Shown: one piece after another, positions 1-64,000 of the stretch | Layout: the number at the start of each line of letters is the position of its first letter | Position numbering within the stretch: position 1 is the stretch's first letter | Program-made: the position numbers and the translations under genes | Source of the DNA: Candidatus Latescibacterota bacterium | Lineage (GTDB): Bacteria; Latescibacterota; UBA2968; GCA-2709665 | Reading direction: 5' to 3' | NCBI GenBank assembly: GCA_965203805.1 | Contig: OZ241917.1 | Span: forward strand, 2,080,001 to 2,144,000 | DNA: 64,000 nucleotides | Notes under the pieces: model-generated | Told to the model about the DNA's origin: nothing | The model's database searches: none | The model's input: only the letters and a program-made list of their open reading frames with translations

Positions 1-177
1 GGTCATGCGGGAAGGCACGCAAAGCGGTGATGCGCAATACGTATTTTCGAACAATACGCCGCGTTCCGCCAGGGCGTCCAGGTGCGGGGTACGGACGATT
101 GGATCCCCGGCACAACCCATATACCGGCGGTTGTGCTGGTCCGACATAATCACCAGAAAGTTGGGTTGATCCGGCAA
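1..177 (-). CDS. Cys-type sulfatase, N-terminal part (truncated by window edge; absent from ORF track)
   Basis: My translation from TTG at 177 gives MPDQPNFLVIMSDQHNRRYMGCAGDPIVRTPHLDALAERGVLFENTYCASPLCVPSRMT. It has PNxLxIxxD, TPxLDxLA and the CxPxR formylglycine motif; GAGGAGG RBS upstream. Confidence 0.9.
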   Translation of the reverse strand, partial: MPDQPNFLVIMSDQHNRRYMGCAGDPIVRTPHLDALAERGVLFENTYCASPLCVPSRMT

Positions 178-238
178 GACAGACCTCCTCGTCTTCAGGT
201 CAATTGACCCCGGTTCGTATTCTTCGCCATACGGAGCG

Positions 239-1486
239 TCAGAAGGTTCCCGAACCTGAAAGCGTAACGAGCCGGATTCGATGATTGTACGTATCGGCAA
301 TGTAAAGGAGTCCGCCTGCCTCATCGAACCCGATGCCGGCCGGCCGGTTCAAGGCGGCCGACGTGGCGGGGCCTCCGTCTCCGCTGAACCCCGGCTGTCC
401 GTTCCCGGCTACCGTCGCGATGATCCCGGAAGCCAGGTCGATTGCCCGGATACGGTGGTTCATCTCATCTGCGACGTACAGCCGCCCGTCCGGACCGAAC
501 TGAATATCGCGCGGGTTGTTCAGATTCGCCCGGATGGCCGGACCGCCGTCACCACTGAACCCCGCGTCGCCCGTGCCCGCCACGGTATCGATCCGGTCCC
601 CCTCAAAGTCCACGCGCCGGATCCGCTGATTGAGCGTATCGGAAATATAGAGCTCTCCATCCGGCCCAAGGGCCAAACCACCCGCGGGCGGAGGACTGTT
701 GCCCGCCGGGAGGTTCAATTGCGCCATAAGGGGAGGGCCGCCGTCGCCACCGGATCCGGCCGCGCCCGTACCCACCACTGTCCTGATGACGCTGTTGAGA
801 TCGATCTTTCGCACCCGCAGGTTGCGCTGATCCAGAACATAGAGCGTATTGTCCGGCGCAAGCACCGTCTGCGAAGGATAGTTCAGAAGCGCGTCCTCCG
901 CGGGACCGCCGTCGCCCGAAAACCCGGGTGCGTCTCCAAGGAATACCCGAACCCTGCCGCTGGCAGGATCGAAAAGCCGCAGCTTGTGGTTTCGCCAGGC
1001 CGTCAGCAGAAAGGCCCCGCCCGAGAGCTGAGCCAGGTGCGTCGGATGACTCAGATTGACGGATCTCCCGGGCGCACCCGGCGGGATCCGCTCGGATTGA
1101 GCGTAGGAACCGTCGCCCATAAAGCCGCTGCCGATCGCAGTCTCCAGCGTGCTGTCGCCGATGGCTGCACGGCGCACGCGATGATTGTTCCAGTCCAGAA
1201 CATAAACCCTGCCTTCGGGCGTGACCATGACGTCTACCGGCCAGTAGAACGTGGACAACAAATACACGTTGCCGTCTCCGTCCCAGCCCGCATCGCCGGT
1301 TCCCGCCCAGGTGCAGATCGTTCCCGGCGTATCCGAACACAGCGACGGCGGCGCAATGGGTTCGTCGTCGTCATCGGATTCGATCGGATTGTCGTCTCCA
1401 CACGCCGCCAGAAAACAGGCCAGCAACCCGACACAGAACCAGAACATGCCCCGCCGTAATCTGTCCGCAATGAAATGCATCTTCAC
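239..1486 (-). CDS. NHL-repeat beta-propeller lipoprotein
   Basis: Lipobox FLAAC; repeated xAGxGxxGFxGDGGPAxxAxLNxPxxxxxxPDGxLYxxDxxNxRIRxxD units. Confidence 0.85.
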   Translation of the reverse strand: MKMHFIADRLRRGMFWFCVGLLACFLAACGDDNPIESDDDDEPIAPPSLCSDTPGTICTWAGTGDAGWDGDGNVYLLSTFYWPVDVMVTPEGRVYVLDWNNHRVRRAAIGDSTLETAIGSGFMGDGSYAQSERIPPGAPGRSVNLSHPTHLAQLSGGAFLLTAWRNHKLRLFDPASGRVRVFLGDAPGFSGDGGPAEDALLNYPSQTVLAPDNTLYVLDQRNLRVRKIDLNSVIRTVVGTGAAGSGGDGGPPLMAQLNLPAGNSPPPAGGLALGPDGELYISDTLNQRIRRVDFEGDRIDTVAGTGDAGFSGDGGPAIRANLNNPRDIQFGPDGRLYVADEMNHRIRAIDLASGIIATVAGNGQPGFSGDGGPATSAALNRPAGIGFDEAGGLLYIADTYNHRIRLVTLSGSGTF

Positions 1487-1570
1487 TTCACCTCACACCA
1501 GGTCTCAACTGACCGGTTGAATCCGGATGCCTCCTCTCCTCAAAAGCGCCGCTTGCGGCCGGGAGGACAT

Positions 1571-2713
1571 TCACAAGTCGCTTGCACACCGGAATCCGAT
1601 CTGTTCATCCGTCGCAAATGGCGCATCGAACCACCGGGTGGTCGTGTCGGCCAGATCCCGGAACTTCCATGAGCCGCCCCGCATCACGCGGTTGAGACCG
1701 ATTTCCGGTCCTTTCGGGTTTTCTTTTGGTGTATCATGATAATAATCGGGGTTGAACCAATCCTCACACCACTCCCATGCGTTGCCGGACATATCGTGCA
1801 CCCCGTACGGGCTTGCGCCCTTTGGGTGGCTGCCCACGTCTACCGTACGGCCAACAAGATCGGCGATATTCGCGTGTTCAGGAGTAGGCGTCGCCGTTCC
1901 CCATGGATAGGGTCGCTTGTCGGTGCCGCGAGCCGCCTTTTCCCACTCCGCTTCGGTCGGGAGGCGCATTCCCGCCCATTCGCAGTAGGCTTTGGCGCCA
2001 AACCAGGTCACGTTTGTCACGGCCCGGTTGGCGAGATAAAACGCCTTAAGCACGTACTCATCCTTTATGGTGCGCCCCAGTTCCTCGCTATCATCATCAT
2101 CGTCCCCTTGCCGTCCCGCCAATACGTCGATCGAGATCCGGATATCCGCCCTTCTCGACTCCAGATTGTAGAGCACATTGCCAGCCGGGTCCTGGTTCCG
2201 GTTCGCCGCATTCTGGTATGCGATGTCCTCGTCCGTCTGCCAGGGCGCCGTGCGGCCGACCGTCTTGGTGTTTCGGTTTCTATCGTTCAGAAAGGCGATA
2301 TACTGGACGTTGTTCACTTCGAATTTATCTATATTGAACGCATCCAGGTACACGACGTGTTCGGGGCCGTCCGGCGGCAGCCCGCCCCGGTCGGTCCCCA
2401 TGATGAATTCCCCCGCGGGTACCTCAAGCAGTTCGTGCTTCAGTATCGGCACGACGGGTCCGCCAACCACTTTCTGTCCGAAGAAAGTCGCGAAGATCTC
2501 GAAGTCGGGCGCGTCTACCGTGCGGCTGCCGTCCAGATCGTAAATCGGGTCTTCCGTTTGAAACGCCCGCGCAAAAAGGACAAAATCGGTCAGATCGATG
2601 GTTCCGTTGCCGTCAAAGTCCACATCTTCTATGGTGACCCGATCCGCCCAGACACGTGCCGGGCCTGTCGCGAGCAAGAGAGTCAGGCCAACGGAAAACA
2701 GTACGCGCGCCAT
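1571..2713 (-). CDS. Secreted FGE-sulfatase (SUMF1-like) domain protein with N-terminal dockerin/EF-hand pair
   Basis: Signal peptide from ATG 2713 (AAGGAG RBS); DFDGNGTIDLTDF...DLDGSRTVDAPDF; FIMG, RLPTEAEWEKAARG, YPWG, DMSGNAWEW, RGGSW and GFRC motifs. Confidence 0.85.
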   Translation of the reverse strand: MARVLFSVGLTLLLATGPARVWADRVTIEDVDFDGNGTIDLTDFVLFARAFQTEDPIYDLDGSRTVDAPDFEIFATFFGQKVVGGPVVPILKHELLEVPAGEFIMGTDRGGLPPDGPEHVVYLDAFNIDKFEVNNVQYIAFLNDRNRNTKTVGRTAPWQTDEDIAYQNAANRNQDPAGNVLYNLESRRADIRISIDVLAGRQGDDDDDSEELGRTIKDEYVLKAFYLANRAVTNVTWFGAKAYCEWAGMRLPTEAEWEKAARGTDKRPYPWGTATPTPEHANIADLVGRTVDVGSHPKGASPYGVHDMSGNAWEWCEDWFNPDYYHDTPKENPKGPEIGLNRVMRGGSWKFRDLADTTTRWFDAPFATDEQIGFRCASDL

Positions 2714-2847
2714 GTGCGAATTCTCCTTCACCGGCGAATTTCCCCCGTCGTCAGACGACCTCCCCGGCGTTTTCCGGCGCGCGCAACCGACCGTGCGCGG
2801 CATCCGGACGAGGGTTCGGTACCCGTTAACGATACCTCGGTGTCGTC

Positions 2848-5800
2848 TTACTTCTGCACCACGAACGTGGTTTCTTTCGAAAAGGACTTGCCGCTGTTTA
2901 AATCCGTAACCTCCACCGTCAGGCGGTATTTCCCCGAACGCGCTTCCCCCAGTTCCAGTTCCGTATACGCCACTTCCGAGTCCTGAAAACCGAGTTGCTC
3001 ATAACCCACCGCCACCTCCCGTTTGTTCGACCGTCCTCTGAGCGTTTGCGCCAGCGTGGACAATACGCCACCCGCCTTCGGTCCCATCGTGTACTCCACG
3101 CGGTACTGGGTCTGTCCGAATTCATCCTTTTTCAGGTTATAAATCTCGTAATACACAAATACGTTCTGGCCCATTCCGTAGGTTCGAGACGGCATCGGTA
3201 CCACGTTCAACCCATGTTTTCGGAATTTGCCGGCATCCGTGGCGGCCTCGCTGACCCTGTATGCCAACTCCAGGTCGCTCACGCGGAGACCTTCCCGATG
3301 GTAAGACTCCACATCGACCTGCTGCCGGTATATTCCCAGCCGACCCGTCATCCGGTCGCGAGCCTTGACTTCCAGCCGGTAAGCGCCCGGCGGCACTTCG
3401 AGCCTGACTACATCAGGGAGGACCACTTCGGGACCCGTCCGATTGCCAGGTTGCTTGTAAAACACCTCCGCCGTCTTCCGGTAGACCTTGCCGGAAAGAG
3501 ACGAGAGCAATGCCAACTGTCGCCGGACCGCCACCTGTGTGACGTTATGTTCGGGAAGGTAATTCGGTACCGTGCACGGAATGCCGTAGTAGATCTCCAG
3601 CACGCTCTTCCCGTCTCGCCCTTTGAAGTCGGCCAGCGAGTAATAGAAGTCGAACGGCGCTTCCGCGTATTCCGGCGTGAAGGTATCCGGGGTGAGCGCA
3701 ACCGCCTGCTTGAACACCTGCTCCGGCGAAAAACGACGGAACCTCGAAACCTGTTCGACATTCAAATCGGGCGCACTCGGAACTGGCGCAAAATCGAAGA
3801 CCCGGGAGTTGAACTCATCCGTAAACGTAATCTCTATACCCCCGTCGATATCGAGATAGACCCACGACTCCCAGGGCGTGGACCCAAGGTCGGCGCCTGC
3901 GCTCAGTACCGGACTGAAGCCCGATCCCGCGAAGATGTCCGTGTTGATGTTGGACGGTACCGGTCGCGTGACCGTGCTCGCGAGTTCATTCTGTCCGATA
4001 TCTCCTCCCACGCCGATCGTCCCTGCGGTGCTGCGGCGCTCCGTGTTACTCCGGTCGGTAGACGAGCCCCCATCCCGGCTTCCTTCCGACGTTGTCATCT
4101 GCCTGAGATTCGAGTCCGCGCCATCCGGGTCCCCGCCCGTGAACGCGTCCCGCTCGCCTTCGATACCGAGATCGGCCGCCGCGCTTTCGAAACCGAGAAT
4201 ATCGCGCTCCAAAGAGAAGTTACGGATGGGAAAAACGGGACCCATAAACGACGCGCCGATGGCCTCGGTACCATAGAGTTGCCTGGCCAGCCGCTCCTTC
4301 ACGCGCAGCACGGGCAGGTTCTGCCGGAAATTCACCTTCCGCGAGCTCGTCACGTGGTCCGGATCGCCGAACCGGATGTACACCTCGCCGCGCCGGTCCC
4401 ACGGTTCCTTGCCTTTGGAAAATTCCAACAGCGCGTACCAGACTCTGCGGTAGTGTTCCAGAAGCCTTTCGTTTACAGGCGTGCCAATGTCGGGGTCACG
4501 GACGCTCCAGAAACTCTCCAGAAACGCCTCACGGGCCGCACCCGCCGTCTGTTCGTATTCCGCCAACTCCTCCGGTAAAGCAATCAGACCGATATCGTAG
4601 TAGTGGGCCCGCTGCTCCGGTTCCAACCGCGAAATGTACGTAGAGAAAAACCCCATCGCCATATCGTACTTGCTGCGCTTCGCGCAGGCCTGAGCCAGGA
4701 TCGGCATCAGTTCGATTGCGTCGGGGTATTCGTGTGTAAACGCCCTGACCTTTTCCAGAATCCGGTCGTAGTCTTTCACTTTCAGGTACGCGTGGCCCAG
4801 CCGTCTGCCCACTTTCGGGTCCGTCGGCCGCATGGCCAGATACCGCGTGTACCAGACGATGGCTTCCTCGTAATCCTCCATAAAATTGGCGTACCAATCT
4901 CCCATCAGCAGATAGGCGTCGGCGTACTCCGGATCCGTTTTCAGGACGCGGTCCAACTCGGGCTTCACGTCGTGCTCATTGAGCATATATCGCACGAGGG
5001 CGATCTTGTACCGGGCATCCACGAAGTCCCGATCGCGCATTAAAGCCTTTCTGAAATAGCTAATGGCCTGGTAGCGCTCGTTGTGGAGTTCCATCAACAC
5101 GAGGCCGAGACCGTAATAGGGTTCCGGATCGTCGCCCGCCATCGAGGCTGCCTTCCTGAATGCCCATTTAGCGCCCCGGTAATATTTGTCCTCCAGGAAT
5201 GCGTAACCCAGTTTCAGATGCGAGTCTTTATCGCGAGGGCGCTGGTGGGCAACCACGCGGAGCGGAAAGATCGCCTCGTCCACGTCATGCCTGTCGAGCC
5301 GTGCCACGCCCAGGTTGAAGAGCGAATCGACCCTGGCGCGAGGCATCTTGCGCGACTCCACCGCATATCCGCCGGGCCCCCCAAGGAGGTACTGCACCCG
5401 ACCCCGGTGCCAGTAACAGGTCAGCACGGGACCGCCATCGTAGACATTCGGACGAAGAAAATACCCGACTTCAGGCATATGGGGTTCGTCGGTTGCCGGA
5501 CATTGGAAAAGATGCCTGAGTTGCGCCAGGTCCCGCGTTCTTGCGGACGCGTCCGGCTGCCGCTTTTCCAATTCAGCGGACGCCCACGACAGGAGTCCGT
5601 CCAGATCCGGTGTTGTTCTTTCGGCACGCGTGGCGTTGAACTCCGAAATCAGATCGCCCACAACCAGCAGGCGTTCCGAGCAAACCGATTCCTTCAGGAC
5701 CTCGTCATTCTTGATGCGGCGTCGAATCCCATCGATGTAATTCTGACAGCTTCCGCGCGACAGACCCAGCGGCGCATACGCCGCTCGAATATCCTTGAAA

Positions 5801-6597
5801 CCCCTCACGGCTTCCCGGTAGGCATCCCTTGCGCCGCGGTACTCGCCCCGATGCATGGCGTGGTGACCCCGCACCCACCAGTTCAACGCCTGGTGAACCA
5901 TCAGCATTGCCGCGTCAATTTCCGATTCCTGCGCCCGTTCCGGAGGCCTGCCGCCACCCGCATTGTCCGGACTGGCCCACGCCGGCACACTGCCTCCCTC
6001 CATTCCGACAAAAGAAACCTTGCCGTCGACCACAGCGGTCACGGCGTCCGCGCCTTCGGACCACGCCAACGGGCCCCGCACGCGCCCTGCCACGAGCAAC
6101 CTGCCTCGTCCGAACGCATCGACGGTCCATAGTCCGCTGCGGTCCGTTACGGCCAGCCGGCTTCCGTCGGGCGCCACGGCCATATCGACAGGTTCCATTC
6201 GCGCAGGCAATCGCCAGAGCGACTCCCCGGATGCATCTATCCGCCAGATGCGGTTGCGGATGAGGGCCAAGCGCCGCTGTTTTCGGGCGTCTGACGTCAG
6301 CCGCCCCAGTGGCGTCGTGCCGAACGCAACGTGATCCAGCCCCCGCTCCAGGTAAACCAGACCACCGCCGGGCAAGAAGCCCACGTCTCCAGGCGGACCC
6401 AGGAAGATTCCCGCTCTGGCGGGCGGCGTCCCGTCTGTTCGCCCCTCCCAGATCTGGGTGAACAGGACCATCGGCTTCCCGGAGGGTACCAGCCACACCA
6501 CTCGCTCGCCGTCAGGCGAGTAAGTCGCGGACGGGACGGAATGAGCCCGGGTCGCAAGCCCCAGCAGGGCGGCTACGACAGTGAGAAACTTCAACAA
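2848..6597 (-). CDS. Large TPR + GWxTD-like domain protein (1249 aa)
   Basis: Signal peptide, SPDG/APDG propeller-like segment and multiple TPRs, then FWSVRDPD...NERLLEHYRRVWYA...PWDRRGEVYIRFGDPD and C-terminal beta-sandwich domains. Confidence 0.8.
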   Translation of the reverse strand: MLKFLTVVAALLGLATRAHSVPSATYSPDGERVVWLVPSGKPMVLFTQIWEGRTDGTPPARAGIFLGPPGDVGFLPGGGLVYLERGLDHVAFGTTPLGRLTSDARKQRRLALIRNRIWRIDASGESLWRLPARMEPVDMAVAPDGSRLAVTDRSGLWTVDAFGRGRLLVAGRVRGPLAWSEGADAVTAVVDGKVSFVGMEGGSVPAWASPDNAGGGRPPERAQESEIDAAMLMVHQALNWWVRGHHAMHRGEYRGARDAYREAVRGFKDIRAAYAPLGLSRGSCQNYIDGIRRRIKNDEVLKESVCSERLLVVGDLISEFNATRAERTTPDLDGLLSWASAELEKRQPDASARTRDLAQLRHLFQCPATDEPHMPEVGYFLRPNVYDGGPVLTCYWHRGRVQYLLGGPGGYAVESRKMPRARVDSLFNLGVARLDRHDVDEAIFPLRVVAHQRPRDKDSHLKLGYAFLEDKYYRGAKWAFRKAASMAGDDPEPYYGLGLVLMELHNERYQAISYFRKALMRDRDFVDARYKIALVRYMLNEHDVKPELDRVLKTDPEYADAYLLMGDWYANFMEDYEEAIVWYTRYLAMRPTDPKVGRRLGHAYLKVKDYDRILEKVRAFTHEYPDAIELMPILAQACAKRSKYDMAMGFFSTYISRLEPEQRAHYYDIGLIALPEELAEYEQTAGAAREAFLESFWSVRDPDIGTPVNERLLEHYRRVWYALLEFSKGKEPWDRRGEVYIRFGDPDHVTSSRKVNFRQNLPVLRVKERLARQLYGTEAIGASFMGPVFPIRNFSLERDILGFESAAADLGIEGERDAFTGGDPDGADSNLRQMTTSEGSRDGGSSTDRSNTERRSTAGTIGVGGDIGQNELASTVTRPVPSNINTDIFAGSGFSPVLSAGADLGSTPWESWVYLDIDGGIEITFTDEFNSRVFDFAPVPSAPDLNVEQVSRFRRFSPEQVFKQAVALTPDTFTPEYAEAPFDFYYSLADFKGRDGKSVLEIYYGIPCTVPNYLPEHNVTQVAVRRQLALLSSLSGKVYRKTAEVFYKQPGNRTGPEVVLPDVVRLEVPPGAYRLEVKARDRMTGRLGIYRQQVDVESYHREGLRVSDLELAYRVSEAATDAGKFRKHGLNVVPMPSRTYGMGQNVFVYYEIYNLKKDEFGQTQYRVEYTMGPKAGGVLSTLAQTLRGRSNKREVAVGYEQLGFQDSEVAYTELELGEARSGKYRLTVEVTDLNSGKSFSKETTFVVQK

Positions 6598-6665
6598 GCG
6601 CTCCTCCAGACCTCAGAGATGGCCGCGAAGGATTGGCGACGAGGAATGTCTATAAGATAAGAAAG

Positions 6666-7895
6666 TTATTCCCTGTCAAACAACCCTTCTATCGCGATGA
6701 CCTCCAGCGCCTCGCCCATCGCACGGACGGCCTGGTCGATATCGGCCTCCGTGTGCGAGAAGTTCGTATAACAGACCGAATAGACGATGATCCCGCGCTT
6801 CAGTACTTCCTCGTTGAACCTGAGAAACAACCGGCCCGCGTCGGGATGGTCGAACACCAGTTGTCCGACGGGCGGCGCCCCCACGATGCTCACCGGCAGA
6901 CTCAATCTCTCGCTGCACGCATTGAAGCCTTCGTGAAGCTGTTCGCCGCGCTTCCACAACGTGCCGATCACATCCTCACGTTCATAGACATCCAGCACGG
7001 CACGCGCCGCGGCCAGTCCAAGGGTGTCTCCTCCGAACGTGGACGACACCACGCAATCCTTCACCGTCTCCATCACCGCCGCCTGTCCCACAAAACAGGA
7101 GAGCGGCACGCCGTTCGACAACCCCTTGGCAAACACCGCCAGGTCGGGAATTACCCCGAAGTACTCCTGTGCGCCTGCACGCCGAAGGCGGAACCCCGTG
7201 ACGATCTCGTCGAAAATAAGGACCGCCCCGCGCTGCTCAGTCAGCTTCCGCAATGCCTTCAGAAAGGAACGCCCCTGTTCAACCTCCGCATACGCGCAAG
7301 CGACGCTGACGGCCGCAATTTCATCCGGCGCAGCTTCAAACGCTGCCGCATACGGACCGATATCGCCCCACGGCAACGCCATGTAAGTCTTTCGAGTCGC
7401 CTCCGGCACCCCGCCTCGAGCCATTGTATTGACCCAGCCATGATATCCACAGGTCAGGATGAGTTCCCGTTCCGTAAACGCCCTTGAAAGGCGGTGGGCG
7501 GCCGCCATCGCCTCACCGCCCGTTTTCAGGAATCGGACCCGTTCCGCGCACGGCAATACCTCCACCAGCCGCTGTGCAACCTCCACCTCCAGCGGGTGGG
7601 GATAGCTGAACACGATCCCACTTTCCAATTGCTCTTTGACGGCCTCATCCACCGCAGGGAAACGGTAGCCCAGGGTTATCGGTCCCAGTCCGTTCCTGAA
7701 ATCGATGTATTCATTGCCGTCGGCGTCCCACACCCGGCATCCGTCACCCCGAACCAGGTAGCAGGGCTCCACGCCCCGCAACGCCTCTCTCGGGGCCTTG
7801 GAATGGGTCTGGGTGCCCAGCGGGATCACCTGCTGCGCCAGGTCATACAGCTCCCACGAACGCGCAACCGATCGCTCAACCTTCGTTGTCATCAT
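6666..7895 (-). CDS. Class III PLP aminotransferase (glutamate-1-semialdehyde aminotransferase-like)
   Basis: WDADGNEYID, RFLKTGGEA, LIFDEIVTGFR, VFAKGLSNG and SSTFGG motifs; start moved to MMTTK behind an AGGAGG RBS. Confidence 0.85.
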   Translation of the reverse strand: MMTTKVERSVARSWELYDLAQQVIPLGTQTHSKAPREALRGVEPCYLVRGDGCRVWDADGNEYIDFRNGLGPITLGYRFPAVDEAVKEQLESGIVFSYPHPLEVEVAQRLVEVLPCAERVRFLKTGGEAMAAAHRLSRAFTERELILTCGYHGWVNTMARGGVPEATRKTYMALPWGDIGPYAAAFEAAPDEIAAVSVACAYAEVEQGRSFLKALRKLTEQRGAVLIFDEIVTGFRLRRAGAQEYFGVIPDLAVFAKGLSNGVPLSCFVGQAAVMETVKDCVVSSTFGGDTLGLAAARAVLDVYEREDVIGTLWKRGEQLHEGFNACSERLSLPVSIVGAPPVGQLVFDHPDAGRLFLRFNEEVLKRGIIVYSVCYTNFSHTEADIDQAVRAMGEALEVIAIEGLFDRE

Positions 7896-7974
7896 CCACC
7901 TCCTGAGGAATCCTGTATAGCCGCCTCGGTCGAAAGTGGGATCCAACCCCCGCCATGTGCCCACAGCCAGCGGG

Positions 7975-9945
7975 TCAATACCCGTGGATCGAATGCCCGC
8001 CACCCGGAAACCAGACCATGTCCACAATCAACGAAACCCCCACGCCCGTGGAATAACCGACCAGAACGCCGAGGAAAAACGGCACGTATCGGCGATAGAG
8101 CGCGGCCCCGCCGATTCGCAGTATGAGGAATTTGATGGCCCAGGCCAGAAAGACCGAAAACACGGTATACCGTACCGAGGTTCCCGTACCGGCCAGCGCG
8201 AACCCCACAGGGTGGAAAGGCCACCAGGGAAACCGGTACTTCAGAAACGTCAACAACGACATCACCGCCGCGCCAATGCCGAACAGACTCAGCTGCAGAC
8301 GGTGGGGCGGCTCCGGGTTGTTCATCTGGGTCAGTACACGTCCAAAACCGGATTTGCTGTACCTCGTGAACGGCCAATCGTTGAAATTATAAGCCCCGTA
8401 CGTATATCCCAAATACAACGTAAACACAACCGAGAATATACACCCCAAACCGAAGGCCAGCAGTAGAGCAGCCAGCACACGCCGCCGCCCGTCTCGGGGG
8501 CAAACATCCGCCAATTTAGTGCCGTGGATTACCGACGGCATGAACAGGCCCTTGCCGTAGGACGCGACGCCGTTCGTAAATGCCAGCGTTGTCAGACTGG
8601 AACCCGACAGATTCCGCGACCCGAACAGCGACGTAACGAAACGTTGCGGCCCAACGGGCATGCTGATGAATACCAGTCCCACGTCCGACACGATGCGCGC
8701 AACGCCCAGATACAGGACGAATGCCGCCAGAACGAACGCACACGCCAGTACAAGACTCATCCCCGCCTGCCACCACCAGAAAACGGCGAAGAGCACGCAC
8801 GCAGCCAGCCCGAACACCGCCGTCCGGAACGACATCATCTCGTCTTTCTCGTCCAGCGGCGCTGCCTTTCCGATCGCTTTCTTGAAGACCAGCCTCAAAT
8901 GGTTCCTGGAAGTCCAGAATCCCCAACCCACCATTGCAAAAAACGCGCCCAGAGGCAGCCACTGAAAATCGCCCGACGCGTGGGACCACGAACTGGCGTT
9001 GTATCCCAGGCGGTTCAGGATTCCGCTCCGAATGATGAACAACAGATCGAAGAACCAGAGGCTGAACAGGACGTCGATATTGGCGAAATAGCAGAAAGAT
9101 ATCGTGAACATGTTGATCCGTGTCCACAGACCAGGGAAGTAGCGTTCGAACCTGATCCAGGGGCCCCAGCGGATATTCGGAATCTGCGGAAAGCCGGGGA
9201 CGAAGTAGTTGATCATATTCCAGGCCAGAATGCCGAAAGCGACGGCGAAGCCAATCCAGAAAAGCCGTGGGAACTCCAATGACCGGGCGCGTTCCGTAAG
9301 CTCCGTGACCGGGCGCAGAATCGGAAACGAAATGCGTTCGCTTTCCACCCACTGCTTGCGCAGAATCACCGCGAGGCAGACCGAACCGAAGAAAAGAGCG
9401 GTAATCAGCCCCATCCAGCAAACCACCGGCACGAACCAGGCATTCCAGGGTATGGCGTCGCCGGGCGGCAACCCCTCGAACAGGTGATTGAGCGTGCCGT
9501 TCGTGTTTCTCGGCGCCAGCCAGTGCGGAATATAGGGATGGAAGAACTCTCCCCACTGGTTCTCCGGCGTCGCAAAATAAAACGGGGCCGCGATCGCACC
9601 CAGGAAATACCCCGTCAGACCAACTGACGGAATGGCCCCGCCGACCAGACCGCCCGCGAGCACGACCAGGAGTTCCGTCGACGATAGCGCGTACCGATGC
9701 GAGAGTAAGCGGCACAGCGGGTTCAGTCCCAGGGCAAGCAGCAGGTAGGGCAGCAGCGTACCCATCGGAAAATGACTCAACGTCATGCGTGACGCGTGGA
9801 CGACGTATTCCACGTAATTCACGACGACGTTTACCCCGACGGCCAATACTCCGGCCAGCAGTACGCTGCGCAGCGTCACCGCCTGCCCGCCAGGTCGACG
9901 TCCGACATCGGTTGAAACCGCAACGTTGGATGCTTCTGCCATCAC
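7975..9945 (-). CDS. Polytopic membrane protein, DUF6785/DUF6784-like putative transporter
   Basis: Many TM segments; IPWxxWxxP, LRKQWVESERISFPI, FPWWPFHPVGF and KFLILRIGG motifs typical of this family. Confidence 0.75.
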   Translation of the reverse strand: MMAEASNVAVSTDVGRRPGGQAVTLRSVLLAGVLAVGVNVVVNYVEYVVHASRMTLSHFPMGTLLPYLLLALGLNPLCRLLSHRYALSSTELLVVLAGGLVGGAIPSVGLTGYFLGAIAAPFYFATPENQWGEFFHPYIPHWLAPRNTNGTLNHLFEGLPPGDAIPWNAWFVPVVCWMGLITALFFGSVCLAVILRKQWVESERISFPILRPVTELTERARSLEFPRLFWIGFAVAFGILAWNMINYFVPGFPQIPNIRWGPWIRFERYFPGLWTRINMFTISFCYFANIDVLFSLWFFDLLFIIRSGILNRLGYNASSWSHASGDFQWLPLGAFFAMVGWGFWTSRNHLRLVFKKAIGKAAPLDEKDEMMSFRTAVFGLAACVLFAVFWWWQAGMSLVLACAFVLAAFVLYLGVARIVSDVGLVFISMPVGPQRFVTSLFGSRNLSGSSLTTLAFTNGVASYGKGLFMPSVIHGTKLADVCPRDGRRRVLAALLLAFGLGCIFSVVFTLYLGYTYGAYNFNDWPFTRYSKSGFGRVLTQMNNPEPPHRLQLSLFGIGAAVMSLLTFLKYRFPWWPFHPVGFALAGTGTSVRYTVFSVFLAWAIKFLILRIGGAALYRRYVPFFLGVLVGYSTGVGVSLIVDMVWFPGGGHSIHGY

Positions 9946-10094
9946 ACCTTCCTTGCACCTTGTAACACCCGCAGTCGCGAGCAGCCGGTTGACCTGCGGA
10001 CTCGAAACGATTGAGACCGGAGTCAGCGACTTTCCTGCCCAGCCCGAGGCATGCTCCCAGACATAGCAATATACGAAATGAACTCAATAAACAC

Positions 10095-10122
10095 AAAAAA
10101 CGGGCTTCAGCGATCGAGCCCG
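10095..10122 (-). terminator. Rho-independent terminator after ggt-like gene
   Basis: Minus strand CGGGCT-cgatcgctga-AGCCCG followed by TTTTTT. Confidence 0.6.
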
Positions 10123-10150
10123 GATTCGTTTTCGTCGAAATATGATCCGA

Positions 10151-11764
10151 TCAGACACCGGCAGCCCACGTGTTCCCACCCGCCCTCACCTTCCCCTCCC
10201 GCTTCAGGAATTCCGCGCAATGCGCGCCGCCCGCGACGCCTCCAACCACGTCCAGATCGTGGCCCATATCGAGCAGCCCGTCCCGAATGGCTTCGTCCAG
10301 CGATCGCGTTACCATCAGGGGCTCCTCCATCTGGACGTGCATCCGGGGGCCGGACACGGCCTCGAACGACGTCGCGCCGAAGTCCACGATTTTCTGCGCG
10401 ACCCGCGCGTTCACGCTCACAAGCTTTCGCCCTCCCGGCAACCCCGTCGCGACGTCGCGGTCCGGGAGGCGAATGATCAGCGGCGCCGTGTTGTTAAGCG
10501 GGCGCTTTCCCGGCCCCACCGAGTTTCGGCGTCCCGGCCGCGGATCCATCCGGCACATCCCGTGCCCCAGTATCAACCCCGTTCCGGGCACCGTGACCAG
10601 GGACCCGAATGCGCCGCCCTGCGAGATTGTCACGGACGCGACGTTACCTTCCACGTCCGCCGTGGAAACATGGAGTGTCCCCTCCGAAGAATCCCCCTCC
10701 GGCCCCGGGGACCGCCGATCCACGAGCTGCGGAAACTGCCGCACGGACTCCGCGCGTCCCGCCGCGTAGTGTTTACTCAACAGCCGCTCAACCCCGACCT
10801 CCACATGATCCGGATCCGCCAGATACAGGAGCCGGTCGCGCCACGCCAATTTCAGTACTTCGGCCAGCCGGTGCCAGTACGTCACCGTATCGTCCGGCAC
10901 GGTATCGAAGCAGTCCAGCATATTGAGCACCTGGAGGGCCGTCAGCCCACCGTTCGGCAAGATCGCCGCATAGACGGTCGCGTCGCGGTAGGTGGTCTCG
11001 TAAGGCGCCGTTACACGGGGCATATAGGCGGCCATATCGTCCCGCGAAAGCGCCCCGCCCCCGCTGCCGACGTGATCCGCGATCTTCCTCCCGATCTCTC
11101 CATCGTAGAAGTCGCGCCACCCGGCCTCGCACGCTCGCGTCAACGATTTTTCCATATCACGCCTGTGCCATCTGTCGTCCGCCTTCGGCAGACGCCCTTC
11201 CGGCATCAGATGCTTCTCTGTTTCCGGGAACCGCCGGATCACCGGTTCCAGGTGCCGAACCGCGGCGGCCGTGGAGCCGAACGGGAATCCGTTCTCCAGC
11301 AGCGCCAGCGACGGCGCCACGATATCCGACCACTTCAACCGGCCCCAGCGCTCCCACAACATCCCCATCCCCGCCATCATACCCGGCGGGCCCACCGCCT
11401 GCGGGCCGTGCACATTGGCATTGTCCCTCACGGAACAGAGGTACTCGTTCTCGTTGATCCCCTTCGGCCCGTCCCGCATCGGCGCCACGTCGTACATCGT
11501 CTCACGCGCCGATGCGGGTGCAATGGAGTTGGCATCCAGAGACCACACCTTCCCGGTCCGCCCGTCCAGCACGAGGGCGCACAGCACATATCCCATCACG
11601 CCGGTGGACTGCGGCTGCAGCATACAGCAGGCCATACTTGCCGCGGCGGCCGCGTCCATCGCGTTCCCGCCCAGGTCCAATACGCGCGCGCCCACACGGG
11701 CCGCCTCCTCCGGACCGGCGGCAACCGCGCCTCGAGACGTGAGAATTTCCTTGCCTTCAATCAT
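10151..11764 (-). CDS. ggt: Gamma-glutamyltransferase family protein
   Basis: GGNAMDAA, FYDGEIG, LKLAWRDRLLYLADP, autoprocessing Thr in EGTLHVSTADVEGN, and NSVGPGKRP. Start could be 11788. Confidence 0.85.
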   Translation of the reverse strand: MIEGKEILTSRGAVAAGPEEAARVGARVLDLGGNAMDAAAAASMACCMLQPQSTGVMGYVLCALVLDGRTGKVWSLDANSIAPASARETMYDVAPMRDGPKGINENEYLCSVRDNANVHGPQAVGPPGMMAGMGMLWERWGRLKWSDIVAPSLALLENGFPFGSTAAAVRHLEPVIRRFPETEKHLMPEGRLPKADDRWHRRDMEKSLTRACEAGWRDFYDGEIGRKIADHVGSGGGALSRDDMAAYMPRVTAPYETTYRDATVYAAILPNGGLTALQVLNMLDCFDTVPDDTVTYWHRLAEVLKLAWRDRLLYLADPDHVEVGVERLLSKHYAAGRAESVRQFPQLVDRRSPGPEGDSSEGTLHVSTADVEGNVASVTISQGGAFGSLVTVPGTGLILGHGMCRMDPRPGRRNSVGPGKRPLNNTAPLIIRLPDRDVATGLPGGRKLVSVNARVAQKIVDFGATSFEAVSGPRMHVQMEEPLMVTRSLDEAIRDGLLDMGHDLDVVGGVAGGAHCAEFLKREGKVRAGGNTWAAGV

Positions 11765-11868
11765 TCGATTCCTCGCTCGGGATCGCATGCAGCCACCACC
11801 GACTGCGCCACGGGTTTCCTATGTCTTCGACAGAACGGCACCCATGCGGGAAGCCCCGTGGACGCTGC

Positions 11869-13086
11869 TTACAATCCCTCTGCGACCTTGTTGATTGCGG
11901 CCGCGATATCCCGGATGTCGGAGGCTTCCATTTGCTCATGGATACCCCGCACGGCGACCGTCCGCAAGCCGGCCACGGCCTGAGGGGTCGTGTCCGGTCC
12001 ATAATGGTATTCCCGGTTCGTCACTCCGCAGGTGAACGGGCATCCGCTTTTTCCGTACGTTTTCTTCTCAGTGAGGAACTTTCCGCGCATGAATATCGGA
12101 TCGCCAATATAGTGGGCGCCTGTCGCCACGCCCTCGGCGGAAAGCGCCTTGCAGAACCGATCCGGATCGTGACCCGTCACGTGAAATATGTAATTCCACC
12201 ACGATACCTCCCTGTCCGCTTCCGCGGGCACGGGATCGATTCCCGGAGCGTCCGCAATCAAATCGCACAACATCCGGCCCAGGTGAATCCGGCGTTCAAC
12301 CACGGCGCGCACTTTTTCCAACTGCGCCAGGCCCACCGCTCCCTGCATTTCCGTCATCCGGTACGTCGGCGCCAGAAACCCGTGGTCCCGCTCGCCCATG
12401 TATTGATAGTCCCATCCCTTATCTGAAAACAGTTTCAGTCGGATGTACGTCTTTTCGTCATTGGTAACCGTCATCCCGCCGTCGCCGGTGGTCATATGTT
12501 TGGACTGCTGAAGGCTGAAGCACGCCACATGTCCGAACGTCCCCACGTACCGGCCCTTGAATCGTGTCGCGTGCGCCTGGCTGCAGTCCTCGATCAGGAT
12601 CAGGTTGTATCGATCGGCGATGTCCACGACCGCGTCCACGTCGCACGGCCTCCCGAAGAGATGCACCAGGACGATTGCCCGCGTCCGTCCGGTGATGACC
12701 GCTTCGATGGACTCGGGCGTCATGTTCAACGTTCTCGGGTCCACGTCGGCGAAGACCGGCACCGCGTTCTGCTGCAGGATCGGCATCACGCTGCCCGGAT
12801 CGGTAACGGGCGCGGTAATAATCTCGTCTCCCGGCTCCGGGTTCACGGCCCCAACCGCAAGGTGAATGGCGGCCGATCCTCCCGTTGAACTCTGCGCGTA
12901 CCTGACACCGTAAAAGTCTGCAAAGGCCCTTTCGAAATCCTTTACGAACCGCCCGCTTTTGCCGAACAGATTCTGGCTGCGCACGGCATCAATCAGAAAC
13001 TCTTCCTCCCGTAGTCCGAAGGGCGTCCTATCGGGAAACGGTCGGGTACGTACCTTTGGGCCTCCATGGATTGCCAGCCTTGCCAT
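11869..13086 (-). CDS. DegT/DnrJ/EryC1/StrS family aminotransferase
   Basis: MARLAIHGG start, PVFADVD, IEDCSQAH and FSLQQSKHMTTGDGG (PLP lysine). Confidence 0.9.
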   Translation of the reverse strand: MARLAIHGGPKVRTRPFPDRTPFGLREEEFLIDAVRSQNLFGKSGRFVKDFERAFADFYGVRYAQSSTGGSAAIHLAVGAVNPEPGDEIITAPVTDPGSVMPILQQNAVPVFADVDPRTLNMTPESIEAVITGRTRAIVLVHLFGRPCDVDAVVDIADRYNLILIEDCSQAHATRFKGRYVGTFGHVACFSLQQSKHMTTGDGGMTVTNDEKTYIRLKLFSDKGWDYQYMGERDHGFLAPTYRMTEMQGAVGLAQLEKVRAVVERRIHLGRMLCDLIADAPGIDPVPAEADREVSWWNYIFHVTGHDPDRFCKALSAEGVATGAHYIGDPIFMRGKFLTEKKTYGKSGCPFTCGVTNREYHYGPDTTPQAVAGLRTVAVRGIHEQMEASDIRDIAAAINKVAEGL

Positions 13087-13157
13087 TTTCTCTCCGAAAC
13101 ACAAAACGATTTTGGATAGACGAGATCCAACCCCGATAAGTTCAAAAACCTAATCAA

Positions 13158-13186
13158 ACATGGATGGACAGGATGAACAGGATAAA
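13158..13186. repeat. Dispersed 9-mer-period repeat, copy 1
   Basis: ACATGGATGGACAGGATGAACAGGATAAA is identical over 29 nt to 34810-34838 and nearly identical to the reverse complement of 27471-27496. Confidence 0.9.
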
Positions 13187-13299
13187 AACTGGAAAAGCGG
13201 AAGACCGTTGTCGATCCGGCATATCATCCAGGCAATTGACAACGCCACTGCCGTCCAGGACACAAACCGTTTCGGGCACACGTGACTTTCGACAAAATA

Positions 13300-13379
13300 A
13301 GAATCCAGAAGCTGGAAGTCAGAATCCGGTCGTGAAACCGGCAAATATTCTGATTCTGACTCTCAACTCCTGGATTTCT
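13300..13379. repeat. Inverted pair of degenerate heptamer arrays
   Basis: AGAATCC-AGAAGCT-GGAAGTC-AGAATCC faces TTCTGA-TTCTGAC-TCTCAAC-TCCTGGA-TTTCT. Confidence 0.7.
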
Positions 13380-13430
13380 CGAATAATACTCCGCCCAAAG
13401 CCCCTCCATCCCGACCCAATTTGCTGCCGC

Positions 13431-15899
13431 TTACCGCTCCAACCTGAACAGGACCTCCTTCTCCGCCTCCGCGTTGCCGTTCTGGTCCACAACGCGGACC
13501 GTCAGCCGGTTCACGCCCGACTTGGCGTTCCTCAGGTCCATCTCGAAATACTCCTGAAGGTCCGTTTCATCCCGGACCTGCTCAGTGGATACGGAAACCT
13601 CGGGGGTGCGTTCGCCCCTGCGGAACAGAGAGCCCACGCCCGCCCACAAGCGCCCGAACGTGCCGCCCTTCTCCGGCATCGAATGGATCGTGTAATGCAG
13701 CGTAAACCGGCTCTGGCCGAACGTGTCCCGTTTCAGCCCATAGGCTTCGTAATAGACAAACGGGTGCTGGTTCATCCGATAGGTCTTCGTGGTCATCGGA
13801 ATCACCCAGACGCCGCCCCCCTTGGCGTATTTTTCCAGGCCGCCTTCCGTCGAAATCTGGAATCCCAGTTCCAGGCCGCTCAGTTTCAACGTATCCAGGG
13901 AATAGTCCTCGACCTCGAGTCGTTCCTTATAGATGCCCGAATGGCCGGAAACCAGGTCCTTGACCTGTACCCGCATGTCGTAGGCGCCCGGGCTCACGTC
14001 CAGCGCGAGCTGATTCGGAATAAAGGTCCCCTTGCCCGTATAAAGCTCCTTCGACGTGCGCAACGCCAGTTCCTCGCTGTCCTGCAGCGTCTGCCCCGAC
14101 TCCGGATCGTAAAGCGCGACCGCACACCCCAACTGGAAAACGGTCTGTTCGTCCGATTCCGACTCGCTCAGGCTGCGGGGCGGAATCCCATAATAGATTT
14201 CAACTCGCGTCTTGCCATTGGATCCCCGGAACGTCGCGCGATCGTAGTAGAAATCCAGAAATGCCTCACGGCCGCCCGGAAGATAGTGTTCCGGCATCTG
14301 CCGGATGCTCCGGTTCATTACCATCGCGGGCGAGTACTTCACCATCCGGCTGGTCCGTCGCAGCGCGCCTTCGTCGAATTCCGCCGCGGGCACGGGCGCG
14401 AAGTCGAATGTCCCACCCCCCAACTCATTGGTAAACACCACCTCGATGCCCCCCGCGACACCCGTATATACCCAGGACTCCCACTTGATGAAGGACATGA
14501 AGTCCCCTCCCGCCACCTGTGCGCGATTTTGGGACAGGGTGACCACGTAATTGTCTCCATCCAGTGCCGACATGTCCGCGGGGGCCAGGGGCTCGTCGGC
14601 CAGAGCAGGCGCTCCCAGCTCCACCTCAAGGGGGTCCGGCGCCTCGCCCTGATCGGTACCCGGCGGCAATTCAGCCGGGAAATCCAGGCCCACCTCGTGC
14701 ATCCTGCGAACCGGGAATACAGGCCCACGTCCCACGTCCGCCATGCCCAGCGGCCCGTAGATATCGTGGGCGACGCGCTCCTTGATCCGCTCGACGGAAA
14801 CCGGCATGGGCGGCGCCACCCTGCCGGAAGTCGACCGGTATTCCGGTTCGCCGTATCGGATATAGACCTCGCCGCGCCGGTCCCACGGATTCGCCATCTC
14901 GGAAAAAGCGGTTCGCGAATACCACACGCGCCGATAGTGCTCCAGCTTCCGCTCGTTCACCGAAGTCATCAGGTCCGGATCCCTCACCGACCAGAACCGC
15001 ACGAGGTACTCCCTCCGTACGGCCGCATCATCCGCGGTCTCCCGATAGGCGAGGAGCTCTTCCCTGGATGCAATCAGGCTCACGTCCTGATACAACCGGC
15101 GTTCTTCGGGCGGCATCCGTGAAAAACCCCGGCCGTAATATTGCATGGCCAGGTCCAGGGCCTCGCGGCTCGCGCAGGCCTGCGCCACGACCGGTAACAG
15201 CAACGCCTCGTCCGCGGTTACCTCCAGGGAGTCCAGCGCTACCGATGGCAGGTCTTCAAAAACACCCGTCCGGATAAAGGCTCTGACCACGGCCTGGACA
15301 ACCGCCGGCTCCCTCGTCGGATCCACCGAAAGAGAGCGCACGTACGCGTCGACAGACTTGCCATAGTCCTCAATATCGGAATACAACCGACCGAGCAGCC
15401 TGTGGGCCAGTTCGAAACGCGGCGACAGCGCGGCGGCCTGCGACGCATGGTAAATCGTCTGCTCGGAAAAACTCCCCTTCTCGCCCTCAGCGGTCCCGGC
15501 TCTGTAGGACGCTAGCGCCATCCCGAAGTGGGCCGGCGCGAACCCGTCGTTCTGCGCGAGGGCCGACTGGAACGCCTCCCGCGCCCTCGTCAGGTCCAAC
15601 TTCAGCAACCTCGTGTATCCAATGCGGGTATTGTGACCGGCCGGATCAGTCGTCAATTGCGGCCAGTACGCCTTTACGGCCCGCCGCACCTCCCGGTCCG
15701 GGTCGAAAGGCAGGTTGCCAAAGACAGCCGGCATCTCGTACCCCTCAGCGACCCGCTGCCCCTCCGGGTCCGGTACGGCGGTTGAAGACCCTGCCGCTTC
15801 CGGTTTTGTCTGTTCGGCACGGGTAGGGAGACCGTTCGTCAGCACAAAGGTCAAAGCGGCGAACCAGATAACCGTCCTCAATGATCGAATCCGGTACAT
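13431..15899 (-). CDS. TPR + GWxTD-like domain protein (822 aa), paralogue of 2848..6597
   Basis: Signal peptide, TPRs, FWSVRDPDLMTSVNERKLEHYRRVWYS...PWDRRGEVYIRYGEPE, WESWVY and YYEAYGLKRDTFGQ, all shared with the first paralogue. Confidence 0.8.
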   Translation of the reverse strand: MYRIRSLRTVIWFAALTFVLTNGLPTRAEQTKPEAAGSSTAVPDPEGQRVAEGYEMPAVFGNLPFDPDREVRRAVKAYWPQLTTDPAGHNTRIGYTRLLKLDLTRAREAFQSALAQNDGFAPAHFGMALASYRAGTAEGEKGSFSEQTIYHASQAAALSPRFELAHRLLGRLYSDIEDYGKSVDAYVRSLSVDPTREPAVVQAVVRAFIRTGVFEDLPSVALDSLEVTADEALLLPVVAQACASREALDLAMQYYGRGFSRMPPEERRLYQDVSLIASREELLAYRETADDAAVRREYLVRFWSVRDPDLMTSVNERKLEHYRRVWYSRTAFSEMANPWDRRGEVYIRYGEPEYRSTSGRVAPPMPVSVERIKERVAHDIYGPLGMADVGRGPVFPVRRMHEVGLDFPAELPPGTDQGEAPDPLEVELGAPALADEPLAPADMSALDGDNYVVTLSQNRAQVAGGDFMSFIKWESWVYTGVAGGIEVVFTNELGGGTFDFAPVPAAEFDEGALRRTSRMVKYSPAMVMNRSIRQMPEHYLPGGREAFLDFYYDRATFRGSNGKTRVEIYYGIPPRSLSESESDEQTVFQLGCAVALYDPESGQTLQDSEELALRTSKELYTGKGTFIPNQLALDVSPGAYDMRVQVKDLVSGHSGIYKERLEVEDYSLDTLKLSGLELGFQISTEGGLEKYAKGGGVWVIPMTTKTYRMNQHPFVYYEAYGLKRDTFGQSRFTLHYTIHSMPEKGGTFGRLWAGVGSLFRRGERTPEVSVSTEQVRDETDLQEYFEMDLRNAKSGVNRLTVRVVDQNGNAEAEKEVLFRLER

Positions 15900-16053
15900 C
15901 GTTTTCGTCCTCGTTTCAGGTTGGCGCCATCAGATCAGACCGCAACAGCAATCCTCGATACACGACGGGCGAAACGCGCACACTGTTCCCGATAACTATA
16001 GGATGCTCACGGGCGGAAATGGTTGCATAAAAGCGGGGAGACGGGAGACGGTA

Positions 16054-16250
16054 TAGCTTTCAGCGTTCAGCCAACAGCCGTCAGCTTGAAGCAAAAACCA
16101 GAAAGCCAAACAGTAGAACGAAAGCGTCGCCGAGACGTTCCTCCTTCCCGCCACGAATGTGGAACTACATCGCTTGACATTCGCCTGGCCTGGCCTTTTG
16201 CTGTTGGTCTTTGATTCTAGCTGACTGCTGAAAGCTGATTGCCGAGTGCT
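16054..16250. repeat. Inverted pair of CAGCNNN/GCTGNNN heptamer arrays
   Basis: TAGCTTT-CAGCGTT-CAGCCAA-CAGCCGT-CAGCTTG ... GCTGACT-GCTGAAA-GCTGATT-GCCGAGT-GCT. Confidence 0.8.
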
Positions 16251-16269
16251 TCTTTGTTTCAACTGCAAC

Positions 16270-16305
16270 AAGAAAGGAGGACGGTCCCGCGAACCGCCCT
16301 CCTTT
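16270..16305 (-). terminator. Rho-independent terminator of the TonB/PorV operon
   Basis: Minus strand AAAGGAGGGCGGT-tcgcggg-ACCGTCCTCCTTT then CTTGTT, just after the stop at 16327. Confidence 0.7.
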
Positions 16306-16326
16306 GTGTTTACCTCCCGTCGGGCC

Positions 16327-17373
16327 TTAGAACGTGCCGCCCACGGACAGACGCAACGGCGGATCGAAGATGCCCAGATCCGCGTTATGGTACGAGAGAT
16401 CGACGGTGATCAGCTGGCCGCCGGGGAGTTCGTGCTTCAGACCGGCGCCGACGCTCCAGCTTTCAAGGGCCGTGTGCGTCCGGTACCCGGCGCGAAGCGC
16501 CAGCGTGTTTTCCAGCCAGAGCTCCCCGCCCATGCGGGTGATCGGCCGGAAGTCCGTTACGAACTCGTGCTCGACCGAAAGCGTGAAGTATCCCGGGTCG
16601 CCCTTCTGCCCGAAAATCTCCATCGCTCCGCCGAGGGAGTACGTGGTGGGCATCACCGCCGTGAACCCGCCTTCCGTTGCCTTGACGTTCGGGCCCAGGT
16701 TCCGGAAACTCATGGCGATCCTGCTGCTCCGGTATCCGGTGTAGAAGTGGGTGCCGATGCTGTAGTCCAGCGTGGACACCTTTTCCAGGTGAAGGTCTTC
16801 CTGGATCCAGCGAATCTGACCGCCCAGCATGAATTTGTCGGTCATTTTCTTCGCGAATACCGCGCCCAGGGCGATATCGCCCGCGCGAAACATGGTTCCC
16901 GTGCCCCACGGCGCGGTCGGGGTGGTGACCTCCATCTCTTCCGTTGTAAAGCTGTTTACTGTAAACCCGATGACCCCGAAGCCCGCGTTGAACGCCAGCG
17001 CTCCGGAAAGTGTTGAGGAATTGGTCAACCAGCGGGTGTAATTCAGGGAATAGGCCACGTTTTCGATGTGCCCCAGGCCCGCGGCGTTCCAGAACGCGGA
17101 CGAGATGTCGTCCGAAATTGCCGTGTAAGCCCCGCCCATGGCTTCGGCGCGGGCGCTCTGGCCGATTTTCAGAAACGGGAACTCGGAGAGTCCCACGCGC
17201 TCGACCCAGAGACCCCAGGCCTTGTCGACGTTCTCCATCTTCGGATCGATCAACGCCCCGTCGCGCGACCCGGTGCCGGGCGCCGGCTGCTCAACCGCCC
17301 CCGCCGGCTTCACGGTCAGGAGAGCGACGGTCACGAGGGCCAATCCCAAGATGATCCATCCTTTTTTCATCAC
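16327..17373 (-). CDS. PorV/PorQ family outer-membrane barrel (FadL-like)
   Basis: FPFLKIGQSARAEAMGGAYTAISDDISSAFWNAAGL signature, LALRAGY and C-terminal Phe. Confidence 0.85.
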   Translation of the reverse strand: MMKKGWIILGLALVTVALLTVKPAGAVEQPAPGTGSRDGALIDPKMENVDKAWGLWVERVGLSEFPFLKIGQSARAEAMGGAYTAISDDISSAFWNAAGLGHIENVAYSLNYTRWLTNSSTLSGALAFNAGFGVIGFTVNSFTTEEMEVTTPTAPWGTGTMFRAGDIALGAVFAKKMTDKFMLGGQIRWIQEDLHLEKVSTLDYSIGTHFYTGYRSSRIAMSFRNLGPNVKATEGGFTAVMPTTYSLGGAMEIFGQKGDPGYFTLSVEHEFVTDFRPITRMGGELWLENTLALRAGYRTHTALESWSVGAGLKHELPGGQLITVDLSYHNADLGIFDPPLRLSVGGTF

Positions 17374-17400
17374 TATTCTCCTTAATCGTCGCGAGGTCCG

Positions 17401-19788
17401 TTAACGGATCACCACAAACGTACCGGTCTTGATCTTCCCGGCAGCCGCCGAACCTTCAACGCCATGCACGGCATAGAAATAGATTCCCGGGCCCACAAGC
17501 GCCCGGATCGTGGAATAAGGACGGCCGGTCCAGCTGGTCTCACTGGATGAAATAGCCTTCTGACGCAATACCTGGATCAGCTGTCCCGCGGTATTGAAGA
17601 TATAGATGAACGAGTTTGACGGCACGTTTACAAACCGGATTTTCAAACCGCCGCCGTATTCGTTGGTGCCGTTGGCCATATAGGGGTTCGGCACAACCAC
17701 GATATCCCGTTCCAGCGCGTCGGCGGCCGCCACGTAGGGCAGCACCGGCGACCCGCGGTTGACCTGCAGGAAGTTGGAATAAGGCCCCTCCTGCCCGTTC
17801 TGCAGGAACTTCTGCGCCCTGGGCGGGAGGTCCGCGAACGTCATGGTTCCGTCGTTGTTCGCCCAGTCGTTATGCGGTTCCTGATAAGCCCGAATACTGT
17901 AGTAATAGAAGAATCCGGCGTTGGAACTCGCATCGGACCAGCCGTACATTCCCGGGCGGGCGGCGCGCCGGCCGTCATTTGCCTGGTTCGCCAGCCCAAC
18001 CGCCGTGCTCTCGTTTCCTTCCGCCGCCGCTACAGGCCAATCCGCGCCCGCGTCGTACGTGACGCCCGCCGGCAGAGGCCCGCCAACCGGAATGTCGCCG
18101 ACCAGCGAGAACGGACCCGTTGCCGTAAGCGTTCCCCGCAGCCCGCGATAAATGCGGAAACCGGCGACGTCCGCGGCGCCGTAATCGGGATGGACGGCGC
18201 CCTGAGACTCGGCGGCCCAGAACAGCTTCACCTTGGCGTTCTCGTCGCTCTTGACGTAGACGTCGACGTCCGGGGGGCCGTCCGGAATGTCAAAGCCGCT
18301 CTGATAGGCGAATATCGCGTGCTCGAGGTGCTCGACAATGGCCTGCTCGCCCTGCAGGAAGCTGGCCTTGTCGGCCGTGAGGGACCACTTCCAGATGTCG
18401 ATCGGACTCTTGCCGGGGCCGGCATATTCCGCGCCGGAACCGGCCACGAACGCCACGATGACCTTGGCCTTGTCGCCGGGGCCGAGCGCCCACGGACCGT
18501 ACACCTGTGCGTTCGTGAACCCGCCCACGGCCGTGGGATTGTCCTGGGCGGTCGCGGCGGTCAACTTGGAGAATGCCTCCGAAGGGGTCTCTCCCTCAAG
18601 GACCGGCTCGTCGTAGTCAGCCGTCGTGCGTACGTTCCACCAGCCCTGGTAGGACGGCTGGTCACCCGCGGGCTGCACGTACTGACCCGCGTCGTGCATA
18701 TTGAACGCGTGACGGGGGTCGTCCGGACTGTCCGCGAAAGCGACCGGCGCCATGCCCACGAACGAATGGGCCGACAGCTTGCCGTCGGGGAAGGCCATTT
18801 CCTTCAGGTCGGATGTCTCGATGTCCTTGATCCACGGGTCGCCGGTATCCTCCCACGCCTTGAACGGGCTGTCGCCGTCCCACTGATAGCTCAGCTTGAG
18901 CCCCTGCGCCCGCGCCGCGCTGATGAACGCCGGCCCTCCGGGGCCGCCGTCCACGTAGTTTCCGGCTTCCGTGTAGCGGAAGTTATCGTCGAGACCGGTA
19001 TCCAGCCACCGCCACCAGCGGCCGCCGCCCGTGTTGTTGTCTGAGGTCTCATTAATCTTCCAGGTGGCCACCAGCGGCAGGTACACCTCGTTGTGACGGT
19101 CGTTGCCGGTGTTCTCCAGGATGAATTCCGCGATCACGAAATCGTCGAACATCTGGTGTGACCAGTTGTGGACCTTACGGGTGATCGTGATACCGAACTT
19201 GTTGGTCCACTTGGCAACCAGAATCTCCTCGGCAAACGCATCATCCGGCGTGTATTCTCCCGGAGAGTAGTTGCGGATGAGTCTGGGCGGCGCGCTGACG
19301 TCATTCTCGTCGGGCACGTTCGCGCCCGGCCAGTAGTTGCTGGCCGGCGAGAACGATCCGGAACGCCCCTGCTCCCATTCCGTGGCCGCGCCGAGGTCCG
19401 CTTCCGGTCCGCTCGACGGGTCGTAGACGAGCGGCGTGATATCGACGCTCTTGCCCCTCGGGCCCGTCCAGGCCGCATCCACGCCGCCTGGCCCCACGAC
19501 CATGATCCACGTGCCGAAGCCGACGGCGTTTCCGCCCCTGCGGGTATAGTTGGAGCTGGCGTTGCTGCTGGGGATGTTCGCCCATCCGGGATACCAGAAC
19601 ATATCCGGCTCGCCGGTCTGCCCGCTTCCGAGGTTCCACCCGCCCATGGTGCCATCCGAGTTCCAGCTGACCTGGACGTGGCTCCGGCTGGTGGACAGCC
19701 GCGGGGTGTCGCTCTGGTCTACGGCCCAGGCGCCCACTGGCAGGAGCAAGCCGCAAACAAGCGCCATAAGCTTGATGCCTGGTTTCAT
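17401..19788 (-). CDS. Secreted protein with T9SS type-A-like C-terminal sorting domain
   Basis: Signal peptide; FN3-like segment (VKLFW...AGFRIYRG...YYYSIRAY); C-terminus IVVVPNPY...IRFVNVP...IYIFNTAGQLIQVL...SWTG...PGIYFYAV...KTGTFVVIR. Confidence 0.75.
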   Translation of the reverse strand: MKPGIKLMALVCGLLLPVGAWAVDQSDTPRLSTSRSHVQVSWNSDGTMGGWNLGSGQTGEPDMFWYPGWANIPSSNASSNYTRRGGNAVGFGTWIMVVGPGGVDAAWTGPRGKSVDITPLVYDPSSGPEADLGAATEWEQGRSGSFSPASNYWPGANVPDENDVSAPPRLIRNYSPGEYTPDDAFAEEILVAKWTNKFGITITRKVHNWSHQMFDDFVIAEFILENTGNDRHNEVYLPLVATWKINETSDNNTGGGRWWRWLDTGLDDNFRYTEAGNYVDGGPGGPAFISAARAQGLKLSYQWDGDSPFKAWEDTGDPWIKDIETSDLKEMAFPDGKLSAHSFVGMAPVAFADSPDDPRHAFNMHDAGQYVQPAGDQPSYQGWWNVRTTADYDEPVLEGETPSEAFSKLTAATAQDNPTAVGGFTNAQVYGPWALGPGDKAKVIVAFVAGSGAEYAGPGKSPIDIWKWSLTADKASFLQGEQAIVEHLEHAIFAYQSGFDIPDGPPDVDVYVKSDENAKVKLFWAAESQGAVHPDYGAADVAGFRIYRGLRGTLTATGPFSLVGDIPVGGPLPAGVTYDAGADWPVAAAEGNESTAVGLANQANDGRRAARPGMYGWSDASSNAGFFYYYSIRAYQEPHNDWANNDGTMTFADLPPRAQKFLQNGQEGPYSNFLQVNRGSPVLPYVAAADALERDIVVVPNPYMANGTNEYGGGLKIRFVNVPSNSFIYIFNTAGQLIQVLRQKAISSSETSWTGRPYSTIRALVGPGIYFYAVHGVEGSAAAGKIKTGTFVVIR

Positions 19789-19811
19789 ACTTGCTTCTCC
19801 CTTTCTTTAAT

Positions 19812-19843
19812 AACGGGGGGCGGGAAAACAATCGCCCCCCGTT
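19812..19843. promoter_or_regulatory. Intercistronic stem-loop
   Basis: AACGGGGGGCG-10 nt-CGCCCCCCGTT, a perfect 11-bp stem between the receptor and cargo genes. Confidence 0.55.
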
Positions 19844-19857
19844 GAATGTTTACTGGG

Positions 19858-22800
19858 TTAGAAGTTGACTTTCAGACCCAGGCCCACTTCGCGCGGCTTC
19901 CCGTAGTACCGGGTCAGTTCGTTGTAGTCCCCGTACGTGAGGTAATCCTGGTCGTTCGGCCTGGGTAAATTCAGACCCCAGCGAACGAAGTCAGGATAGG
20001 AGCCGGCCACGGGGCTGTCCTGCTGGTTGAACAGGTTGAAGATCTCCACATAGAAGACGGCGTTCCGGTGCCCGCCCTCCACGAGCGTCTTCTCAACCTG
20101 CAGGTCGGTCCAGGTTCGTATGGGTCTGTGACGCAGTTCCGGCTGCTTGCCGGGCGGCGTGTACCATTGGGGCCTGCCGCTCTGAATGCGCCAGACCATA
20201 TTGGCGCGCAGGCCGCCCACCGCGTGGAACTGGCGCAGCCCGGGCCCGAAGTCCATGGGCGTATCCAGGTACAGCGAGAGGCTGGACTGGACGCGCAGGT
20301 CGGACCCCTTGGGGTTGAACAGGCGGCCGCCGCCGTAGGTGGGCTGCCACACGCCGTTCATATTGGCCGGGGCGTCGTAGGCCTTCTGGATGTCCATGAA
20401 CTCGAAGATCACGAACTGATAGCTGTTGGTGATTCCTCTGGCCCTGCCGCGCCACCAGCTGGCTACCCTCGTGGCGAGCTTCATCCGCTCTTCCAGCGAG
20501 AAGTCCTTACGCACGTACGCCGAGCCGTTCCATTCCCAGTCGTGGTACTGGTCCGGATTCATCACGTACGAGGAATCCGGGTAGAACATGGTGGCGTTGG
20601 AGCCCACGCGCGCCGTAGACGCCCAGCCGAAGTTGACGGCCGCGTTGAACGAGAAGTAGTGGCTGAAGCCCTTGCGCACGTGGAGCTCGAGCCCTCTCAT
20701 GTCCTGGTAGGTGCTGGGCTTGCGGCCCCAGACCCACGTTGTGCGCTGCGGCTCGTACCAGTAGCGGCTGCCGGAGGAAATCTTCCCGATAGCACTCTTG
20801 TAGTATGCCGCCATTCCCGCCGTGTAGTCGGCCACGAAGTTCCAGTCGGCGCCGGCCTCGTAAGCCCGGGTACGCGTGAGGGACACGTAGGGGTTCGCCA
20901 TCCGGACCTGACCGTGCAGACCGCGGAACGCGTCCCACGCCACGTGGGCGTCGGGGCCGTTCGCGCGCCACTGTTCACGGAAGTACTCGAACAGGTCGGG
21001 CACCTTCGCGTACAGGCCGGCTGTAAAGTGGAAGGCCGACCGCTGCGTGATGGGATGGGAAATCCCGAAGCGCGGGCTGAACTGGGTCGCCCACTGCGGG
21101 TCGACCGTGACCATGTCCACGTGCTTGATGAGCCAGCGGTTCTGCGGCGTCTGAAGCTGCGAGACGTTGTAGAACCGGTGGTTGGTGTAAAGCGCGTCGA
21201 ACCGGATGCCCGCGTTCATCACCATCCCCTCGAACTCCATCTTGTCCTGCAGATAGAATCCGATCTGAATGGGGTTGATGGGGGCCTTCACGTCCGGGAG
21301 ATTGCCCGAGTGGGTGATGAAGTCCACGATGCGCTGGCTCGGGTTGGGCGAGTTGTAGTTCAGGTAATAGATGCTGAACCGCGTCAGATCCAAACCCGTC
21401 TTGACGAAGTGGCCCTTGGTGACCTGCGAAGAAATATCCAGCTTGACGTTCAGCCGGCTGCGGTCCGCGATCGTATAATTCGCGACGTTACTGGGCTTCA
21501 CGTTGAACCAGCCGTCCAGGTCCTTCTCGCCGAAGACCGTTAATGGGAACCCGAAGCTGTCTCTCGGCCAGGTGGTTTCCTGGGTATCTTCCAGCGTCGT
21601 GTAGAACGACACCCTGGCTTCGTAGAACGTCTTCGGGGACACCGTGTGGGTCAGGGATGCATAGGTGACCCGGTCGCTTACCTTGCGCCCGCCAGCGCCC
21701 GACCCCTCCGGCAGGAACACGTTCTGCCCGTTGGAGGCCCGGTCGCGCTGGGTGTTCGTTCCCCTGTTGTAATATTCCGCCACGGAGTAAATCTGCCCGA
21801 TGCTCACCTTCGCGTCGGCGCCCGGCCGGAACGTCAGCTTGGCGTTCCCGCGGAAATCCAGCGGCGTTTCCAGCGTGGGAAACCCGCCCGACATCACGCT
21901 GGTCAGGCTGGTGGCGCCAAGGCTCGGGTCGAACGTGGCATTGCGTACAGACGTGTTCAACACATCCGTGGGCTGCCTGGTCCACCGGGCGCTGGCAAAG
22001 AAGCTGGCCTGGTCGCCCAGCGGGCCCGAAACGCCGCCCTCGATATAAGAACCCTTAACGTCAGTATAGTCCACGGCCCTGTGCGCCAGGCCCACCTCAT
22101 CGTCTGGCGTTCCCGGAACGCCATCCTCGCCGTCGCTCAGGATCACCGTTTCCGCGCGCCATTCCCGGTCGTCCCACTTGAGCTTGTCACGGTGGTAAGC
22201 GCTTTCGTAGAGGTTTGAGCCCCAGTGCTTCTGGCTCGGCGGCGTATAGCGGAAATCGCCCCAGCCGCGGAAGTCCCGCCCGCCGTCTTTCGTAATGATG
22301 GAGACCGCGCCGGACTCCAGGTTTCCGTATTCGGCGCTCGCGCCGCCCGAAATCACCGTGATTTCCTGCACGGCGGTCTTGGAAGGACCGGTGAACTGCC
22401 GGCCGTACCCGTCGTTGTTCGGCAGGACCACGCCGTCCACCATCAGGATGGCGTCTCTCGAGTCCCCGCCCCGGATGACGTTGGCGTTGTTGAGTTGCAC
22501 GCCCGGATTCAGCGTGACCAGATCAGTAACCGACCGCGCCATCGGCAGCGCCTCCAGCTGCTCGACGCCCATGACGTAATGGCTGGTGGTCTTGTCGGGC
22601 TCCACCGGCGGGCGTTCCGCCGTAACCACGAGTTCCTCGGCTTCCAGCGCCGTTTCTTTCAACTGGAAGTCCACGGTCGTGGTGAAGTCCGCCTGGATAC
22701 GCACGTCCGTCTTGGTAACGGCGTTGTAGCCGACCATCGACGCTACGAGCGTCAGGTTTCCCGGGTCGACAGAGAGGAGCAGATAGTATCCGTCCGCATC

Positions 22801-22983
22801 CGACTGTGCGCCCCTTCGCGTGCCCTCGATCACGACGTTCACGCCGGGCAGCGGTTCGCCGGACGCCGCGTCCATAACGCGCCCGGTCAGTTTGCCGGTC
22901 TGGCCCGCGAACACGCCGGCGGTCAGGCCGACGAGCATAAAGACCGCAACCGGCAAAGCCACAAACAACTTCCATCTGTTCAT
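19858..22983 (-). CDS. TonB-dependent receptor with carboxypeptidase-regulatory-like N-domain
   Basis: GKLTGRVMDAASGEPLPGVNVVIEG, plug motifs IRGG/VDGV/ISGGASAEYG, YLQDKME, FSPRFG and C-terminal PREVGLGLKVNF. Confidence 0.9.
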   Translation of the reverse strand: MNRWKLFVALPVAVFMLVGLTAGVFAGQTGKLTGRVMDAASGEPLPGVNVVIEGTRRGAQSDADGYYLLLSVDPGNLTLVASMVGYNAVTKTDVRIQADFTTTVDFQLKETALEAEELVVTAERPPVEPDKTTSHYVMGVEQLEALPMARSVTDLVTLNPGVQLNNANVIRGGDSRDAILMVDGVVLPNNDGYGRQFTGPSKTAVQEITVISGGASAEYGNLESGAVSIITKDGGRDFRGWGDFRYTPPSQKHWGSNLYESAYHRDKLKWDDREWRAETVILSDGEDGVPGTPDDEVGLAHRAVDYTDVKGSYIEGGVSGPLGDQASFFASARWTRQPTDVLNTSVRNATFDPSLGATSLTSVMSGGFPTLETPLDFRGNAKLTFRPGADAKVSIGQIYSVAEYYNRGTNTQRDRASNGQNVFLPEGSGAGGRKVSDRVTYASLTHTVSPKTFYEARVSFYTTLEDTQETTWPRDSFGFPLTVFGEKDLDGWFNVKPSNVANYTIADRSRLNVKLDISSQVTKGHFVKTGLDLTRFSIYYLNYNSPNPSQRIVDFITHSGNLPDVKAPINPIQIGFYLQDKMEFEGMVMNAGIRFDALYTNHRFYNVSQLQTPQNRWLIKHVDMVTVDPQWATQFSPRFGISHPITQRSAFHFTAGLYAKVPDLFEYFREQWRANGPDAHVAWDAFRGLHGQVRMANPYVSLTRTRAYEAGADWNFVADYTAGMAAYYKSAIGKISSGSRYWYEPQRTTWVWGRKPSTYQDMRGLELHVRKGFSHYFSFNAAVNFGWASTARVGSNATMFYPDSSYVMNPDQYHDWEWNGSAYVRKDFSLEERMKLATRVASWWRGRARGITNSYQFVIFEFMDIQKAYDAPANMNGVWQPTYGGGRLFNPKGSDLRVQSSLSLYLDTPMDFGPGLRQFHAVGGLRANMVWRIQSGRPQWYTPPGKQPELRHRPIRTWTDLQVEKTLVEGGHRNAVFYVEIFNLFNQQDSPVAGSYPDFVRWGLNLPRPNDQDYLTYGDYNELTRYYGKPREVGLGLKVNF

Positions 22984-23013
22984 CTGAAAACCTCCTTCGA
23001 GAATACTCAGCGG

Positions 23014-23712
23014 CTATTTACCGCTGAAGTAGAACTTAATCCCGGCTCCGAAGTCCAGCATCTGCAGAGGGAAGGTTTCGGAGAGCTCCCAGTCTTCAAG
23101 ACCCCGAAGGTCCCCGATCATAATGTTGTACCGTCCGCGGAGGTCCACGGCCACGTTTTCGATCACGAACGCTTCGACGCCCAGTCCGGCGTTAATCCCC
23201 AGCGCGTACCGCTGGTCGGTGAACGGTTCCAGTTCGAGGACCAGGTCTCCCGTCTGCCCGGGCCACAGCAGCCCGCTGACGTCGTTCTTGTACCGGTAGA
23301 ATCCGCCGCCCACCGCAACGTACGGGGCGAAACTGCTGGCCGCAAACGGCTGGCCGACCTGCCGCAGGCGGACGAGCGCGTTTACCAGCAGGCTGTTCAG
23401 GCTCATGTTGCTTGACGCGTTCGGGCTGGTATAGGCTTGGCCGTCCGTCCAGGTGAACGTGCGTGTCAGCAGGCTCCCGTCGGTGAAATTCCCGTGGTGA
23501 AACTCCAGTTCAACGGTAACGTTCGACGCCGGCACGTACGCCGCGTTCAATCCGAACTTGGAATCGTTGTCGTACCACTCGCCCAGACCGAAGACCGGCA
23601 CGTTGTAATTCGCGAACACGCCGACCCCCCAACTACCTTCCTGGGCAACGGCAGGCCAGGTTGAAACCGCCAACACAAGAATCAACAGGCCAACAACCCT
23701 GAACACCTTCAT
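23014..23712 (-). CDS. Outer-membrane beta-barrel protein (8-strand OmpA/OmpW-like)
   Basis: Signal peptide, FAPYVAVGGG, GINAGLGVE, DLRGRY and terminal GAGIKFYF; AGGAGG RBS before ATG 23712. Confidence 0.8.
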   Translation of the reverse strand: MKVFRVVGLLILVLAVSTWPAVAQEGSWGVGVFANYNVPVFGLGEWYDNDSKFGLNAAYVPASNVTVELEFHHGNFTDGSLLTRTFTWTDGQAYTSPNASSNMSLNSLLVNALVRLRQVGQPFAASSFAPYVAVGGGFYRYKNDVSGLLWPGQTGDLVLELEPFTDQRYALGINAGLGVEAFVIENVAVDLRGRYNIMIGDLRGLEDWELSETFPLQMLDFGAGIKFYFSGK

Positions 23713-24020
23713 ACACACCTCCTTACTTTGGAAGATGACTTATCCCCACCACCCTGCCATACGTCTGTAATCTGCTGCGAAACAACAACGACGTGCGAAT
23801 CATGTCTCCGAAAATACTCGCGGTCTGCTCGACTTTCCACCCCCTCTCGGACAAAAAAAGGGGCATCACTGTCCGGAAACCGGCAGCGCCCCGTTAACAC
23901 ACTCCTGTTTCATGCGTATGAACACTATGATAAACGACTACGCAGTAGCAATTTAGCATAAGCCGACCATCTGACGCGTAGAATCGCTGTTTTTGAGCAT
24001 AACCGCAGGTTAATCGACAG

Positions 24021-24049
24021 AAGATATACAACATTTTCAGAGTTGTCAA
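24021..24049 (-). promoter_or_regulatory. Sigma70-type promoter for the OMP-TonB-CTD-PorV operon
   Basis: Minus strand TTGACA-17 nt-TATCTT, overlapped by an ACAAC-N9-GTTGT dyad. Confidence 0.65.
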
Positions 24050-24168
24050 CCCTTTTTCTCGTGTTATTTTCGACGATCTACCGTTCGGCCCCGACCCGTG
24101 CGCAGCCGGCCTGATCGCCTGTTCGCACACGTTGTGACACAATACCAGAAGTAGCCAGCCTGTACCGC

Positions 24169-25053
24169 CTACAAGAGCCGCTGCGAGGCCAGGGCCTCGA
24201 GCACCGTTTCGCCGATGTCGGCCGGGCTGCTGCAGACCCGTATCCCCGCGGCGCTCAGGGCCGCCACCTTTTCCTCTGCCGTGCCCTTCCCGCCGGAAAT
24301 AATGGCGCCGGCGTGACCCATGCGCCTGCCGGGAGGCGCGGTCTGGCCCGCTATAAAGCCGACCACGGGCTTCGGGAAGGTGTGTTTCACGTAGTCCGCA
24401 GCCTGTTCTTCGGCGCCGCCTCCGATCTCTCCGATCATCACAACACATTCGGTATCGGGATCCTTCGCGAAGGCATCGAGACAGTCGATAAAGCTGGTTC
24501 CGGTTACGGGATCGCCGCCGATACCGACGCACGTGGTCTGGCCGAGATCCAGGGCGGTCAGCTGGGCGACCGCCTCGTAGGTCAGCGTACCGCTGCGTGA
24601 AATGACACCCACGTTCCCGCTCCTGTGGATCTCCGCCGGCATAATCCCGATTTTACATTTGCCGGGAGAGATGACTCCCGGACAGTTCGGACCGATCAGC
24701 CGGGTGGAACGCGAGCCGAGAAAGTGTTTGACCTTCACCATGTCCAGCACGGGGATGCCTTCGCTGATGCACACAACCAGGCTCAGACCGGCATCCGCGG
24801 CTTCAATGACGGCGTCCGCCGAAAAGGCCGCCGGCACAAACACGATCGAGGCATCGGCGCCGGTGGCGTCGACCGCGTCCGATACGGTGTTGAAGACCGG
24901 TACGCCCTCGACGCGGTGGCCGGCCTTGCCCGGCGTGACGCCCGCGACGATCCGCGTGCCGTAGTCCAGCATCTGACGGGTGTGGAACGAGCCTTCGTTG
25001 CCGGTGATGGCCTGCACAACCACTCGGGTTTCGCTGTCTATAAATATGCTCAT
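24169..25053 (-). CDS. sucD: Succinyl-CoA ligase alpha subunit
   Basis: [30 protein letters not shown] and phospho-His motif RMGHAGA. Confidence 0.95.
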
Positions 25054-25083
25054 TGAGAATCCATTCTTCATACCCTTCGCGGA

Positions 25084-25121
25084 CCCTCACCCCCCGGCCC
25101 CCTCTCCCAGCGGGAGAGGGG
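25084..25121. repeat. REP-like palindrome CCCTCACCC...CCCCCTCTCCC/GGGAGAGGGGG
   Basis: Perfect 11-bp stem with a 3-nt loop, preceded by CCCTCACCCC; a widespread intergenic repeat type. Confidence 0.75.
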
Positions 25122-25209
25122 GAGCGGACAGCTTGAAGCAAAACCGGGACGCGGCGAGGGAATCACAGTTTCTCACTTACCCCCGGGAAGGGGATGTGTC
25201 TTAAAGGCG

Positions 25210-25328
25210 GTGAGAAGGTAGACGTTAGGCGTGAGATGATGTGAGTGCCCCGTGGGGTTTCATTTCTTGCCGGAGGTATAACGGAAGGACCAATCGGGCA
25301 AGGATGTCATCTACCGTCTCACCTCTTC
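25210..25328. repeat. Inverted heptamer-type arms
   Basis: GTGAGAAGGTAGACG (25210-25224) matches the reverse complement of 25308-25322 (GTGAGACGGTAGATG) at 13/15, with 7-nt periodicity TGAGAxG. Confidence 0.6.
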
Positions 25329-25334
25329 CTGCAT

Positions 25335-26021
25335 TTACTGTAGCCCTGGGTTGACGCGTTCCTCGAGGGTGCCGTCGGCGTTGCCGATAACAATGTGATG
25401 AGCGAGGCCGACAAAGAGGCCGGATTCGACGACGCCGCAGATCGCCGCGATACGCCGTTCGAGGTCGGCGGGATCGTTGATGACGCCGAAAGCGCAGTCC
25501 AGGATGTGGTTCCCGTTATCCGTAACGAAAGCCCGGTTGTCCTGAACACGGAGAGTGGCGCGGCACCCGAGGGCTTCGACCTGCAACCGCACGAACTGCC
25601 AGCCGAAGGGCGCCACTTCCACGGGCAGAGGGAATCCGCCGAGGCGATTCTTGAGTTTCGATTCGTCGGCGACGATGATTTCGCGGCGGCTGGCGCTGGC
25701 CACAAGTTTCTCGCGCAGCAGCGCGCCTCCTCCGCCCTTGATCAGATTAAAGGCGGGATCGATCTCGTCGGCGCCGTCGATGGTCAGGTCGATCCTGGCG
25801 GCCAGGGCGAAATCCGTAAGCGGGATTCCCTCGCGTTCCGCTTGAATCCGGGACTGTTCCGACGTGGGTATACCGTGAATCCGAAGGCCCTCCCGAACCC
25901 GCTCGCCCAGTCTTCGAATAGCAAAGTGCGCCGTGGATCCGGTCCCCAGACCAACGATCATCCCGTTGTCCGCGAAGTCGGCGGCCCGTTCGCCTGCAAG
26001 TTGTTTCGGGTCGGCAGCCAC
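25335..26021 (-). CDS. rpiA: Ribose-5-phosphate isomerase A
   Basis: GLGTGST, DGADE, IKGGGGALLREK and TDNGN motifs. GTG start chosen because the ORF-track extension runs through repeats. Confidence 0.95.
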   Translation of the reverse strand: MAADPKQLAGERAADFADNGMIVGLGTGSTAHFAIRRLGERVREGLRIHGIPTSEQSRIQAEREGIPLTDFALAARIDLTIDGADEIDPAFNLIKGGGGALLREKLVASASRREIIVADESKLKNRLGGFPLPVEVAPFGWQFVRLQVEALGCRATLRVQDNRAFVTDNGNHILDCAFGVINDPADLERRIAAICGVVESGLFVGLAHHIVIGNADGTLEERVNPGLQ

Positions 26022-26042
26022 GATATTACCGGTAGCAGTAAA

Positions 26043-26117
26043 TGGTGGGTAGTGGCCAGTGGTCAGCAAAAGCAGCGATCAGCACTCGGCGGTCAGCATT
26101 CGGCTTGAGTCAAAAGC
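26043..26117. repeat. Heptamer arrays (single orientation)
   Basis: TAGTGGC-CAGTGGT-CAGC and CAGCGAT-CAGCACT-CGGCGGT-CAGCATT-CGGCTTG; AGCACTCGGC equals the reverse complement of 16241-16250. Confidence 0.7.
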
Positions 26118-26166
26118 AACCCGTTGACGTCAACGCCGGGACGTGTCGAGACCGGAAGGGGCGTTT

Positions 26167-26185
26167 CGAGGGCAGGATGCCCTCG
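26167..26185. repeat. REP-like palindrome CGAGGGCA-GGA-TGCCCTCG
   Basis: Same 8-bp stem as the copies at 32555 and 32679. Confidence 0.75.
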
Positions 26186-26404
26186 GTCCGGAAAAAGGGG
26201 GCTCGGTCCGATTCGCGGGGAATTTATCGATCCGCGGCCCGAATTGCAATGACAAATAAGGGTGATAACACACCCGCCGCGGCGATTGTTCCCCGCCGAA
26301 GAAACGAAATCGATTGACATTTTCGTTCGTATATATCATATATACTGGCGCGGCCGTAACGGCGGCCATGCCAGTATAGTTGTACAGTGAACGGGGGAGG
26401 ACGC

Positions 26405-27250
26405 GTGGCGTACACTACACTTGAAGATTTTTTCGGAGATATCGTCGGAAAGGCCAGGCGCGGACGGGGTCTGTCGGAAGCGGCGCTTGCGAGCGCGGCG
26501 GGACTGACCGCCGGGGACGTCGGCAGGATCGAAGCCTACGACCTAACGCCCGACGACGGAGGGATCCGGGCGCTGGCGGGCGCGCTGGATCTGGACGGCG
26601 ACAAGCTCGTCGCGATTTCGAAGGGATGGGTGCCCGAGCGCGGAAATGCGCCTCACGACAACGGGCGGCTGTCTGTCGAGAGGACGATTCTGGACGTGGG
26701 TATGGAAGTGAACGCCTATGTGCTGAAGTGCAAGACATCCGGAGAAGGCGCAATCGTAGATGCCGGGGGGCAGGCGGGACGGATTCTTGCGCTGGTGGAG
26801 CGGATGAATCTGAAGGTGACCCACGTGCTGCTGACGCACGGGCATAGCGACCACGTGGGCGCACTTGGCGAAATCGCCGAGGCAACCACGGCAAGGGTGT
26901 ATTGCTGCGAACGGGACTTCGGACTTCTGGGAAGTTTGAAGGAATTCGTGACCGACCTGGTGGACGACGGCTGGCGTACGAACGTGGGGCGTATCGGCAT
27001 CGACGCGGTCAGCCTTCCCGGGCACACCGCGGGCGGAATCGGGTATGGCGCGGACGGGATTTTCTTTTCCGGCGACGCGCTTTTCGCCGGATCCATGGGC
27101 GGCGCGCCGGGTCCGGCCTATGCCGGTCAGATCGCGGCGGTGACGGAAAAAGTCCTGTCAAGGGACGGGAAAACCCGCGTATTTCCCGGGCACGGGCCCA
27201 TCACGTCGGTCGCCGAGGAATTGGCGCACAATCCGTTTTTTTCGTGCTGA
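26405..27250 (+). CDS. MBL-fold metallo-hydrolase (glyoxalase II-like) with N-terminal XRE-like HTH
   Basis: ARRGRGLSEAALASAAGL...IE HTH; THGHSDH, PGHT, SGDALF and PGHG; GGAGG RBS before GTG 26405. Confidence 0.85.
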   Translation: MAYTTLEDFFGDIVGKARRGRGLSEAALASAAGLTAGDVGRIEAYDLTPDDGGIRALAGALDLDGDKLVAISKGWVPERGNAPHDNGRLSVERTILDVGMEVNAYVLKCKTSGEGAIVDAGGQAGRILALVERMNLKVTHVLLTHGHSDHVGALGEIAEATTARVYCCERDFGLLGSLKEFVTDLVDDGWRTNVGRIGIDAVSLPGHTAGGIGYGADGIFFSGDALFAGSMGGAPGPAYAGQIAAVTEKVLSRDGKTRVFPGHGPITSVAEELAHNPFFSC

Positions 27251-27433
27251 AGCCCCTGACGTGACGGCCTCTCTGGACTCGGATAGTTTACGAATATTAT
27301 CCGATTTCTTGAATAACCGGTTGTTTTTCTGAATATTCAGTGGTTGGCACAAGGAAAGCCACTGTAATTCAGGGATCGCGGCGGTCGGCGTGATGAGGTG
27401 CGGTCAATGGTGATTCGATTCCCTGCGGTTACT

Positions 27434-27496
27434 CGTTTTCTCGTGCATTTGTCGTGCTTTTTTAGATTTTGTCCTGTCCATCCTGTCCATCCATGT
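27434..27496. repeat. Dispersed 9-mer-period repeat, reverse orientation
   Basis: Reverse complement reads ACATGGATGGACAGGATGGACAGGACAAAATCTAAAAAAGCACGACAAATGCACGAGAAAACG. Confidence 0.85.
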
Positions 27497-27543
27497 AAAT
27501 TTCGTTTTATGAATTAATAGGGTAGAGACCAAGGAGCCTGGAT

Positions 27544-30500
27544 ATGTCGCGTTGGCCCCTTCTATTCGGCATCTTGATGTTCACGTGCGGGAGTGCAGTG
27601 GGTCAGGAGTATTTCGGCAAGAACAAGGTAACGTATGACGATTACGACTGGCACTATCTGGAGACGGAGCATTTCAAGATTTATTTCGACAAGGTGTCGC
27701 AGCCTGCGGCGGAGTTTGCGGCGAAGGAGGCGGAGCGTGCGCTGGTGCGATTGGAGAAGGATCTGAAGTATACGCTGAAGGACCGGTATCCGATTGTGAT
27801 CTACAATTCTCACAACGGGTTTTCGGTGACGAACATCACGCCGACGGAGCAGTCGGAGTTCACGGGCGGGTTTACGGAGTTTGCGCAGGGTCGCGTGGTG
27901 ATCCCGTATACGGGATCGTATAGCGATTTCCGTCATGTGATCCACCACGAGTTGGCGCACGTGGTGACGCTGGAGATGTGGACGGGCGGCGGGTGGCTGG
28001 GCGCGATGATGACGCAGACGGCGTCGTTGCCGCCGTTGTGGATTGCGGAGGGAGTGGCGGAGTATTTATCGCAGGGGGGATGGGACCGCGAGGCGGACAA
28101 TTTCATGCGTCACGCGACGATCACGGGCTATGTGCCGGGGATGATGTCGTTGAGCGGCGCGTTTGCGTATAAGGGTGGGCAGTCGGTCTTCGTGATGATC
28201 GAGGAGGAGTATGGCAGGGACAAGGTGGCGGAGTTCATTTCGTCGTTTCGTTCTGCGCGATCGGTGGACAAGGCGCTGAAGGCGTCGGTGGGCGAGGGTG
28301 TGGAGGAGTTGGACGAGAAGTGGCAGTTGTGGTTGAAGCGTCAGTATTGGAACGAGATCAACCTGCACCATCCGTCGGAGGAGGTGGCGAAGCAGTTGAC
28401 GGAGGCGGGCGCGGGTCGGGGTTTTTACAATATCGCGCCGTCGTTTTCGCCACAGGGCGACAAGATCGCGTATGTGACGGAGCGTGAGGGGACGTTCGAC
28501 ATCTATCTGATGTCGGCGATCGACGGTCAGGATCTGGGCCGGTTGGTGGAGGGGGAGCGTTCGTCGGATTTCGAGGGGTTGTTCGTGCTGCGTCCGGGGA
28601 TCACGTGGTCGCCGGACGGGAAGCAGATCGCGTTTGCGGCGAAGTCGCACAACAAGAACACATTGTATACGCTGGACGTGCGGAAGAAGCGGGTGACGAA
28701 GCGTTTCAAGTTCGATCTGGACGGGTTGTTCGAGCCGACGTGGTCGCCCGACGGGAAAGAGATCGCGATCGTGGGGTTGAAGGACGGGTGGTCGGACGTG
28801 TATGTGGTGAACGTGGAGGACGAGGGTCTGCGGCGGATGACGCGTGACCCGTATGACGAGAAGCACCTGGACTGGTCGCCGGACGGGGAGTGGATCGCGA
28901 TCAGTTCGGACCGTCCCGTGGCGGATCTGGAATACGACGGGTCGAAGGACTTCACGTTCGGGACGTATGACGTGTTCGTGCTTCGCGCCGACGGCAGCGA
29001 GATCCGGCAGGTGGTGTCAAGCGAGGTGAACGACAGCCATCCCACGTGGGGGCCGGACTCAAAGACGCTGGCGTTCGTGTCGGACAGGACGGGGGTGGGC
29101 AACATCTACATCGCGCACGTGGACGGGTCGCAGATGTATCCGATCAGCAATCTGCTGTCGGGCGCGCGGTATATCGACTGGAGCGCGGACGGGAAGAAGC
29201 TGGCGTTCACGACGTTTCACCGCGGGGGCTATGACATCTTCGTGATGAAGGACCCGCCGAAGCAGAAGCGCGGGATGGAGGACCTGCCGCTGACGCGTTA
29301 CGCGAAGCGGCTGGCGGGCATCGAAGACCGGCCGTTCGTGGAGTTGCAGAAGGAACGCAGGCAGGAAGCCGCGGACGGCGGGGCGGCGCCCGACAGCGCG
29401 GTCGTGGCCGCAGCGGCAGAGGCCGACACGTCGGCGGCGACGGCGGACCGGAAGGTGGAGACGTGGATGTCGGACCAGATGGCGCTGGCGGCCGCCGAAG
29501 CGCGCGGCGCCGACGACGGGGAGGCTGCCAACGGCGACAGCCTGGAGACCGACGGCGACAGGGAACTGACGCTGCGAGACTGGAACAAGGCGTTCACGAT
29601 CAACAAATACCGCGTGAAACTCAAACCCGAATTCTTCGGGGCCAACGCGGGCTTCGACACCTTCTACGGTGTCAGCAGCCTGCTCCAGTTGTCGCTGACC
29701 GACGTGATGGGCGACCACCGCGTCGTCATACAGACCGGGTTGAGCTTCTCCCTCAAAGACAGCGACCTCTTCCTCGGATACCAGAACCTCAAGAACCAGA
29801 CCAACTACTACCTCAGCGCCATCCACACGCGCCTGTTCTTCTTCGACAGCGGTCAATTGAACGCCGATCGCTATATCGGCGCCGAAGCAAGCCTGGTTCG
29901 GCCGTTCAGCCGATTCAGCAGGTTGGAACTCGGCACACGCGGCATCAGAATTTCCCGTGAACGCCTGGAACGCGAACGATACGACAATCGCTGGGTACGG
30001 CGCGGCTTCACCGGCAGCAGCCTGCGCGGGCTTTCGGGCACCGAGGTCGATTCCCGGGGAGCCGTGGTTACCTACCTGGCCCTGGTCGACGACAACTCGC
30101 TGATGGGCGGTTTCGGCGCCGTGGACGGACGCCGGATGCGCTTTGGCGTTGAGGGAAGCTGGGCGGGAATGCGTTTTTCGGCGTTGAACGCGGATCTGCG
30201 ACAGTACCTGTTCACGCTTGGCGAATACACCTTCGCCTTGCGTCTGTCCGGAGGCACCAGCTTCGGCCCGAACAAGAGGATCTATTTCGTGGGGGGCGTC
30301 AACAACCCCGTGAACCCCAATTTCTCCACGTTTGCCAACGTGGACCAGGACCGGATATTCTTCTCCAGTTTCGTCTGGCCGCTTCGGGGCGTGGAACTGT
30401 TCGAGCTGGCGGGCGACTCATACGTGCTGGCCAATGCGGCGTTCCGTTTCCCGCTCATCCGGGAACTGGCCATGGGCTGGCCCCTGCCGCTCTTCTTCCA

Positions 30501-30795
30501 GAACGTCCAGGGTGAATTGTTCATGGATATCGGCGGCGCCTTCGAACGCGCCAGATGGAGAGACGGCTGGATCGCCCGCGACGGCGGCTTCGAACTCAAC
30601 GTGCCGCAGCACTTCCGCGACGGAAGGTCCAAGCACGGATTCGAGAAACCGCAGATGGCCGCGGGCTACGGATTCGGCGTACGGGTGAATCTTGGCTATT
30701 TCCTTTTCAGGTACGATCTTGCCTGGCCCACCGACTTTGCGCAGACCTACCATCCTCACCAGTATTTCTCAATTGACGTGACAGGACACTTTTAG
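27544..30795 (+). CDS. Omp85/BamA-TamA family barrel fused to a Zn-peptidase (MA-like) domain and PD40/TolB-like propeller
   Basis: FGKNKV, HHELAH...WIAEGVAEY, about six WSPDG repeats, barrel with PLRG motif, GFGVR...RYDLAWP and terminal Phe. Confidence 0.85.
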   Translation: MSRWPLLFGILMFTCGSAVGQEYFGKNKVTYDDYDWHYLETEHFKIYFDKVSQPAAEFAAKEAERALVRLEKDLKYTLKDRYPIVIYNSHNGFSVTNITPTEQSEFTGGFTEFAQGRVVIPYTGSYSDFRHVIHHELAHVVTLEMWTGGGWLGAMMTQTASLPPLWIAEGVAEYLSQGGWDREADNFMRHATITGYVPGMMSLSGAFAYKGGQSVFVMIEEEYGRDKVAEFISSFRSARSVDKALKASVGEGVEELDEKWQLWLKRQYWNEINLHHPSEEVAKQLTEAGAGRGFYNIAPSFSPQGDKIAYVTEREGTFDIYLMSAIDGQDLGRLVEGERSSDFEGLFVLRPGITWSPDGKQIAFAAKSHNKNTLYTLDVRKKRVTKRFKFDLDGLFEPTWSPDGKEIAIVGLKDGWSDVYVVNVEDEGLRRMTRDPYDEKHLDWSPDGEWIAISSDRPVADLEYDGSKDFTFGTYDVFVLRADGSEIRQVVSSEVNDSHPTWGPDSKTLAFVSDRTGVGNIYIAHVDGSQMYPISNLLSGARYIDWSADGKKLAFTTFHRGGYDIFVMKDPPKQKRGMEDLPLTRYAKRLAGIEDRPFVELQKERRQEAADGGAAPDSAVVAAAAEADTSAATADRKVETWMSDQMALAAAEARGADDGEAANGDSLETDGDRELTLRDWNKAFTINKYRVKLKPEFFGANAGFDTFYGVSSLLQLSLTDVMGDHRVVIQTGLSFSLKDSDLFLGYQNLKNQTNYYLSAIHTRLFFFDSGQLNADRYIGAEASLVRPFSRFSRLELGTRGIRISRERLERERYDNRWVRRGFTGSSLRGLSGTEVDSRGAVVTYLALVDDNSLMGGFGAVDGRRMRFGVEGSWAGMRFSALNADLRQYLFTLGEYTFALRLSGGTSFGPNKRIYFVGGVNNPVNPNFSTFANVDQDRIFFSSFVWPLRGVELFELAGDSYVLANAAFRFPLIRELAMGWPLPLFFQNVQGELFMDIGGAFERARWRDGWIARDGGFELNVPQHFRDGRSKHGFEKPQMAAGYGFGVRVNLGYFLFRYDLAWPTDFAQTYHPHQYFSIDVTGHF

Positions 30796-30903
30796 ATCCG
30801 GCAGGACGTCCGGGAGACCTGGACCGCCGCGTCATCCCGCTCCAGACCGTGCGGGATTGATTCACGGCGTGTCAGAACTCAGCGTATTGGGGGAAGTGGC
30901 AGA

Positions 30904-31212
30904 ATGGCGGCGAAGGTCCACTATCGGGAAGGATTGAGACTGATTTCAGCCGGCGACCTGCATGGGGCGTTCGAGATGTTTCACAGGTCGCTCGAGGAAG
31001 ACCCGGATTTCTACCTGGGTCACCTCGGTCTGGCGCAGGTACTGGACCGGCAGGGCAAAGTCGACGACGCCATTCGGCATGCCCGGGAAGCGATCCGTAT
31101 CGCTCCGGACGAACCGCTTGCCCACACGAGTCTTTCCAGGCTGTACCAGCAAAAGGGCCTGATCGACGAAGCGGAGGCGGAGATGGAGCTTTCCCGACGC
31201 TTACAACCTTGA
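30904..31212 (+). CDS. Small TPR protein
   Basis: Tandem TPR helices (DPDFYLGHLGLAQVL, APDEPLAHTSLSRLY). Confidence 0.75.
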   Translation: MAAKVHYREGLRLISAGDLHGAFEMFHRSLEEDPDFYLGHLGLAQVLDRQGKVDDAIRHAREAIRIAPDEPLAHTSLSRLYQQKGLIDEAEAEMELSRRLQP

Positions 31213-31239
31213 TTGCAGCGGTAATCGGGCGACGTTGGA

Positions 31240-31273
31240 CGGGTGCGGACATACGGTTCGCACCCGCTTTTTT
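31240..31273 (+). terminator. Rho-independent terminator
   Basis: CGGGTGCG-11 nt-CGCACCCG then CTTTTTT. Confidence 0.7.
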
Positions 31274-31354
31274 GTGTGGATCGCTTTCCTCTTACTTCGA
31301 AATCCCTGAGTGTCCTGGCGATCTTCAGGAATAGGCAAATCGCGGTCATCGACC

Positions 31355-32482
31355 TTAATTCAGGTCCAACGTAACCGCATATTTTTCAATCGTACCGATG
31401 TGTTTGTCCGCAACTCCCATACGGGGCGGTCTCCAAATGAATATGGATTCCTGCGCGGCGGTGATGGCTCCCATCGGCACACCGTCGTGGTCGGGGAATC
31501 GCTGAAGGAGTACACTCGTAACGTCATCCAAATCGAATACATCGTACGGCCCAGACGGTTTTATCATATAGACTACCCAGTCATCCATTCCAGATTCTGG
31601 GTGGTAGTACGAGACGAATAGATATTGATCCGCAACCAATGTCATAGATTCTACAAGGGTAATATGCAGTTGTCTCAATTCGTCGGAGGTTCCACGCCCA
31701 ATATGGTGGTAGCGATCAGGCAACGCAACATATCCTTTCGGGCGCCGGCCGAATTTTGCCGTAATCTCACCTGTTACCGCATCGATCTCTTTGACCATGT
31801 AGTCATTCGGGCCAAGATAATAAAACACCTGTAATGAAGCATTATAGCACAACCTCGCGAATGGCCTCACCCGAAACGACACAAAACTCTGTTTTGAATC
31901 GGAAAGCGGTGTGCGACTTAAAACTCCCCACGTCGCCGGGTCTCGTCTCTGTAATTCCAGGATAAGACTTGAGTTTACCTGTAGAAAAAACAATTCTCCC
32001 TTGCGACCGGCATGAATCTTCGATACGCCGATAGATTGGGTCCGATCCAAGAATCGGCCTTCGCGACCATACCGGAGGACCTGCCCTCCAACCCCATCAA
32101 GGAGATAGACCCTGCCCTCAGGATCCATCGTCATATCGTAAACCGATAAATGCTCCCCGGGACCTCTACCTGTACGCCCGAATGAGCGAATGTACTTTTC
32201 GTCCCGGTAGTTGATTTCGTGCGCCTGATGGGTTTCACGGTCGGTAATCATCAAGGTGCCTTCAGATGAAAAACCCATCCACTTAACATGCCCAATCCCA
32301 GGCATGTCCTCATCAAACAAAAGCTCGACCGTTTCTCGCAATTCAAGCGCCGCTTTCCCTGCATATCGCAGTGGCCTTTCGGGAACGCGCTCTTCATCCG
32401 GAATCCCTTCCACAACGCGTTCCCCTCCACACCCGGCAACAGTACCCACGATGAGCGCCCCGGCGATCAGAAAGACGCGCAT
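31355..32482 (-). CDS. 6-bladed beta-propeller lipoprotein
   Basis: Lipobox VAGC from ATG 32482; FGRTGRGPGE motif; visibly lower GC than its neighbours. The ORF-track N-terminal extension is translated repeat DNA. Confidence 0.7.
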   Translation of the reverse strand: MRVFLIAGALIVGTVAGCGGERVVEGIPDEERVPERPLRYAGKAALELRETVELLFDEDMPGIGHVKWMGFSSEGTLMITDRETHQAHEINYRDEKYIRSFGRTGRGPGEHLSVYDMTMDPEGRVYLLDGVGGQVLRYGREGRFLDRTQSIGVSKIHAGRKGELFFLQVNSSLILELQRRDPATWGVLSRTPLSDSKQSFVSFRVRPFARLCYNASLQVFYYLGPNDYMVKEIDAVTGEITAKFGRRPKGYVALPDRYHHIGRGTSDELRQLHITLVESMTLVADQYLFVSYYHPESGMDDWVVYMIKPSGPYDVFDLDDVTSVLLQRFPDHDGVPMGAITAAQESIFIWRPPRMGVADKHIGTIEKYAVTLDLN

Positions 32483-32554
32483 AGGAAAAATCGAGCTCGA
32501 ATTAGCGTAGGCACGAATCATAGTCATTGCTGTCAGAGTCGCCTTTCCCGGGAT

Positions 32555-32822
32555 CGAGGGCATCCCTGCCCTCGACGGCGAATTGGACTCGGTTCGAGGG
32601 ATGTCACTCCGGATGTGGTTTCGGATGGATGGGAAGCAATTGGCCCCTGGTGTGGAAATTCGTCGGTTGCTCGAAGTTCGAGGGCAGGGATGCCCTCGCT
32701 CCGGATACTGGTGGATCCTGAACTGATGCAGGGCGAGATGGACTCGGTTCGAGGGATGTCGGATCGGTTGTTCCGTCGCATCCAACGAACTGGTATCGGA
32801 TGCACAGGAAGCAATGGCCCTT
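32555..32822. repeat. REP doublet plus degenerate direct duplication
   Basis: CGAGGGCA-TCCC-TGCCCTCG (32555) and its inverted copy (32679); TGGACTCGGTTCGAGGGATGTC at 32584 and 32739; GGAAGCAAT(T)GGCCC at 32632 and 32807. Confidence 0.8.
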
Positions 32823-32861
32823 GATGCAGTTCCGTTCAGTTTCATGAATTACTCAGGATAG

Positions 32862-33878
32862 TCAGGCCGACTCAACCGCGCTCAATCGACGAGCGAGAAG
32901 GATGCGGATCAAACCGGGGCCTCCGGCAACCAGATAGGTCACGAAAGCGAGGCCGTGCATAACGGTCGCGTAAGCGAGGGCATCCGTGAGTGGCACGTCG
33001 TATACCGCGTTGAGCGTCTGACTGCAGAAATAATGGTAGGTGCCGGTTCCGCCGGGGGTGGGGATGATTACGCCGATGGTGGAGATGACCAGGACAACGA
33101 CGGCATCGAAAAAGCCGAGTTCGTACCGGGTCGGGAACCCGAACGCGAAGAACGCGGCGTAGGCAGTGAAGATATAGGCAAGGTTGAGCAGGATGCTCGC
33201 CACGAGGATGCCGGTATAGTCCGATGTCGCATGAACGCCGCCCAGTCCCTGAAACAGCGATCGGAGAATCCCGGTCAGCCGGTCAGCCATCGATCGGGAG
33301 ACCCATCGGACAGGCAGACGCATTACGGCCAATGCGCGATCGCCGTAGACCGACAGAAGCCCGAATAGAACGAGAATGCCCACCGTAGCCGTCAGTGCCA
33401 GGAGCGCGACCCCCTCCATCCAGGGGAATGCCGTGACAATTTCGACTCTGTAAAGATAGAGGACGCCGCCCAGGAAGATGAGGAGGACCAGCATGTCGAT
33501 GGTCCGTTCGACGAGAATCGTTGCGAGAATACCGCTCAACGGCAGGCGTTCATCCTTTTGAAGCGCGACCCCGCGCGCGATTTCCCCGGCACGGGAAATG
33601 ACATTGGTGGCCGCGTAACCCACGAGAATGGCGTGGCTGGCAGACAGGAAGGAAATCCGTTGACTGACGGGTTTCAAAAGGATCTGCCAGCGCCATGCGC
33701 GCGGGAGAATAGAGAGAACCAGCAGAAAAACGCTTAAAACGAGCCACGAAACCCTGGCCTGACTCAAGGCAGACCACAGTTCTACCGGCGCGACGCCGTG
33801 AAAGGCCAACCACAGAAACCCCGCGGCAAGCGCCACGCCGAGGGAAAATTTAAGCAGTGTCTTTATGATTCGAGGCAA
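32862..33878 (-). CDS. Lysylphosphatidylglycerol synthase TM-region / flippase-like membrane protein (UPF0104)
   Basis: RAWRWQILL, RAGEIAR, ATILVERTID and PTPGGTGTYH motifs. Confidence 0.85.
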   Translation of the reverse strand: MPRIIKTLLKFSLGVALAAGFLWLAFHGVAPVELWSALSQARVSWLVLSVFLLVLSILPRAWRWQILLKPVSQRISFLSASHAILVGYAATNVISRAGEIARGVALQKDERLPLSGILATILVERTIDMLVLLIFLGGVLYLYRVEIVTAFPWMEGVALLALTATVGILVLFGLLSVYGDRALAVMRLPVRWVSRSMADRLTGILRSLFQGLGGVHATSDYTGILVASILLNLAYIFTAYAAFFAFGFPTRYELGFFDAVVVLVISTIGVIIPTPGGTGTYHYFCSQTLNAVYDVPLTDALAYATVMHGLAFVTYLVAGGPGLIRILLARRLSAVESA

Positions 33879-33891
33879 AAGGGCTCTCGTT

Positions 33892-34785
33892 TCAGTAACC
33901 GAATCTGCGCAGGACCTGTTCCTTTTTCCGCCAGTTCCGGTGAACCTTCACGCGAAGGTCCAGATAAATCGGTGCGTTCAGGAACGCCTCTATCTTGCCT
34001 CGCGCGTTCTTACCGATGGATTTGAGTGTATTTCCATTTGCGCCGATGACAATACCCTTCTGGGACTGTCGTTCAACGACGATACTGGCGCACACATAGG
34101 AACGGGGACTGCCCTCGCGAAATGTCTCCACCTTGACCGCCGCGGCGTAGGGCAATTCCTGCCGGAGTTGCAGGAAAATCTCCTCACGGATGAGTTCGGC
34201 CACGAAGAATCGTTCGGGGTGCTCGGTGAGCATGTCTTCCGGGTAATATTCGGGTCCTGCCGGCAGCGCCTGCTCGAGACTGGCATTGAGCCTTTCGATG
34301 TTGTAGCCGGACCGGGCGGAAACCGGCAGAATTTCCTGGACCGCGGCCTCTTTCCTGACGGTATCGACACACTGCTGCATCCGGGCGGTGGAAACCAGGT
34401 CTGTTTTGTTCACCGCGACAATGCGCGGGCTCCGCACCCTGCGAAGGATGTCACGAACCTCCTCGTCGAAAGTGGCACTGAAGTCGGAGGCGTCGATTAC
34501 ACCGAGAAATACATCCGCGTCGCTTATCGAACGCCTTATGTGATCGCTCATTCGCTCGTGCAGTCCACGGCGGGGCCGTAACAATCCCGGGGTATCCAGA
34601 AAGATCATCTGAGACGTACGGGACGTAAGGATGCCCAATATCCGATGCCGCGTGGTCTGAGGTTTTTCGGTCACTATGGACAGGCGTTCGCCTACGAGCA
34701 GGTTGAACAGCGTGGATTTGCCCACGTTGGGTTTGCCGGCGATGACGATGTATCCGGATCTGAAATCGGACGTGATTCGCATCAC
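33892..34785 (-). CDS. era: GTPase Era
   Basis: GKPNVGKS, PQTTR, DTPG, NKTD, ELPY and KH-domain IVIGANG. Confidence 0.95.
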   Translation of the reverse strand: MMRITSDFRSGYIVIAGKPNVGKSTLFNLLVGERLSIVTEKPQTTRHRILGILTSRTSQMIFLDTPGLLRPRRGLHERMSDHIRRSISDADVFLGVIDASDFSATFDEEVRDILRRVRSPRIVAVNKTDLVSTARMQQCVDTVRKEAAVQEILPVSARSGYNIERLNASLEQALPAGPEYYPEDMLTEHPERFFVAELIREEIFLQLRQELPYAAAVKVETFREGSPRSYVCASIVVERQSQKGIVIGANGNTLKSIGKNARGKIEAFLNAPIYLDLRVKVHRNWRKKEQVLRRFGY

Positions 34786-34809
34786 CCCTTTAACTAAGAA
34801 TATAAACTC

Positions 34810-35372
34810 ACATGGATGGACAGGATGAACAGGATAAAGGCAAAAAGCGAAAGAAAACGAACTTCAGAAACTACGAAACACGATCAGGATTTACAGAATT
34901 AACAGAATTAGAAACCAGGAGCAGGATGAAAATCGAAGAGCGAGACAAAGGCACGAGAAAACCAACATCAGAAACTACGAAACACACAAAAAAACAAACA
35001 ACGCAGACGACAAAACACGCGAAAAAACGAAAAGCGCGAGAAAACGATTAACAGCAGGGAATCGATTTACCATAGACCGCACGTCATCATAGCGAACACC
35101 CTGAAACCCCAACATAACACGGGCCAAACCGATTCCGGACGCTTCAAGGTTTTCGATATATTCTCCGCTAATGTTGTTGAAAATCAACCGATTATGCAAC
35201 AAACCCGCCGGTTTTCATGGATATTTGAGGATTTGGTTTTTTCCGAATTTTGCTTTTCATCCTGCCTATCCTGTGTATCCATGTCTGGCGTCGTTTGCAG
35301 CCATACGGCGAAGGTCACCAACTGCAATTGACAGGATGGACAGGATGAAAACCGAAAAGCGCGAGAAAACGG
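34810..35372. repeat. Composite repeat element bounded by inverted 9-mer arms
   Basis: Left arm 34810-34838; inverted arm about 35256-35285; further ACAGGAT/ACAGAAT units; CAGAAACTACGAAACAC twice; AAGCGCGAGAAAACG twice; AATCAACCGATTA at 35182-35194. Confidence 0.85.
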
Positions 35373-35396
35373 AGAATTTTCGTGAATGATTCACGT

Positions 35397-36344
35397 TCAG
35401 AAATACAATGAACCCGAGATGCGGTAGGTATTGTCCAATTCGCCGTGCTCGAGAAAGGCGAGGTCGAAAGCAACGCGCCCTCGAAGCCGGACGCCCGCGC
35501 CCGCGGTAAAGTGACTTCCCCTTGCGCCAAGGCGGAAGGCCAACGTGTTCCGGTACAGGTATTCCACGCCAATCCGCACACCCTGGAAACGGTCTGCCTC
35601 CGATTCTTCCTCACCGATGTTCAAACTCCCGCTGCAGGTGATCCGTCCGTCAATCGCCGGGACCGGCCGCGCGAGCGCCAGGCCTATGACAAGGACCGGG
35701 GGAACCCGGTCCGTCGAGCCCGTGTCGAAGGTGATCTTCATGGGGATGAGATTGCGAATCTTCATGCCGGCGGTCAGGCCGGGCCGGGGCACATACAGCA
35801 TCCCTAAATCAATACCGAAACCCGATCCTGTGCCCGTCCCCAGCCTTCGCGACACGAGCTTCACGCCGGCGCCGGCGAACAGATTCGACCTCAGGCCTCG
35901 GCCGAAGCCCAGGTGAAGGTGGTATTCGGTTGCACCGACGACACGAGTGACGACGGGCCGGTTATCCGGACCCGGCGAAAGCGTCGGGTCCTCGAGGGTC
36001 GTGAGCTTGACGCCGTCGACGCCGAGGCGTGTCAGGCCGACGCCGAAGCCGCCGAGCGTAGAGGGGACGCACACCGTGAAGACGTCATGTTTGACCGTAC
36101 CGCCGAACTGTTCGGCGTGCTGGATCTGCAATTCTCTCTGACGGAGTCTGTGAAGGCCCGCGGGATTCCAGTATATGGCGGTTGCATCGTCACTCACGGC
36201 CACAAACGCGCTTCCCATCCCCAGCGGTCTTGCGCCAGCGCCCAGCAGCAGAGGGTCTTCCGAGTATCGCGTTTCGTTCTGCGCGGGAACGGGCGCCGGC
36301 CTCGACAGGGCCAGCATCAGTATTGTCAGGAGAAACGGCTTCAC
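35397..36344 (-). CDS. Second PorV/PorQ family barrel
   Basis: LLLGAGARPLGMGSAFVAVSDDATAIYWNPAGL, GFGIDLG, LAFRLG and terminal YF. Confidence 0.85.
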   Translation of the reverse strand: MKPFLLTILMLALSRPAPVPAQNETRYSEDPLLLGAGARPLGMGSAFVAVSDDATAIYWNPAGLHRLRQRELQIQHAEQFGGTVKHDVFTVCVPSTLGGFGVGLTRLGVDGVKLTTLEDPTLSPGPDNRPVVTRVVGATEYHLHLGFGRGLRSNLFAGAGVKLVSRRLGTGTGSGFGIDLGMLYVPRPGLTAGMKIRNLIPMKITFDTGSTDRVPPVLVIGLALARPVPAIDGRITCSGSLNIGEEESEADRFQGVRIGVEYLYRNTLAFRLGARGSHFTAGAGVRLRGRVAFDLAFLEHGELDNTYRISGSLYF

Positions 36345-36928
36345 GGAGAGGGCTCGCGGGGCGTGGTTTCGGCGCAGGGAACGAGTATGGCGACGCTCCC
36401 CGGCTGGAGCGCGGAACCCAGGGCTTTGATGTGCGATGAATCGAGGACGATGGCGCCGGAGTTTGAAGGAAGGGGAAATTCGGTCGGCTGAATGAGCAGG
36501 GAAGGAGAAAAATAGAGCCTGGAACGAGCGCGGGGACCCTCGATCAGCCGGCCGCTGAAGTCGAGCGGTAAACGGCGGCCACGAAGCCGTAGTCCGGGAT
36601 TCCCGGGCTCGACGCTTACCGGATCGAGCCGGGCGATCATCCGGAGTTGGGAAGACGATAGGGGCAATGCTCCCGTAAATCGATATTCCTTGATGGCGCA
36701 GGCCCTGAGGATGTGGGCGCCGGCTTTCAGATAAACCTTGCGGGACGGCAGATCGATTACGAGATAGTAGGCGTTCGGGTCTTTTTGCGCGAACTGAAGT
36801 TCAAGTTCCAGGGCCTGTTTTCTGTGCCGGAGCGCCTGTTCGAGCGAGTCGGGCACGCTCTCGCCGCCTGCCGAGGGGGACGGTATGGATACGGCGAATG
36901 GGATGGCAACGAGAACAGAGAGGATCAA
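36341..36928 (-). CDS. L,D-transpeptidase-like protein lacking the catalytic His/Cys
   Basis: TTG start overlaps the upstream TGA; signal peptide; YLVIDLPSRKVYLK strand; SGAIVL aligns where HGCIRL is expected. Confidence 0.55.
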   Translation of the reverse strand: MILSVLVAIPFAVSIPSPSAGGESVPDSLEQALRHRKQALELELQFAQKDPNAYYLVIDLPSRKVYLKAGAHILRACAIKEYRFTGALPLSSSQLRMIARLDPVSVEPGNPGLRLRGRRLPLDFSGRLIEGPRARSRLYFSPSLLIQPTEFPLPSNSGAIVLDSSHIKALGSALQPGSVAILVPCAETTPREPSP

Positions 36929-37548
36929 TAGATGTAGACACGGCTTCCCTCTTGCGCCCGGGCGAATGTGGCTTCGAGGTCCCCGTCGTTCAGACGGATG
37001 CACCCGTGCGTAATGTTCCGTCCGATGAGATTCGGATAGAGGTTGCCGTGAATCTCGTAACCGTCGCCCAATTCGAGGGCGAATTTTCCAAGCGTGACCG
37101 GATCCAGACGCTCGAAATCCCATGGCAGTACCGGAGCCGTCCGACCTGCCTCCACAAAGGCCCATTCCGGTTTCTTCCATATTGGATTCACCACTTTTCG
37201 CAGGACTTCGAACCGCCCTTTCGGTGTGTCGAACCGCCAGGATTTCCGATTGTCGCTCAAAAGGATCTTGCCGCTTCCGCTTGCACAGACCGCTTCATCA
37301 AGGAGACGGTTTCGGTGCCAGACCTGCAGCCGATTGTGGACCGTGTCGATGACGATACGCGGTTTTTCATCCAACATACCGTCCAGGGCGGCCTCCAGCC
37401 TTTCTATTTCCACGCCGAGACGCTTTGCCGAGGAGGCGGTGGACGCACGCTGCTGCCCGGAACCCCGGCTCCGCGCGTCCGGCGGGCTGTTCCGGCAGGC
37501 GACGGCGACGACCAGAGGCAGAAGCAGAAAAACAGGAAACCGGCGCAT
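36925..37548 (-). CDS. L,D-transpeptidase (YkuD family) lipoprotein
   Basis: Lipobox VAVAC; IVIDTVHNRL, TPKGRF and YEIHG...THGCIRL. Confidence 0.9.
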   Translation of the reverse strand: MRRFPVFLLLPLVVAVACRNSPPDARSRGSGQQRASTASSAKRLGVEIERLEAALDGMLDEKPRIVIDTVHNRLQVWHRNRLLDEAVCASGSGKILLSDNRKSWRFDTPKGRFEVLRKVVNPIWKKPEWAFVEAGRTAPVLPWDFERLDPVTLGKFALELGDGYEIHGNLYPNLIGRNITHGCIRLNDGDLEATFARAQEGSRVYIY

Positions 37549-37636
37549 TCCTACAGTCCCTAAAACCGGAAAACCGAGAAGAGTGCGCACTTCTCGGTTT
37601 TCCATTGTCAAACAACTGATTGAACGTGGCGATGGA

Positions 37637-38239
37637 CTAACGCAGATACCAGGCTTTGTTCTCCTCTTTCCAATCTTCGATTTTCTGCATTGCGGTACTG
37701 ACCGCGTCCTGCACCCCGCCCAACTTGCTTTCTCCGGCCTGGGCCTGGGCAAGGGCATCCTTGAACATGCCGTTTTCCAGGCTGCCCTTTGCGCCGTTCA
37801 ATGATGCTTCGGCCTCGCCAAGATCTGCGTCGAGCTGGTCCAGGTCTTCATCTGCGCCTTTGCCGCGGGGCGCGGCGTTAAGCGCTTCCCGGGCATCCGC
37901 CAGGCTGGAAGAGGCCGAATCGATGATCGCCTGAGCGTCGTCGCGGGTCTTCGCCTTGTTGGTTTCCGCCTGAGTCACGGACTGATTGGCGCGTTCCTCG
38001 GCCTCGATGGCAGCGGCTCTGGCCTCCTGATATTCACCCTGTTCAACTTTGTCTTTGGAGTCTTTCAGGGTATTCGTTGCCGAACGGAAAATCTCCTCGG
38101 CATAGACGTCGGCCTCGGCGGCCTTTGCTTTACTGAGGGCGCCTTCGGCGGCCTTGATTTCCTCCTCGGGAGGTTGTTCGCAGGCCACAAAGGCGGCGGC
38201 AACACAGACAACAAGGCCGATTCTCAGGACAGATCGCAT
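37637..38239 (-). CDS. Ala-rich coiled-coil lipoprotein (DUF4398-like)
   Basis: Lipobox FVAC-EQPP, AKAAEADVYA and PRGKG motifs. Confidence 0.75.
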   Translation of the reverse strand: MRSVLRIGLVVCVAAAFVACEQPPEEEIKAAEGALSKAKAAEADVYAEEIFRSATNTLKDSKDKVEQGEYQEARAAAIEAEERANQSVTQAETNKAKTRDDAQAIIDSASSSLADAREALNAAPRGKGADEDLDQLDADLGEAEASLNGAKGSLENGMFKDALAQAQAGESKLGGVQDAVSTAMQKIEDWKEENKAWYLR

Positions 38240-38338
38240 CTCCCCTCCTTGGTTGATAAAGCCTCGAATGATGGCAACAAGTCTAACAGAAATAACTATT
38301 TCCGAAACAAATCACAGTGAATGCACTCATACAGGAAG

Positions 38339-38367
38339 AAGATACATCTAACGTATGACAAAGTCAA
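38339..38367 (-). promoter_or_regulatory. Sigma70-type promoter for the DUF4398-LDT-PorV operon
   Basis: Minus strand TTGACT-17 nt-TATCTT. Confidence 0.6.
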
Positions 38368-38699
38368 GCGATTTCTCCAGAAATTTCGCGGCTGCATGCG
38401 CCGGATGGCTTCAACTCCCAACCGTCGAAAACAGCAGGAATTCCTCCCCCTTTCCGGCAGCGGCGCAACGGCCCTTTACGGTTGCGCGCATTCGGCGCAA
38501 GCGCTATATTTCGCGCGCCGCAATTCACCGGTGCGCCCGGTCCGCAGTTCCGCTGATGATCCGCTTCCGACGTCGGCGGCCTAGCCCGGAAACCCGCCGG
38601 TTCCGCCAATCGTGAATTCACTGCCGGATGAATCATAAGGCCCCTGAAGACAAAAACACATCGGTATCCTGGTACTGGCAGAGTCAACAGGAGGAATCC

Positions 38700-38936
38700 A
38701 TGGGATTCGAGAACCAGCTGGGTGTGGCCGCGCTTTCTGTTCTGGGAGCGCTTCTGCTTCGATGGATTGGGGTTCCCAAACGCTGGACGCCGGTCTCGCC
38801 GTTGGTTCTGTCGACCCTTATCGTCGCGTTCTTCGGTGAGCTCGAGACGATTGGCGACGTGTTCGTGAGCGCGCTGGTCAGCGGGCTTTTCGCCAATGGA
38901 TTTTTATTCCTTCTTTTTGGCACCCGGAATGGATGA
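38700..38936 (+). CDS. Small three-helix membrane protein, holin-like
   Basis: AGGAGG RBS; 78 aa and hydrophobic; GVPKRWTPVSPLVL...SGLFANG pattern. Confidence 0.55.
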   Translation: MGFENQLGVAALSVLGALLLRWIGVPKRWTPVSPLVLSTLIVAFFGELETIGDVFVSALVSGLFANGFLFLLFGTRNG

Positions 38937-40073
38937 TCTGATTCGAAGGCGATTCAGGTCGTCCAGAAGTTGTTTGGCGTCGAACACGACCGTGTTTTTT
39001 GAAATGCGTTTCTCCTTACGCACGTAGGTTTCCAGCGCTACCCGGGCGTTTTCATAACGACCGTCGCGAAAGCAGGCCAGTCCAAGGTAGTAGTAGCCGT
39101 CTGTCTGCAGGGAATCGATCCGGACCGCGTTCGCCAGGTGCGTGATGGCACTGTCGTAGTCGCGATGGTTGAAGTGCGACACCCCCAGTTTGAGATGGAC
39201 GGAGGCATCGTCGGCCCCGGCATCGATCGCTTTCCGGTAGGTGTTTACCGCCGCCTTGTAGTCTCCCCGATTAAATGCCAGATTGCCAAGGCTGACAAAC
39301 GCTTCGCCGTATTCCGGATCGATCTCCAGTGCCTTCAGGTAGGCGGTCCGCGCCTTCCCGAGTTTCCCTTCCTGAGCGTAGGCCATTCCAAGATTTCTAT
39401 AAATATAGCGGCGTTCCGTGGCGTCGTACTGGAACCGAAGCGCCTGTTCATAAATCTCAATGGCCTTGTCCGTCTTTCCCGTGTATATATAGGTAAGACC
39501 CAGGTTGAGGTACGCGTCCGTAAACTTGTCGTTAAGCTTGATTGCCCGCCGGTATTCCGCAATGGCCTGATCGGCGTATCCTTTGTGGTAATAGGCCAGA
39601 CCCATCAGATTTCGTACAAATGCCGACCCGGGTTTAAGTTCCAGGGCGGTCTTGTATTGCGCCAGAGCCGAGTCGTAATTCCCCTGGTGATAGTGTGTTC
39701 TGCCCAGGTCGACCCGCGCGTGAAAGATCCGCGGATTGACTCGAATTGACCGTTTCAGGTATTCAATCCGTTCATCCGGACGGGACAGCAGCCGACTGTA
39801 AAGGTAAAGGCCGACGGCCGACCCGGGTCTGGCCTGCAGGCGCCTCAGATATTCGGCAAGCGCCTCCCGCCGTCGGTTCGACTTGAGCATCAGGTCCTGG
39901 TAGTGCACATTCGCCTGGATGTCCTCGGGCCTCACCTTGACCAGGCGCCGAAAATGAGCCAGCTCGGCTTCGCTCCCCTCGCCTTCAGCGCCCTCGACCG
40001 GACATGCGAACCATCCGGTGCCAAGAAGCAAAAGTAAAATCAGGCTCGACAACACATGCTCTCCATGGGACAA
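38904..40073 (-). CDS. Secreted TPR-repeat protein
   Basis: N-terminal hydrophobic leader followed by about eight TPRs (AYLNLGL, YRNLGMAY, SLGNLAF). Confidence 0.85.
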   Translation of the reverse strand: MSHGEHVLSSLILLLLLGTGWFACPVEGAEGEGSEAELAHFRRLVKVRPEDIQANVHYQDLMLKSNRRREALAEYLRRLQARPGSAVGLYLYSRLLSRPDERIEYLKRSIRVNPRIFHARVDLGRTHYHQGNYDSALAQYKTALELKPGSAFVRNLMGLAYYHKGYADQAIAEYRRAIKLNDKFTDAYLNLGLTYIYTGKTDKAIEIYEQALRFQYDATERRYIYRNLGMAYAQEGKLGKARTAYLKALEIDPEYGEAFVSLGNLAFNRGDYKAAVNTYRKAIDAGADDASVHLKLGVSHFNHRDYDSAITHLANAVRIDSLQTDGYYYLGLACFRDGRYENARVALETYVRKEKRISKNTVVFDAKQLLDDLNRLRIRSSIPGAKKKE

Positions 40074-40561
40074 TAGTCAACGTGCAGTCAATGGACCCGG
40101 CTACGAAAAGGGGTGATAGCATCGTCTCTATCGCCCCTTTATTGCTGCATATGGCTGCTGAGCCATAATTCCAGACAAATTGTCAATCTTGATTCGTCAT
40201 TTTTCGGGGACGTTAATTCGAAGTTACGCAAGTTGATAAAGGCGATTTGACATCGGATGTCCAGGAAACTTCAGGTCACTGGGCGTGAACGGAAAAATTG
40301 GCCTTCCCGGCGACCACTTCGGCCCGTTGAGGAAATAACTGCAGGGTCACGGCATTACGACACACGCCGTTTCGTACGGAGGCCTTTTGTGCTTTCTGTG
40401 GCCAGTTTTACGGTGATCTCTTTTCGAATTGACGTTGACAACTGACAGCTTATGTCAAGTTCAGGCTGTCGGGGCAGTCGGATCGCCGGGGCCGCGCGAT
40501 CCCGGCTGAGGAAACCAGCACCGGCCGGCGCGGCGGAAGGGACGGGCGCGCCGACGTGAGA

Positions 40562-41422
40562 CTATCTGTCCTTCTTCAGGAGGATATTCAACGGTCGTTT
40601 GGGCTTGTAGAGGTAGATGACGTCGGCCGGGTCGAGCATGGTATTGAATATGGCGATTTCGTCGATCTTGCCGGAATAGGCGGTCTTGTAATTGTTGAAT
40701 CGAATGGCCATTTCGTCCAGGTTCCAGGAAATGTTCCGCTGGATATCCTTCTTGCGACCGATTTCTTCGCCGTCGACGAATAGTGCGTATTCGGCATCGG
40801 TCTTACCGCTGTTGATATTGGACCAAGTGACGACGATATGGTGCCACTGATCGGATTTCCAGTTCAGCCTCTCATACCGGATTGTCCACTGTTTAACCAT
40901 CTCCTCCCCGACGTTCTGCGTCTTGTCGGGGTAACAGCCGAATCGGAGGGCGCTGGGAGGACGATCCGTCCGGCTCTTGTCGAAGTCGACGAAGATGACC
41001 GCGTCGTCCCACTTTTTGCCGATGGAGAAGGGCTCGGGGAACTTTTCCTTGAAGTCGCTGTTGGGATCCACGCTCAACCAGAAAGAAACCCCGCCGGACC
41101 ATGGGCCGCCGGCCCGATACGGAAAGTTGTCCTTGGCCTGATAGCTGAGGTAGGTTGCGCCGTTTGCAAATGAAACGAACCCGTCCTCTTTGCCACCGGT
41201 AAACTCATGCCTCGGAGGGCTGCTCGTTTCCATTGCCGCGACTGTGCCCTTCTTTTTTGTCATCGCTTCGAAACGGGACCTGTCGTCGAAGTTGGCAAAA
41301 AAGAGAACATTCGCCGCGAGCTTTTCCTCGATTTTCTTTTCGGGACCACCGCAGGAAATAAAGCAGACAGCGACAACCGGAATTGTGAACAGGCGCAGGA
41401 GGCGGGGAGGGCACCGCAACAT
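40562..41422 (-). CDS. LamG/concanavalin-like jelly-roll lipoprotein
   Basis: Lipobox FISC; VSFWL, WHHIVVTW, LFVDG and GKIDEIAIFN. Confidence 0.8.
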   Translation of the reverse strand: MLRCPPRLLRLFTIPVVAVCFISCGGPEKKIEEKLAANVLFFANFDDRSRFEAMTKKKGTVAAMETSSPPRHEFTGGKEDGFVSFANGATYLSYQAKDNFPYRAGGPWSGGVSFWLSVDPNSDFKEKFPEPFSIGKKWDDAVIFVDFDKSRTDRPPSALRFGCYPDKTQNVGEEMVKQWTIRYERLNWKSDQWHHIVVTWSNINSGKTDAEYALFVDGEEIGRKKDIQRNISWNLDEMAIRFNNYKTAYSGKIDEIAIFNTMLDPADVIYLYKPKRPLNILLKKDR

Positions 41423-41607
41423 AGGGCACTTCTCCTTTCGGGGGACGTACGTTCGATCAACCGGTTTTGCTTGCGGTTACAGCATTTCACCAATATAAAG
41501 AATGTGTGTTGGGGCGCAAGCGTTTTTCTTGTTTTCGCGCTGCGGAGGCGGCCGGCGGGCGCCGCGAAGGTCAGAAGAGTCAGATGATTAGTACAAAGGA
41601 AAATGCC

Positions 41608-41636
41608 TTGACAATAGTATTCTTATTTATTATATC
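41608..41636 (+). promoter_or_regulatory. Probable promoter of the permease operon
   Basis: TTGACA-17 nt-TATATC within an AT-rich patch; the -10 is imperfect. Confidence 0.45.
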
Positions 41637-41876
41637 CAAATTTTGCCGATTGCCGGGAGCGGCACGGATTTTGAACGAGGCCATCGGTGACCGGCGGGCG
41701 GGATCGGCGACCGTCCGCGGTGCTTTTCGTGCGGGTCCGACGCCGGCATCGGGCCGATGCTTCGGAATGCCGTCAGTACCGCGCCGGGACTGGTGTCGGA
41801 TCCTTTGCCTCGGTGCGCTGACAGGGTGGATCCGACCGGAACGAAACTTGCGTTACACAAGATTCAGGAGTTCACA

Positions 41877-44800
41877 ATGCTGCGCAAACTCGGCGGCGCG
41901 ATTCTGTGGTTGATCGCGATTTTTATGCTTTCGTCGGTTACCGTGTTCAATCCGGGACAGGTAACCGACTTTTTTATTCGTGTTTTCAATATCAAGCCGA
42001 GCGTTCCACAGGTGCGCGAGGAGAAGCCCTCCGAACGAGACGAACGCATCCAGGACTTCGCCGATCGGATCTCGGAGGCAAGTCTCCGGGAAACCGTTTC
42101 GGCTCTGGCCGGAATGGGGTCCCGCGTACCGGGGTATCCGGGGCACAGGAAGGCCTTTGATTACGTAAAAAACCGCTTCGAGACGCTGGGCCTGGAAGAT
42201 ATCACGGTCGAGGAACACCACGTTACGGTGCCCATTGACAAGGGAGCGACTCTGGAGGTTCCCGAATCGGGACTCAGGATCCGGCTGTACGGACTCTGGC
42301 CCAATCACGTACAAACGCCGTCTCTGCCGGAAGGCGGCGTTTCCGGCGCGCTGATCGACGCCGGGGACGGTTCTTTCAAAGCGCTGAATTCAAAGCCGGT
42401 GGAGAACAGCGTCGCGCTGATGCAATTCGATTGCGGCCAGAACTATCTCAACCCCCGCATGCTGGGCGCGCAGGCCGTCATCTTCTACGACAACGGCGGC
42501 GTAAGCAGAGGACAGGCCCTGGAAAAGATCCTGCAGGTACCGGTCGACGTGCCCAGGTTCTGGGTGGAGAAAGCCGACGCTGCCCGTCTGGCGGCACTCG
42601 CGCAATCCAATTCCACGCTCGTGCGGGTGACGTCCAGAATGGCGTGGGAAAAGGTCCCCACGTGGAATATCTACGCCACCCTGCCCGGCTCGGACGCCTT
42701 CGTCACGGAACGTGAAGAACGGAAGTGGAAGGACGAGATGGTTGTCCTGAGTTCATTTTACGACGCCGTCTCCGTCGTGCCCGCATTGGCGCCGGGCGCG
42801 GAGAACGCCACCGGGCTGGCTGCCCTGCTGGAAGTCGCGGCGGCGCTGAAAGACGAATCGTGGCTCGACGATTCCTCGCGTCTTGGACAACTGCCTCGAT
42901 ACACGGTAAAATTCCTGGTTACCGGCGCTCACTTCCAGGGGTTGGCCGGGGTCAATGACTTTCTGTTCAGGCATTCCAGGGAAAGCGACCACTTCCGGGA
43001 GAAGATTCCGGACGATCAGAAAATTGACTTCCGGCTCTTCGTGGGCTTCGACCTGTCGAGCGAGACGGACCAGATCGCCAGCTTCTCTCACGGAACGTTC
43101 ATCAACCCGAACTGGTCAACCAACAACTACGAAAACAACCTGCTTGCGCCCTACGCGAAGAAGTTCAACAAATACCTGGCCAAGGTCTATCCTGGCGAAA
43201 CGCGTCACGTCGACGCCGTCGCGCCGCCGAAACGAACCTGGAAGAACTACATGCCCGTCCGGCTGGGATTTGACAGCGAGGCGGTCAAATTCGTCGGCAA
43301 GGAAGGCATTACCCTTGCCAGCCCGTCCACAACGCGCGAAAAGGTGGACACGCCCGTCGACCGGGTGGAATTCGTCAACTTCACCAACCTGACCCTGCAA
43401 ACCCGCACGGCGACCGGCATGCTGCTGAAAGCCCTGGAGGATCCTGAATTCTTCCGGGTATCCAAACTCAAACTTCAGGATCTCGGACACAGTATGAAGG
43501 GGCGCATCCTCTGGTTCGAACGGGATGCCGATTTTGCGATTCCACGCGTGCCCGTACCGGGGGCTATCGTCACGTATCAGCAACCCGGGCCGGTTGCCAG
43601 CTGCGGCGGTGTACGCACCCTGATTGTGGATAAGACCACGGAGGGTCCGAGATACGTGAGCGATCGCGCCCAGGGACCCATGGTCGGCACGAAAGAGGAA
43701 GTGGAAGCCACCGGCCGATTCCAGTTCAACATCATGCGCAACCGGTTTACGAACCAGATATTGGCGTATGAAATCGACGATGACGGCAGAATCATATCGG
43801 CGCCGGACCTCGGCACGGAAGGAGAGGAGAAGTTCCCCACGCGGCAGGGTTACGGCTGGTGGGAGAACGAGATGCTGGCGGTCCTTTTCAAGTGCCGTTC
43901 TCTGAGCGTGTTCGAAATCATCGATTCCAGTTATCTTTCGGCGCTCGATTTCATGACGGTGCTGAACCCTGGCGACTCCCAGCCGATGGAATACGGGTAC
44001 TATTATATTGAAAATCAGAGCATCAAGGAAGGCGACGTCACGCGGGCGGCGGTCGCGTTTACCGCGATGAACCCTACAACCGGCAGTCCCGATCCCATCA
44101 AGATTCTGATGAGCACGGGGCTTTTCGGTGTGAAATACCTGCTGACAAACGCCCCTGAATCGCTGCTGGAAGCGCCGGTGGACAAGTGGGACGTTGACGA
44201 CGAACTGCTGGAGTTGTCCCGCGGCGCCGGATATCCTCCCGGCGTAATCCTCCATCCTTCGTACAAGGCTGCCAAGGATATGTGGGTCGTCGACGATATC
44301 CGGATGAAACAGCTTGCGCAGTACGGCATTACAAACGCCCGTCTGGAAAAGCTGCACACCCATGCGGCCGACGCGCTGAAGCGGGCGCGTGAGCATCTTG
44401 CCAACCAAGACTACGAAGGGTTTATCGCCGCGTCCAGAGAGGCGTGGGGTCTGGAAGCACGCGGATATCCTGAGGTCATGTCCACGGCAAACGACACCGT
44501 CCGCGGCATTATCTTCTATTTCATCCTCCTGCTGCCATTTTCCTTTTTCTGCGAGCGGCTGCTGTTCGGATTTCCGGATATCACCCGGCGTCTGGTCGGT
44601 TTCGCGGGAATCTTCGTGCTGTTTTTCATCATCCTTCGATACGTCCATCCGGCATTCAAGCTGAGCAGCACGCCCTACATCATTTTTCTCGCATTTGTGA
44701 TCATGGCGTTGGGCGGCATTGCGATGTTCATTGTCGTTTCCAAGTTCGGCGAAGAGGTCCGGAAGATGAAACAGGCCTCGGCGGGAACCTACGAGGCCGA

Positions 44801-46673
44801 CGTGGGCCGGTTGAGCGCGACCGCCGCTTCCATCATTCTGGGCATCTCCAATCTGCGAAAACGTCCTCTCCGTACCGGACTGACCGCCATCACCCTCACG
44901 CTGCTTACGTTTACGGCATTATCGTTCACGTCGGTACAGACGTCCATAAAATTCTACCGGTTGCCGAGGGACAACCAGCCGCCGTACCAGGGAGGCCTGG
45001 TGCGGGACCGTTCCTGGCGGGGCTTGCAGGAATCGGTGCTCCAGTACCTGACCAGCGCGTTCAAAGGCCGGGCGACCATTGTTCCCCGCGCGTGGTACCT
45101 TTCTCAGGTACGGGGCGAACGGGCGTACGTCAATTTCTCCCGCATCACCGAGCAGACCTCGTACCTCGGCTCCAGGGACACCTATGTCGACTTCGACGTG
45201 GGCATCACCACCGGAAAAGACAGCTTTGTGAACGGATTACTGGGGCTCACCGCGGAAGAACCGGAAATTACCGGGGTCGACCGGTACCTGATGAGCGGGC
45301 GATGGTTCGATCCCGGAGAAACAGATGTGTGCATTCTGCCGAACGACTTGGCGGAGCTTGTGGGCATTTTTCCGGAAGACGCCGGTACCGCGCAGATCGA
45401 GATGCTGGGCGGGGTCTTCACCGTCATTGGAATTGTGGACTCCGAAGGATTCAACAAATACAAGGATATGGACGACGAGAAGCTGACGCCGGTGGATACC
45501 GTAAAGGAAAAGGACGACCTGGCGGACGCCCAGGACCAGGACCCGCGGGTTGTCGCGGCGGCTCCAATCGAGACGTTTACGCATCTGGAATCGACCAACG
45601 TGATGATATTGCCGTATGATTACGTGCGGAATATCGGAGGCACTCTCAACTCCGTCGCTCTGGCGAACTTCGTGGACTCCCAGGGCAACGCCAGGGCGAA
45701 CTTCCTGCCCGACGTCGAAGAATTCATGACCCGCGTATCCCTGACCATGTTCGTGGGCCATGAGAACAAGGTCACCGTATACAGTTCCATCGGCTCCACG
45801 TCTCTTTCCGGACTGGGCACGCTTTTCATTCCGATTCTGATCGCGGCGCTGATCGTGCTGAATACCATGATGGGCGCCGTGTACGAACGCTTCAACGAAA
45901 TTGGCATTTATTCGGCGGTTGGCCTGGCGCCCAACCACATCGCGGCGCTGTTCCTGGCCGAGGCGACGGTATTCGCCACGGTGGGCGCCGTCTTCGGATA
46001 CCTGATCGGACAGGTGCTGGTCCTTGTGTTGTTTACCCAGGCGCAGGCCCAGGGACAGCTGCTCAGCCTGGAGTTGAATTATTCTTCGTTGTCGGCCATT
46101 TCCTCGACACTGATCGTAATGGCGACGGTTTTCCTCTCAACGCTGTACCCGGCGAAGAAGGCCGCCGATATGGCCGTGCCGGATGTGACGCGGAAGTGGG
46201 AGTTTCCGGAGCCCGAAGGCGACAGATGGGTGTTCGACTTTCCATTTACGGTTGGCGGCTCGGAAGTACTGGGTATGTACACGTATCTGACGCGTGTTTT
46301 CGAGTCGTACGGCGAGGGTTCCGTCGGCGACTTCGTGGCCGATTACGTCCGGTTTACGTCCCGTGACATGCAGGGCGAACCGCAATACGAAATCAACCTC
46401 ACGTGCTGGCTTGCGCCTTACGATCTGGGCATCAGCCAGGAGGTGGTGCTGCTGGCCATACCAACGAGGGAATACAACATCTACAAGATCGAGGTGGTTA
46501 TCAACCGGCTCAGCGGTGACGTGGCGTCCTGGAAGCGCATCAACCGGGGGTTCCTGAACGTGCTCCGCAAAAGGTTCCTGGTCTGGCGTACCATTCCACC
46601 CGAGCTGAAACACCAGTACGCCGACGAAGGCAAACGCATGCTTTCAGACCCCGTGGAAGAGGCCGCAGTATAG
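41877..46673 (+). CDS. Giant fusion: PA + degenerate M28 peptidase (nicastrin-like) ectodomain + FtsX/MacB-type ABC permease (1598 aa)
   Basis: AGGAG RBS; SRVPGYPG, PA-like segment and VVLSSFYD...APGAENATG; TM cluster; ISNLRKRPLRTGLT; FtsX motif AVYERFNEIGIYSAVGLAP...FLAEA. Confidence 0.8.
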   Translation: MLRKLGGAILWLIAIFMLSSVTVFNPGQVTDFFIRVFNIKPSVPQVREEKPSERDERIQDFADRISEASLRETVSALAGMGSRVPGYPGHRKAFDYVKNRFETLGLEDITVEEHHVTVPIDKGATLEVPESGLRIRLYGLWPNHVQTPSLPEGGVSGALIDAGDGSFKALNSKPVENSVALMQFDCGQNYLNPRMLGAQAVIFYDNGGVSRGQALEKILQVPVDVPRFWVEKADAARLAALAQSNSTLVRVTSRMAWEKVPTWNIYATLPGSDAFVTEREERKWKDEMVVLSSFYDAVSVVPALAPGAENATGLAALLEVAAALKDESWLDDSSRLGQLPRYTVKFLVTGAHFQGLAGVNDFLFRHSRESDHFREKIPDDQKIDFRLFVGFDLSSETDQIASFSHGTFINPNWSTNNYENNLLAPYAKKFNKYLAKVYPGETRHVDAVAPPKRTWKNYMPVRLGFDSEAVKFVGKEGITLASPSTTREKVDTPVDRVEFVNFTNLTLQTRTATGMLLKALEDPEFFRVSKLKLQDLGHSMKGRILWFERDADFAIPRVPVPGAIVTYQQPGPVASCGGVRTLIVDKTTEGPRYVSDRAQGPMVGTKEEVEATGRFQFNIMRNRFTNQILAYEIDDDGRIISAPDLGTEGEEKFPTRQGYGWWENEMLAVLFKCRSLSVFEIIDSSYLSALDFMTVLNPGDSQPMEYGYYYIENQSIKEGDVTRAAVAFTAMNPTTGSPDPIKILMSTGLFGVKYLLTNAPESLLEAPVDKWDVDDELLELSRGAGYPPGVILHPSYKAAKDMWVVDDIRMKQLAQYGITNARLEKLHTHAADALKRAREHLANQDYEGFIAASREAWGLEARGYPEVMSTANDTVRGIIFYFILLLPFSFFCERLLFGFPDITRRLVGFAGIFVLFFIILRYVHPAFKLSSTPYIIFLAFVIMALGGIAMFIVVSKFGEEVRKMKQASAGTYEADVGRLSATAASIILGISNLRKRPLRTGLTAITLTLLTFTALSFTSVQTSIKFYRLPRDNQPPYQGGLVRDRSWRGLQESVLQYLTSAFKGRATIVPRAWYLSQVRGERAYVNFSRITEQTSYLGSRDTYVDFDVGITTGKDSFVNGLLGLTAEEPEITGVDRYLMSGRWFDPGETDVCILPNDLAELVGIFPEDAGTAQIEMLGGVFTVIGIVDSEGFNKYKDMDDEKLTPVDTVKEKDDLADAQDQDPRVVAAAPIETFTHLESTNVMILPYDYVRNIGGTLNSVALANFVDSQGNARANFLPDVEEFMTRVSLTMFVGHENKVTVYSSIGSTSLSGLGTLFIPILIAALIVLNTMMGAVYERFNEIGIYSAVGLAPNHIAALFLAEATVFATVGAVFGYLIGQVLVLVLFTQAQAQGQLLSLELNYSSLSAISSTLIVMATVFLSTLYPAKKAADMAVPDVTRKWEFPEPEGDRWVFDFPFTVGGSEVLGMYTYLTRVFESYGEGSVGDFVADYVRFTSRDMQGEPQYEINLTCWLAPYDLGISQEVVLLAIPTREYNIYKIEVVINRLSGDVASWKRINRGFLNVLRKRFLVWRTIPPELKHQYADEGKRMLSDPVEEAAV

Positions 46674-46771
46674 CAACCCGTTGACAGGTAACGTGTATAT
46701 CAGTCACCCGGCAGGTTGACACGGGCAATCTGTTTCCGGGAAAGAACCCTCGCTGCTCCCAATGAGGAGGG

Positions 46772-48826
46772 GTGGTTTTGGCAATCGATCCCAAGGATCC
46801 CAGAGAAGAGCAGGAACAGTACGAACATATCATGCCGGCGGACGCGCCGTTTGAAGATGGCTTCAATATGAAGACCCTGTGGGCGACGCTGTTCGTGGGG
46901 CTGGTGATGCTGCCCGGCGCGATCTACCTCGGGTTGGTTACCGGACAGAATATGGCCGGCGCATCCGAATGGGTGACCATCATCCTCTTCCTGGAGATCG
47001 CAAAGCGGTCCTTTGTGCGGCTGAAAACACAGGAGGTTCTGGTCATCTACTGGGTCGCCGGCGGGCTGCTTGGCGTGGGTGTGCGGCTGGGCAGTGCGGC
47101 GCTGGTGTACGGCGGTCCCTTCGGCGGATTGATCTGGGACCAATACCTGATCCAATCTCCGGCGGCGAGAGGGCTCGCGGATTATATCCCGGACTGGGTG
47201 GTTCCCCGGATCAGCGAACATCCGGAAATCTACGCGGAACGGACGTTCCTTCACGCCGCGTGGCTGAAGCCCATTGGCATCCTTGTCGCGTTGACGCTCT
47301 TAAGCAATACCGCAAGACTGTCGCTTGGGTACGTGATGTTTCGTATTACGAGCGACATCGAACGGTTGCCGTTTCCGCTGGCGCCGGTACAAGCCCGCGG
47401 GGCCACGGCGCTTGCCGAGACATCGGCCAAGCAGGAGGGCTGGAGATGGCGGGTATTCAGTACCGGCGCGTGCATCGGACTGGTCTGGGGCCTGCTCTAC
47501 GTTGTCGTCCCAACGCTTTCCAGCATCTTCCTGACCGATACGGTCCAGATTCTGCCCATTCCCTGGATCGATTTTACGGAACAGATCAAAACCATCCTGC
47601 CTGCCGCGCTGTTTGGAATTGCAACCGACCTGGGACACCTGATTGTCGGATTCGTGCTGCCGTTCTGGGTGGTTATCGGGTCGTTTGCCGGCGCCGTCCT
47701 GGGCAACCTGGTTGTCAATCCGTTTCTCTACAAATACGAAATCCTGGACCGCTGGTCTGCCGGGATGACGGCAATCCCGACGTCGATCTCCAACCAGTTC
47801 GACTTCTGGCTGAGTTTCGGAATCGGCACGTCGTTCGTCATCGCGTTCACGGGATTTTACCAGGTGTTTCGGGTGCTTGCGGAACAACGCCGTCAGAAAC
47901 GGGAAACCGGACATCATACAACCGGCATCGACCTCGAAGACCTGCCGGAGGGCCGCTCGGATATGAAGATGATCTACCCGATTCTGGCCTGGGGCGCCGC
48001 CACGCTGGGCTTCATTGTGATGTGCCAGATGCTGGTTCCGGAATTCCACTGGGGCTGGGTTGTGTTCTTCGGACTCATCTACACGCCGATATCTTCTTAT
48101 ATCGGCGCACGAATGATCGGCCTGACCGGAAGTCCGTACGGGGCGAGTATTCCCTACTTGCGGGAGGCGGGGATTCTTCTGTCCGGGTACAAGGGCGTCG
48201 CGGTCTGGTTCGCGCCCCTTCCCCTGCACGACCACGGCCTTGCGGTCCCGACATACAAACAGATGGAGTTGACCAAAACGAAATTCGTCAGTTACGTGAA
48301 ATTGACCGCGGTAACCATGGTCGTGATCTTTATTTTCAGCTTCATCTTCTGGGAATTCATCTGGCGACTGGGGCCCATTCCCTCGTCAAGCTATTACTAT
48401 GTGCAGACCTTCTGGCCATACGACGCCACCATGACCACGATGTGGCTGAAGTCGACCATGCCGGACCTCGAAGGTCAGGGAACCGTTGGCGTCGAGCTCC
48501 TTAAAGACATCATCAAGCCGGAAATCATCGGCGCGGGATTCGCCGTCGGCGGCCTCATGTATCTGATCCTGGCCGCGTTGAAAGCGCCGACGCTGTTCTT
48601 TTTCGGATTTGTGGGCTCGCTTGCCACCTGGCCGCATTTCGTCATCTTGCAGTTCGCCGGCGCGCTCCTCGGGCGTTACTACTTCTCCAGACGGTTCGGC
48701 GAATCCAAATGGAGGGCCTACGCGCCGATTCTGCTGGCCGGTTATTACTGCGGCATGGGGCTCATCGGGATGACGTCGGTTTCGGTCGTGCTGATTTCAA
48801 AGGCCGTTTCCCAGGTCGTCTTCTAG
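46772..48826 (+). CDS. OPT-like polytopic peptide transporter
   Basis: Many TM segments; FEDGF...MLPGAIYL, DIERLPFPLAPV, IPWIDFT and WRAYAPILLAG; GAGGAGG RBS (start may be TTG 46778). Confidence 0.7.
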   Translation: MVLAIDPKDPREEQEQYEHIMPADAPFEDGFNMKTLWATLFVGLVMLPGAIYLGLVTGQNMAGASEWVTIILFLEIAKRSFVRLKTQEVLVIYWVAGGLLGVGVRLGSAALVYGGPFGGLIWDQYLIQSPAARGLADYIPDWVVPRISEHPEIYAERTFLHAAWLKPIGILVALTLLSNTARLSLGYVMFRITSDIERLPFPLAPVQARGATALAETSAKQEGWRWRVFSTGACIGLVWGLLYVVVPTLSSIFLTDTVQILPIPWIDFTEQIKTILPAALFGIATDLGHLIVGFVLPFWVVIGSFAGAVLGNLVVNPFLYKYEILDRWSAGMTAIPTSISNQFDFWLSFGIGTSFVIAFTGFYQVFRVLAEQRRQKRETGHHTTGIDLEDLPEGRSDMKMIYPILAWGAATLGFIVMCQMLVPEFHWGWVVFFGLIYTPISSYIGARMIGLTGSPYGASIPYLREAGILLSGYKGVAVWFAPLPLHDHGLAVPTYKQMELTKTKFVSYVKLTAVTMVVIFIFSFIFWEFIWRLGPIPSSSYYYVQTFWPYDATMTTMWLKSTMPDLEGQGTVGVELLKDIIKPEIIGAGFAVGGLMYLILAALKAPTLFFFGFVGSLATWPHFVILQFAGALLGRYYFSRRFGESKWRAYAPILLAGYYCGMGLIGMTSVSVVLISKAVSQVVF

Positions 48827-48846
48827 CTGAATTCGACAATGGAACG

Positions 48847-48899
48847 CCGCCCGGATTCGGACTGTCTAAGGAAATTAAGAAGAGGGCGAATCCGGGCGG
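48847..48899. promoter_or_regulatory. 13-bp perfect inverted repeat in the intergenic spacer
   Basis: CCGCCCGGATTCG-27 nt-CGAATCCGGGCGG. Confidence 0.55.
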
Positions 48900-48944
48900 A
48901 ATCACGTCCGGCCGACACGGAACTCCAATCACGGGGAGGCTTCG

Positions 48945-49415
48945 ATGAGAATCGGTAATGGGATCGCGGGAATGACGCTCATTGCCTGTTTGGTATTGGC
49001 GTTTGCCGTGGAGGCGACGGCGCAGCCCGACAGACGAGGCGGTCGTGGACGCGGAGGGCGCGGCGGCGCAAGGCTACGAATGATGCTGCCCCTCGAACAG
49101 ACGCTGGGTTTCCTGGCCTTCGACAAAGGGCTCGCATTAAAGGACAATCAGCTGATCAAGATCCGCAGTGAACTCAAGGATATCCACGAAAAGCGCGCCG
49201 AACTGGAAAAGGAAATGCGGAGCGGCGCCGACAGGCAGCAACTGATGCAGAAGCTCGGTGGGATTCGGGGCGCCATGTTTGAAAAGATAAAGGCCGTTCT
49301 GGACGATCGGCAGGACAAGATTCTTGACCGCTACCTGGAGAGACTGCGGCGGGGGCTTCAACGTGGACGCGGGGGCGGACGGCGGGGAGGCGGCCCTCCC
49401 GGCGGCGGCGTTTGA
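48945..49415 (+). CDS. Secreted helical protein with RGG-rich termini (Spy/CpxP-like)
   Basis: Signal peptide ending ATA-Q; LALKDNQ...AVLDDRQ repeats resemble LTxxQ motifs; RGG tracts at both ends. Confidence 0.6.
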   Translation: MRIGNGIAGMTLIACLVLAFAVEATAQPDRRGGRGRGGRGGARLRMMLPLEQTLGFLAFDKGLALKDNQLIKIRSELKDIHEKRAELEKEMRSGADRQQLMQKLGGIRGAMFEKIKAVLDDRQDKILDRYLERLRRGLQRGRGGGRRGGGPPGGGV

Positions 49416-49444
49416 CGCGATCATTCCCCGCCAGGATCGATCAC

Positions 49445-49475
49445 ATGGCGGCCCCCGGCGGGGTCGCCATTTTTT
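49445..49475 (+). terminator. Rho-independent terminator
   Basis: ATGGCGGCCCC-cggc-GGGGTCGCCAT then TTTTT. Confidence 0.75.
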
Positions 49476-49612
49476 GACAGATTGCAGGATCCATTCATGC
49501 GCGGCCGTTCTGATTCAAGAGACGGTCGGAATACGCCGTTGCCGCCAATTGTGCCCCGGACGATTACTCACGAACCATCTCAAGTAGTTGCGGCCTCGAG
49601 GAGAGCATTCAG

Positions 49613-50998
49613 ATGAATCTCCAGGCGGTCGGGGAACGGCTCGACAAACCGTTCACGTTTGCCGTTGTGGGCGACACTCATTTTCTGCATCCGAAGTTCG
49701 GCCGGCAGGCCGAAGGGTCCGGCGTTTCGTTTCGCCCGTTGCAGGTTGACCAGTATCTCGAAAGCGTCCAATACGTCCTGATGCCGATGATGGCTTCTCT
49801 GAAGGAAGCGTCTCCGGCCTTTCTTGTGATCACCGGGGATGTGGTGGAGGGACATCAGGACGTCGAACTCTCCATCGACGAGATTAAGGAAGGGCTGGAA
49901 TTCTTCGAGGGATACGGGATTCCGCTTCTGTTCGCGTGCGGAAACAGAGACCGCGTCGAGGCATTCGACGGCGTTGTTCGACCGTATCTTGGCCGCTGGC
50001 TGGGCAGCACGCCCCACGAGCGGTTTTTCTATATGGATATTGCCGGTTGCCGGCTGATATTCCTCGACACGCCCGCCTGGACGCGGAACGGCAAACAGCG
50101 AAAGTGGCTGGAAAGCACGTTAGGTTCGCGGGAGGATGCGGGAATCGACCGGACGTTTCTGTTCGGACACCATCCGGTCTGGCCGATGGCAAGGGCCTTT
50201 TTCACCAGTCTCGACCTCCATCTCGATATGCCGGAAATATTGCGCGAGCATCCCGTAGACGCCTTTTTCTGCGGGCATACTCACAACCAGAGCGTGTTGC
50301 TTCACCGTACGGATGGGCGACCCGTTTTGCAATGCATGTGCGCTTCCATCGGCCTTTCCAGTGAGATGCCGACGCCGCTGGATCGTGTGCAGAACCTGCT
50401 GCCCCATCCCCGGGACGTGCTTGGCTGTTGGCCGGGGTATCTCGAGAATACGGCGCCTGGATGGTTTATTGTCCGCGTCCGCGAAACATCCGTCGAAGCC
50501 GAATGGCATCACCTGAACCGGGGAGTTGAAACCCGACTCGCCTGGCATCGACCCGGGGATCTTTCGACATTCGAGAAAATGGAACACCCACCCGATGCGC
50601 GTCTGATTTACGATGACCTGAACCATATCCGGCGCGTTTCCCTGCGATTCTGCGGATGGCATGCCTTGCGCGAGGACAAGCAGGTTTTCCTCAATGGCGA
50701 ACCGATCGGCCGCCTGCCTCCCGCAAACGACTATGCGCCGATCCGGATGGAGTTGCCGGCCGGATGTATTGAACATCTTCGCATGGAGAATCGGATCGAG
50801 ATCCAGGTTGCCCGGAGCGATGCAAGTACTCTAGGGAATTTCGCGCTCGAAGCGGTCCTGCCCGGTGGACGATTCGTGAGAACCCGGCCCATCGGTGAAA
50901 TATTCACCTGGTCCGACCGGTGGGGCGCGTGGAACTCGAACTGGCTGCAGAAAATGAAACCCGGACGGACGGCCACGACACTGCTGTGCTTTCAGTGA
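49613..50998 (+). CDS. Calcineurin-like metallophosphoesterase with C-terminal beta-domain
   Basis: GDTH, TGDVV, GNRD, GHHP and GHTH motifs. Confidence 0.8.
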   Translation: MNLQAVGERLDKPFTFAVVGDTHFLHPKFGRQAEGSGVSFRPLQVDQYLESVQYVLMPMMASLKEASPAFLVITGDVVEGHQDVELSIDEIKEGLEFFEGYGIPLLFACGNRDRVEAFDGVVRPYLGRWLGSTPHERFFYMDIAGCRLIFLDTPAWTRNGKQRKWLESTLGSREDAGIDRTFLFGHHPVWPMARAFFTSLDLHLDMPEILREHPVDAFFCGHTHNQSVLLHRTDGRPVLQCMCASIGLSSEMPTPLDRVQNLLPHPRDVLGCWPGYLENTAPGWFIVRVRETSVEAEWHHLNRGVETRLAWHRPGDLSTFEKMEHPPDARLIYDDLNHIRRVSLRFCGWHALREDKQVFLNGEPIGRLPPANDYAPIRMELPAGCIEHLRMENRIEIQVARSDASTLGNFALEAVLPGGRFVRTRPIGEIFTWSDRWGAWNSNWLQKMKPGRTATTLLCFQ

Positions 50999-51205
50999 AT
51001 CCGCTTGGATCCCGCCTGCGCCGGAAACTGAAGCGTCGAACGACAGCCTCAGCCTACGGCGGAATCGAACCTCCGCCGTCAGTAGCCGTAACAATCGCCC
51101 GCTGAGACCCACACAGCCGCTGCGGACACAGCCTGTGCCGATTCCCGGTCAGTCTCACCCGGGCATGCACTCGGCGCCCTCAATACCAGGACATCGGAAG
51201 TTGCC

Positions 51206-53284
<2,079 letters not shown>

Positions 53285-53332
53285 GAAACGCGATGGCGCC
53301 AACCGCGGACACTAAAGCCCCGACAGGAGGTT

Positions 53333-53881
53333 GTGATGGCATCGGTACTGGTGGTAGGAGATGGTCCTGGCGGCCTGAGTGCGGCCCTGTTTCTGGCCAA
53401 AAACGGCATGGACGTCACGGTGTTCGGGCAGGACACGACGCCCATGCATAAGGCCATGCTCTACAATTACCTGGGCATTCCGGCGTTGACCGGGAGCGAA
53501 TTTCAACGCGTCACACGGGATCAGGTGAAAGCACAGGGGGCTCGCATCGAAGATGTGCAGGTCTCCGGCATCGAAAAATCCGGAAACGGATTCACGCTGA
53601 CCACCGGGGGCGGGGCTACCCACGAAGGGGACTATCTGATCCTGGCGGCGGGAACCAACGTGAAACTGGGCGTGAGTATGGGTCTGGAGAGAGGACCGGA
53701 CGGGCTGGTATGCGACCGGGACGGGCGCACGGCGGTTGAAGGCCTGTACGTCGTGGGATGGAGTACGCGTCTGCGGAAGACACAGGCGATCATTTCCGCC
53801 GGCCAGGGAGCCTCCGCCGCGCTCGACATTCTATCGGCCGAAGCGGGAGAAGACGTACACGATTTCGACGTGGTATCGTGA
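53333..53881 (+). CDS. Small FAD-dependent oxidoreductase (thioredoxin-reductase-like, single domain)
   Basis: VGDGPGGLSAA, LYNYLG and QAIISAGQG. Confidence 0.8.
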   Translation: MMASVLVVGDGPGGLSAALFLAKNGMDVTVFGQDTTPMHKAMLYNYLGIPALTGSEFQRVTRDQVKAQGARIEDVQVSGIEKSGNGFTLTTGGGATHEGDYLILAAGTNVKLGVSMGLERGPDGLVCDRDGRTAVEGLYVVGWSTRLRKTQAIISAGQGASAALDILSAEAGEDVHDFDVVS

Positions 53882-53991
53882 CGCCACCGGGAAGCGCCCG
53901 TTGCGCGATTCGGACGCGTCGAAACCTCGGCGGCGCGCCGGCCGGCGGTCTGAACGTCACTCGCGTTGGACGGGCGTCTGCCTCCGATGGG

Positions 53992-54561
53992 TCAAAAGTA
54001 CCTGGGCGACTTGCGGGGTGCGGCCGGCCGGGGAGGCGCGTCCTTTTCCGGAACGCCGTGGCTGTCAATGATGCCGCGTACCACGTGGACCGGAAGGCCC
54101 ATCCGGACGGCCAATGCCATCGAATCACTCGGACGCGCGTCCATTTTGAACGTCGTTCCATCCGGACTCTGCAGGGTAAGAACGGCAAAGTAAGTACTCC
54201 TCAGCCCCCCTTCTTCCAGCGGGCGAAGTTCATCGATCACGATGGACCGAAGACGGACTCCGGCCTCCTTCATAACATTGTGAAACAGGTCGTGGGTGAA
54301 CGGACGTGGAAACGTCTCGTCGTTCAGCTTGCGCCAGATTGCCATCGCTTCGCATGGGCCGATCCAGATGGGCAGAAGTCTGCCGGTCTCGCTGTCTCGC
54401 AAAAAGACGACATACTGATCGTCCGAATCCCGCCCGACCTGATGGACCTCGGCTTTGATCAGGTCCTTTGCCCCTGGATCCGCGGGCGGCGCGAGGACGG
54501 GGCTCGGACACATCCAGAATGCGCAGAGAAACAACACCGAAATTCGGCATCTATGGTGCAT
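53992..54561 (-). CDS. Bifunctional nuclease (DUF151) family protein with a signal-peptide-like N-terminus
   Basis: LLPIWIGPCEA, PRPFTHDL and DARPSDSMALA. Confidence 0.85.
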   Translation of the reverse strand: MHHRCRISVLFLCAFWMCPSPVLAPPADPGAKDLIKAEVHQVGRDSDDQYVVFLRDSETGRLLPIWIGPCEAMAIWRKLNDETFPRPFTHDLFHNVMKEAGVRLRSIVIDELRPLEEGGLRSTYFAVLTLQSPDGTTFKMDARPSDSMALAVRMGLPVHVVRGIIDSHGVPEKDAPPRPAAPRKSPRYF

Positions 54562-54687
54562 CTTGATTCCTTTCAGTGCGTGAGAGACCGGTGCTGGTCC
54601 GCATGAATTCTGTGGCTTTGCCGAATATACGCCGGCGCTTTTCCGGTAGCAATTCGAAAATTCCGTCGTGGCGGCGAGGTTCGCCGG

Positions 54688-54716
54688 TTGACAAGCACTA
54701 TCCAATATGCTATCTT
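54688..54716 (+). promoter_or_regulatory. Sigma70-type promoter of the yicC-gmk-rpoZ operon
   Basis: TTGACA-17 nt-TATCTT with an extended TG. Confidence 0.75.
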
Positions 54717-54768
54717 TATAAGTTTCAGAATTTTACACCCTCTGTGCGTCGCAGAGACGGGAGAATGC

Positions 54769-55647
54769 ATGGTCGTCAGCATGACGGGTTTCGGGAGGGG
54801 TGAAGCCGAAACCAACGGATTTCGCGCCACGGTCGAGGTAAAATCGGTCAACGGACGTTACGGCGAGGTTTCCGTCCATCTGCCCAGGCAACTGTCTGCC
54901 CTGGAATCCCGGATCAAGGACCTGGTGCTTAAGGTTCTTTCACGCGGCCACATTCGCGTCTCGCTGAACCTGGACGGCGACGCGCTCGAACAGGGTATTC
55001 CGGTTCTGAACGAGCGCGTATTCGAAGGGTACCGGAACGGGCTCGTTCGGCTTCAAACGCGCCTGGGGCTTTCGGATGTGCCCGATCCCATGCAGGTCGC
55101 GCTGATGCCGAATGTATTTGATATCGAATCCAGGGCGCCGGATCTGGACGCCGTCTGGAAGGCGGTCGCGTCGGCCTGCGATCAGGCCGTAGCCCAATGT
55201 CAGTCGATGCGAACCAGAGAGGGAGCGCGGCTGGCGGAAGACTTCATGCGGCGGGTTCAACACCTCGAGGATTTGATCGCGCAGATCCGGAAGCAGGCGC
55301 CTCAACAGGTCGAGTCCGCCCGAAGACGGCTCGATGAAAAACTCCGGGAACTGATCGCCCCGGAACAGATCGACCGGAACCGTCTGATTACGGAAATTGC
55401 CGTGCTTGCGGAACGCATGGACATTACCGAGGAAACGGTCCGTTTCCACAGCCACAACGAACAGTTTCTGAAAACCCTCGACCGCGACGAGCCGATCGGC
55501 AGGCGTCTGAATTTTCTACTCCAGGAGATGCACCGGGAAGCGAATACGATCGGTTCCAAAGCGGGCGACGTGGAAATCGCGCATCTGGTGGTCGACGTCA
55601 AGGAAGAAATCGAGAAGCTCAAGGAGCAGGTACAGAATATAGAATAA
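54769..55647 (+). CDS. yicC: YicC/YloC family endoribonuclease
   Basis: SMTGFG, KSVNGR, GRRLNFLLQEMHREANTIGSK and EQVQNIE. Confidence 0.93.
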   Translation: MVVSMTGFGRGEAETNGFRATVEVKSVNGRYGEVSVHLPRQLSALESRIKDLVLKVLSRGHIRVSLNLDGDALEQGIPVLNERVFEGYRNGLVRLQTRLGLSDVPDPMQVALMPNVFDIESRAPDLDAVWKAVASACDQAVAQCQSMRTREGARLAEDFMRRVQHLEDLIAQIRKQAPQQVESARRRLDEKLRELIAPEQIDRNRLITEIAVLAERMDITEETVRFHSHNEQFLKTLDRDEPIGRRLNFLLQEMHREANTIGSKAGDVEIAHLVVDVKEEIEKLKEQVQNIE

Positions 55648-55831
55648 CAGTCCGTTGAAAAAGTCGCTCTGCAGGCGAGGCCGAGACATTGTGGCCGAAG
55701 ACAAGGCGTGCGACCGACGCGAATCCCTGGATTCGGGGAGGGAGCGCAACGCCGTATTTCGGTCACAAGGGCCGGACGCAGACCGGATGGACTTTATCAA
55801 CGGGCTGATTTCGGCGGGACCGGTTTCGCAT

Positions 55832-56497
55832 ATGGAAGAATCGCGTGGAATTGATTCCCTTCAGGACCGACTCGACTGCAATCCGGGTTCGTTCGCCGTG
55901 GTGCTTTCAGGTCCTGCCGGGGCGGGCAAAACGTCAGTCGCCCAGGGACTCCTCGCGCGCGACGCCTCCCTCCGGAGATGCGTGACCACGACCACCCGCG
56001 CGAAGCGTCCCGACGAGACGGACGGCGTCGACTACTATTTCGTTTCGGAAGCGGCGTTTCGTTCCGGCATGAAACAGGGGTGTTTTCTGGAATGGGCGGA
56101 GGTCTATGGCTGTTTCTATGGGGCGACCTTCGAGGCGGCCGCGAGCGCAATCGGAAACGGCGGGGTATCGCTGCTCGTGGTAGACGTACAGGGCGCGGCG
56201 GCGTGGAAGCGCGTGCTCAATGAACGTTGCGTAAGCGTGTTCGTGCTGCCTCAGTCGGCCAGCGTGCTGGAAGCGCGACTGCGAGGACGGCAGTCGGAAG
56301 GGGCCGGGGCCCTGGACCGGAGGCTGAAAAACGCACGAACGGAACTCGCCAGAGCCAGGGAATTTGATTATCTCGTCGTCAATACAGATCTGGACCGCGC
56401 CATCGCCGATGTTGAGGGAATGATTCGCGCCGAACGTCGCAGGCCTCGCCGAACACCCGATCTTCTCGCCGAATTCGAGCGGGGGATCGGGCCCTGA
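55832..56497 (+). CDS. gmk: Guanylate kinase (start uncertain)
   Basis: SGPAGAGKT, TTRAKRPDETDGVDYYF, EWAEVYG and DVQGA; conserved position after yicC. Confidence 0.9.
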   Translation: MEESRGIDSLQDRLDCNPGSFAVVLSGPAGAGKTSVAQGLLARDASLRRCVTTTTRAKRPDETDGVDYYFVSEAAFRSGMKQGCFLEWAEVYGCFYGATFEAAASAIGNGGVSLLVVDVQGAAAWKRVLNERCVSVFVLPQSASVLEARLRGRQSEGAGALDRRLKNARTELARAREFDYLVVNTDLDRAIADVEGMIRAERRRPRRTPDLLAEFERGIGP

Positions 56498-56595
56498 CGC
56501 CGAGTCAGAAGAGGCAGCCATAACATTGTGAATATAAGGAATCTCAATCTACCCGAAGACGGTTGCGGCACGCAAAAATGGAGGATGGTCCACCC

Positions 56596-56856
56596 ATGTC
56601 ACGGATTTTCTTTCTGGAAGAGATCAGCAACGACGAGATGAACCCGTACGAGGCGGTCAGCGCCGCATCGAGGGAGTCCCGTCGGATTAATCAGGCCCGG
56701 ATGGCCAGGGACGTCTCGGGAGAGGTGGAAAAACCCACAACGCTGTCGCTCGACCGCCTTTCGACGGGCAAAGTGCAGGTTTCGTACGAAGGCGACGCGG
56801 AGATGGAAGCGGAACATGGCAATGCCGGCGAAGATGAGGATCCTTCTGGGAATTAG
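56596..56856 (+). CDS. rpoZ: RNA polymerase omega subunit
   Basis: NPYEAV...SRESRRIN...KPTT and its position between gmk and coaBC. Confidence 0.75.
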   Translation: MSRIFFLEEISNDEMNPYEAVSAASRESRRINQARMARDVSGEVEKPTTLSLDRLSTGKVQVSYEGDAEMEAEHGNAGEDEDPSGN

Positions 56857-58015
56857 CGGCGGGATTGCCGCCTACAAGGGTGTTGACGTGCTTCGCGGCC
56901 TGCAGCGCGAGGGCGCCGAAGTGCGGGTGGTTATGACCGCCGCCGCACAGAAGTTCATTCAGCCGATCACGTTTGAAGTACTTTCCGGCCACCGCGTCTA
57001 TACCCGTCTTTTTCCTGAGACGGGTGATCCTGACGTTATCCACGTCACACTGGGCGGGTGGCCGGACCTGATCCTGATTGCGCCCGCAACCGCCAATGTC
57101 ATCGGAAAGATGGCGAACGGGCTGGCGGACGACCTGCTCACGTGCACCGTGCTGTCAAGTGAGGCGCCGGTGATGGTTGCGCCGGCAATGGAAACGGCAA
57201 TGTACCGGCATCCTGCTTCACAGCGCAATCTTCAGCGACTTGCCGATATGGGGTATCGTCTGATCGGTCCTGAGGACGGCGTGCTTGCTTCAGGCCGCAG
57301 CGGAGTGGGACGGCTATCGGATCCTGAGCGCATTGTCTCCGAAGCCGTTTCCGCCGCAGCTGCATCCGGAGATTTTTCAGGACGCAGGATTGTGGTCACC
57401 GGCGGACGGACGGAAGAAGACATCGATCCCGTTCGCTTTATCACAAACCGGTCCACGGGAAAGATGGGGTATGCCGTAGCCCGCCGCGCCAGGCAGCGCG
57501 GTGCTGAAGTGGTACTGGTAAGCGGCCCGGGAAATCTGGATCCGCCCGCAGGCGTCGACCTGATTCGGGTAAGAACGGTGTCTGAAATGCGCACGGCGAC
57601 GGAATCGGCGTTCGAAGGCGCGGACGCCCTGGTCATGACGGCGGCCGTACTTGATTTCAGGCCTCGCGTCGTCTCCGAGGGGAAAATCAAGAAAAGCGTC
57701 AACGGGCTGACCCTGGATCTGGTCGCGAACGAGGATTTTCTGGTGGAACTTGGGGCCCGGAAACGAGGCCGTGTGGTGGTCGGATTCGCGATGGAAACGG
57801 AAAATGGCCTGTCCAACGCACGCAAGAAACTGACGGAGAAACATCTGGATATGATTGTCTTGAACAATTTGAAGGAGGCTGGCGCCGGATTCGGCGTGGA
57901 CACGAACGTGGTCACGCTGATCGACGCGGACGGTGCGGCGGAACCGTTGCCGAAATTGGCCAAGCTCGAGGTTGCCGACCGAATTCTGGACAGGATAAGA
58001 GACCGGTGGACTTAG
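56816..58015 (+). CDS. coaBC: Phosphopantothenoylcysteine decarboxylase/ligase
   Basis: GISGGIAAYK, APATAN, PAM, DPVRFITNRSTGKMG and VGFAME. Confidence 0.95.
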   Translation: MAMPAKMRILLGISGGIAAYKGVDVLRGLQREGAEVRVVMTAAAQKFIQPITFEVLSGHRVYTRLFPETGDPDVIHVTLGGWPDLILIAPATANVIGKMANGLADDLLTCTVLSSEAPVMVAPAMETAMYRHPASQRNLQRLADMGYRLIGPEDGVLASGRSGVGRLSDPERIVSEAVSAAAASGDFSGRRIVVTGGRTEEDIDPVRFITNRSTGKMGYAVARRARQRGAEVVLVSGPGNLDPPAGVDLIRVRTVSEMRTATESAFEGADALVMTAAVLDFRPRVVSEGKIKKSVNGLTLDLVANEDFLVELGARKRGRVVVGFAMETENGLSNARKKLTEKHLDMIVLNNLKEAGAGFGVDTNVVTLIDADGAAEPLPKLAKLEVADRILDRIRDRWT

Positions 58016-58671
58016 ACGTCGAGGCGAGAGAGACGCTGGAAGCGGTGCGGACGTTCATTAAGGCTCAGGCGGAGTATGGCCTGACCGAATTCAGACTCAC
58101 GCGTACGGACGCAGGGGCACAGCTTGCCGATTTTCACGAATCGATCCGGGACTGCCGGATGTGCGGGCTTTCCGAGGGACGGCGCACCGTGGTCTTCGGC
58201 AGCGGAAGCCCGAATGCGGATCTGATGTTTGTCGGCGAGGCGCCCGGAGCGGACGAAGACAGGACGGGCCTTCCGTTCGTCGGATCCGCCGGCGCATTAC
58301 TGACCCGCATGATCGAGGCCATCGGGTTTCGACGCGAGGACGTCTATATTGCCAATGTCATCAAATGCAGGCCGCCTGCGAACCGGGACCCTTTGCCGAC
58401 GGAAATCGAGACGTGCAGGCCCTATCTCGAACGGCAGATTGAACTCGTTCAGCCAGTAGCCATCTGCGCGCTCGGTCTATTCGCCGCGCAGACACTGCTG
58501 GAATCGGACGAATCGATGGGCAGTCTGCGCGGTCGGCTCTTTTCGTACCGGGGCATTCATCTCATTCCCACCTATCATCCGGCCGCGCTGCTCCGAAACC
58601 AACAATGGAAACGCCCCGCCTGGCAGGACCTGCAGCTTCTCAGGCGGGTGTGCGACGGCGCGTCCGGTTAG
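58006..58671 (+). CDS. Uracil-DNA glycosylase family 4
   Basis: CxxC, GEAPG, PFVG, KCRPP and TYHPAALLR. Confidence 0.92.
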
Positions 58672-58730
58672 AGTCGACCGCGCGGCCGCCTGTCAGTAGA
58701 CGGGACGCGAACCTCTTCAATGGGTATCCA

Positions 58731-60113
58731 ATGGCTTCCCAACCCACCACACAGACACCCGCAGATCGTCCGCATCCCCAGGCGCAGGAGGTGGAACGGG
58801 CGGTACTGGGCGCGATGTTCATTGACAACGCGGCCATCAGCCGGGTGATCGAGGTCCTGGGCGACGAGACGGCGTTTTACCATTCCGCAAACCGCCGGGT
58901 TTACGCTGCCGTCCTCGCACTGTACGAGCGGGGCCTTCCGGTGGATGAAGTCACGGTTGCGGAGGAATTGAAGCGCCGCGGGCAATTCGAAGACGTGGGC
59001 GGGTACGCCTATGTTGCGGGTCTGGGCGGCGAAATGGCAACAGGCGCCAACGCCGAATACCATGCCAGAATCGTGCTCGAACGCGCGCAGCGCCGCAGGT
59101 TGATCGACGCGTCCACGCAGACGATTGCCGAGTGTTACGACGATGGGAAAGAGGTCCGCGAGGTGATCGACAGCGCCGAGCAGCGGGTGTTCCGAATCGC
59201 TGAGGGCGAACTCGGACAGGGCGTCGTTTCGCTTGAGGCCAAGCTGCACGATACGCTGGAACTCATCGAAAGAGCACAGAGACAGGCTGGCGTCCTGTCC
59301 GGCGTCACCACCGGGTATTCCGATCTCAATGGAATAACGGCCGGGCTGCAACGATCGGATCTGATTATCATTGCCTCTCGTCCGTCAATGGGCAAAACGG
59401 CGCTGACATTGTGCATGGCGCGCAATGCCGCCCTGGACGAGGAGACCAGGACACCGGTGCTGTATTTCTCCCTGGAAATGAGTATGCAGCAACTCGCGTT
59501 GCGTCTGCTATGCGCCGAGGCAAGCGTGTCTTCGCACGGATTGCGCACGGGAAGGCTGGCGGCGGAGGACTGGCAGCGGCTGGCGGCCCACGCGGAAAAA
59601 CTGTCGGAGGCGCCTATCTTTATTGACGACACGCCGGGCATCTCCGCACTGGAACTTCGGGCCAAAGCCCGGCGCGCGAAGATGGAGCACAAGATCGGCC
59701 TGATTTTCGTGGATTACATGCAACTGATGACCACCTCGGCGCGAGTGGACAACCGCGAACAGGAAATCGCAAGCATTTCCCGCTCGCTCAAGGCGTTGGC
59801 CAAAGAACTGGACCTTCCGGTCGTGGCCTGCGCGCAGTTGTCGCGGGCCGTCGAATCCAGAACGGACAAGCGACCGCAGCTTTCCGACCTGCGCGAAAGC
59901 GGCAGTATCGAGCAGGACGCCGACGTGGTCGCGTTTCTCTATCGTCCGGGTCACTACGGCCTGTTGGATGACGAGGGCCAGCCTATTCCTGAGGGGAAGG
60001 CTGAGATCATTATCGGCAAGCACCGGAACGGCCCGACGGACAGCGTTCCGCTTACCTTCTTACCGGAAACCTTGCGTTTTGAAAGCAGTCACATACCTGA
60101 CGATCCTTTCTAA
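58731..60113 (+). CDS. dnaB: Replicative DNA helicase
   Basis: ASRPSMGKT, FSLEM, DYMQL, QLSR and DLRESGSIEQDAD; no intein seen. Confidence 0.97.
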   Translation: MASQPTTQTPADRPHPQAQEVERAVLGAMFIDNAAISRVIEVLGDETAFYHSANRRVYAAVLALYERGLPVDEVTVAEELKRRGQFEDVGGYAYVAGLGGEMATGANAEYHARIVLERAQRRRLIDASTQTIAECYDDGKEVREVIDSAEQRVFRIAEGELGQGVVSLEAKLHDTLELIERAQRQAGVLSGVTTGYSDLNGITAGLQRSDLIIIASRPSMGKTALTLCMARNAALDEETRTPVLYFSLEMSMQQLALRLLCAEASVSSHGLRTGRLAAEDWQRLAAHAEKLSEAPIFIDDTPGISALELRAKARRAKMEHKIGLIFVDYMQLMTTSARVDNREQEIASISRSLKALAKELDLPVVACAQLSRAVESRTDKRPQLSDLRESGSIEQDADVVAFLYRPGHYGLLDDEGQPIPEGKAEIIIGKHRNGPTDSVPLTFLPETLRFESSHIPDDPF

Positions 60114-60212
60114 CACAATACGTGCAGCGCGTCGCGGTGGGCAGGCAAACGGCCCGCCCTAAAGTCAGCAACAACCGATTGAGTCAGATCATTCTGATCT
60201 GTCAACACGAGG

Positions 60213-60869
60213 ATGGATATGGAACGTCGACGATCTCCACACCGTTCACACGTAAGGGTTTCCAAACTGCTCTCTCTCATGCTTCGCCATCGGCCGGAAG
60301 AGTTCGGCGTTGAGGTCGATGGGTACGGCTATGCGGATTTCGACGCCGTGATATCCGCATTGAAGAAACAAGACGCGAGTATTGAAACCGAAGACGTCGA
60401 AGCTCTGGTCTACCGGGCCGACAAGAAACGATTCGAGATTGTCGACGGCCGAATCCGGGCGCGCTACGGGCACAGCATTTCCATGGAATTGGGAACCGAT
60501 CCCGTGGAACCTCCGGAACACCTGTACAAGGGCTCAGGCGCATCGGAGGTGGAAGACATCCTGAAAAGCGGCTTGAAGCCCGTCGACCGGCAGTATGTTC
60601 ACCTCTCTTTCGAGGCTGCCGTCGCGCTCAGGCTGGCGGAACACAGGCGGGAGCCAGGCGCCGTGATACGGGTGGAGGCACGCAGGGCCGCCACGGACGG
60701 TATTCAATTCTTCGACTGCGGACCCACGATCCTGGCACGGGAGATTCCGTCTGAGTTTCTGTCCGTCGACGCCCCACCCGCGCCGGCGCCGGATGACGGG
60801 TTGACGGTGAAACAAAGCGAGGGGCCGGTGACGTACGGCAGAAAACGCCGATTCGGGTCCCGGAGATAG
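60213..60869 (+). CDS. kptA: RNA 2'-phosphotransferase (Tpt1/KptA family)
   Basis: SKLLSLMLRH, KKRFE, IRARYGHS and RQYVHLS. Confidence 0.88.
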   Translation: MDMERRRSPHRSHVRVSKLLSLMLRHRPEEFGVEVDGYGYADFDAVISALKKQDASIETEDVEALVYRADKKRFEIVDGRIRARYGHSISMELGTDPVEPPEHLYKGSGASEVEDILKSGLKPVDRQYVHLSFEAAVALRLAEHRREPGAVIRVEARRAATDGIQFFDCGPTILAREIPSEFLSVDAPPAPAPDDGLTVKQSEGPVTYGRKRRFGSRR

Positions 60870-60893
60870 CGCGCGGCGGGAGATATTGATCCG

Positions 60894-61784
60894 ATGGCAA
60901 AACAGGATCGGTCCGGAGCATACGCGTTATTGAATGCAGCCGCCAATCTCACCGGAGAGATTGGCGCCGATCTCGTGTTGCTCGTGGCGGATTCCGGCGT
61001 GAGCCGGACGGCGGTACAATCCCTGAACGATGCCTGCCCGGTCCTGCTGGTCACCCGGCGCGATCGATTTCTTCAGGGCATCGAGGACAACGGGATCCGC
61101 CGGTTAAGGCTGGACCATGACGAGGTCTCCCATCTGGAACGGGTGCGGCATGGGATCACTCTGGGCATGGAAGCCGGTCACATCAAGAAGGGCAGTCGGC
61201 TGATCTGCCTGGCGAGCGCTCTGGAACATGGTGGCGTGGACACCCTGATGACCGTGGACACGCGCAGGGAGTTGGAGGACTTCGATCCGGAGAGCCTGGC
61301 CGCTCTCGCGGGAGAACTGCCCGTTGAAGTGGTCAAATCGGTGCTGGATATCGCCCTTGACATCGGGCGGGAAGGCCGGGAAGGAGAACAGCTCGGCACG
61401 CTCTTCGTGCTTGGCGACTCGGACCGCGTCCTGGCCAATTCCCGCGTGATGACGTATGATCCGTTCCGCGGGTATTCAAAACGAGAGCGGAACATCTGTG
61501 ATCCCGACAACCGCGAAGGCGTAAAGGAAGTCGCCCTGATGGACGGCGCCTTCATCATCCAGGAGGATGGCGTAATACGCTCAGGTTGTCGTTACATTAC
61601 CTCGTATGTGAGGGGTCTCACACTGCCCAAGGGACTGGGCGCACGGCATGTTGCCGCGGCGGCGGTCACCAAAAACACTGACGCCATCGCAGTGGCGGTT
61701 TCGGAGTCCACCGGAACCGTAAGGGCATTCAAACGCGGAGAGATTGTCCTCCGGCGAGATCCGGGCCGACGGATCGCCCGTTAA
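60894..61784 (+). CDS. Diadenylate cyclase, DacZ-like (N-terminal alpha/beta domain + DisA_N)
   Basis: EGREG...GTLFVLGD, MDGAFII, GLGARHVAAA and VSESTGTV. Confidence 0.85.
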   Translation: MAKQDRSGAYALLNAAANLTGEIGADLVLLVADSGVSRTAVQSLNDACPVLLVTRRDRFLQGIEDNGIRRLRLDHDEVSHLERVRHGITLGMEAGHIKKGSRLICLASALEHGGVDTLMTVDTRRELEDFDPESLAALAGELPVEVVKSVLDIALDIGREGREGEQLGTLFVLGDSDRVLANSRVMTYDPFRGYSKRERNICDPDNREGVKEVALMDGAFIIQEDGVIRSGCRYITSYVRGLTLPKGLGARHVAAAAVTKNTDAIAVAVSESTGTVRAFKRGEIVLRRDPGRRIAR

Positions 61785-61833
61785 GCGGCCCGTTCCGGCC
61801 TATGGTGTTCTGTCCCGTCGGAACAAAACCGTG

Positions 61834-62337
61834 ATGAAGATTCGGCTGATCCGGCGCAAGGACGGTATCAAGGCCGTCATTGGGGACAACGTTCAATCGG
61901 TGGCCCGGGTCGCCAGAGCGTTCCCCAGAAGCAAGCCCGACCACTTCGTGGGCCTGTTGGGAGAAGACGGTCGTGAGATCTGTCTGATTGAAGATCCGGG
62001 AACACTGGACAGGCGCTCCCGGGAAGTGTTGAATGCCGCGTTGAAGGAGGCCTACTTCATTCCCCGGATCCGGGAGATCCTGTCGGTGACACCTCAAGGA
62101 ACGGGCGGCGAATGGTCCGTCGTGGCGGAAGACGGTGAACTCGCGTTCCGAACGCAGGATCGCGAGGCGCTGGACGGATCGGAATCCCCGTCCATCACGA
62201 TAACCGACGAGAGCGGCAGGCGTTATCTGATCGAGGACTACTGGGCGTTGGACCGGGACAGTCAGAATACAATCCGCAATCTCGTCCCGGATGAGGTCTT
62301 GCGACGCCGGTCCAGGGTCGTTTCGCTCCGCCGCTGA
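61834..62337 (+). CDS. DUF1854-like protein
   Basis: RAFP...VGL...GREI...YFIPRI...W...ITDESGRRYLI...LD pattern. Confidence 0.7.
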   Translation: MKIRLIRRKDGIKAVIGDNVQSVARVARAFPRSKPDHFVGLLGEDGREICLIEDPGTLDRRSREVLNAALKEAYFIPRIREILSVTPQGTGGEWSVVAEDGELAFRTQDREALDGSESPSITITDESGRRYLIEDYWALDRDSQNTIRNLVPDEVLRRRSRVVSLRR

Positions 62338-62365
62338 CAAGTGCGCGCCTGTAGCGTGGTGCAAT

Positions 62366-63676
62366 ATGGAGGAAAGGCAACGCAGGTTCTTCCTTGCAGG
62401 TATCCTGATCGGACTGTGCGCAATCGGCATGCTGGCAATGGGCGAAGCCCGGTACCGGATGCCGCTTTTTTTTGTACTGTTCGGCCTCTGGATGGTTTTC
62501 TACCTGGCGGCTGTATTGCATTGTACTGCCGCCGCACTCAAGACGGTCGTGCTGTTTGGCATTCTGTTCCGGGTCATCATGCTGTTTTCCCCGCCCGGTC
62601 TATCCGATGACGTGTATAGATACCTGTGGGACGGACGCGTCCAGGCTGCGGGGATAAACCCGTACGCGTACCCGCCGGCTTCGGAAGAACTCGCCGATCT
62701 CAGAGACGATACGGTGTTCCCCCATATAAACCATCCCGACGTTCCGACCATCTACCCGCCACTGTCTCAGGTTTTGTTCAGGCTCTGCAATCTCGTCCAT
62801 CCGTCGATCTGGACCATAAAGTCGGTGCTGGTTCTCTTCGATCTGCTGACGGCATGGTTTCTGCTGGGCCTGATCCGGCTTTACGATCAGCATCCGGGAC
62901 AATTGCTCATCTACCTCTGGCATCCGCTGTTGCTTGTAGAGGTGGCCGGCAACGCCCACGTCGACGCGATGGGCGTCGCGTTCATGGTATTTGCACTCCT
63001 GTATCTTCAAATTGGAGGATACACGCGGGCATTCGTCGCACTGGCCCTCTCCGTTTTGAGCAAGTTCTTTGCCATCTGCCTGGTTCCCGTCTTCTGGCGC
63101 TGGATCAGCGGGAGGATCTCCCGGCGGTCCGGGGGGCGGCTGCCGGCAGGCCTGAGAACGCAGGCCGTGGCGCCCGTACTGATATTCGCCGCGCTGATAG
63201 CGGCCGGGTACCTGCCCTACCGGGAGGCAGGACAAAACCTGTTCGCAGGCTTCCTGATCTACGCCGAACACTGGAGCTTCAACGCGCCGGTCTTTGGCAT
63301 CCTGAGTTATCTGCTGGATAGCCCGCTGTGGGCTCGCATGGTCATCGCGGTTGGGTTTTCGGGGGCGGTGATTCTGTTCACGTTCAGCCGGATGCCGCCG
63401 ATTCAGGCGGCGTTCTTCCTTGTTGGGACCTTTCTGTTACTCACGCCGACGTTACACCCCTGGTATGCGATCTGGATCTTACCCTTCATGGTATTTTACA
63501 GACAGCCCGCATGGCTGGTCTTTACCGGGCTTATCGCAGTCTCGTATCACGTGCTGATAAAATACGCGAGCGAGGAAATATGGGAGGAGGCGGTCTGGGT
63601 GAAGTTCGTGTTATTCGGCGGATTTGCGCTTGTCTGGGGATTCGAACGGATTAAGCGGAGACGCGGTCATACTTGA
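62366..63676 (+). CDS. GT-C glycosyltransferase (family 87-like mannosyltransferase)
   Basis: LSDDVYRYLWDG, NPYAYPP, TIYPP, GNAHVD and HPWY; multiple TM segments. Confidence 0.85.
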   Translation: MEERQRRFFLAGILIGLCAIGMLAMGEARYRMPLFFVLFGLWMVFYLAAVLHCTAAALKTVVLFGILFRVIMLFSPPGLSDDVYRYLWDGRVQAAGINPYAYPPASEELADLRDDTVFPHINHPDVPTIYPPLSQVLFRLCNLVHPSIWTIKSVLVLFDLLTAWFLLGLIRLYDQHPGQLLIYLWHPLLLVEVAGNAHVDAMGVAFMVFALLYLQIGGYTRAFVALALSVLSKFFAICLVPVFWRWISGRISRRSGGRLPAGLRTQAVAPVLIFAALIAAGYLPYREAGQNLFAGFLIYAEHWSFNAPVFGILSYLLDSPLWARMVIAVGFSGAVILFTFSRMPPIQAAFFLVGTFLLLTPTLHPWYAIWILPFMVFYRQPAWLVFTGLIAVSYHVLIKYASEEIWEEAVWVKFVLFGGFALVWGFERIKRRRGHT

Positions 63677-63687
63677 AATTCGTCGGA

Positions 63688-63718
63688 AGACGCCGTTCAG
63701 ATTGGACGGCGTCTCTTT
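63688..63718. terminator. Hairpin between convergent genes
   Basis: AGACGCCGT-9 nt-ACGGCGTCT then CTTT. Confidence 0.6.
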
Positions 63719-63794
63719 GACGTGGAGGTCTGGGACCCATTGGTGAGCTTCTTGAAAGCACCAACGGCCGGTCCCGTCGACTGGCTGTCGCAGT

Positions 63795-64000
63795 CTAAAC
63801 AGCCTTGCCGAACAGGAGCGCGAACCGCACGAAGTCCGAAAAGGCGACTCTACCATCGTCGTCCAGGTCGAACCGGGGATCGGAGGAGCCGAAGGCGCTG
63901 GCGAAGAGTAGAAAATCGGTAAAATCAACCGCGCCGCTTCCGTCGAAGTCCGCGACTGCCGCCGCAGGAAAGATGGTCCGATCAGGAGTAAACGTAATGT
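63795..64000 (-). CDS. C-terminal end of a protein with a dockerin/EF-hand pair (truncated; absent from ORF track)
   Basis: My translation: ...ADFDGSGAVDFTDFLLFASAFGSSDPRFDLDDDGRVAFSDFVRFALLFGKAV*, with the stop at 63795-63797. Confidence 0.85.
   Translation of the reverse strand, partial: ITFTPDRTIFPAAAVADFDGSGAVDFTDFLLFASAFGSSDPRFDLDDDGRVAFSDFVRFALLFGKAV

Follow-up and report, generated by a model that had tools for sequence, protein, structure and literature searches.

The window analysed, a 64,000-nt stretch of a Candidatus Latescibacterota contig (OZ241917.1, positions 2,080,001–2,144,000), carries two adjacent genes, here called A and B, both of which are real and lie where the first-pass annotation had placed them (Table 1). 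A single open reading frame for gene A spans positions 41757–46673 on the forward strand, with the ATG at 41877 as the best start and an AGGAG ribosome-binding site (41866–41870) ahead of it. The 1598-aa product is 100% identical to a database protein and the database search returned more than 1334 homologues. Gene B begins 98 nt after the gene A stop codon, in keeping with the earlier description of an OPT-like gene within about 100 nt, and no terminator-like hairpin lies between the two; an in-frame ATG at 46832 may alternatively be its true start. The third gene of Table 1, whose 156-aa product has no Pfam match, is also found 3′ of B in most orthologous loci, and after it comes the region's strongest terminator-like hairpin (49445–49470); the gene is probably the final member of the A–B transcription unit.

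Table 1. Features of the A–B locus (positions within the window)
Feature	Position	Strand	Evidence
Gene A: 1598-aa fusion of PA/M28-like ectodomain, extra TM cluster, MacB/FtsX module and cytoplasmic tail	41877..46673	+	ORF, translation, Pfam, homologues, RBS
N-terminal membrane anchor, residues 1–24, MLRKLGGAILWLIAIFMLSSVTVF	41877..41948	+	Hydropathy peak, residues 1–19
M28-fold domain with inserted PA domain, residues ~60–560	42054..43556	+	Pfam, AlphaFold model, VIA-align, Foldseek, profile vs PDB
PA domain	42345–42590	+	Pfam
Pfam M28 match	42720–43166	+	Pfam
Span of remodelled former metal site	42756..43349	+	HMMER alignments to 2ek8, BSAP, AAP; column counts; paralogue variants
Codon F294	42756–42758	+	
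Codon D296	42762–42764	+	
Codon E309	42801–42803	+	
Codons H352/F353	42930–42935	+	
Codon D392	43050–43052	+	
Codon D491	43347–43349	+	
Second ectodomain half, residues 561–870: beta-rich, then long helices into membrane	43557..44486	+	Model secondary structure
Three extra TM helices before FtsX module, residues 874–953	44496..44735	+	Hydropathy
MacB/FtsX (type VII ABC) permease module	44880..46169	+	Pfam, NCBIfam, PDB alignments
FtsX TM1	44880–44936	+	
FtsX periplasmic domain	44937–45791	+	
FtsX TM2–4 with coupling-helix motif	45825–46169	+	
Conserved cytoplasmic C-terminal domain, residues 1432–1598, 167 aa	46170..46670	+	Conservation in 38 homologues
Gene B: 684-aa polytopic OPT/YSL-fold permease	46772..48826	+	ORF, family PF03169 matches, model, Foldseek, hhalign
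156-aa secreted Arg/Gly-rich coiled protein	48945..49415	+	Translation, signal-like N-terminus

Both Pfam and hydropathy agree with the architecture first described for A, i.e. a PA and M28 ectodomain, a transmembrane cluster and a complete FtsX module. Peptidase_M28 matched residues 282–430 with an E-value of 1.2e-6 (28.8 bits, over the cut-off of 21.3) and PA matched residues 157–238 with an E-value of 0.0025 (18.4 bits, under the cut-off of 23.9). An AlphaFold model of the ectodomain (pLDDT 88.1, pTM 0.88) was compared with known structures by Foldseek and VIA-align, and the folds closest to its head were those of bacterial PA–M28 aminopeptidases and then the transferrin receptor, together with AAP and glutaminyl cyclases. 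In VIA-align the head aligned with AAP (1amp) with a Z of 28.2 and an rmsd of 2.7 (271 aligned), with BSAP (6hc7) with a Z of 27.4 (381 aligned) and with TfR1 (3kas) with a Z of 25.1 (410 aligned). PA-containing bacterial aminopeptidases gave the best full matches both in Foldseek (2ek8, E 7.5e-23) and when the family profile was run against the PDB (2ek8, E 2.8e-15). Residues 561–870 had no Pfam match, and the VIA-align rows were essentially confined to model residues 28–513. The specific likeness to eukaryotic nicastrin that had been claimed for the head was not recovered: Pfam Nicastrin did not match A at E≤0.1, no nicastrin chain was among the 30 PDB sequences matching the family profile at E≤10, and nicastrin was absent from the best 50 rows of Foldseek and from the best 50 of VIA-align. 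Nicalin, a nicastrin-like ER protein, did match the family profile over the GAEN...AHF stretch (E 5.5e-5); TfR1 also matched the profile (E 7.8e-4).

The motifs SFYD, GAENATG and AHFQGLAG at residues 293, 307 and 351 had been read as substituted M28 metal and catalytic positions, and HMMER alignments to 2ek8, BSAP and AAP bear this out. The positions equivalent to H97, E151, E152 and H256 are substituted in the gene A family, three of the five canonical metal ligands plus the catalytic Glu being replaced. Column counts across 125 homologues showed H352, D296, D392 and D491 in all 125, the equivalences of D392 and D491 being based on motif position and weak alignment segments, and E309 and F353 in 122 and 123 respectively. 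Judged from these alignments, the canonical di-zinc site is not intact, yet it is not decayed either, and the head looks like a remodelled functional site, unlike the decayed site of a pure receptor. Since the replacement residues are invariant or nearly so, the ‘dead peptidase’ of the first-pass annotation is unproven. The replacement of three ligands and of the catalytic Glu makes catalysis by the head doubtful, and the invariant Asp/Glu/His/Asp/Asp constellation argues that it most likely still binds a ligand, which would be amino-terminal or peptide-like and periplasmic, and which it possibly still processes. In addition, His is retained at the H97-equivalent position in 25/125 homologues and the paralogues A3 and A4 carry His-His at 352–353, i.e. 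His at the E152-equivalent position, which makes metal binding plausible in parts of the family. Among the VIA-align matches listed is PDB entry 2anp, an AAP Glu151-to-His mutant that its title calls ‘functional’.

It is improbable that the head is a dead, nicastrin-like receptor that controls the access of substrates to a partner, in the manner of nicastrin in γ-secretase. The four substituted positions, the nicalin match and the presence of non-catalytic M28-fold receptors such as TfR1 among the structural matches are consistent with such a role, but the substituted positions are invariant rather than degenerate, the His residues just described leave room for metal binding, nicastrin itself was not retrieved by Pfam, by the family profile (E≤10) or among the best 50 rows of either fold comparison, and the partner is no presenilin-like protein but has a transporter fold.

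Hydropathy placed the extra transmembrane helices of A at residues 874–892, 906–924 and 935–953, FtsX TM1 at 1002–1020 and TM2–4 at 1317–1423. Pfam FtsX matched residues 1317–1431 (E 2.9e-14), the NCBIfam FtsX, ADOP, LolC, LolE and MacB matches were each partial and well under their own cut-offs, and PF12704 (MacB_PCD) was precomputed in 11/120 homologues among those listed. Against the PDB, the module matched YtrF (2.4e-8), MacB (3.1e-7) and LolC (2e-5), and an ER..EIG stretch between TM2 and TM3 aligned with all three; the stretch at this place is named the major coupling helix in the available text of a MacB review (PMC5985334). ER..EIG and many transmembrane residues are invariant in 38 homologues with identity down to 39%, which argues for a retained interaction with a nucleotide-binding domain (NBD). 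Many residues of the extra cluster and of the cytoplasmic tail are also invariant in these 38; the tail had no Pfam or NCBIfam match and no usable Atlas match.

As the first-pass annotation had noted, no ABC ATPase adjoins the two genes: the window contains no LolD/MacB-type ATPase, no ABC_tran domain occurs among the neighbours of A and B, and the closest LolD/MacB-type matches elsewhere in the genome lie at 2,417,105 and 5,853,573. Genome-wide, there are 47 FtsX domain matches against 13 close LolD-type ATPase matches (E≤1e-30), and the surroundings of A were free of ATPase genes in 59 of 60 genome loci and 75 of 80 metagenome loci. A LolD-type ATPase does lie 0.6 kb upstream of the DUF6785–A3–B3 genes of this genome, A3 being the only FtsX gene in the vicinity, and the A3-type locus of one further genome (G018) is arranged likewise; in four of the five genomes examined (G028, G057, G009 and G002) the A3-type ATPase does not adjoin an A gene. 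LolD-like ATPases also recur at the end of A–B clusters in several lineages. In most extended clusters the ATPase is accompanied by its own short FtsX gene and may therefore serve that protein rather than A; the matching short FtsX–ATPase pair of this genome (L091) has an S41 peptidase gene as its neighbour and is distant from every A gene.

One alternative is that A is no machine at all. It would instead be a periplasmic protein with a binding or hydrolytic role, anchored in the membrane, and its FtsX module, lacking an ATPase, would now serve as a structural or signalling anchor; A and B would merely be co-transcribed within a common nutrient regulon, with neither physical contact nor mechanical coupling between them. 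We consider this unlikely. The rarity of ATPases near A, the excess of FtsX domains over close LolD-type ATPases and the extra tail directly after TM4, where the available text of the MacB review puts an NBD-contacting minor coupling helix (PMC5985334), would fit; the invariance of ER..EIG and the transmembrane residues, and the recurrent ATPases at cluster ends, argue against it.

Gene B itself had no Pfam or NCBIfam match at E≤0.1, and 27 of 68 diverse members of its family matched PF03169 (OPT), the best at 1.3e-17. Its model (pLDDT 91.4, pTM 0.92) had a single strong PDB fold match, barley Yellow Stripe 1 (HvYS1, 7wst_A; E 2.3e-9, TM 0.61/0.68, 13–14% identity), the next Foldseek match having an E-value of 0.037. 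Through its family and its model, and so indirectly, B is confirmed as a divergent OPT/YSL-fold permease, as had been proposed. Alignment of the gene B family with DUF6785/6784 by hhalign indicated full-length homology (97.1%, E 5.3e-11, 554 columns). Some sources label relatives of B ‘peptide transporter’. This genome has 23 DUF6785 genes against two B-type genes, most of the former in catabolic clusters without an A gene, and their neighbours encode heparinase II/III-like, sulfatase, GFO/IDH/MocA, xylose-isomerase-like and UxuA proteins, amidohydrolases and aminotransferases. These surroundings indicate substrates derived from sugars no less than peptides, and such a catabolic setting points to an uptake role for the OPT-like family; DUF6785 is unmentioned in the literature searched.

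The linkage of A and B is conserved across genomes. Of the genome loci with sufficient sequence downstream of A, 49/54 have B on the A strand at a distance of no more than 550 nt; of the metagenome loci, 41/60 have it within 700 nt, and eight of the 60 have no OPT-like gene in the available DNA. These counts are not independent events, since a single phylum, in which synteny is generally conserved, supplies most of the loci. Each of the four A paralogues of this genome has an OPT-superfamily gene as a neighbour, B-type and/or DUF6785, and by position comparison none of its other FtsX genes is within 5 kb of one. Genomes carry three to six A paralogues, and A and B share a phyletic gap: each is found in 0/13 of family f10, and every other family sampled has both. 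The neighbourhood survey suggested earlier revealed extended clusters elsewhere, the window copy itself being without a linked ATPase. In other lineages the order is A–B–X–PqqD-like–(short FtsX)–LolD-like ATPase, with A–B–X–Y–(short FtsX)–ATPase clusters at L086, L087, L089, L090, L131, L161, L163 and L165. The system comprises more than A and B, paralogous or distant loci bringing in DUF6785, a TPR protein, a PqqD-like protein, a ~300-aa protein, a short FtsX and a LolD-like ATPase. PqqD proteins form a peptide-binding family known from the maturation of peptide natural products. SppA is encoded upstream of the cluster in L163. The loci scanned contained no MacA-like adaptor, outer-membrane duct or peptide-maturation enzyme. 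The cluster ATPases scored nearly as well with darobactin-export and DevA ATPase models as with LolD.

Acting by itself or paired with the short FtsX in a heterodimer, A might instead work outwards, extracting or expelling an envelope peptide, lipopeptide or other molecule from the inner membrane or periplasm, with the M28-like head trimming it or handing it over and the OPT-like gene retrieving breakdown products or being only co-regulated. We give this a low probability. The darobactin-export and DevA scores and the PqqD-like gene are in line with it; so are, in the available text of two sources, the extracytoplasmic action of MacB and its homologues, not thought to move substrates across the cytoplasmic membrane (PMC5985334), and the coupling of such a transporter, in YbbAP–TesA, to a hydrolase receiving the extracted substrates (PMC12646458). 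However, the adaptor, duct and maturation enzyme are missing from the loci scanned, the number of paralogues and the catabolic DUF6785 setting favour nutrient acquisition, and an outward role would not explain why A is so tightly paired with an importer-type fold across the phylum.

A–B is thus probably an undescribed envelope system for nutrient capture and uptake, and the reading we prefer, tentatively and a little short of even chances, is that of a type VII ABC mechanotransducer, powered by ATP, in which the remodelled M28 head works for an OPT-type importer. What is established here, and what this reading builds on, is the architecture and the folds, a site that is altered yet conserved, the kinship of B and DUF6785 with OPT proteins, and the conserved gene linkage. 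A would be the permease subunit of a MacB/FtsX-family mechanotransducer and would carry the periplasmic effector in cis, the PA and M28-fold head being held over the membrane between the N-terminal anchor and the three extra helices. A LolD/MacB-type ATPase encoded elsewhere in the genome would bind the coupling helix between TM2 and TM3, and ATP binding and hydrolysis would move the periplasmic domains, as in MacB, LolCDE, FtsEX–EnvC and YbbAP–TesA. Ligand bound, or product possibly released, by the head would be taken up by the adjacent OPT/YSL-fold secondary transporter (B in the window, or a DUF6785 paralogue beside other A copies). For the window copy, we infer the ATP dependence, the kind of ligand, the direction of flow, and physical contact and mechanical coupling between A and its OPT-like partner. 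The peptide theme comes from the aminopeptidase and OPT folds, the PqqD-like gene of the extended cluster and SppA in L163. The first-pass observations therefore stand for the open reading frames, architecture, substituted motifs, absence of an adjacent ATPase and OPT-like neighbour, but not for nicastrin, and the interpretation placed on them is partly supported. In agreement with its view of an uncharacterized system, the literature searched held no description of A–B or an orthologous system, nor of a type VII ABC-like gene arranged with an OPT-type gene. As the type VII ABC systems described in the available text of PMC12646458 and PMC5985334 do not partner secondary importers, the proposed A–B coupling would be without precedent.

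The head shares its fold and its PA-in-M28 arrangement with the aminopeptidases of Aneurinibacillus (AM-1, 2ek8), Bacillus subtilis (BSAP/YwaD, 6hc6) and Pseudomonas aeruginosa (PaAP, 8acr) and with Aeromonas/Vibrio AAP (1amp), with Foldseek E-values of 7.5e-23 to 1e-20, Z of 25–28 and profile E-values of 2.8e-15 and 4.2e-11. It differs from them in its zinc ligands and general base (H→F/Y, D→E, E→H, E→F and H→D), and in being tethered to the membrane on both sides and followed by ~310 more ectodomain residues. TfR1, nicalin and nicastrin likewise combine an M28 fold and an apical/PA domain with a lost canonical metal site and a membrane anchor, but in the A family the former active-site positions are invariant, and A has a transporter, rather than a protease or translocon, as its partner. 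B resembles the OPT/YSL permeases (PF03169; barley Yellow Stripe 1, 7wst/7wsr) over the whole length of its model, although the window's B is below Pfam OPT detection (E≤0.1) and is encoded beside a type VII ABC-like protein. DUF6785 and DUF6784 proteins are full-length homologues that replace or join B next to A paralogues, whereas DUF6785 is a separate, much expanded family. With the type VII ABC systems (MacB, LolCDE, FtsEX–EnvC, YbbAP–TesA and YtrF), A has in common the TM1–periplasmic domain–TM2–4 module, and LolD/MacB-type ATPases are found in clusters related to A–B. By analogy with FtsEX–EnvC and YbbAP–TesA, as presented in the available text of PMC12646458, A may be an ATP-driven permease with a periplasmic hydrolase-like partner. 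In contrast with these systems, its effector, a head of about 850 residues with the M28 fold, is fused in cis, A has four further transmembrane helices and a 167-aa cytoplasmic tail, the ATPase does not adjoin A in most loci, and the constant neighbour is an OPT-superfamily permease rather than an adaptor, chaperone or amidase activator.

The genome that holds the window is assembled as one contig of 5.87 Mb, in which gene A, the large PA/M28–FtsX gene, occupies a single long ORF (41757–46673, + strand). We prefer the ATG at 41877 as its start because an AGGAG lies upstream at 41866–41870, because a database protein of 1598 aa is 100% identical to the product and because homologues align from residue 1. 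Both Pfam searches and hydropathy analysis confirmed the architecture that the first-pass annotation had assigned to this 1598-aa protein, i.e. PA and M28 domains, a cluster of transmembrane (TM) helices and an FtsX module. The predicted topology holds together: head and MacB-type domain come to lie outside, linker and tail inside. Relatives of the window are labelled, for example, Candidatus Latescibacterota bacterium, and some Gemmatimonadota. The leader (41200–42000) had no Rfam match at E ≤ 1, so a riboswitch gives no hint as to the ligand. Extra-long forms of gene A (2419–2671 aa, with some 900–1000 added N-terminal residues) were seen in metagenome loci L159, L161, L163 and L170, and in L163 a gene for an SppA signal-peptide peptidase lies upstream. 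In addition, 325 shorter proteins matched the FtsX and tail module of A; a stand-alone module of this kind was dropped, as the uncut ORFs in 80 metagenome loci are full fusions of 1456–2671 aa.

Features of gene A and its surroundings, residues at the former metal site and gene sizes in the single-A clusters
Feature	Location	Observation
N-terminal anchor, then ectodomain of ~850 residues	gene A	hydropathy
PA	gene A residues 157–238	Pfam E 0.0025, below gathering score
Peptidase_M28	gene A residues 282–430	Pfam 28.8 bits, cut-off 21.3
Three TM helices, cytoplasmic linker after them	gene A residues 874–953	hydropathy
FtsX TM1	gene A residues 1002–1020	hydropathy
Extracytoplasmic domain, 285 residues	gene A, between FtsX TM1 and TM2	hydropathy
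FtsX	gene A residues 1317–1431	Pfam E 2.9e-14, above cut-off
FtsX TM2–4	gene A residues 1317–1423	hydropathy
Cytoplasmic tail, 167 residues (1432–1598)	window 46170–46670 (+)	hydropathy
Laminin_G_3 protein and TPR protein	upstream of A, opposite strand	
Metallophosphoesterase and DUF255/thioredoxin protein	downstream neighbours	
156-aa protein gene	window 48945–49415 (+)	after B in most orthologous loci; before the hairpin
Strongest terminator-like hairpin of the region	window 49445–49470	11 pairs, 8 G–C, then T run
Site position 294	gene A	Y 61, F 39, H 25 of 125 homologues
Site position 296	gene A	D 125/125
Site position 309	gene A	E 122, D 3 of 125
Site position 352	gene A	H 125/125
Site position 353	gene A	F 123, H 2 of 125
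Site position 392	gene A	D 125/125
Site position 491	gene A	D 125/125
DUF6785	single-A cluster	656 aa
TPR	single-A cluster	~240 aa
X	single-A cluster	~294 aa, no family
Y	single-A cluster	125 aa, PqqD-like, 1.5e-10
Short FtsX	single-A cluster	228 aa
ABC ATPase	single-A cluster	245 aa

A model of the head (residues 25–870, 39 aligned homologues) was obtained with a mean pLDDT of 88.1 and a pTM of 0.88. When it was compared with the PDB by Foldseek, PA-containing bacterial M28 aminopeptidases ranked first (2ek8, 7.5e-23; BSAP 6hc6, 1.7e-21; PaAP 8acr, 6.5e-21), followed by transferrin receptor 1 (TfR1, from 1.8e-19) and then GCPII-type enzymes (near 1e-16). By VIA-align the head superposed on AAP (1amp; Z 28.2, rmsd 2.7, 271 residues aligned), BSAP (Z 27.4, 381 aligned), 2ek8 (Z 26.9), TfR1 (Z 25.1, 410 aligned) and glutaminyl cyclases (Z about 25). 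The superposition on 1amp and the Pfam M28 match above its cut-off show that the head has the M28 alpha/beta fold. The VIA-align rows cover model residues 28–513 only, and the fold matches listed do not reach the remaining ~330 ectodomain residues, a beta-rich part followed by long helices. An M28-region profile built from 20 sequences and run against PDB sequences found 2ek8 (2.8e-15), BSAP (4.2e-11) and AAP, whose E151H mutant (2anp, 2.9e-7) came ahead of the wild-type (8.5e-6), as well as nicalin (5.5e-5) and TfR1 (7.8e-4).

A resemblance to eukaryotic nicastrin, which the first-pass annotation had proposed for the head, was not borne out: Pfam Nicastrin did not match gene A at E ≤ 0.1, no nicastrin chain occurred among the 30 PDB sequences matched by the family profile at E ≤ 10, and nicastrin was absent from the 50 Foldseek matches and the 50 VIA-align matches listed (lowest listed Z 24.2). 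As even the family profile found no nicastrin chain at this threshold, we do not regard the likeness as a specific relationship. The part of the proposal that stood is the M28 fold, which head and nicastrin have in common together with an inserted PA/apical domain.

The former active site was compared with that of AAP, whose metal ligands are His97, Asp117, Glu152, Asp179 and His256 and whose general base is Glu151; two PDB entry titles, ‘Glutamate 151 to Histidine’ and ‘D118N’, support part of this numbering. HMMER alignments to 2ek8, BSAP and AAP placed SFYD of gene A on the H-x-D motif, GAEN on GA-x-D-D/N and AHF on the A-E-E motif, so that, in AAP numbering, His97 is equivalent to F294, Asp99 to D296, Asp117 to E309, Glu151 to H352 and Glu152 to F353. 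By motif position, Asp179 would correspond to D392. The motif of the last histidine ligand, H-T-x-x-D, faces D-T-P-x-D in the family, and D491 is the probable counterpart of His256, a match that stays short of proof because the aligned segments score as non-significant. The residue columns (see the table) were taken from 125 homologues, i.e. 116 of the 119 listed (those longer than 1400 aa), the window's protein and eight locus proteins; the two that carry His353 are A3 and A4, distant paralogues of A in the window's genome.

The canonical set of five M28 metal ligands is not present in the window's protein, which has F294, E309, F353, D392 and D491 in their places, and the catalytic general-base glutamate has given way to His352 throughout the 125 homologues. 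Alignment of the zinc ligands therefore agrees with the substitutions read in the first-pass annotation, and an intact binuclear site, which would have spoken against its reading, is absent. To call the site dead is right only in so far as the canonical site is lost; the columns indicate a site remodelled under strong constraint, unlike that of a decayed receptor. On these residues, one may fairly expect that a carboxylate/histidine pocket has kept the ability to bind a metal or some cationic group, and the head may be catalytic. Weighing the loss of the canonical site together with the constrained columns and the nicastrin searches, we find it very improbable that the head is a purely non-catalytic gate of the nicastrin type.

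Towards its C-terminus, gene A has a predicted FtsX-type four-helix membrane domain (TM1, outside domain, TM2–4). Searched as a whole against PDB sequences, gene A matched through this part only, and the matches, to YtrF (2.4e-8), MacB (3.1e-7), LolC (2e-5), LolF and, weakly, FtsX, all fell within residues about 1297–1435. Residues 1337–1362 (ERFNEIGIYSAVGLAPNHIAALFLAEA), largely invariant in the family, can be aligned with the corresponding segment in YtrF and in MacB. A review of MacB describes four TM helices with a Porter/Sabre periplasmic domain, a major coupling helix placed between TM2 and TM3 and in contact with the nucleotide-binding domain (NBD), and work done outside the membrane rather than transport across it (PMC5985334). 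The stretch 1337–1362 of A is a predicted coupling helix of this TM2–TM3 type, which would engage an NBD. MacB_PCD (PF12704) is precomputed in 11 of the 120 homologues listed; the window's protein had no match to it at E ≤ 0.1. The tail (1432–1598) is strongly conserved with many invariant Trp, Phe and Pro residues and had no Pfam, NCBIfam or usable ESM Atlas match; it follows TM4, the position of the minor coupling helix of MacB.

Gene B, the 684-aa permease gene, begins 98 nt past the stop codon of A, a gap that widens to 158 nt with the in-frame ATG at 46832 as start. Searches with B itself gave no Pfam match (including OPT, E ≤ 0.1), no NCBIfam match and nothing meaningful among PDB sequences. 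At E ≤ 0.001 its model (pLDDT 91.4, pTM 0.92) matched barley Yellow Stripe 1 alone in the PDB, through two entries (HvYS1; 7wst_A 2.3e-9 and 7wsr_A 4.0e-9, TM 0.61/0.68), the next match having an E value of 0.037. A search for relatives returned 927 cluster representatives at E ≤ 0.001, and in a chosen alignment of 68 sequences, the window's B with 67 mostly full-length relatives, 27 matched PF03169 (OPT) at E ≤ 0.01, with a lowest E value of 1.3e-17. PF03169 is also precomputed on relatives 73% identical to B. The fold match to HvYS1 and these 27 relatives bear out, indirectly, the OPT-like character first ascribed to B, which by its model has the OPT/YSL fold. For YS1, a homodimer has been described and an elevator-like model discussed (PMC9691689). 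Long forms of the B family (about 800–1080 aa) have an insertion between the parts aligned to B residues ~565 and ~575, e.g. at L070:5761–8181 (−), in G003 (L088:6839–9718, −) and in representatives P0243–P0247; in the G003 form the inserted part matches the Reg_prop (two-component regulator propeller) repeat.

In addition, B and the DUF6785 plus DUF6784 proteins were found to be full-length homologues (hhalign 97.1%, E 5.3e-11, 554 columns), which ties these two Pfam families to the OPT superfamily. The 23 DUF6785 genes of the window's genome have as neighbours heparinase II/III-like proteins, a sulfatase, GFO/IDH/MocA oxidoreductases, xylose-isomerase-like barrels, UxuA, FG-GAP/carrageenase-like propellers, PhyH dioxygenases, amidohydrolases, aminotransferases and TonB, in a scan of 78 of 119 candidate ORFs that left out DUF genes, nested duplicates and some outer ORFs. 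Such surroundings suggest nutrient importers with a range of substrates; taken alone, they give no indication of peptides. With the MacB- and LolC-like FtsX part on one side and the importer-type fold of B and the nutrient context on the other, an outward-acting extractor or exporter appears unlikely. One of the 23 genes lies in the window itself (7975–9945, −), 32 kb upstream of A, in the stretch with the highest AT skew of the window (0.284); it is flanked by genes for a class-III aminotransferase (6666–8027) and a 1249-aa TPR protein (2848–6597), and by an unnamed 613-aa ORF (10142–11983) and a DegT-type aminotransferase gene (11869–13104).

The linkage of A and B that had been noticed in the window proved to be conserved, with B on the same strand within 550 nt of A in 49 of the 54 genome loci (from 60) that have at least 2.2 kb past A, and within 700 nt in 41 of the 60 metagenome loci (from 80, collected with a different query) that have at least 2.5 kb downstream, although these counts are not independent events since the loci are for the most part orthologous and, within the order, conservation extends to the wider neighbourhood. 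Among the genome loci, B follows after 4.7 and 2.2 kb of inserted extra genes in L048 and L049, L052 and L060 have a DUF6785 gene 2.5–2.7 kb upstream of A instead of B downstream, and L053 has no OPT-like gene in the locus DNA analysed. Of the metagenome loci, one has B at 750 nt and one at 4.6 kb, nine have a B-type or DUF6785-type gene elsewhere in the locus and eight have none there.

Evidence beyond synteny comes from L050, L054 and L055, distant loci in which the pairing is kept with all other neighbours different, and from all four old paralogues of A. The window's genome has four A-type, two B-type and 23 DUF6785 genes, arranged around the paralogues as A1–B (the window), DUF6785–A2–DUF6785, ATPase–DUF6785–A3–B3 (B3 being the B-type gene at A3) and TPR–DUF6785–A4, and, judging by position, its remaining FtsX genes are all more than 5 kb away from OPT-superfamily genes. 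At L070, a gene for a 603-aa protein with four BMC shell domains (3929–5740, −) is directly downstream of B3, with a DHDPS-family gene next. In the phylum sample, 138 of 151 genomes, belonging to 13 of 14 families, carry A (1–6 matches each), and 47 of 61 genomes carry B; the one family f10 lacks both (A 0/13, B 0/13). A is thus a near-universal, multi-copy hallmark of uncultured Latescibacterota, also found in records labelled as other phyla. The gap between A and B has no terminator-like hairpin. The 156-aa protein encoded after B has a signal-like N-terminus, Arg/Gly-rich ends, a helical middle and no family match. A predicted complex of A 871–1030, A 1300–1440 and the whole of B scored 0.01 and 0.02 against a mark of 0.32, which speaks neither for nor against binding.

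No ABC ATPase gene is found among the neighbours of A and B, as the first-pass annotation had remarked for the adjacent genes, and none of the MacB/LolD/FtsE type in the window. Candidates to serve A in this genome lie at 5,853,573 (at A3) and at 2,417,105 (at a short FtsX); for both types the best score is with LolD, about 1e-68, short of the curated cut-off. The gene at 2,417,105 has a 234-aa FtsX and an S41 peptidase gene as neighbours and is far from any A (L091); in single-copy genomes its orthologue lies 4–5 kb downstream of A with its own short FtsX. In L086, L087, L089 and L090, loci of genomes with a single A copy that form a biased sample chosen for having A and an ATPase on one contig, the order is DUF6785–TPR–A–B–X–Y–short FtsX–ABC ATPase, and distant loci have DUF6785–TPR–A–B or A–B–TPR–DUF6785. 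A LolD-like ATPase also occurs in five of the 80 metagenome loci (L131, L161, L163, L165 and L143), in the order A–B–short FtsX–ATPase in L131 and A–B–X–Y–ATPase in L161 and L163, where no short FtsX ORF lies between Y and the ATPase. These ATPases are 71–76% identical to that at 2,417,105 and 57–62% to the A3-adjacent one. In G018, too, the A3-type ATPase lies upstream of the A3 orthologue, at 2.6 kb; in G028 it is 20 kb away, and in G057, G009 and G002 it is unlinked to A.

Judged by these sequences, a LolD-type ATPase is a plausible partner of A, and it is attractive to think that A pairs, in the manner of LolC/LolE, with the short FtsX, which is not an FtsX cell-division equivalog. Were A and B no machine at all, simply co-regulated proteins with the FtsX part as a scaffold lacking an ATPase, the lack of an ATPase gene beside A would be explained; set beside the conserved coupling-helix stretch and the clusters that do hold an ATPase, we doubt this account. 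The accessory genes X and Y travel with A and B in several lineages (e.g. L087:12235–13533; X ~294–328 aa, Y 125–156 aa), and in the window's genome the pair lies at 649,613–650,965 (−), apart from any A; against the ESM Atlas, X matched unnamed clusters only, in Thermodesulfobacteriota, Gemmatimonadota and Poribacteria. FtsX domains were matched 47 times in this genome; duplicated ADOP-like permeases of ~800 aa, several of which stand in tandem around 3.57–3.60 Mb, account for about 20 of the matches. A LolD-type query gave only 13 ABC ATPase matches at E ≤ 1e-30, so that most FtsX permeases are without an ATPase gene of their own.

The reading that we tentatively prefer, with somewhat less than even confidence, is that A is an ATP-driven type VII ABC mechanotransducer whose cis-fused, remodelled M28 head serves the OPT-superfamily permease encoded beside it. 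A ligand in the periplasm would be bound by the head, might also be processed there, and would then be taken up by that permease. Such ABC–OPT coupling, if real, would be a new architecture and would offer a testable model for substrate capture and uptake by Latescibacterota, with a new M28-derived site chemistry. A stronger version joins A and its OPT-superfamily neighbour in a single hybrid machine for uptake, in which the ATP-driven type VII ABC mechanotransducer uses the M28 head as a built-in receptor or processor that captures a periplasmic ligand and delivers it to the OPT/YSL-fold permease, or opens the latter, with the short FtsX, the LolD-like ATPase, the PqqD-like protein and the ~300-aa protein as further parts. 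This version strikes us as unlikely; if true, it would be a new coupling of ABC energy to a non-ABC transporter.

Database names for relatives are ‘hypothetical protein’, ‘M28 family peptidase’, ‘FtsX-like permease family protein’ and, in some sources for B, ‘peptide transporter’. Our searches turned up no paper about DUF6785, about FtsX in Latescibacteria or about a combination of M28, FtsX and a PA domain, and the only item joining the OPT family and FtsX was a transporter census. Type VII ABC systems power work outside the cytoplasmic membrane, including efflux, lipoprotein release, activation of cell-wall hydrolases and lipid hydrolysis. The closest concept that our searches found is that of a type VII ABC system with a periplasmic hydrolase, as in FtsEX–EnvC and YbbAP–TesA (PMC12646458). 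Nicastrin is the partner of presenilin in an intramembrane-protease complex, whereas the conserved neighbour of A has a transporter fold. To the known type VII ABC systems, the family of A would add one whose effector is fused to the permease and is an aminopeptidase derivative with its metal site rebuilt, not lost, and whose constant genetic partner has an importer-type OPT/YSL fold.
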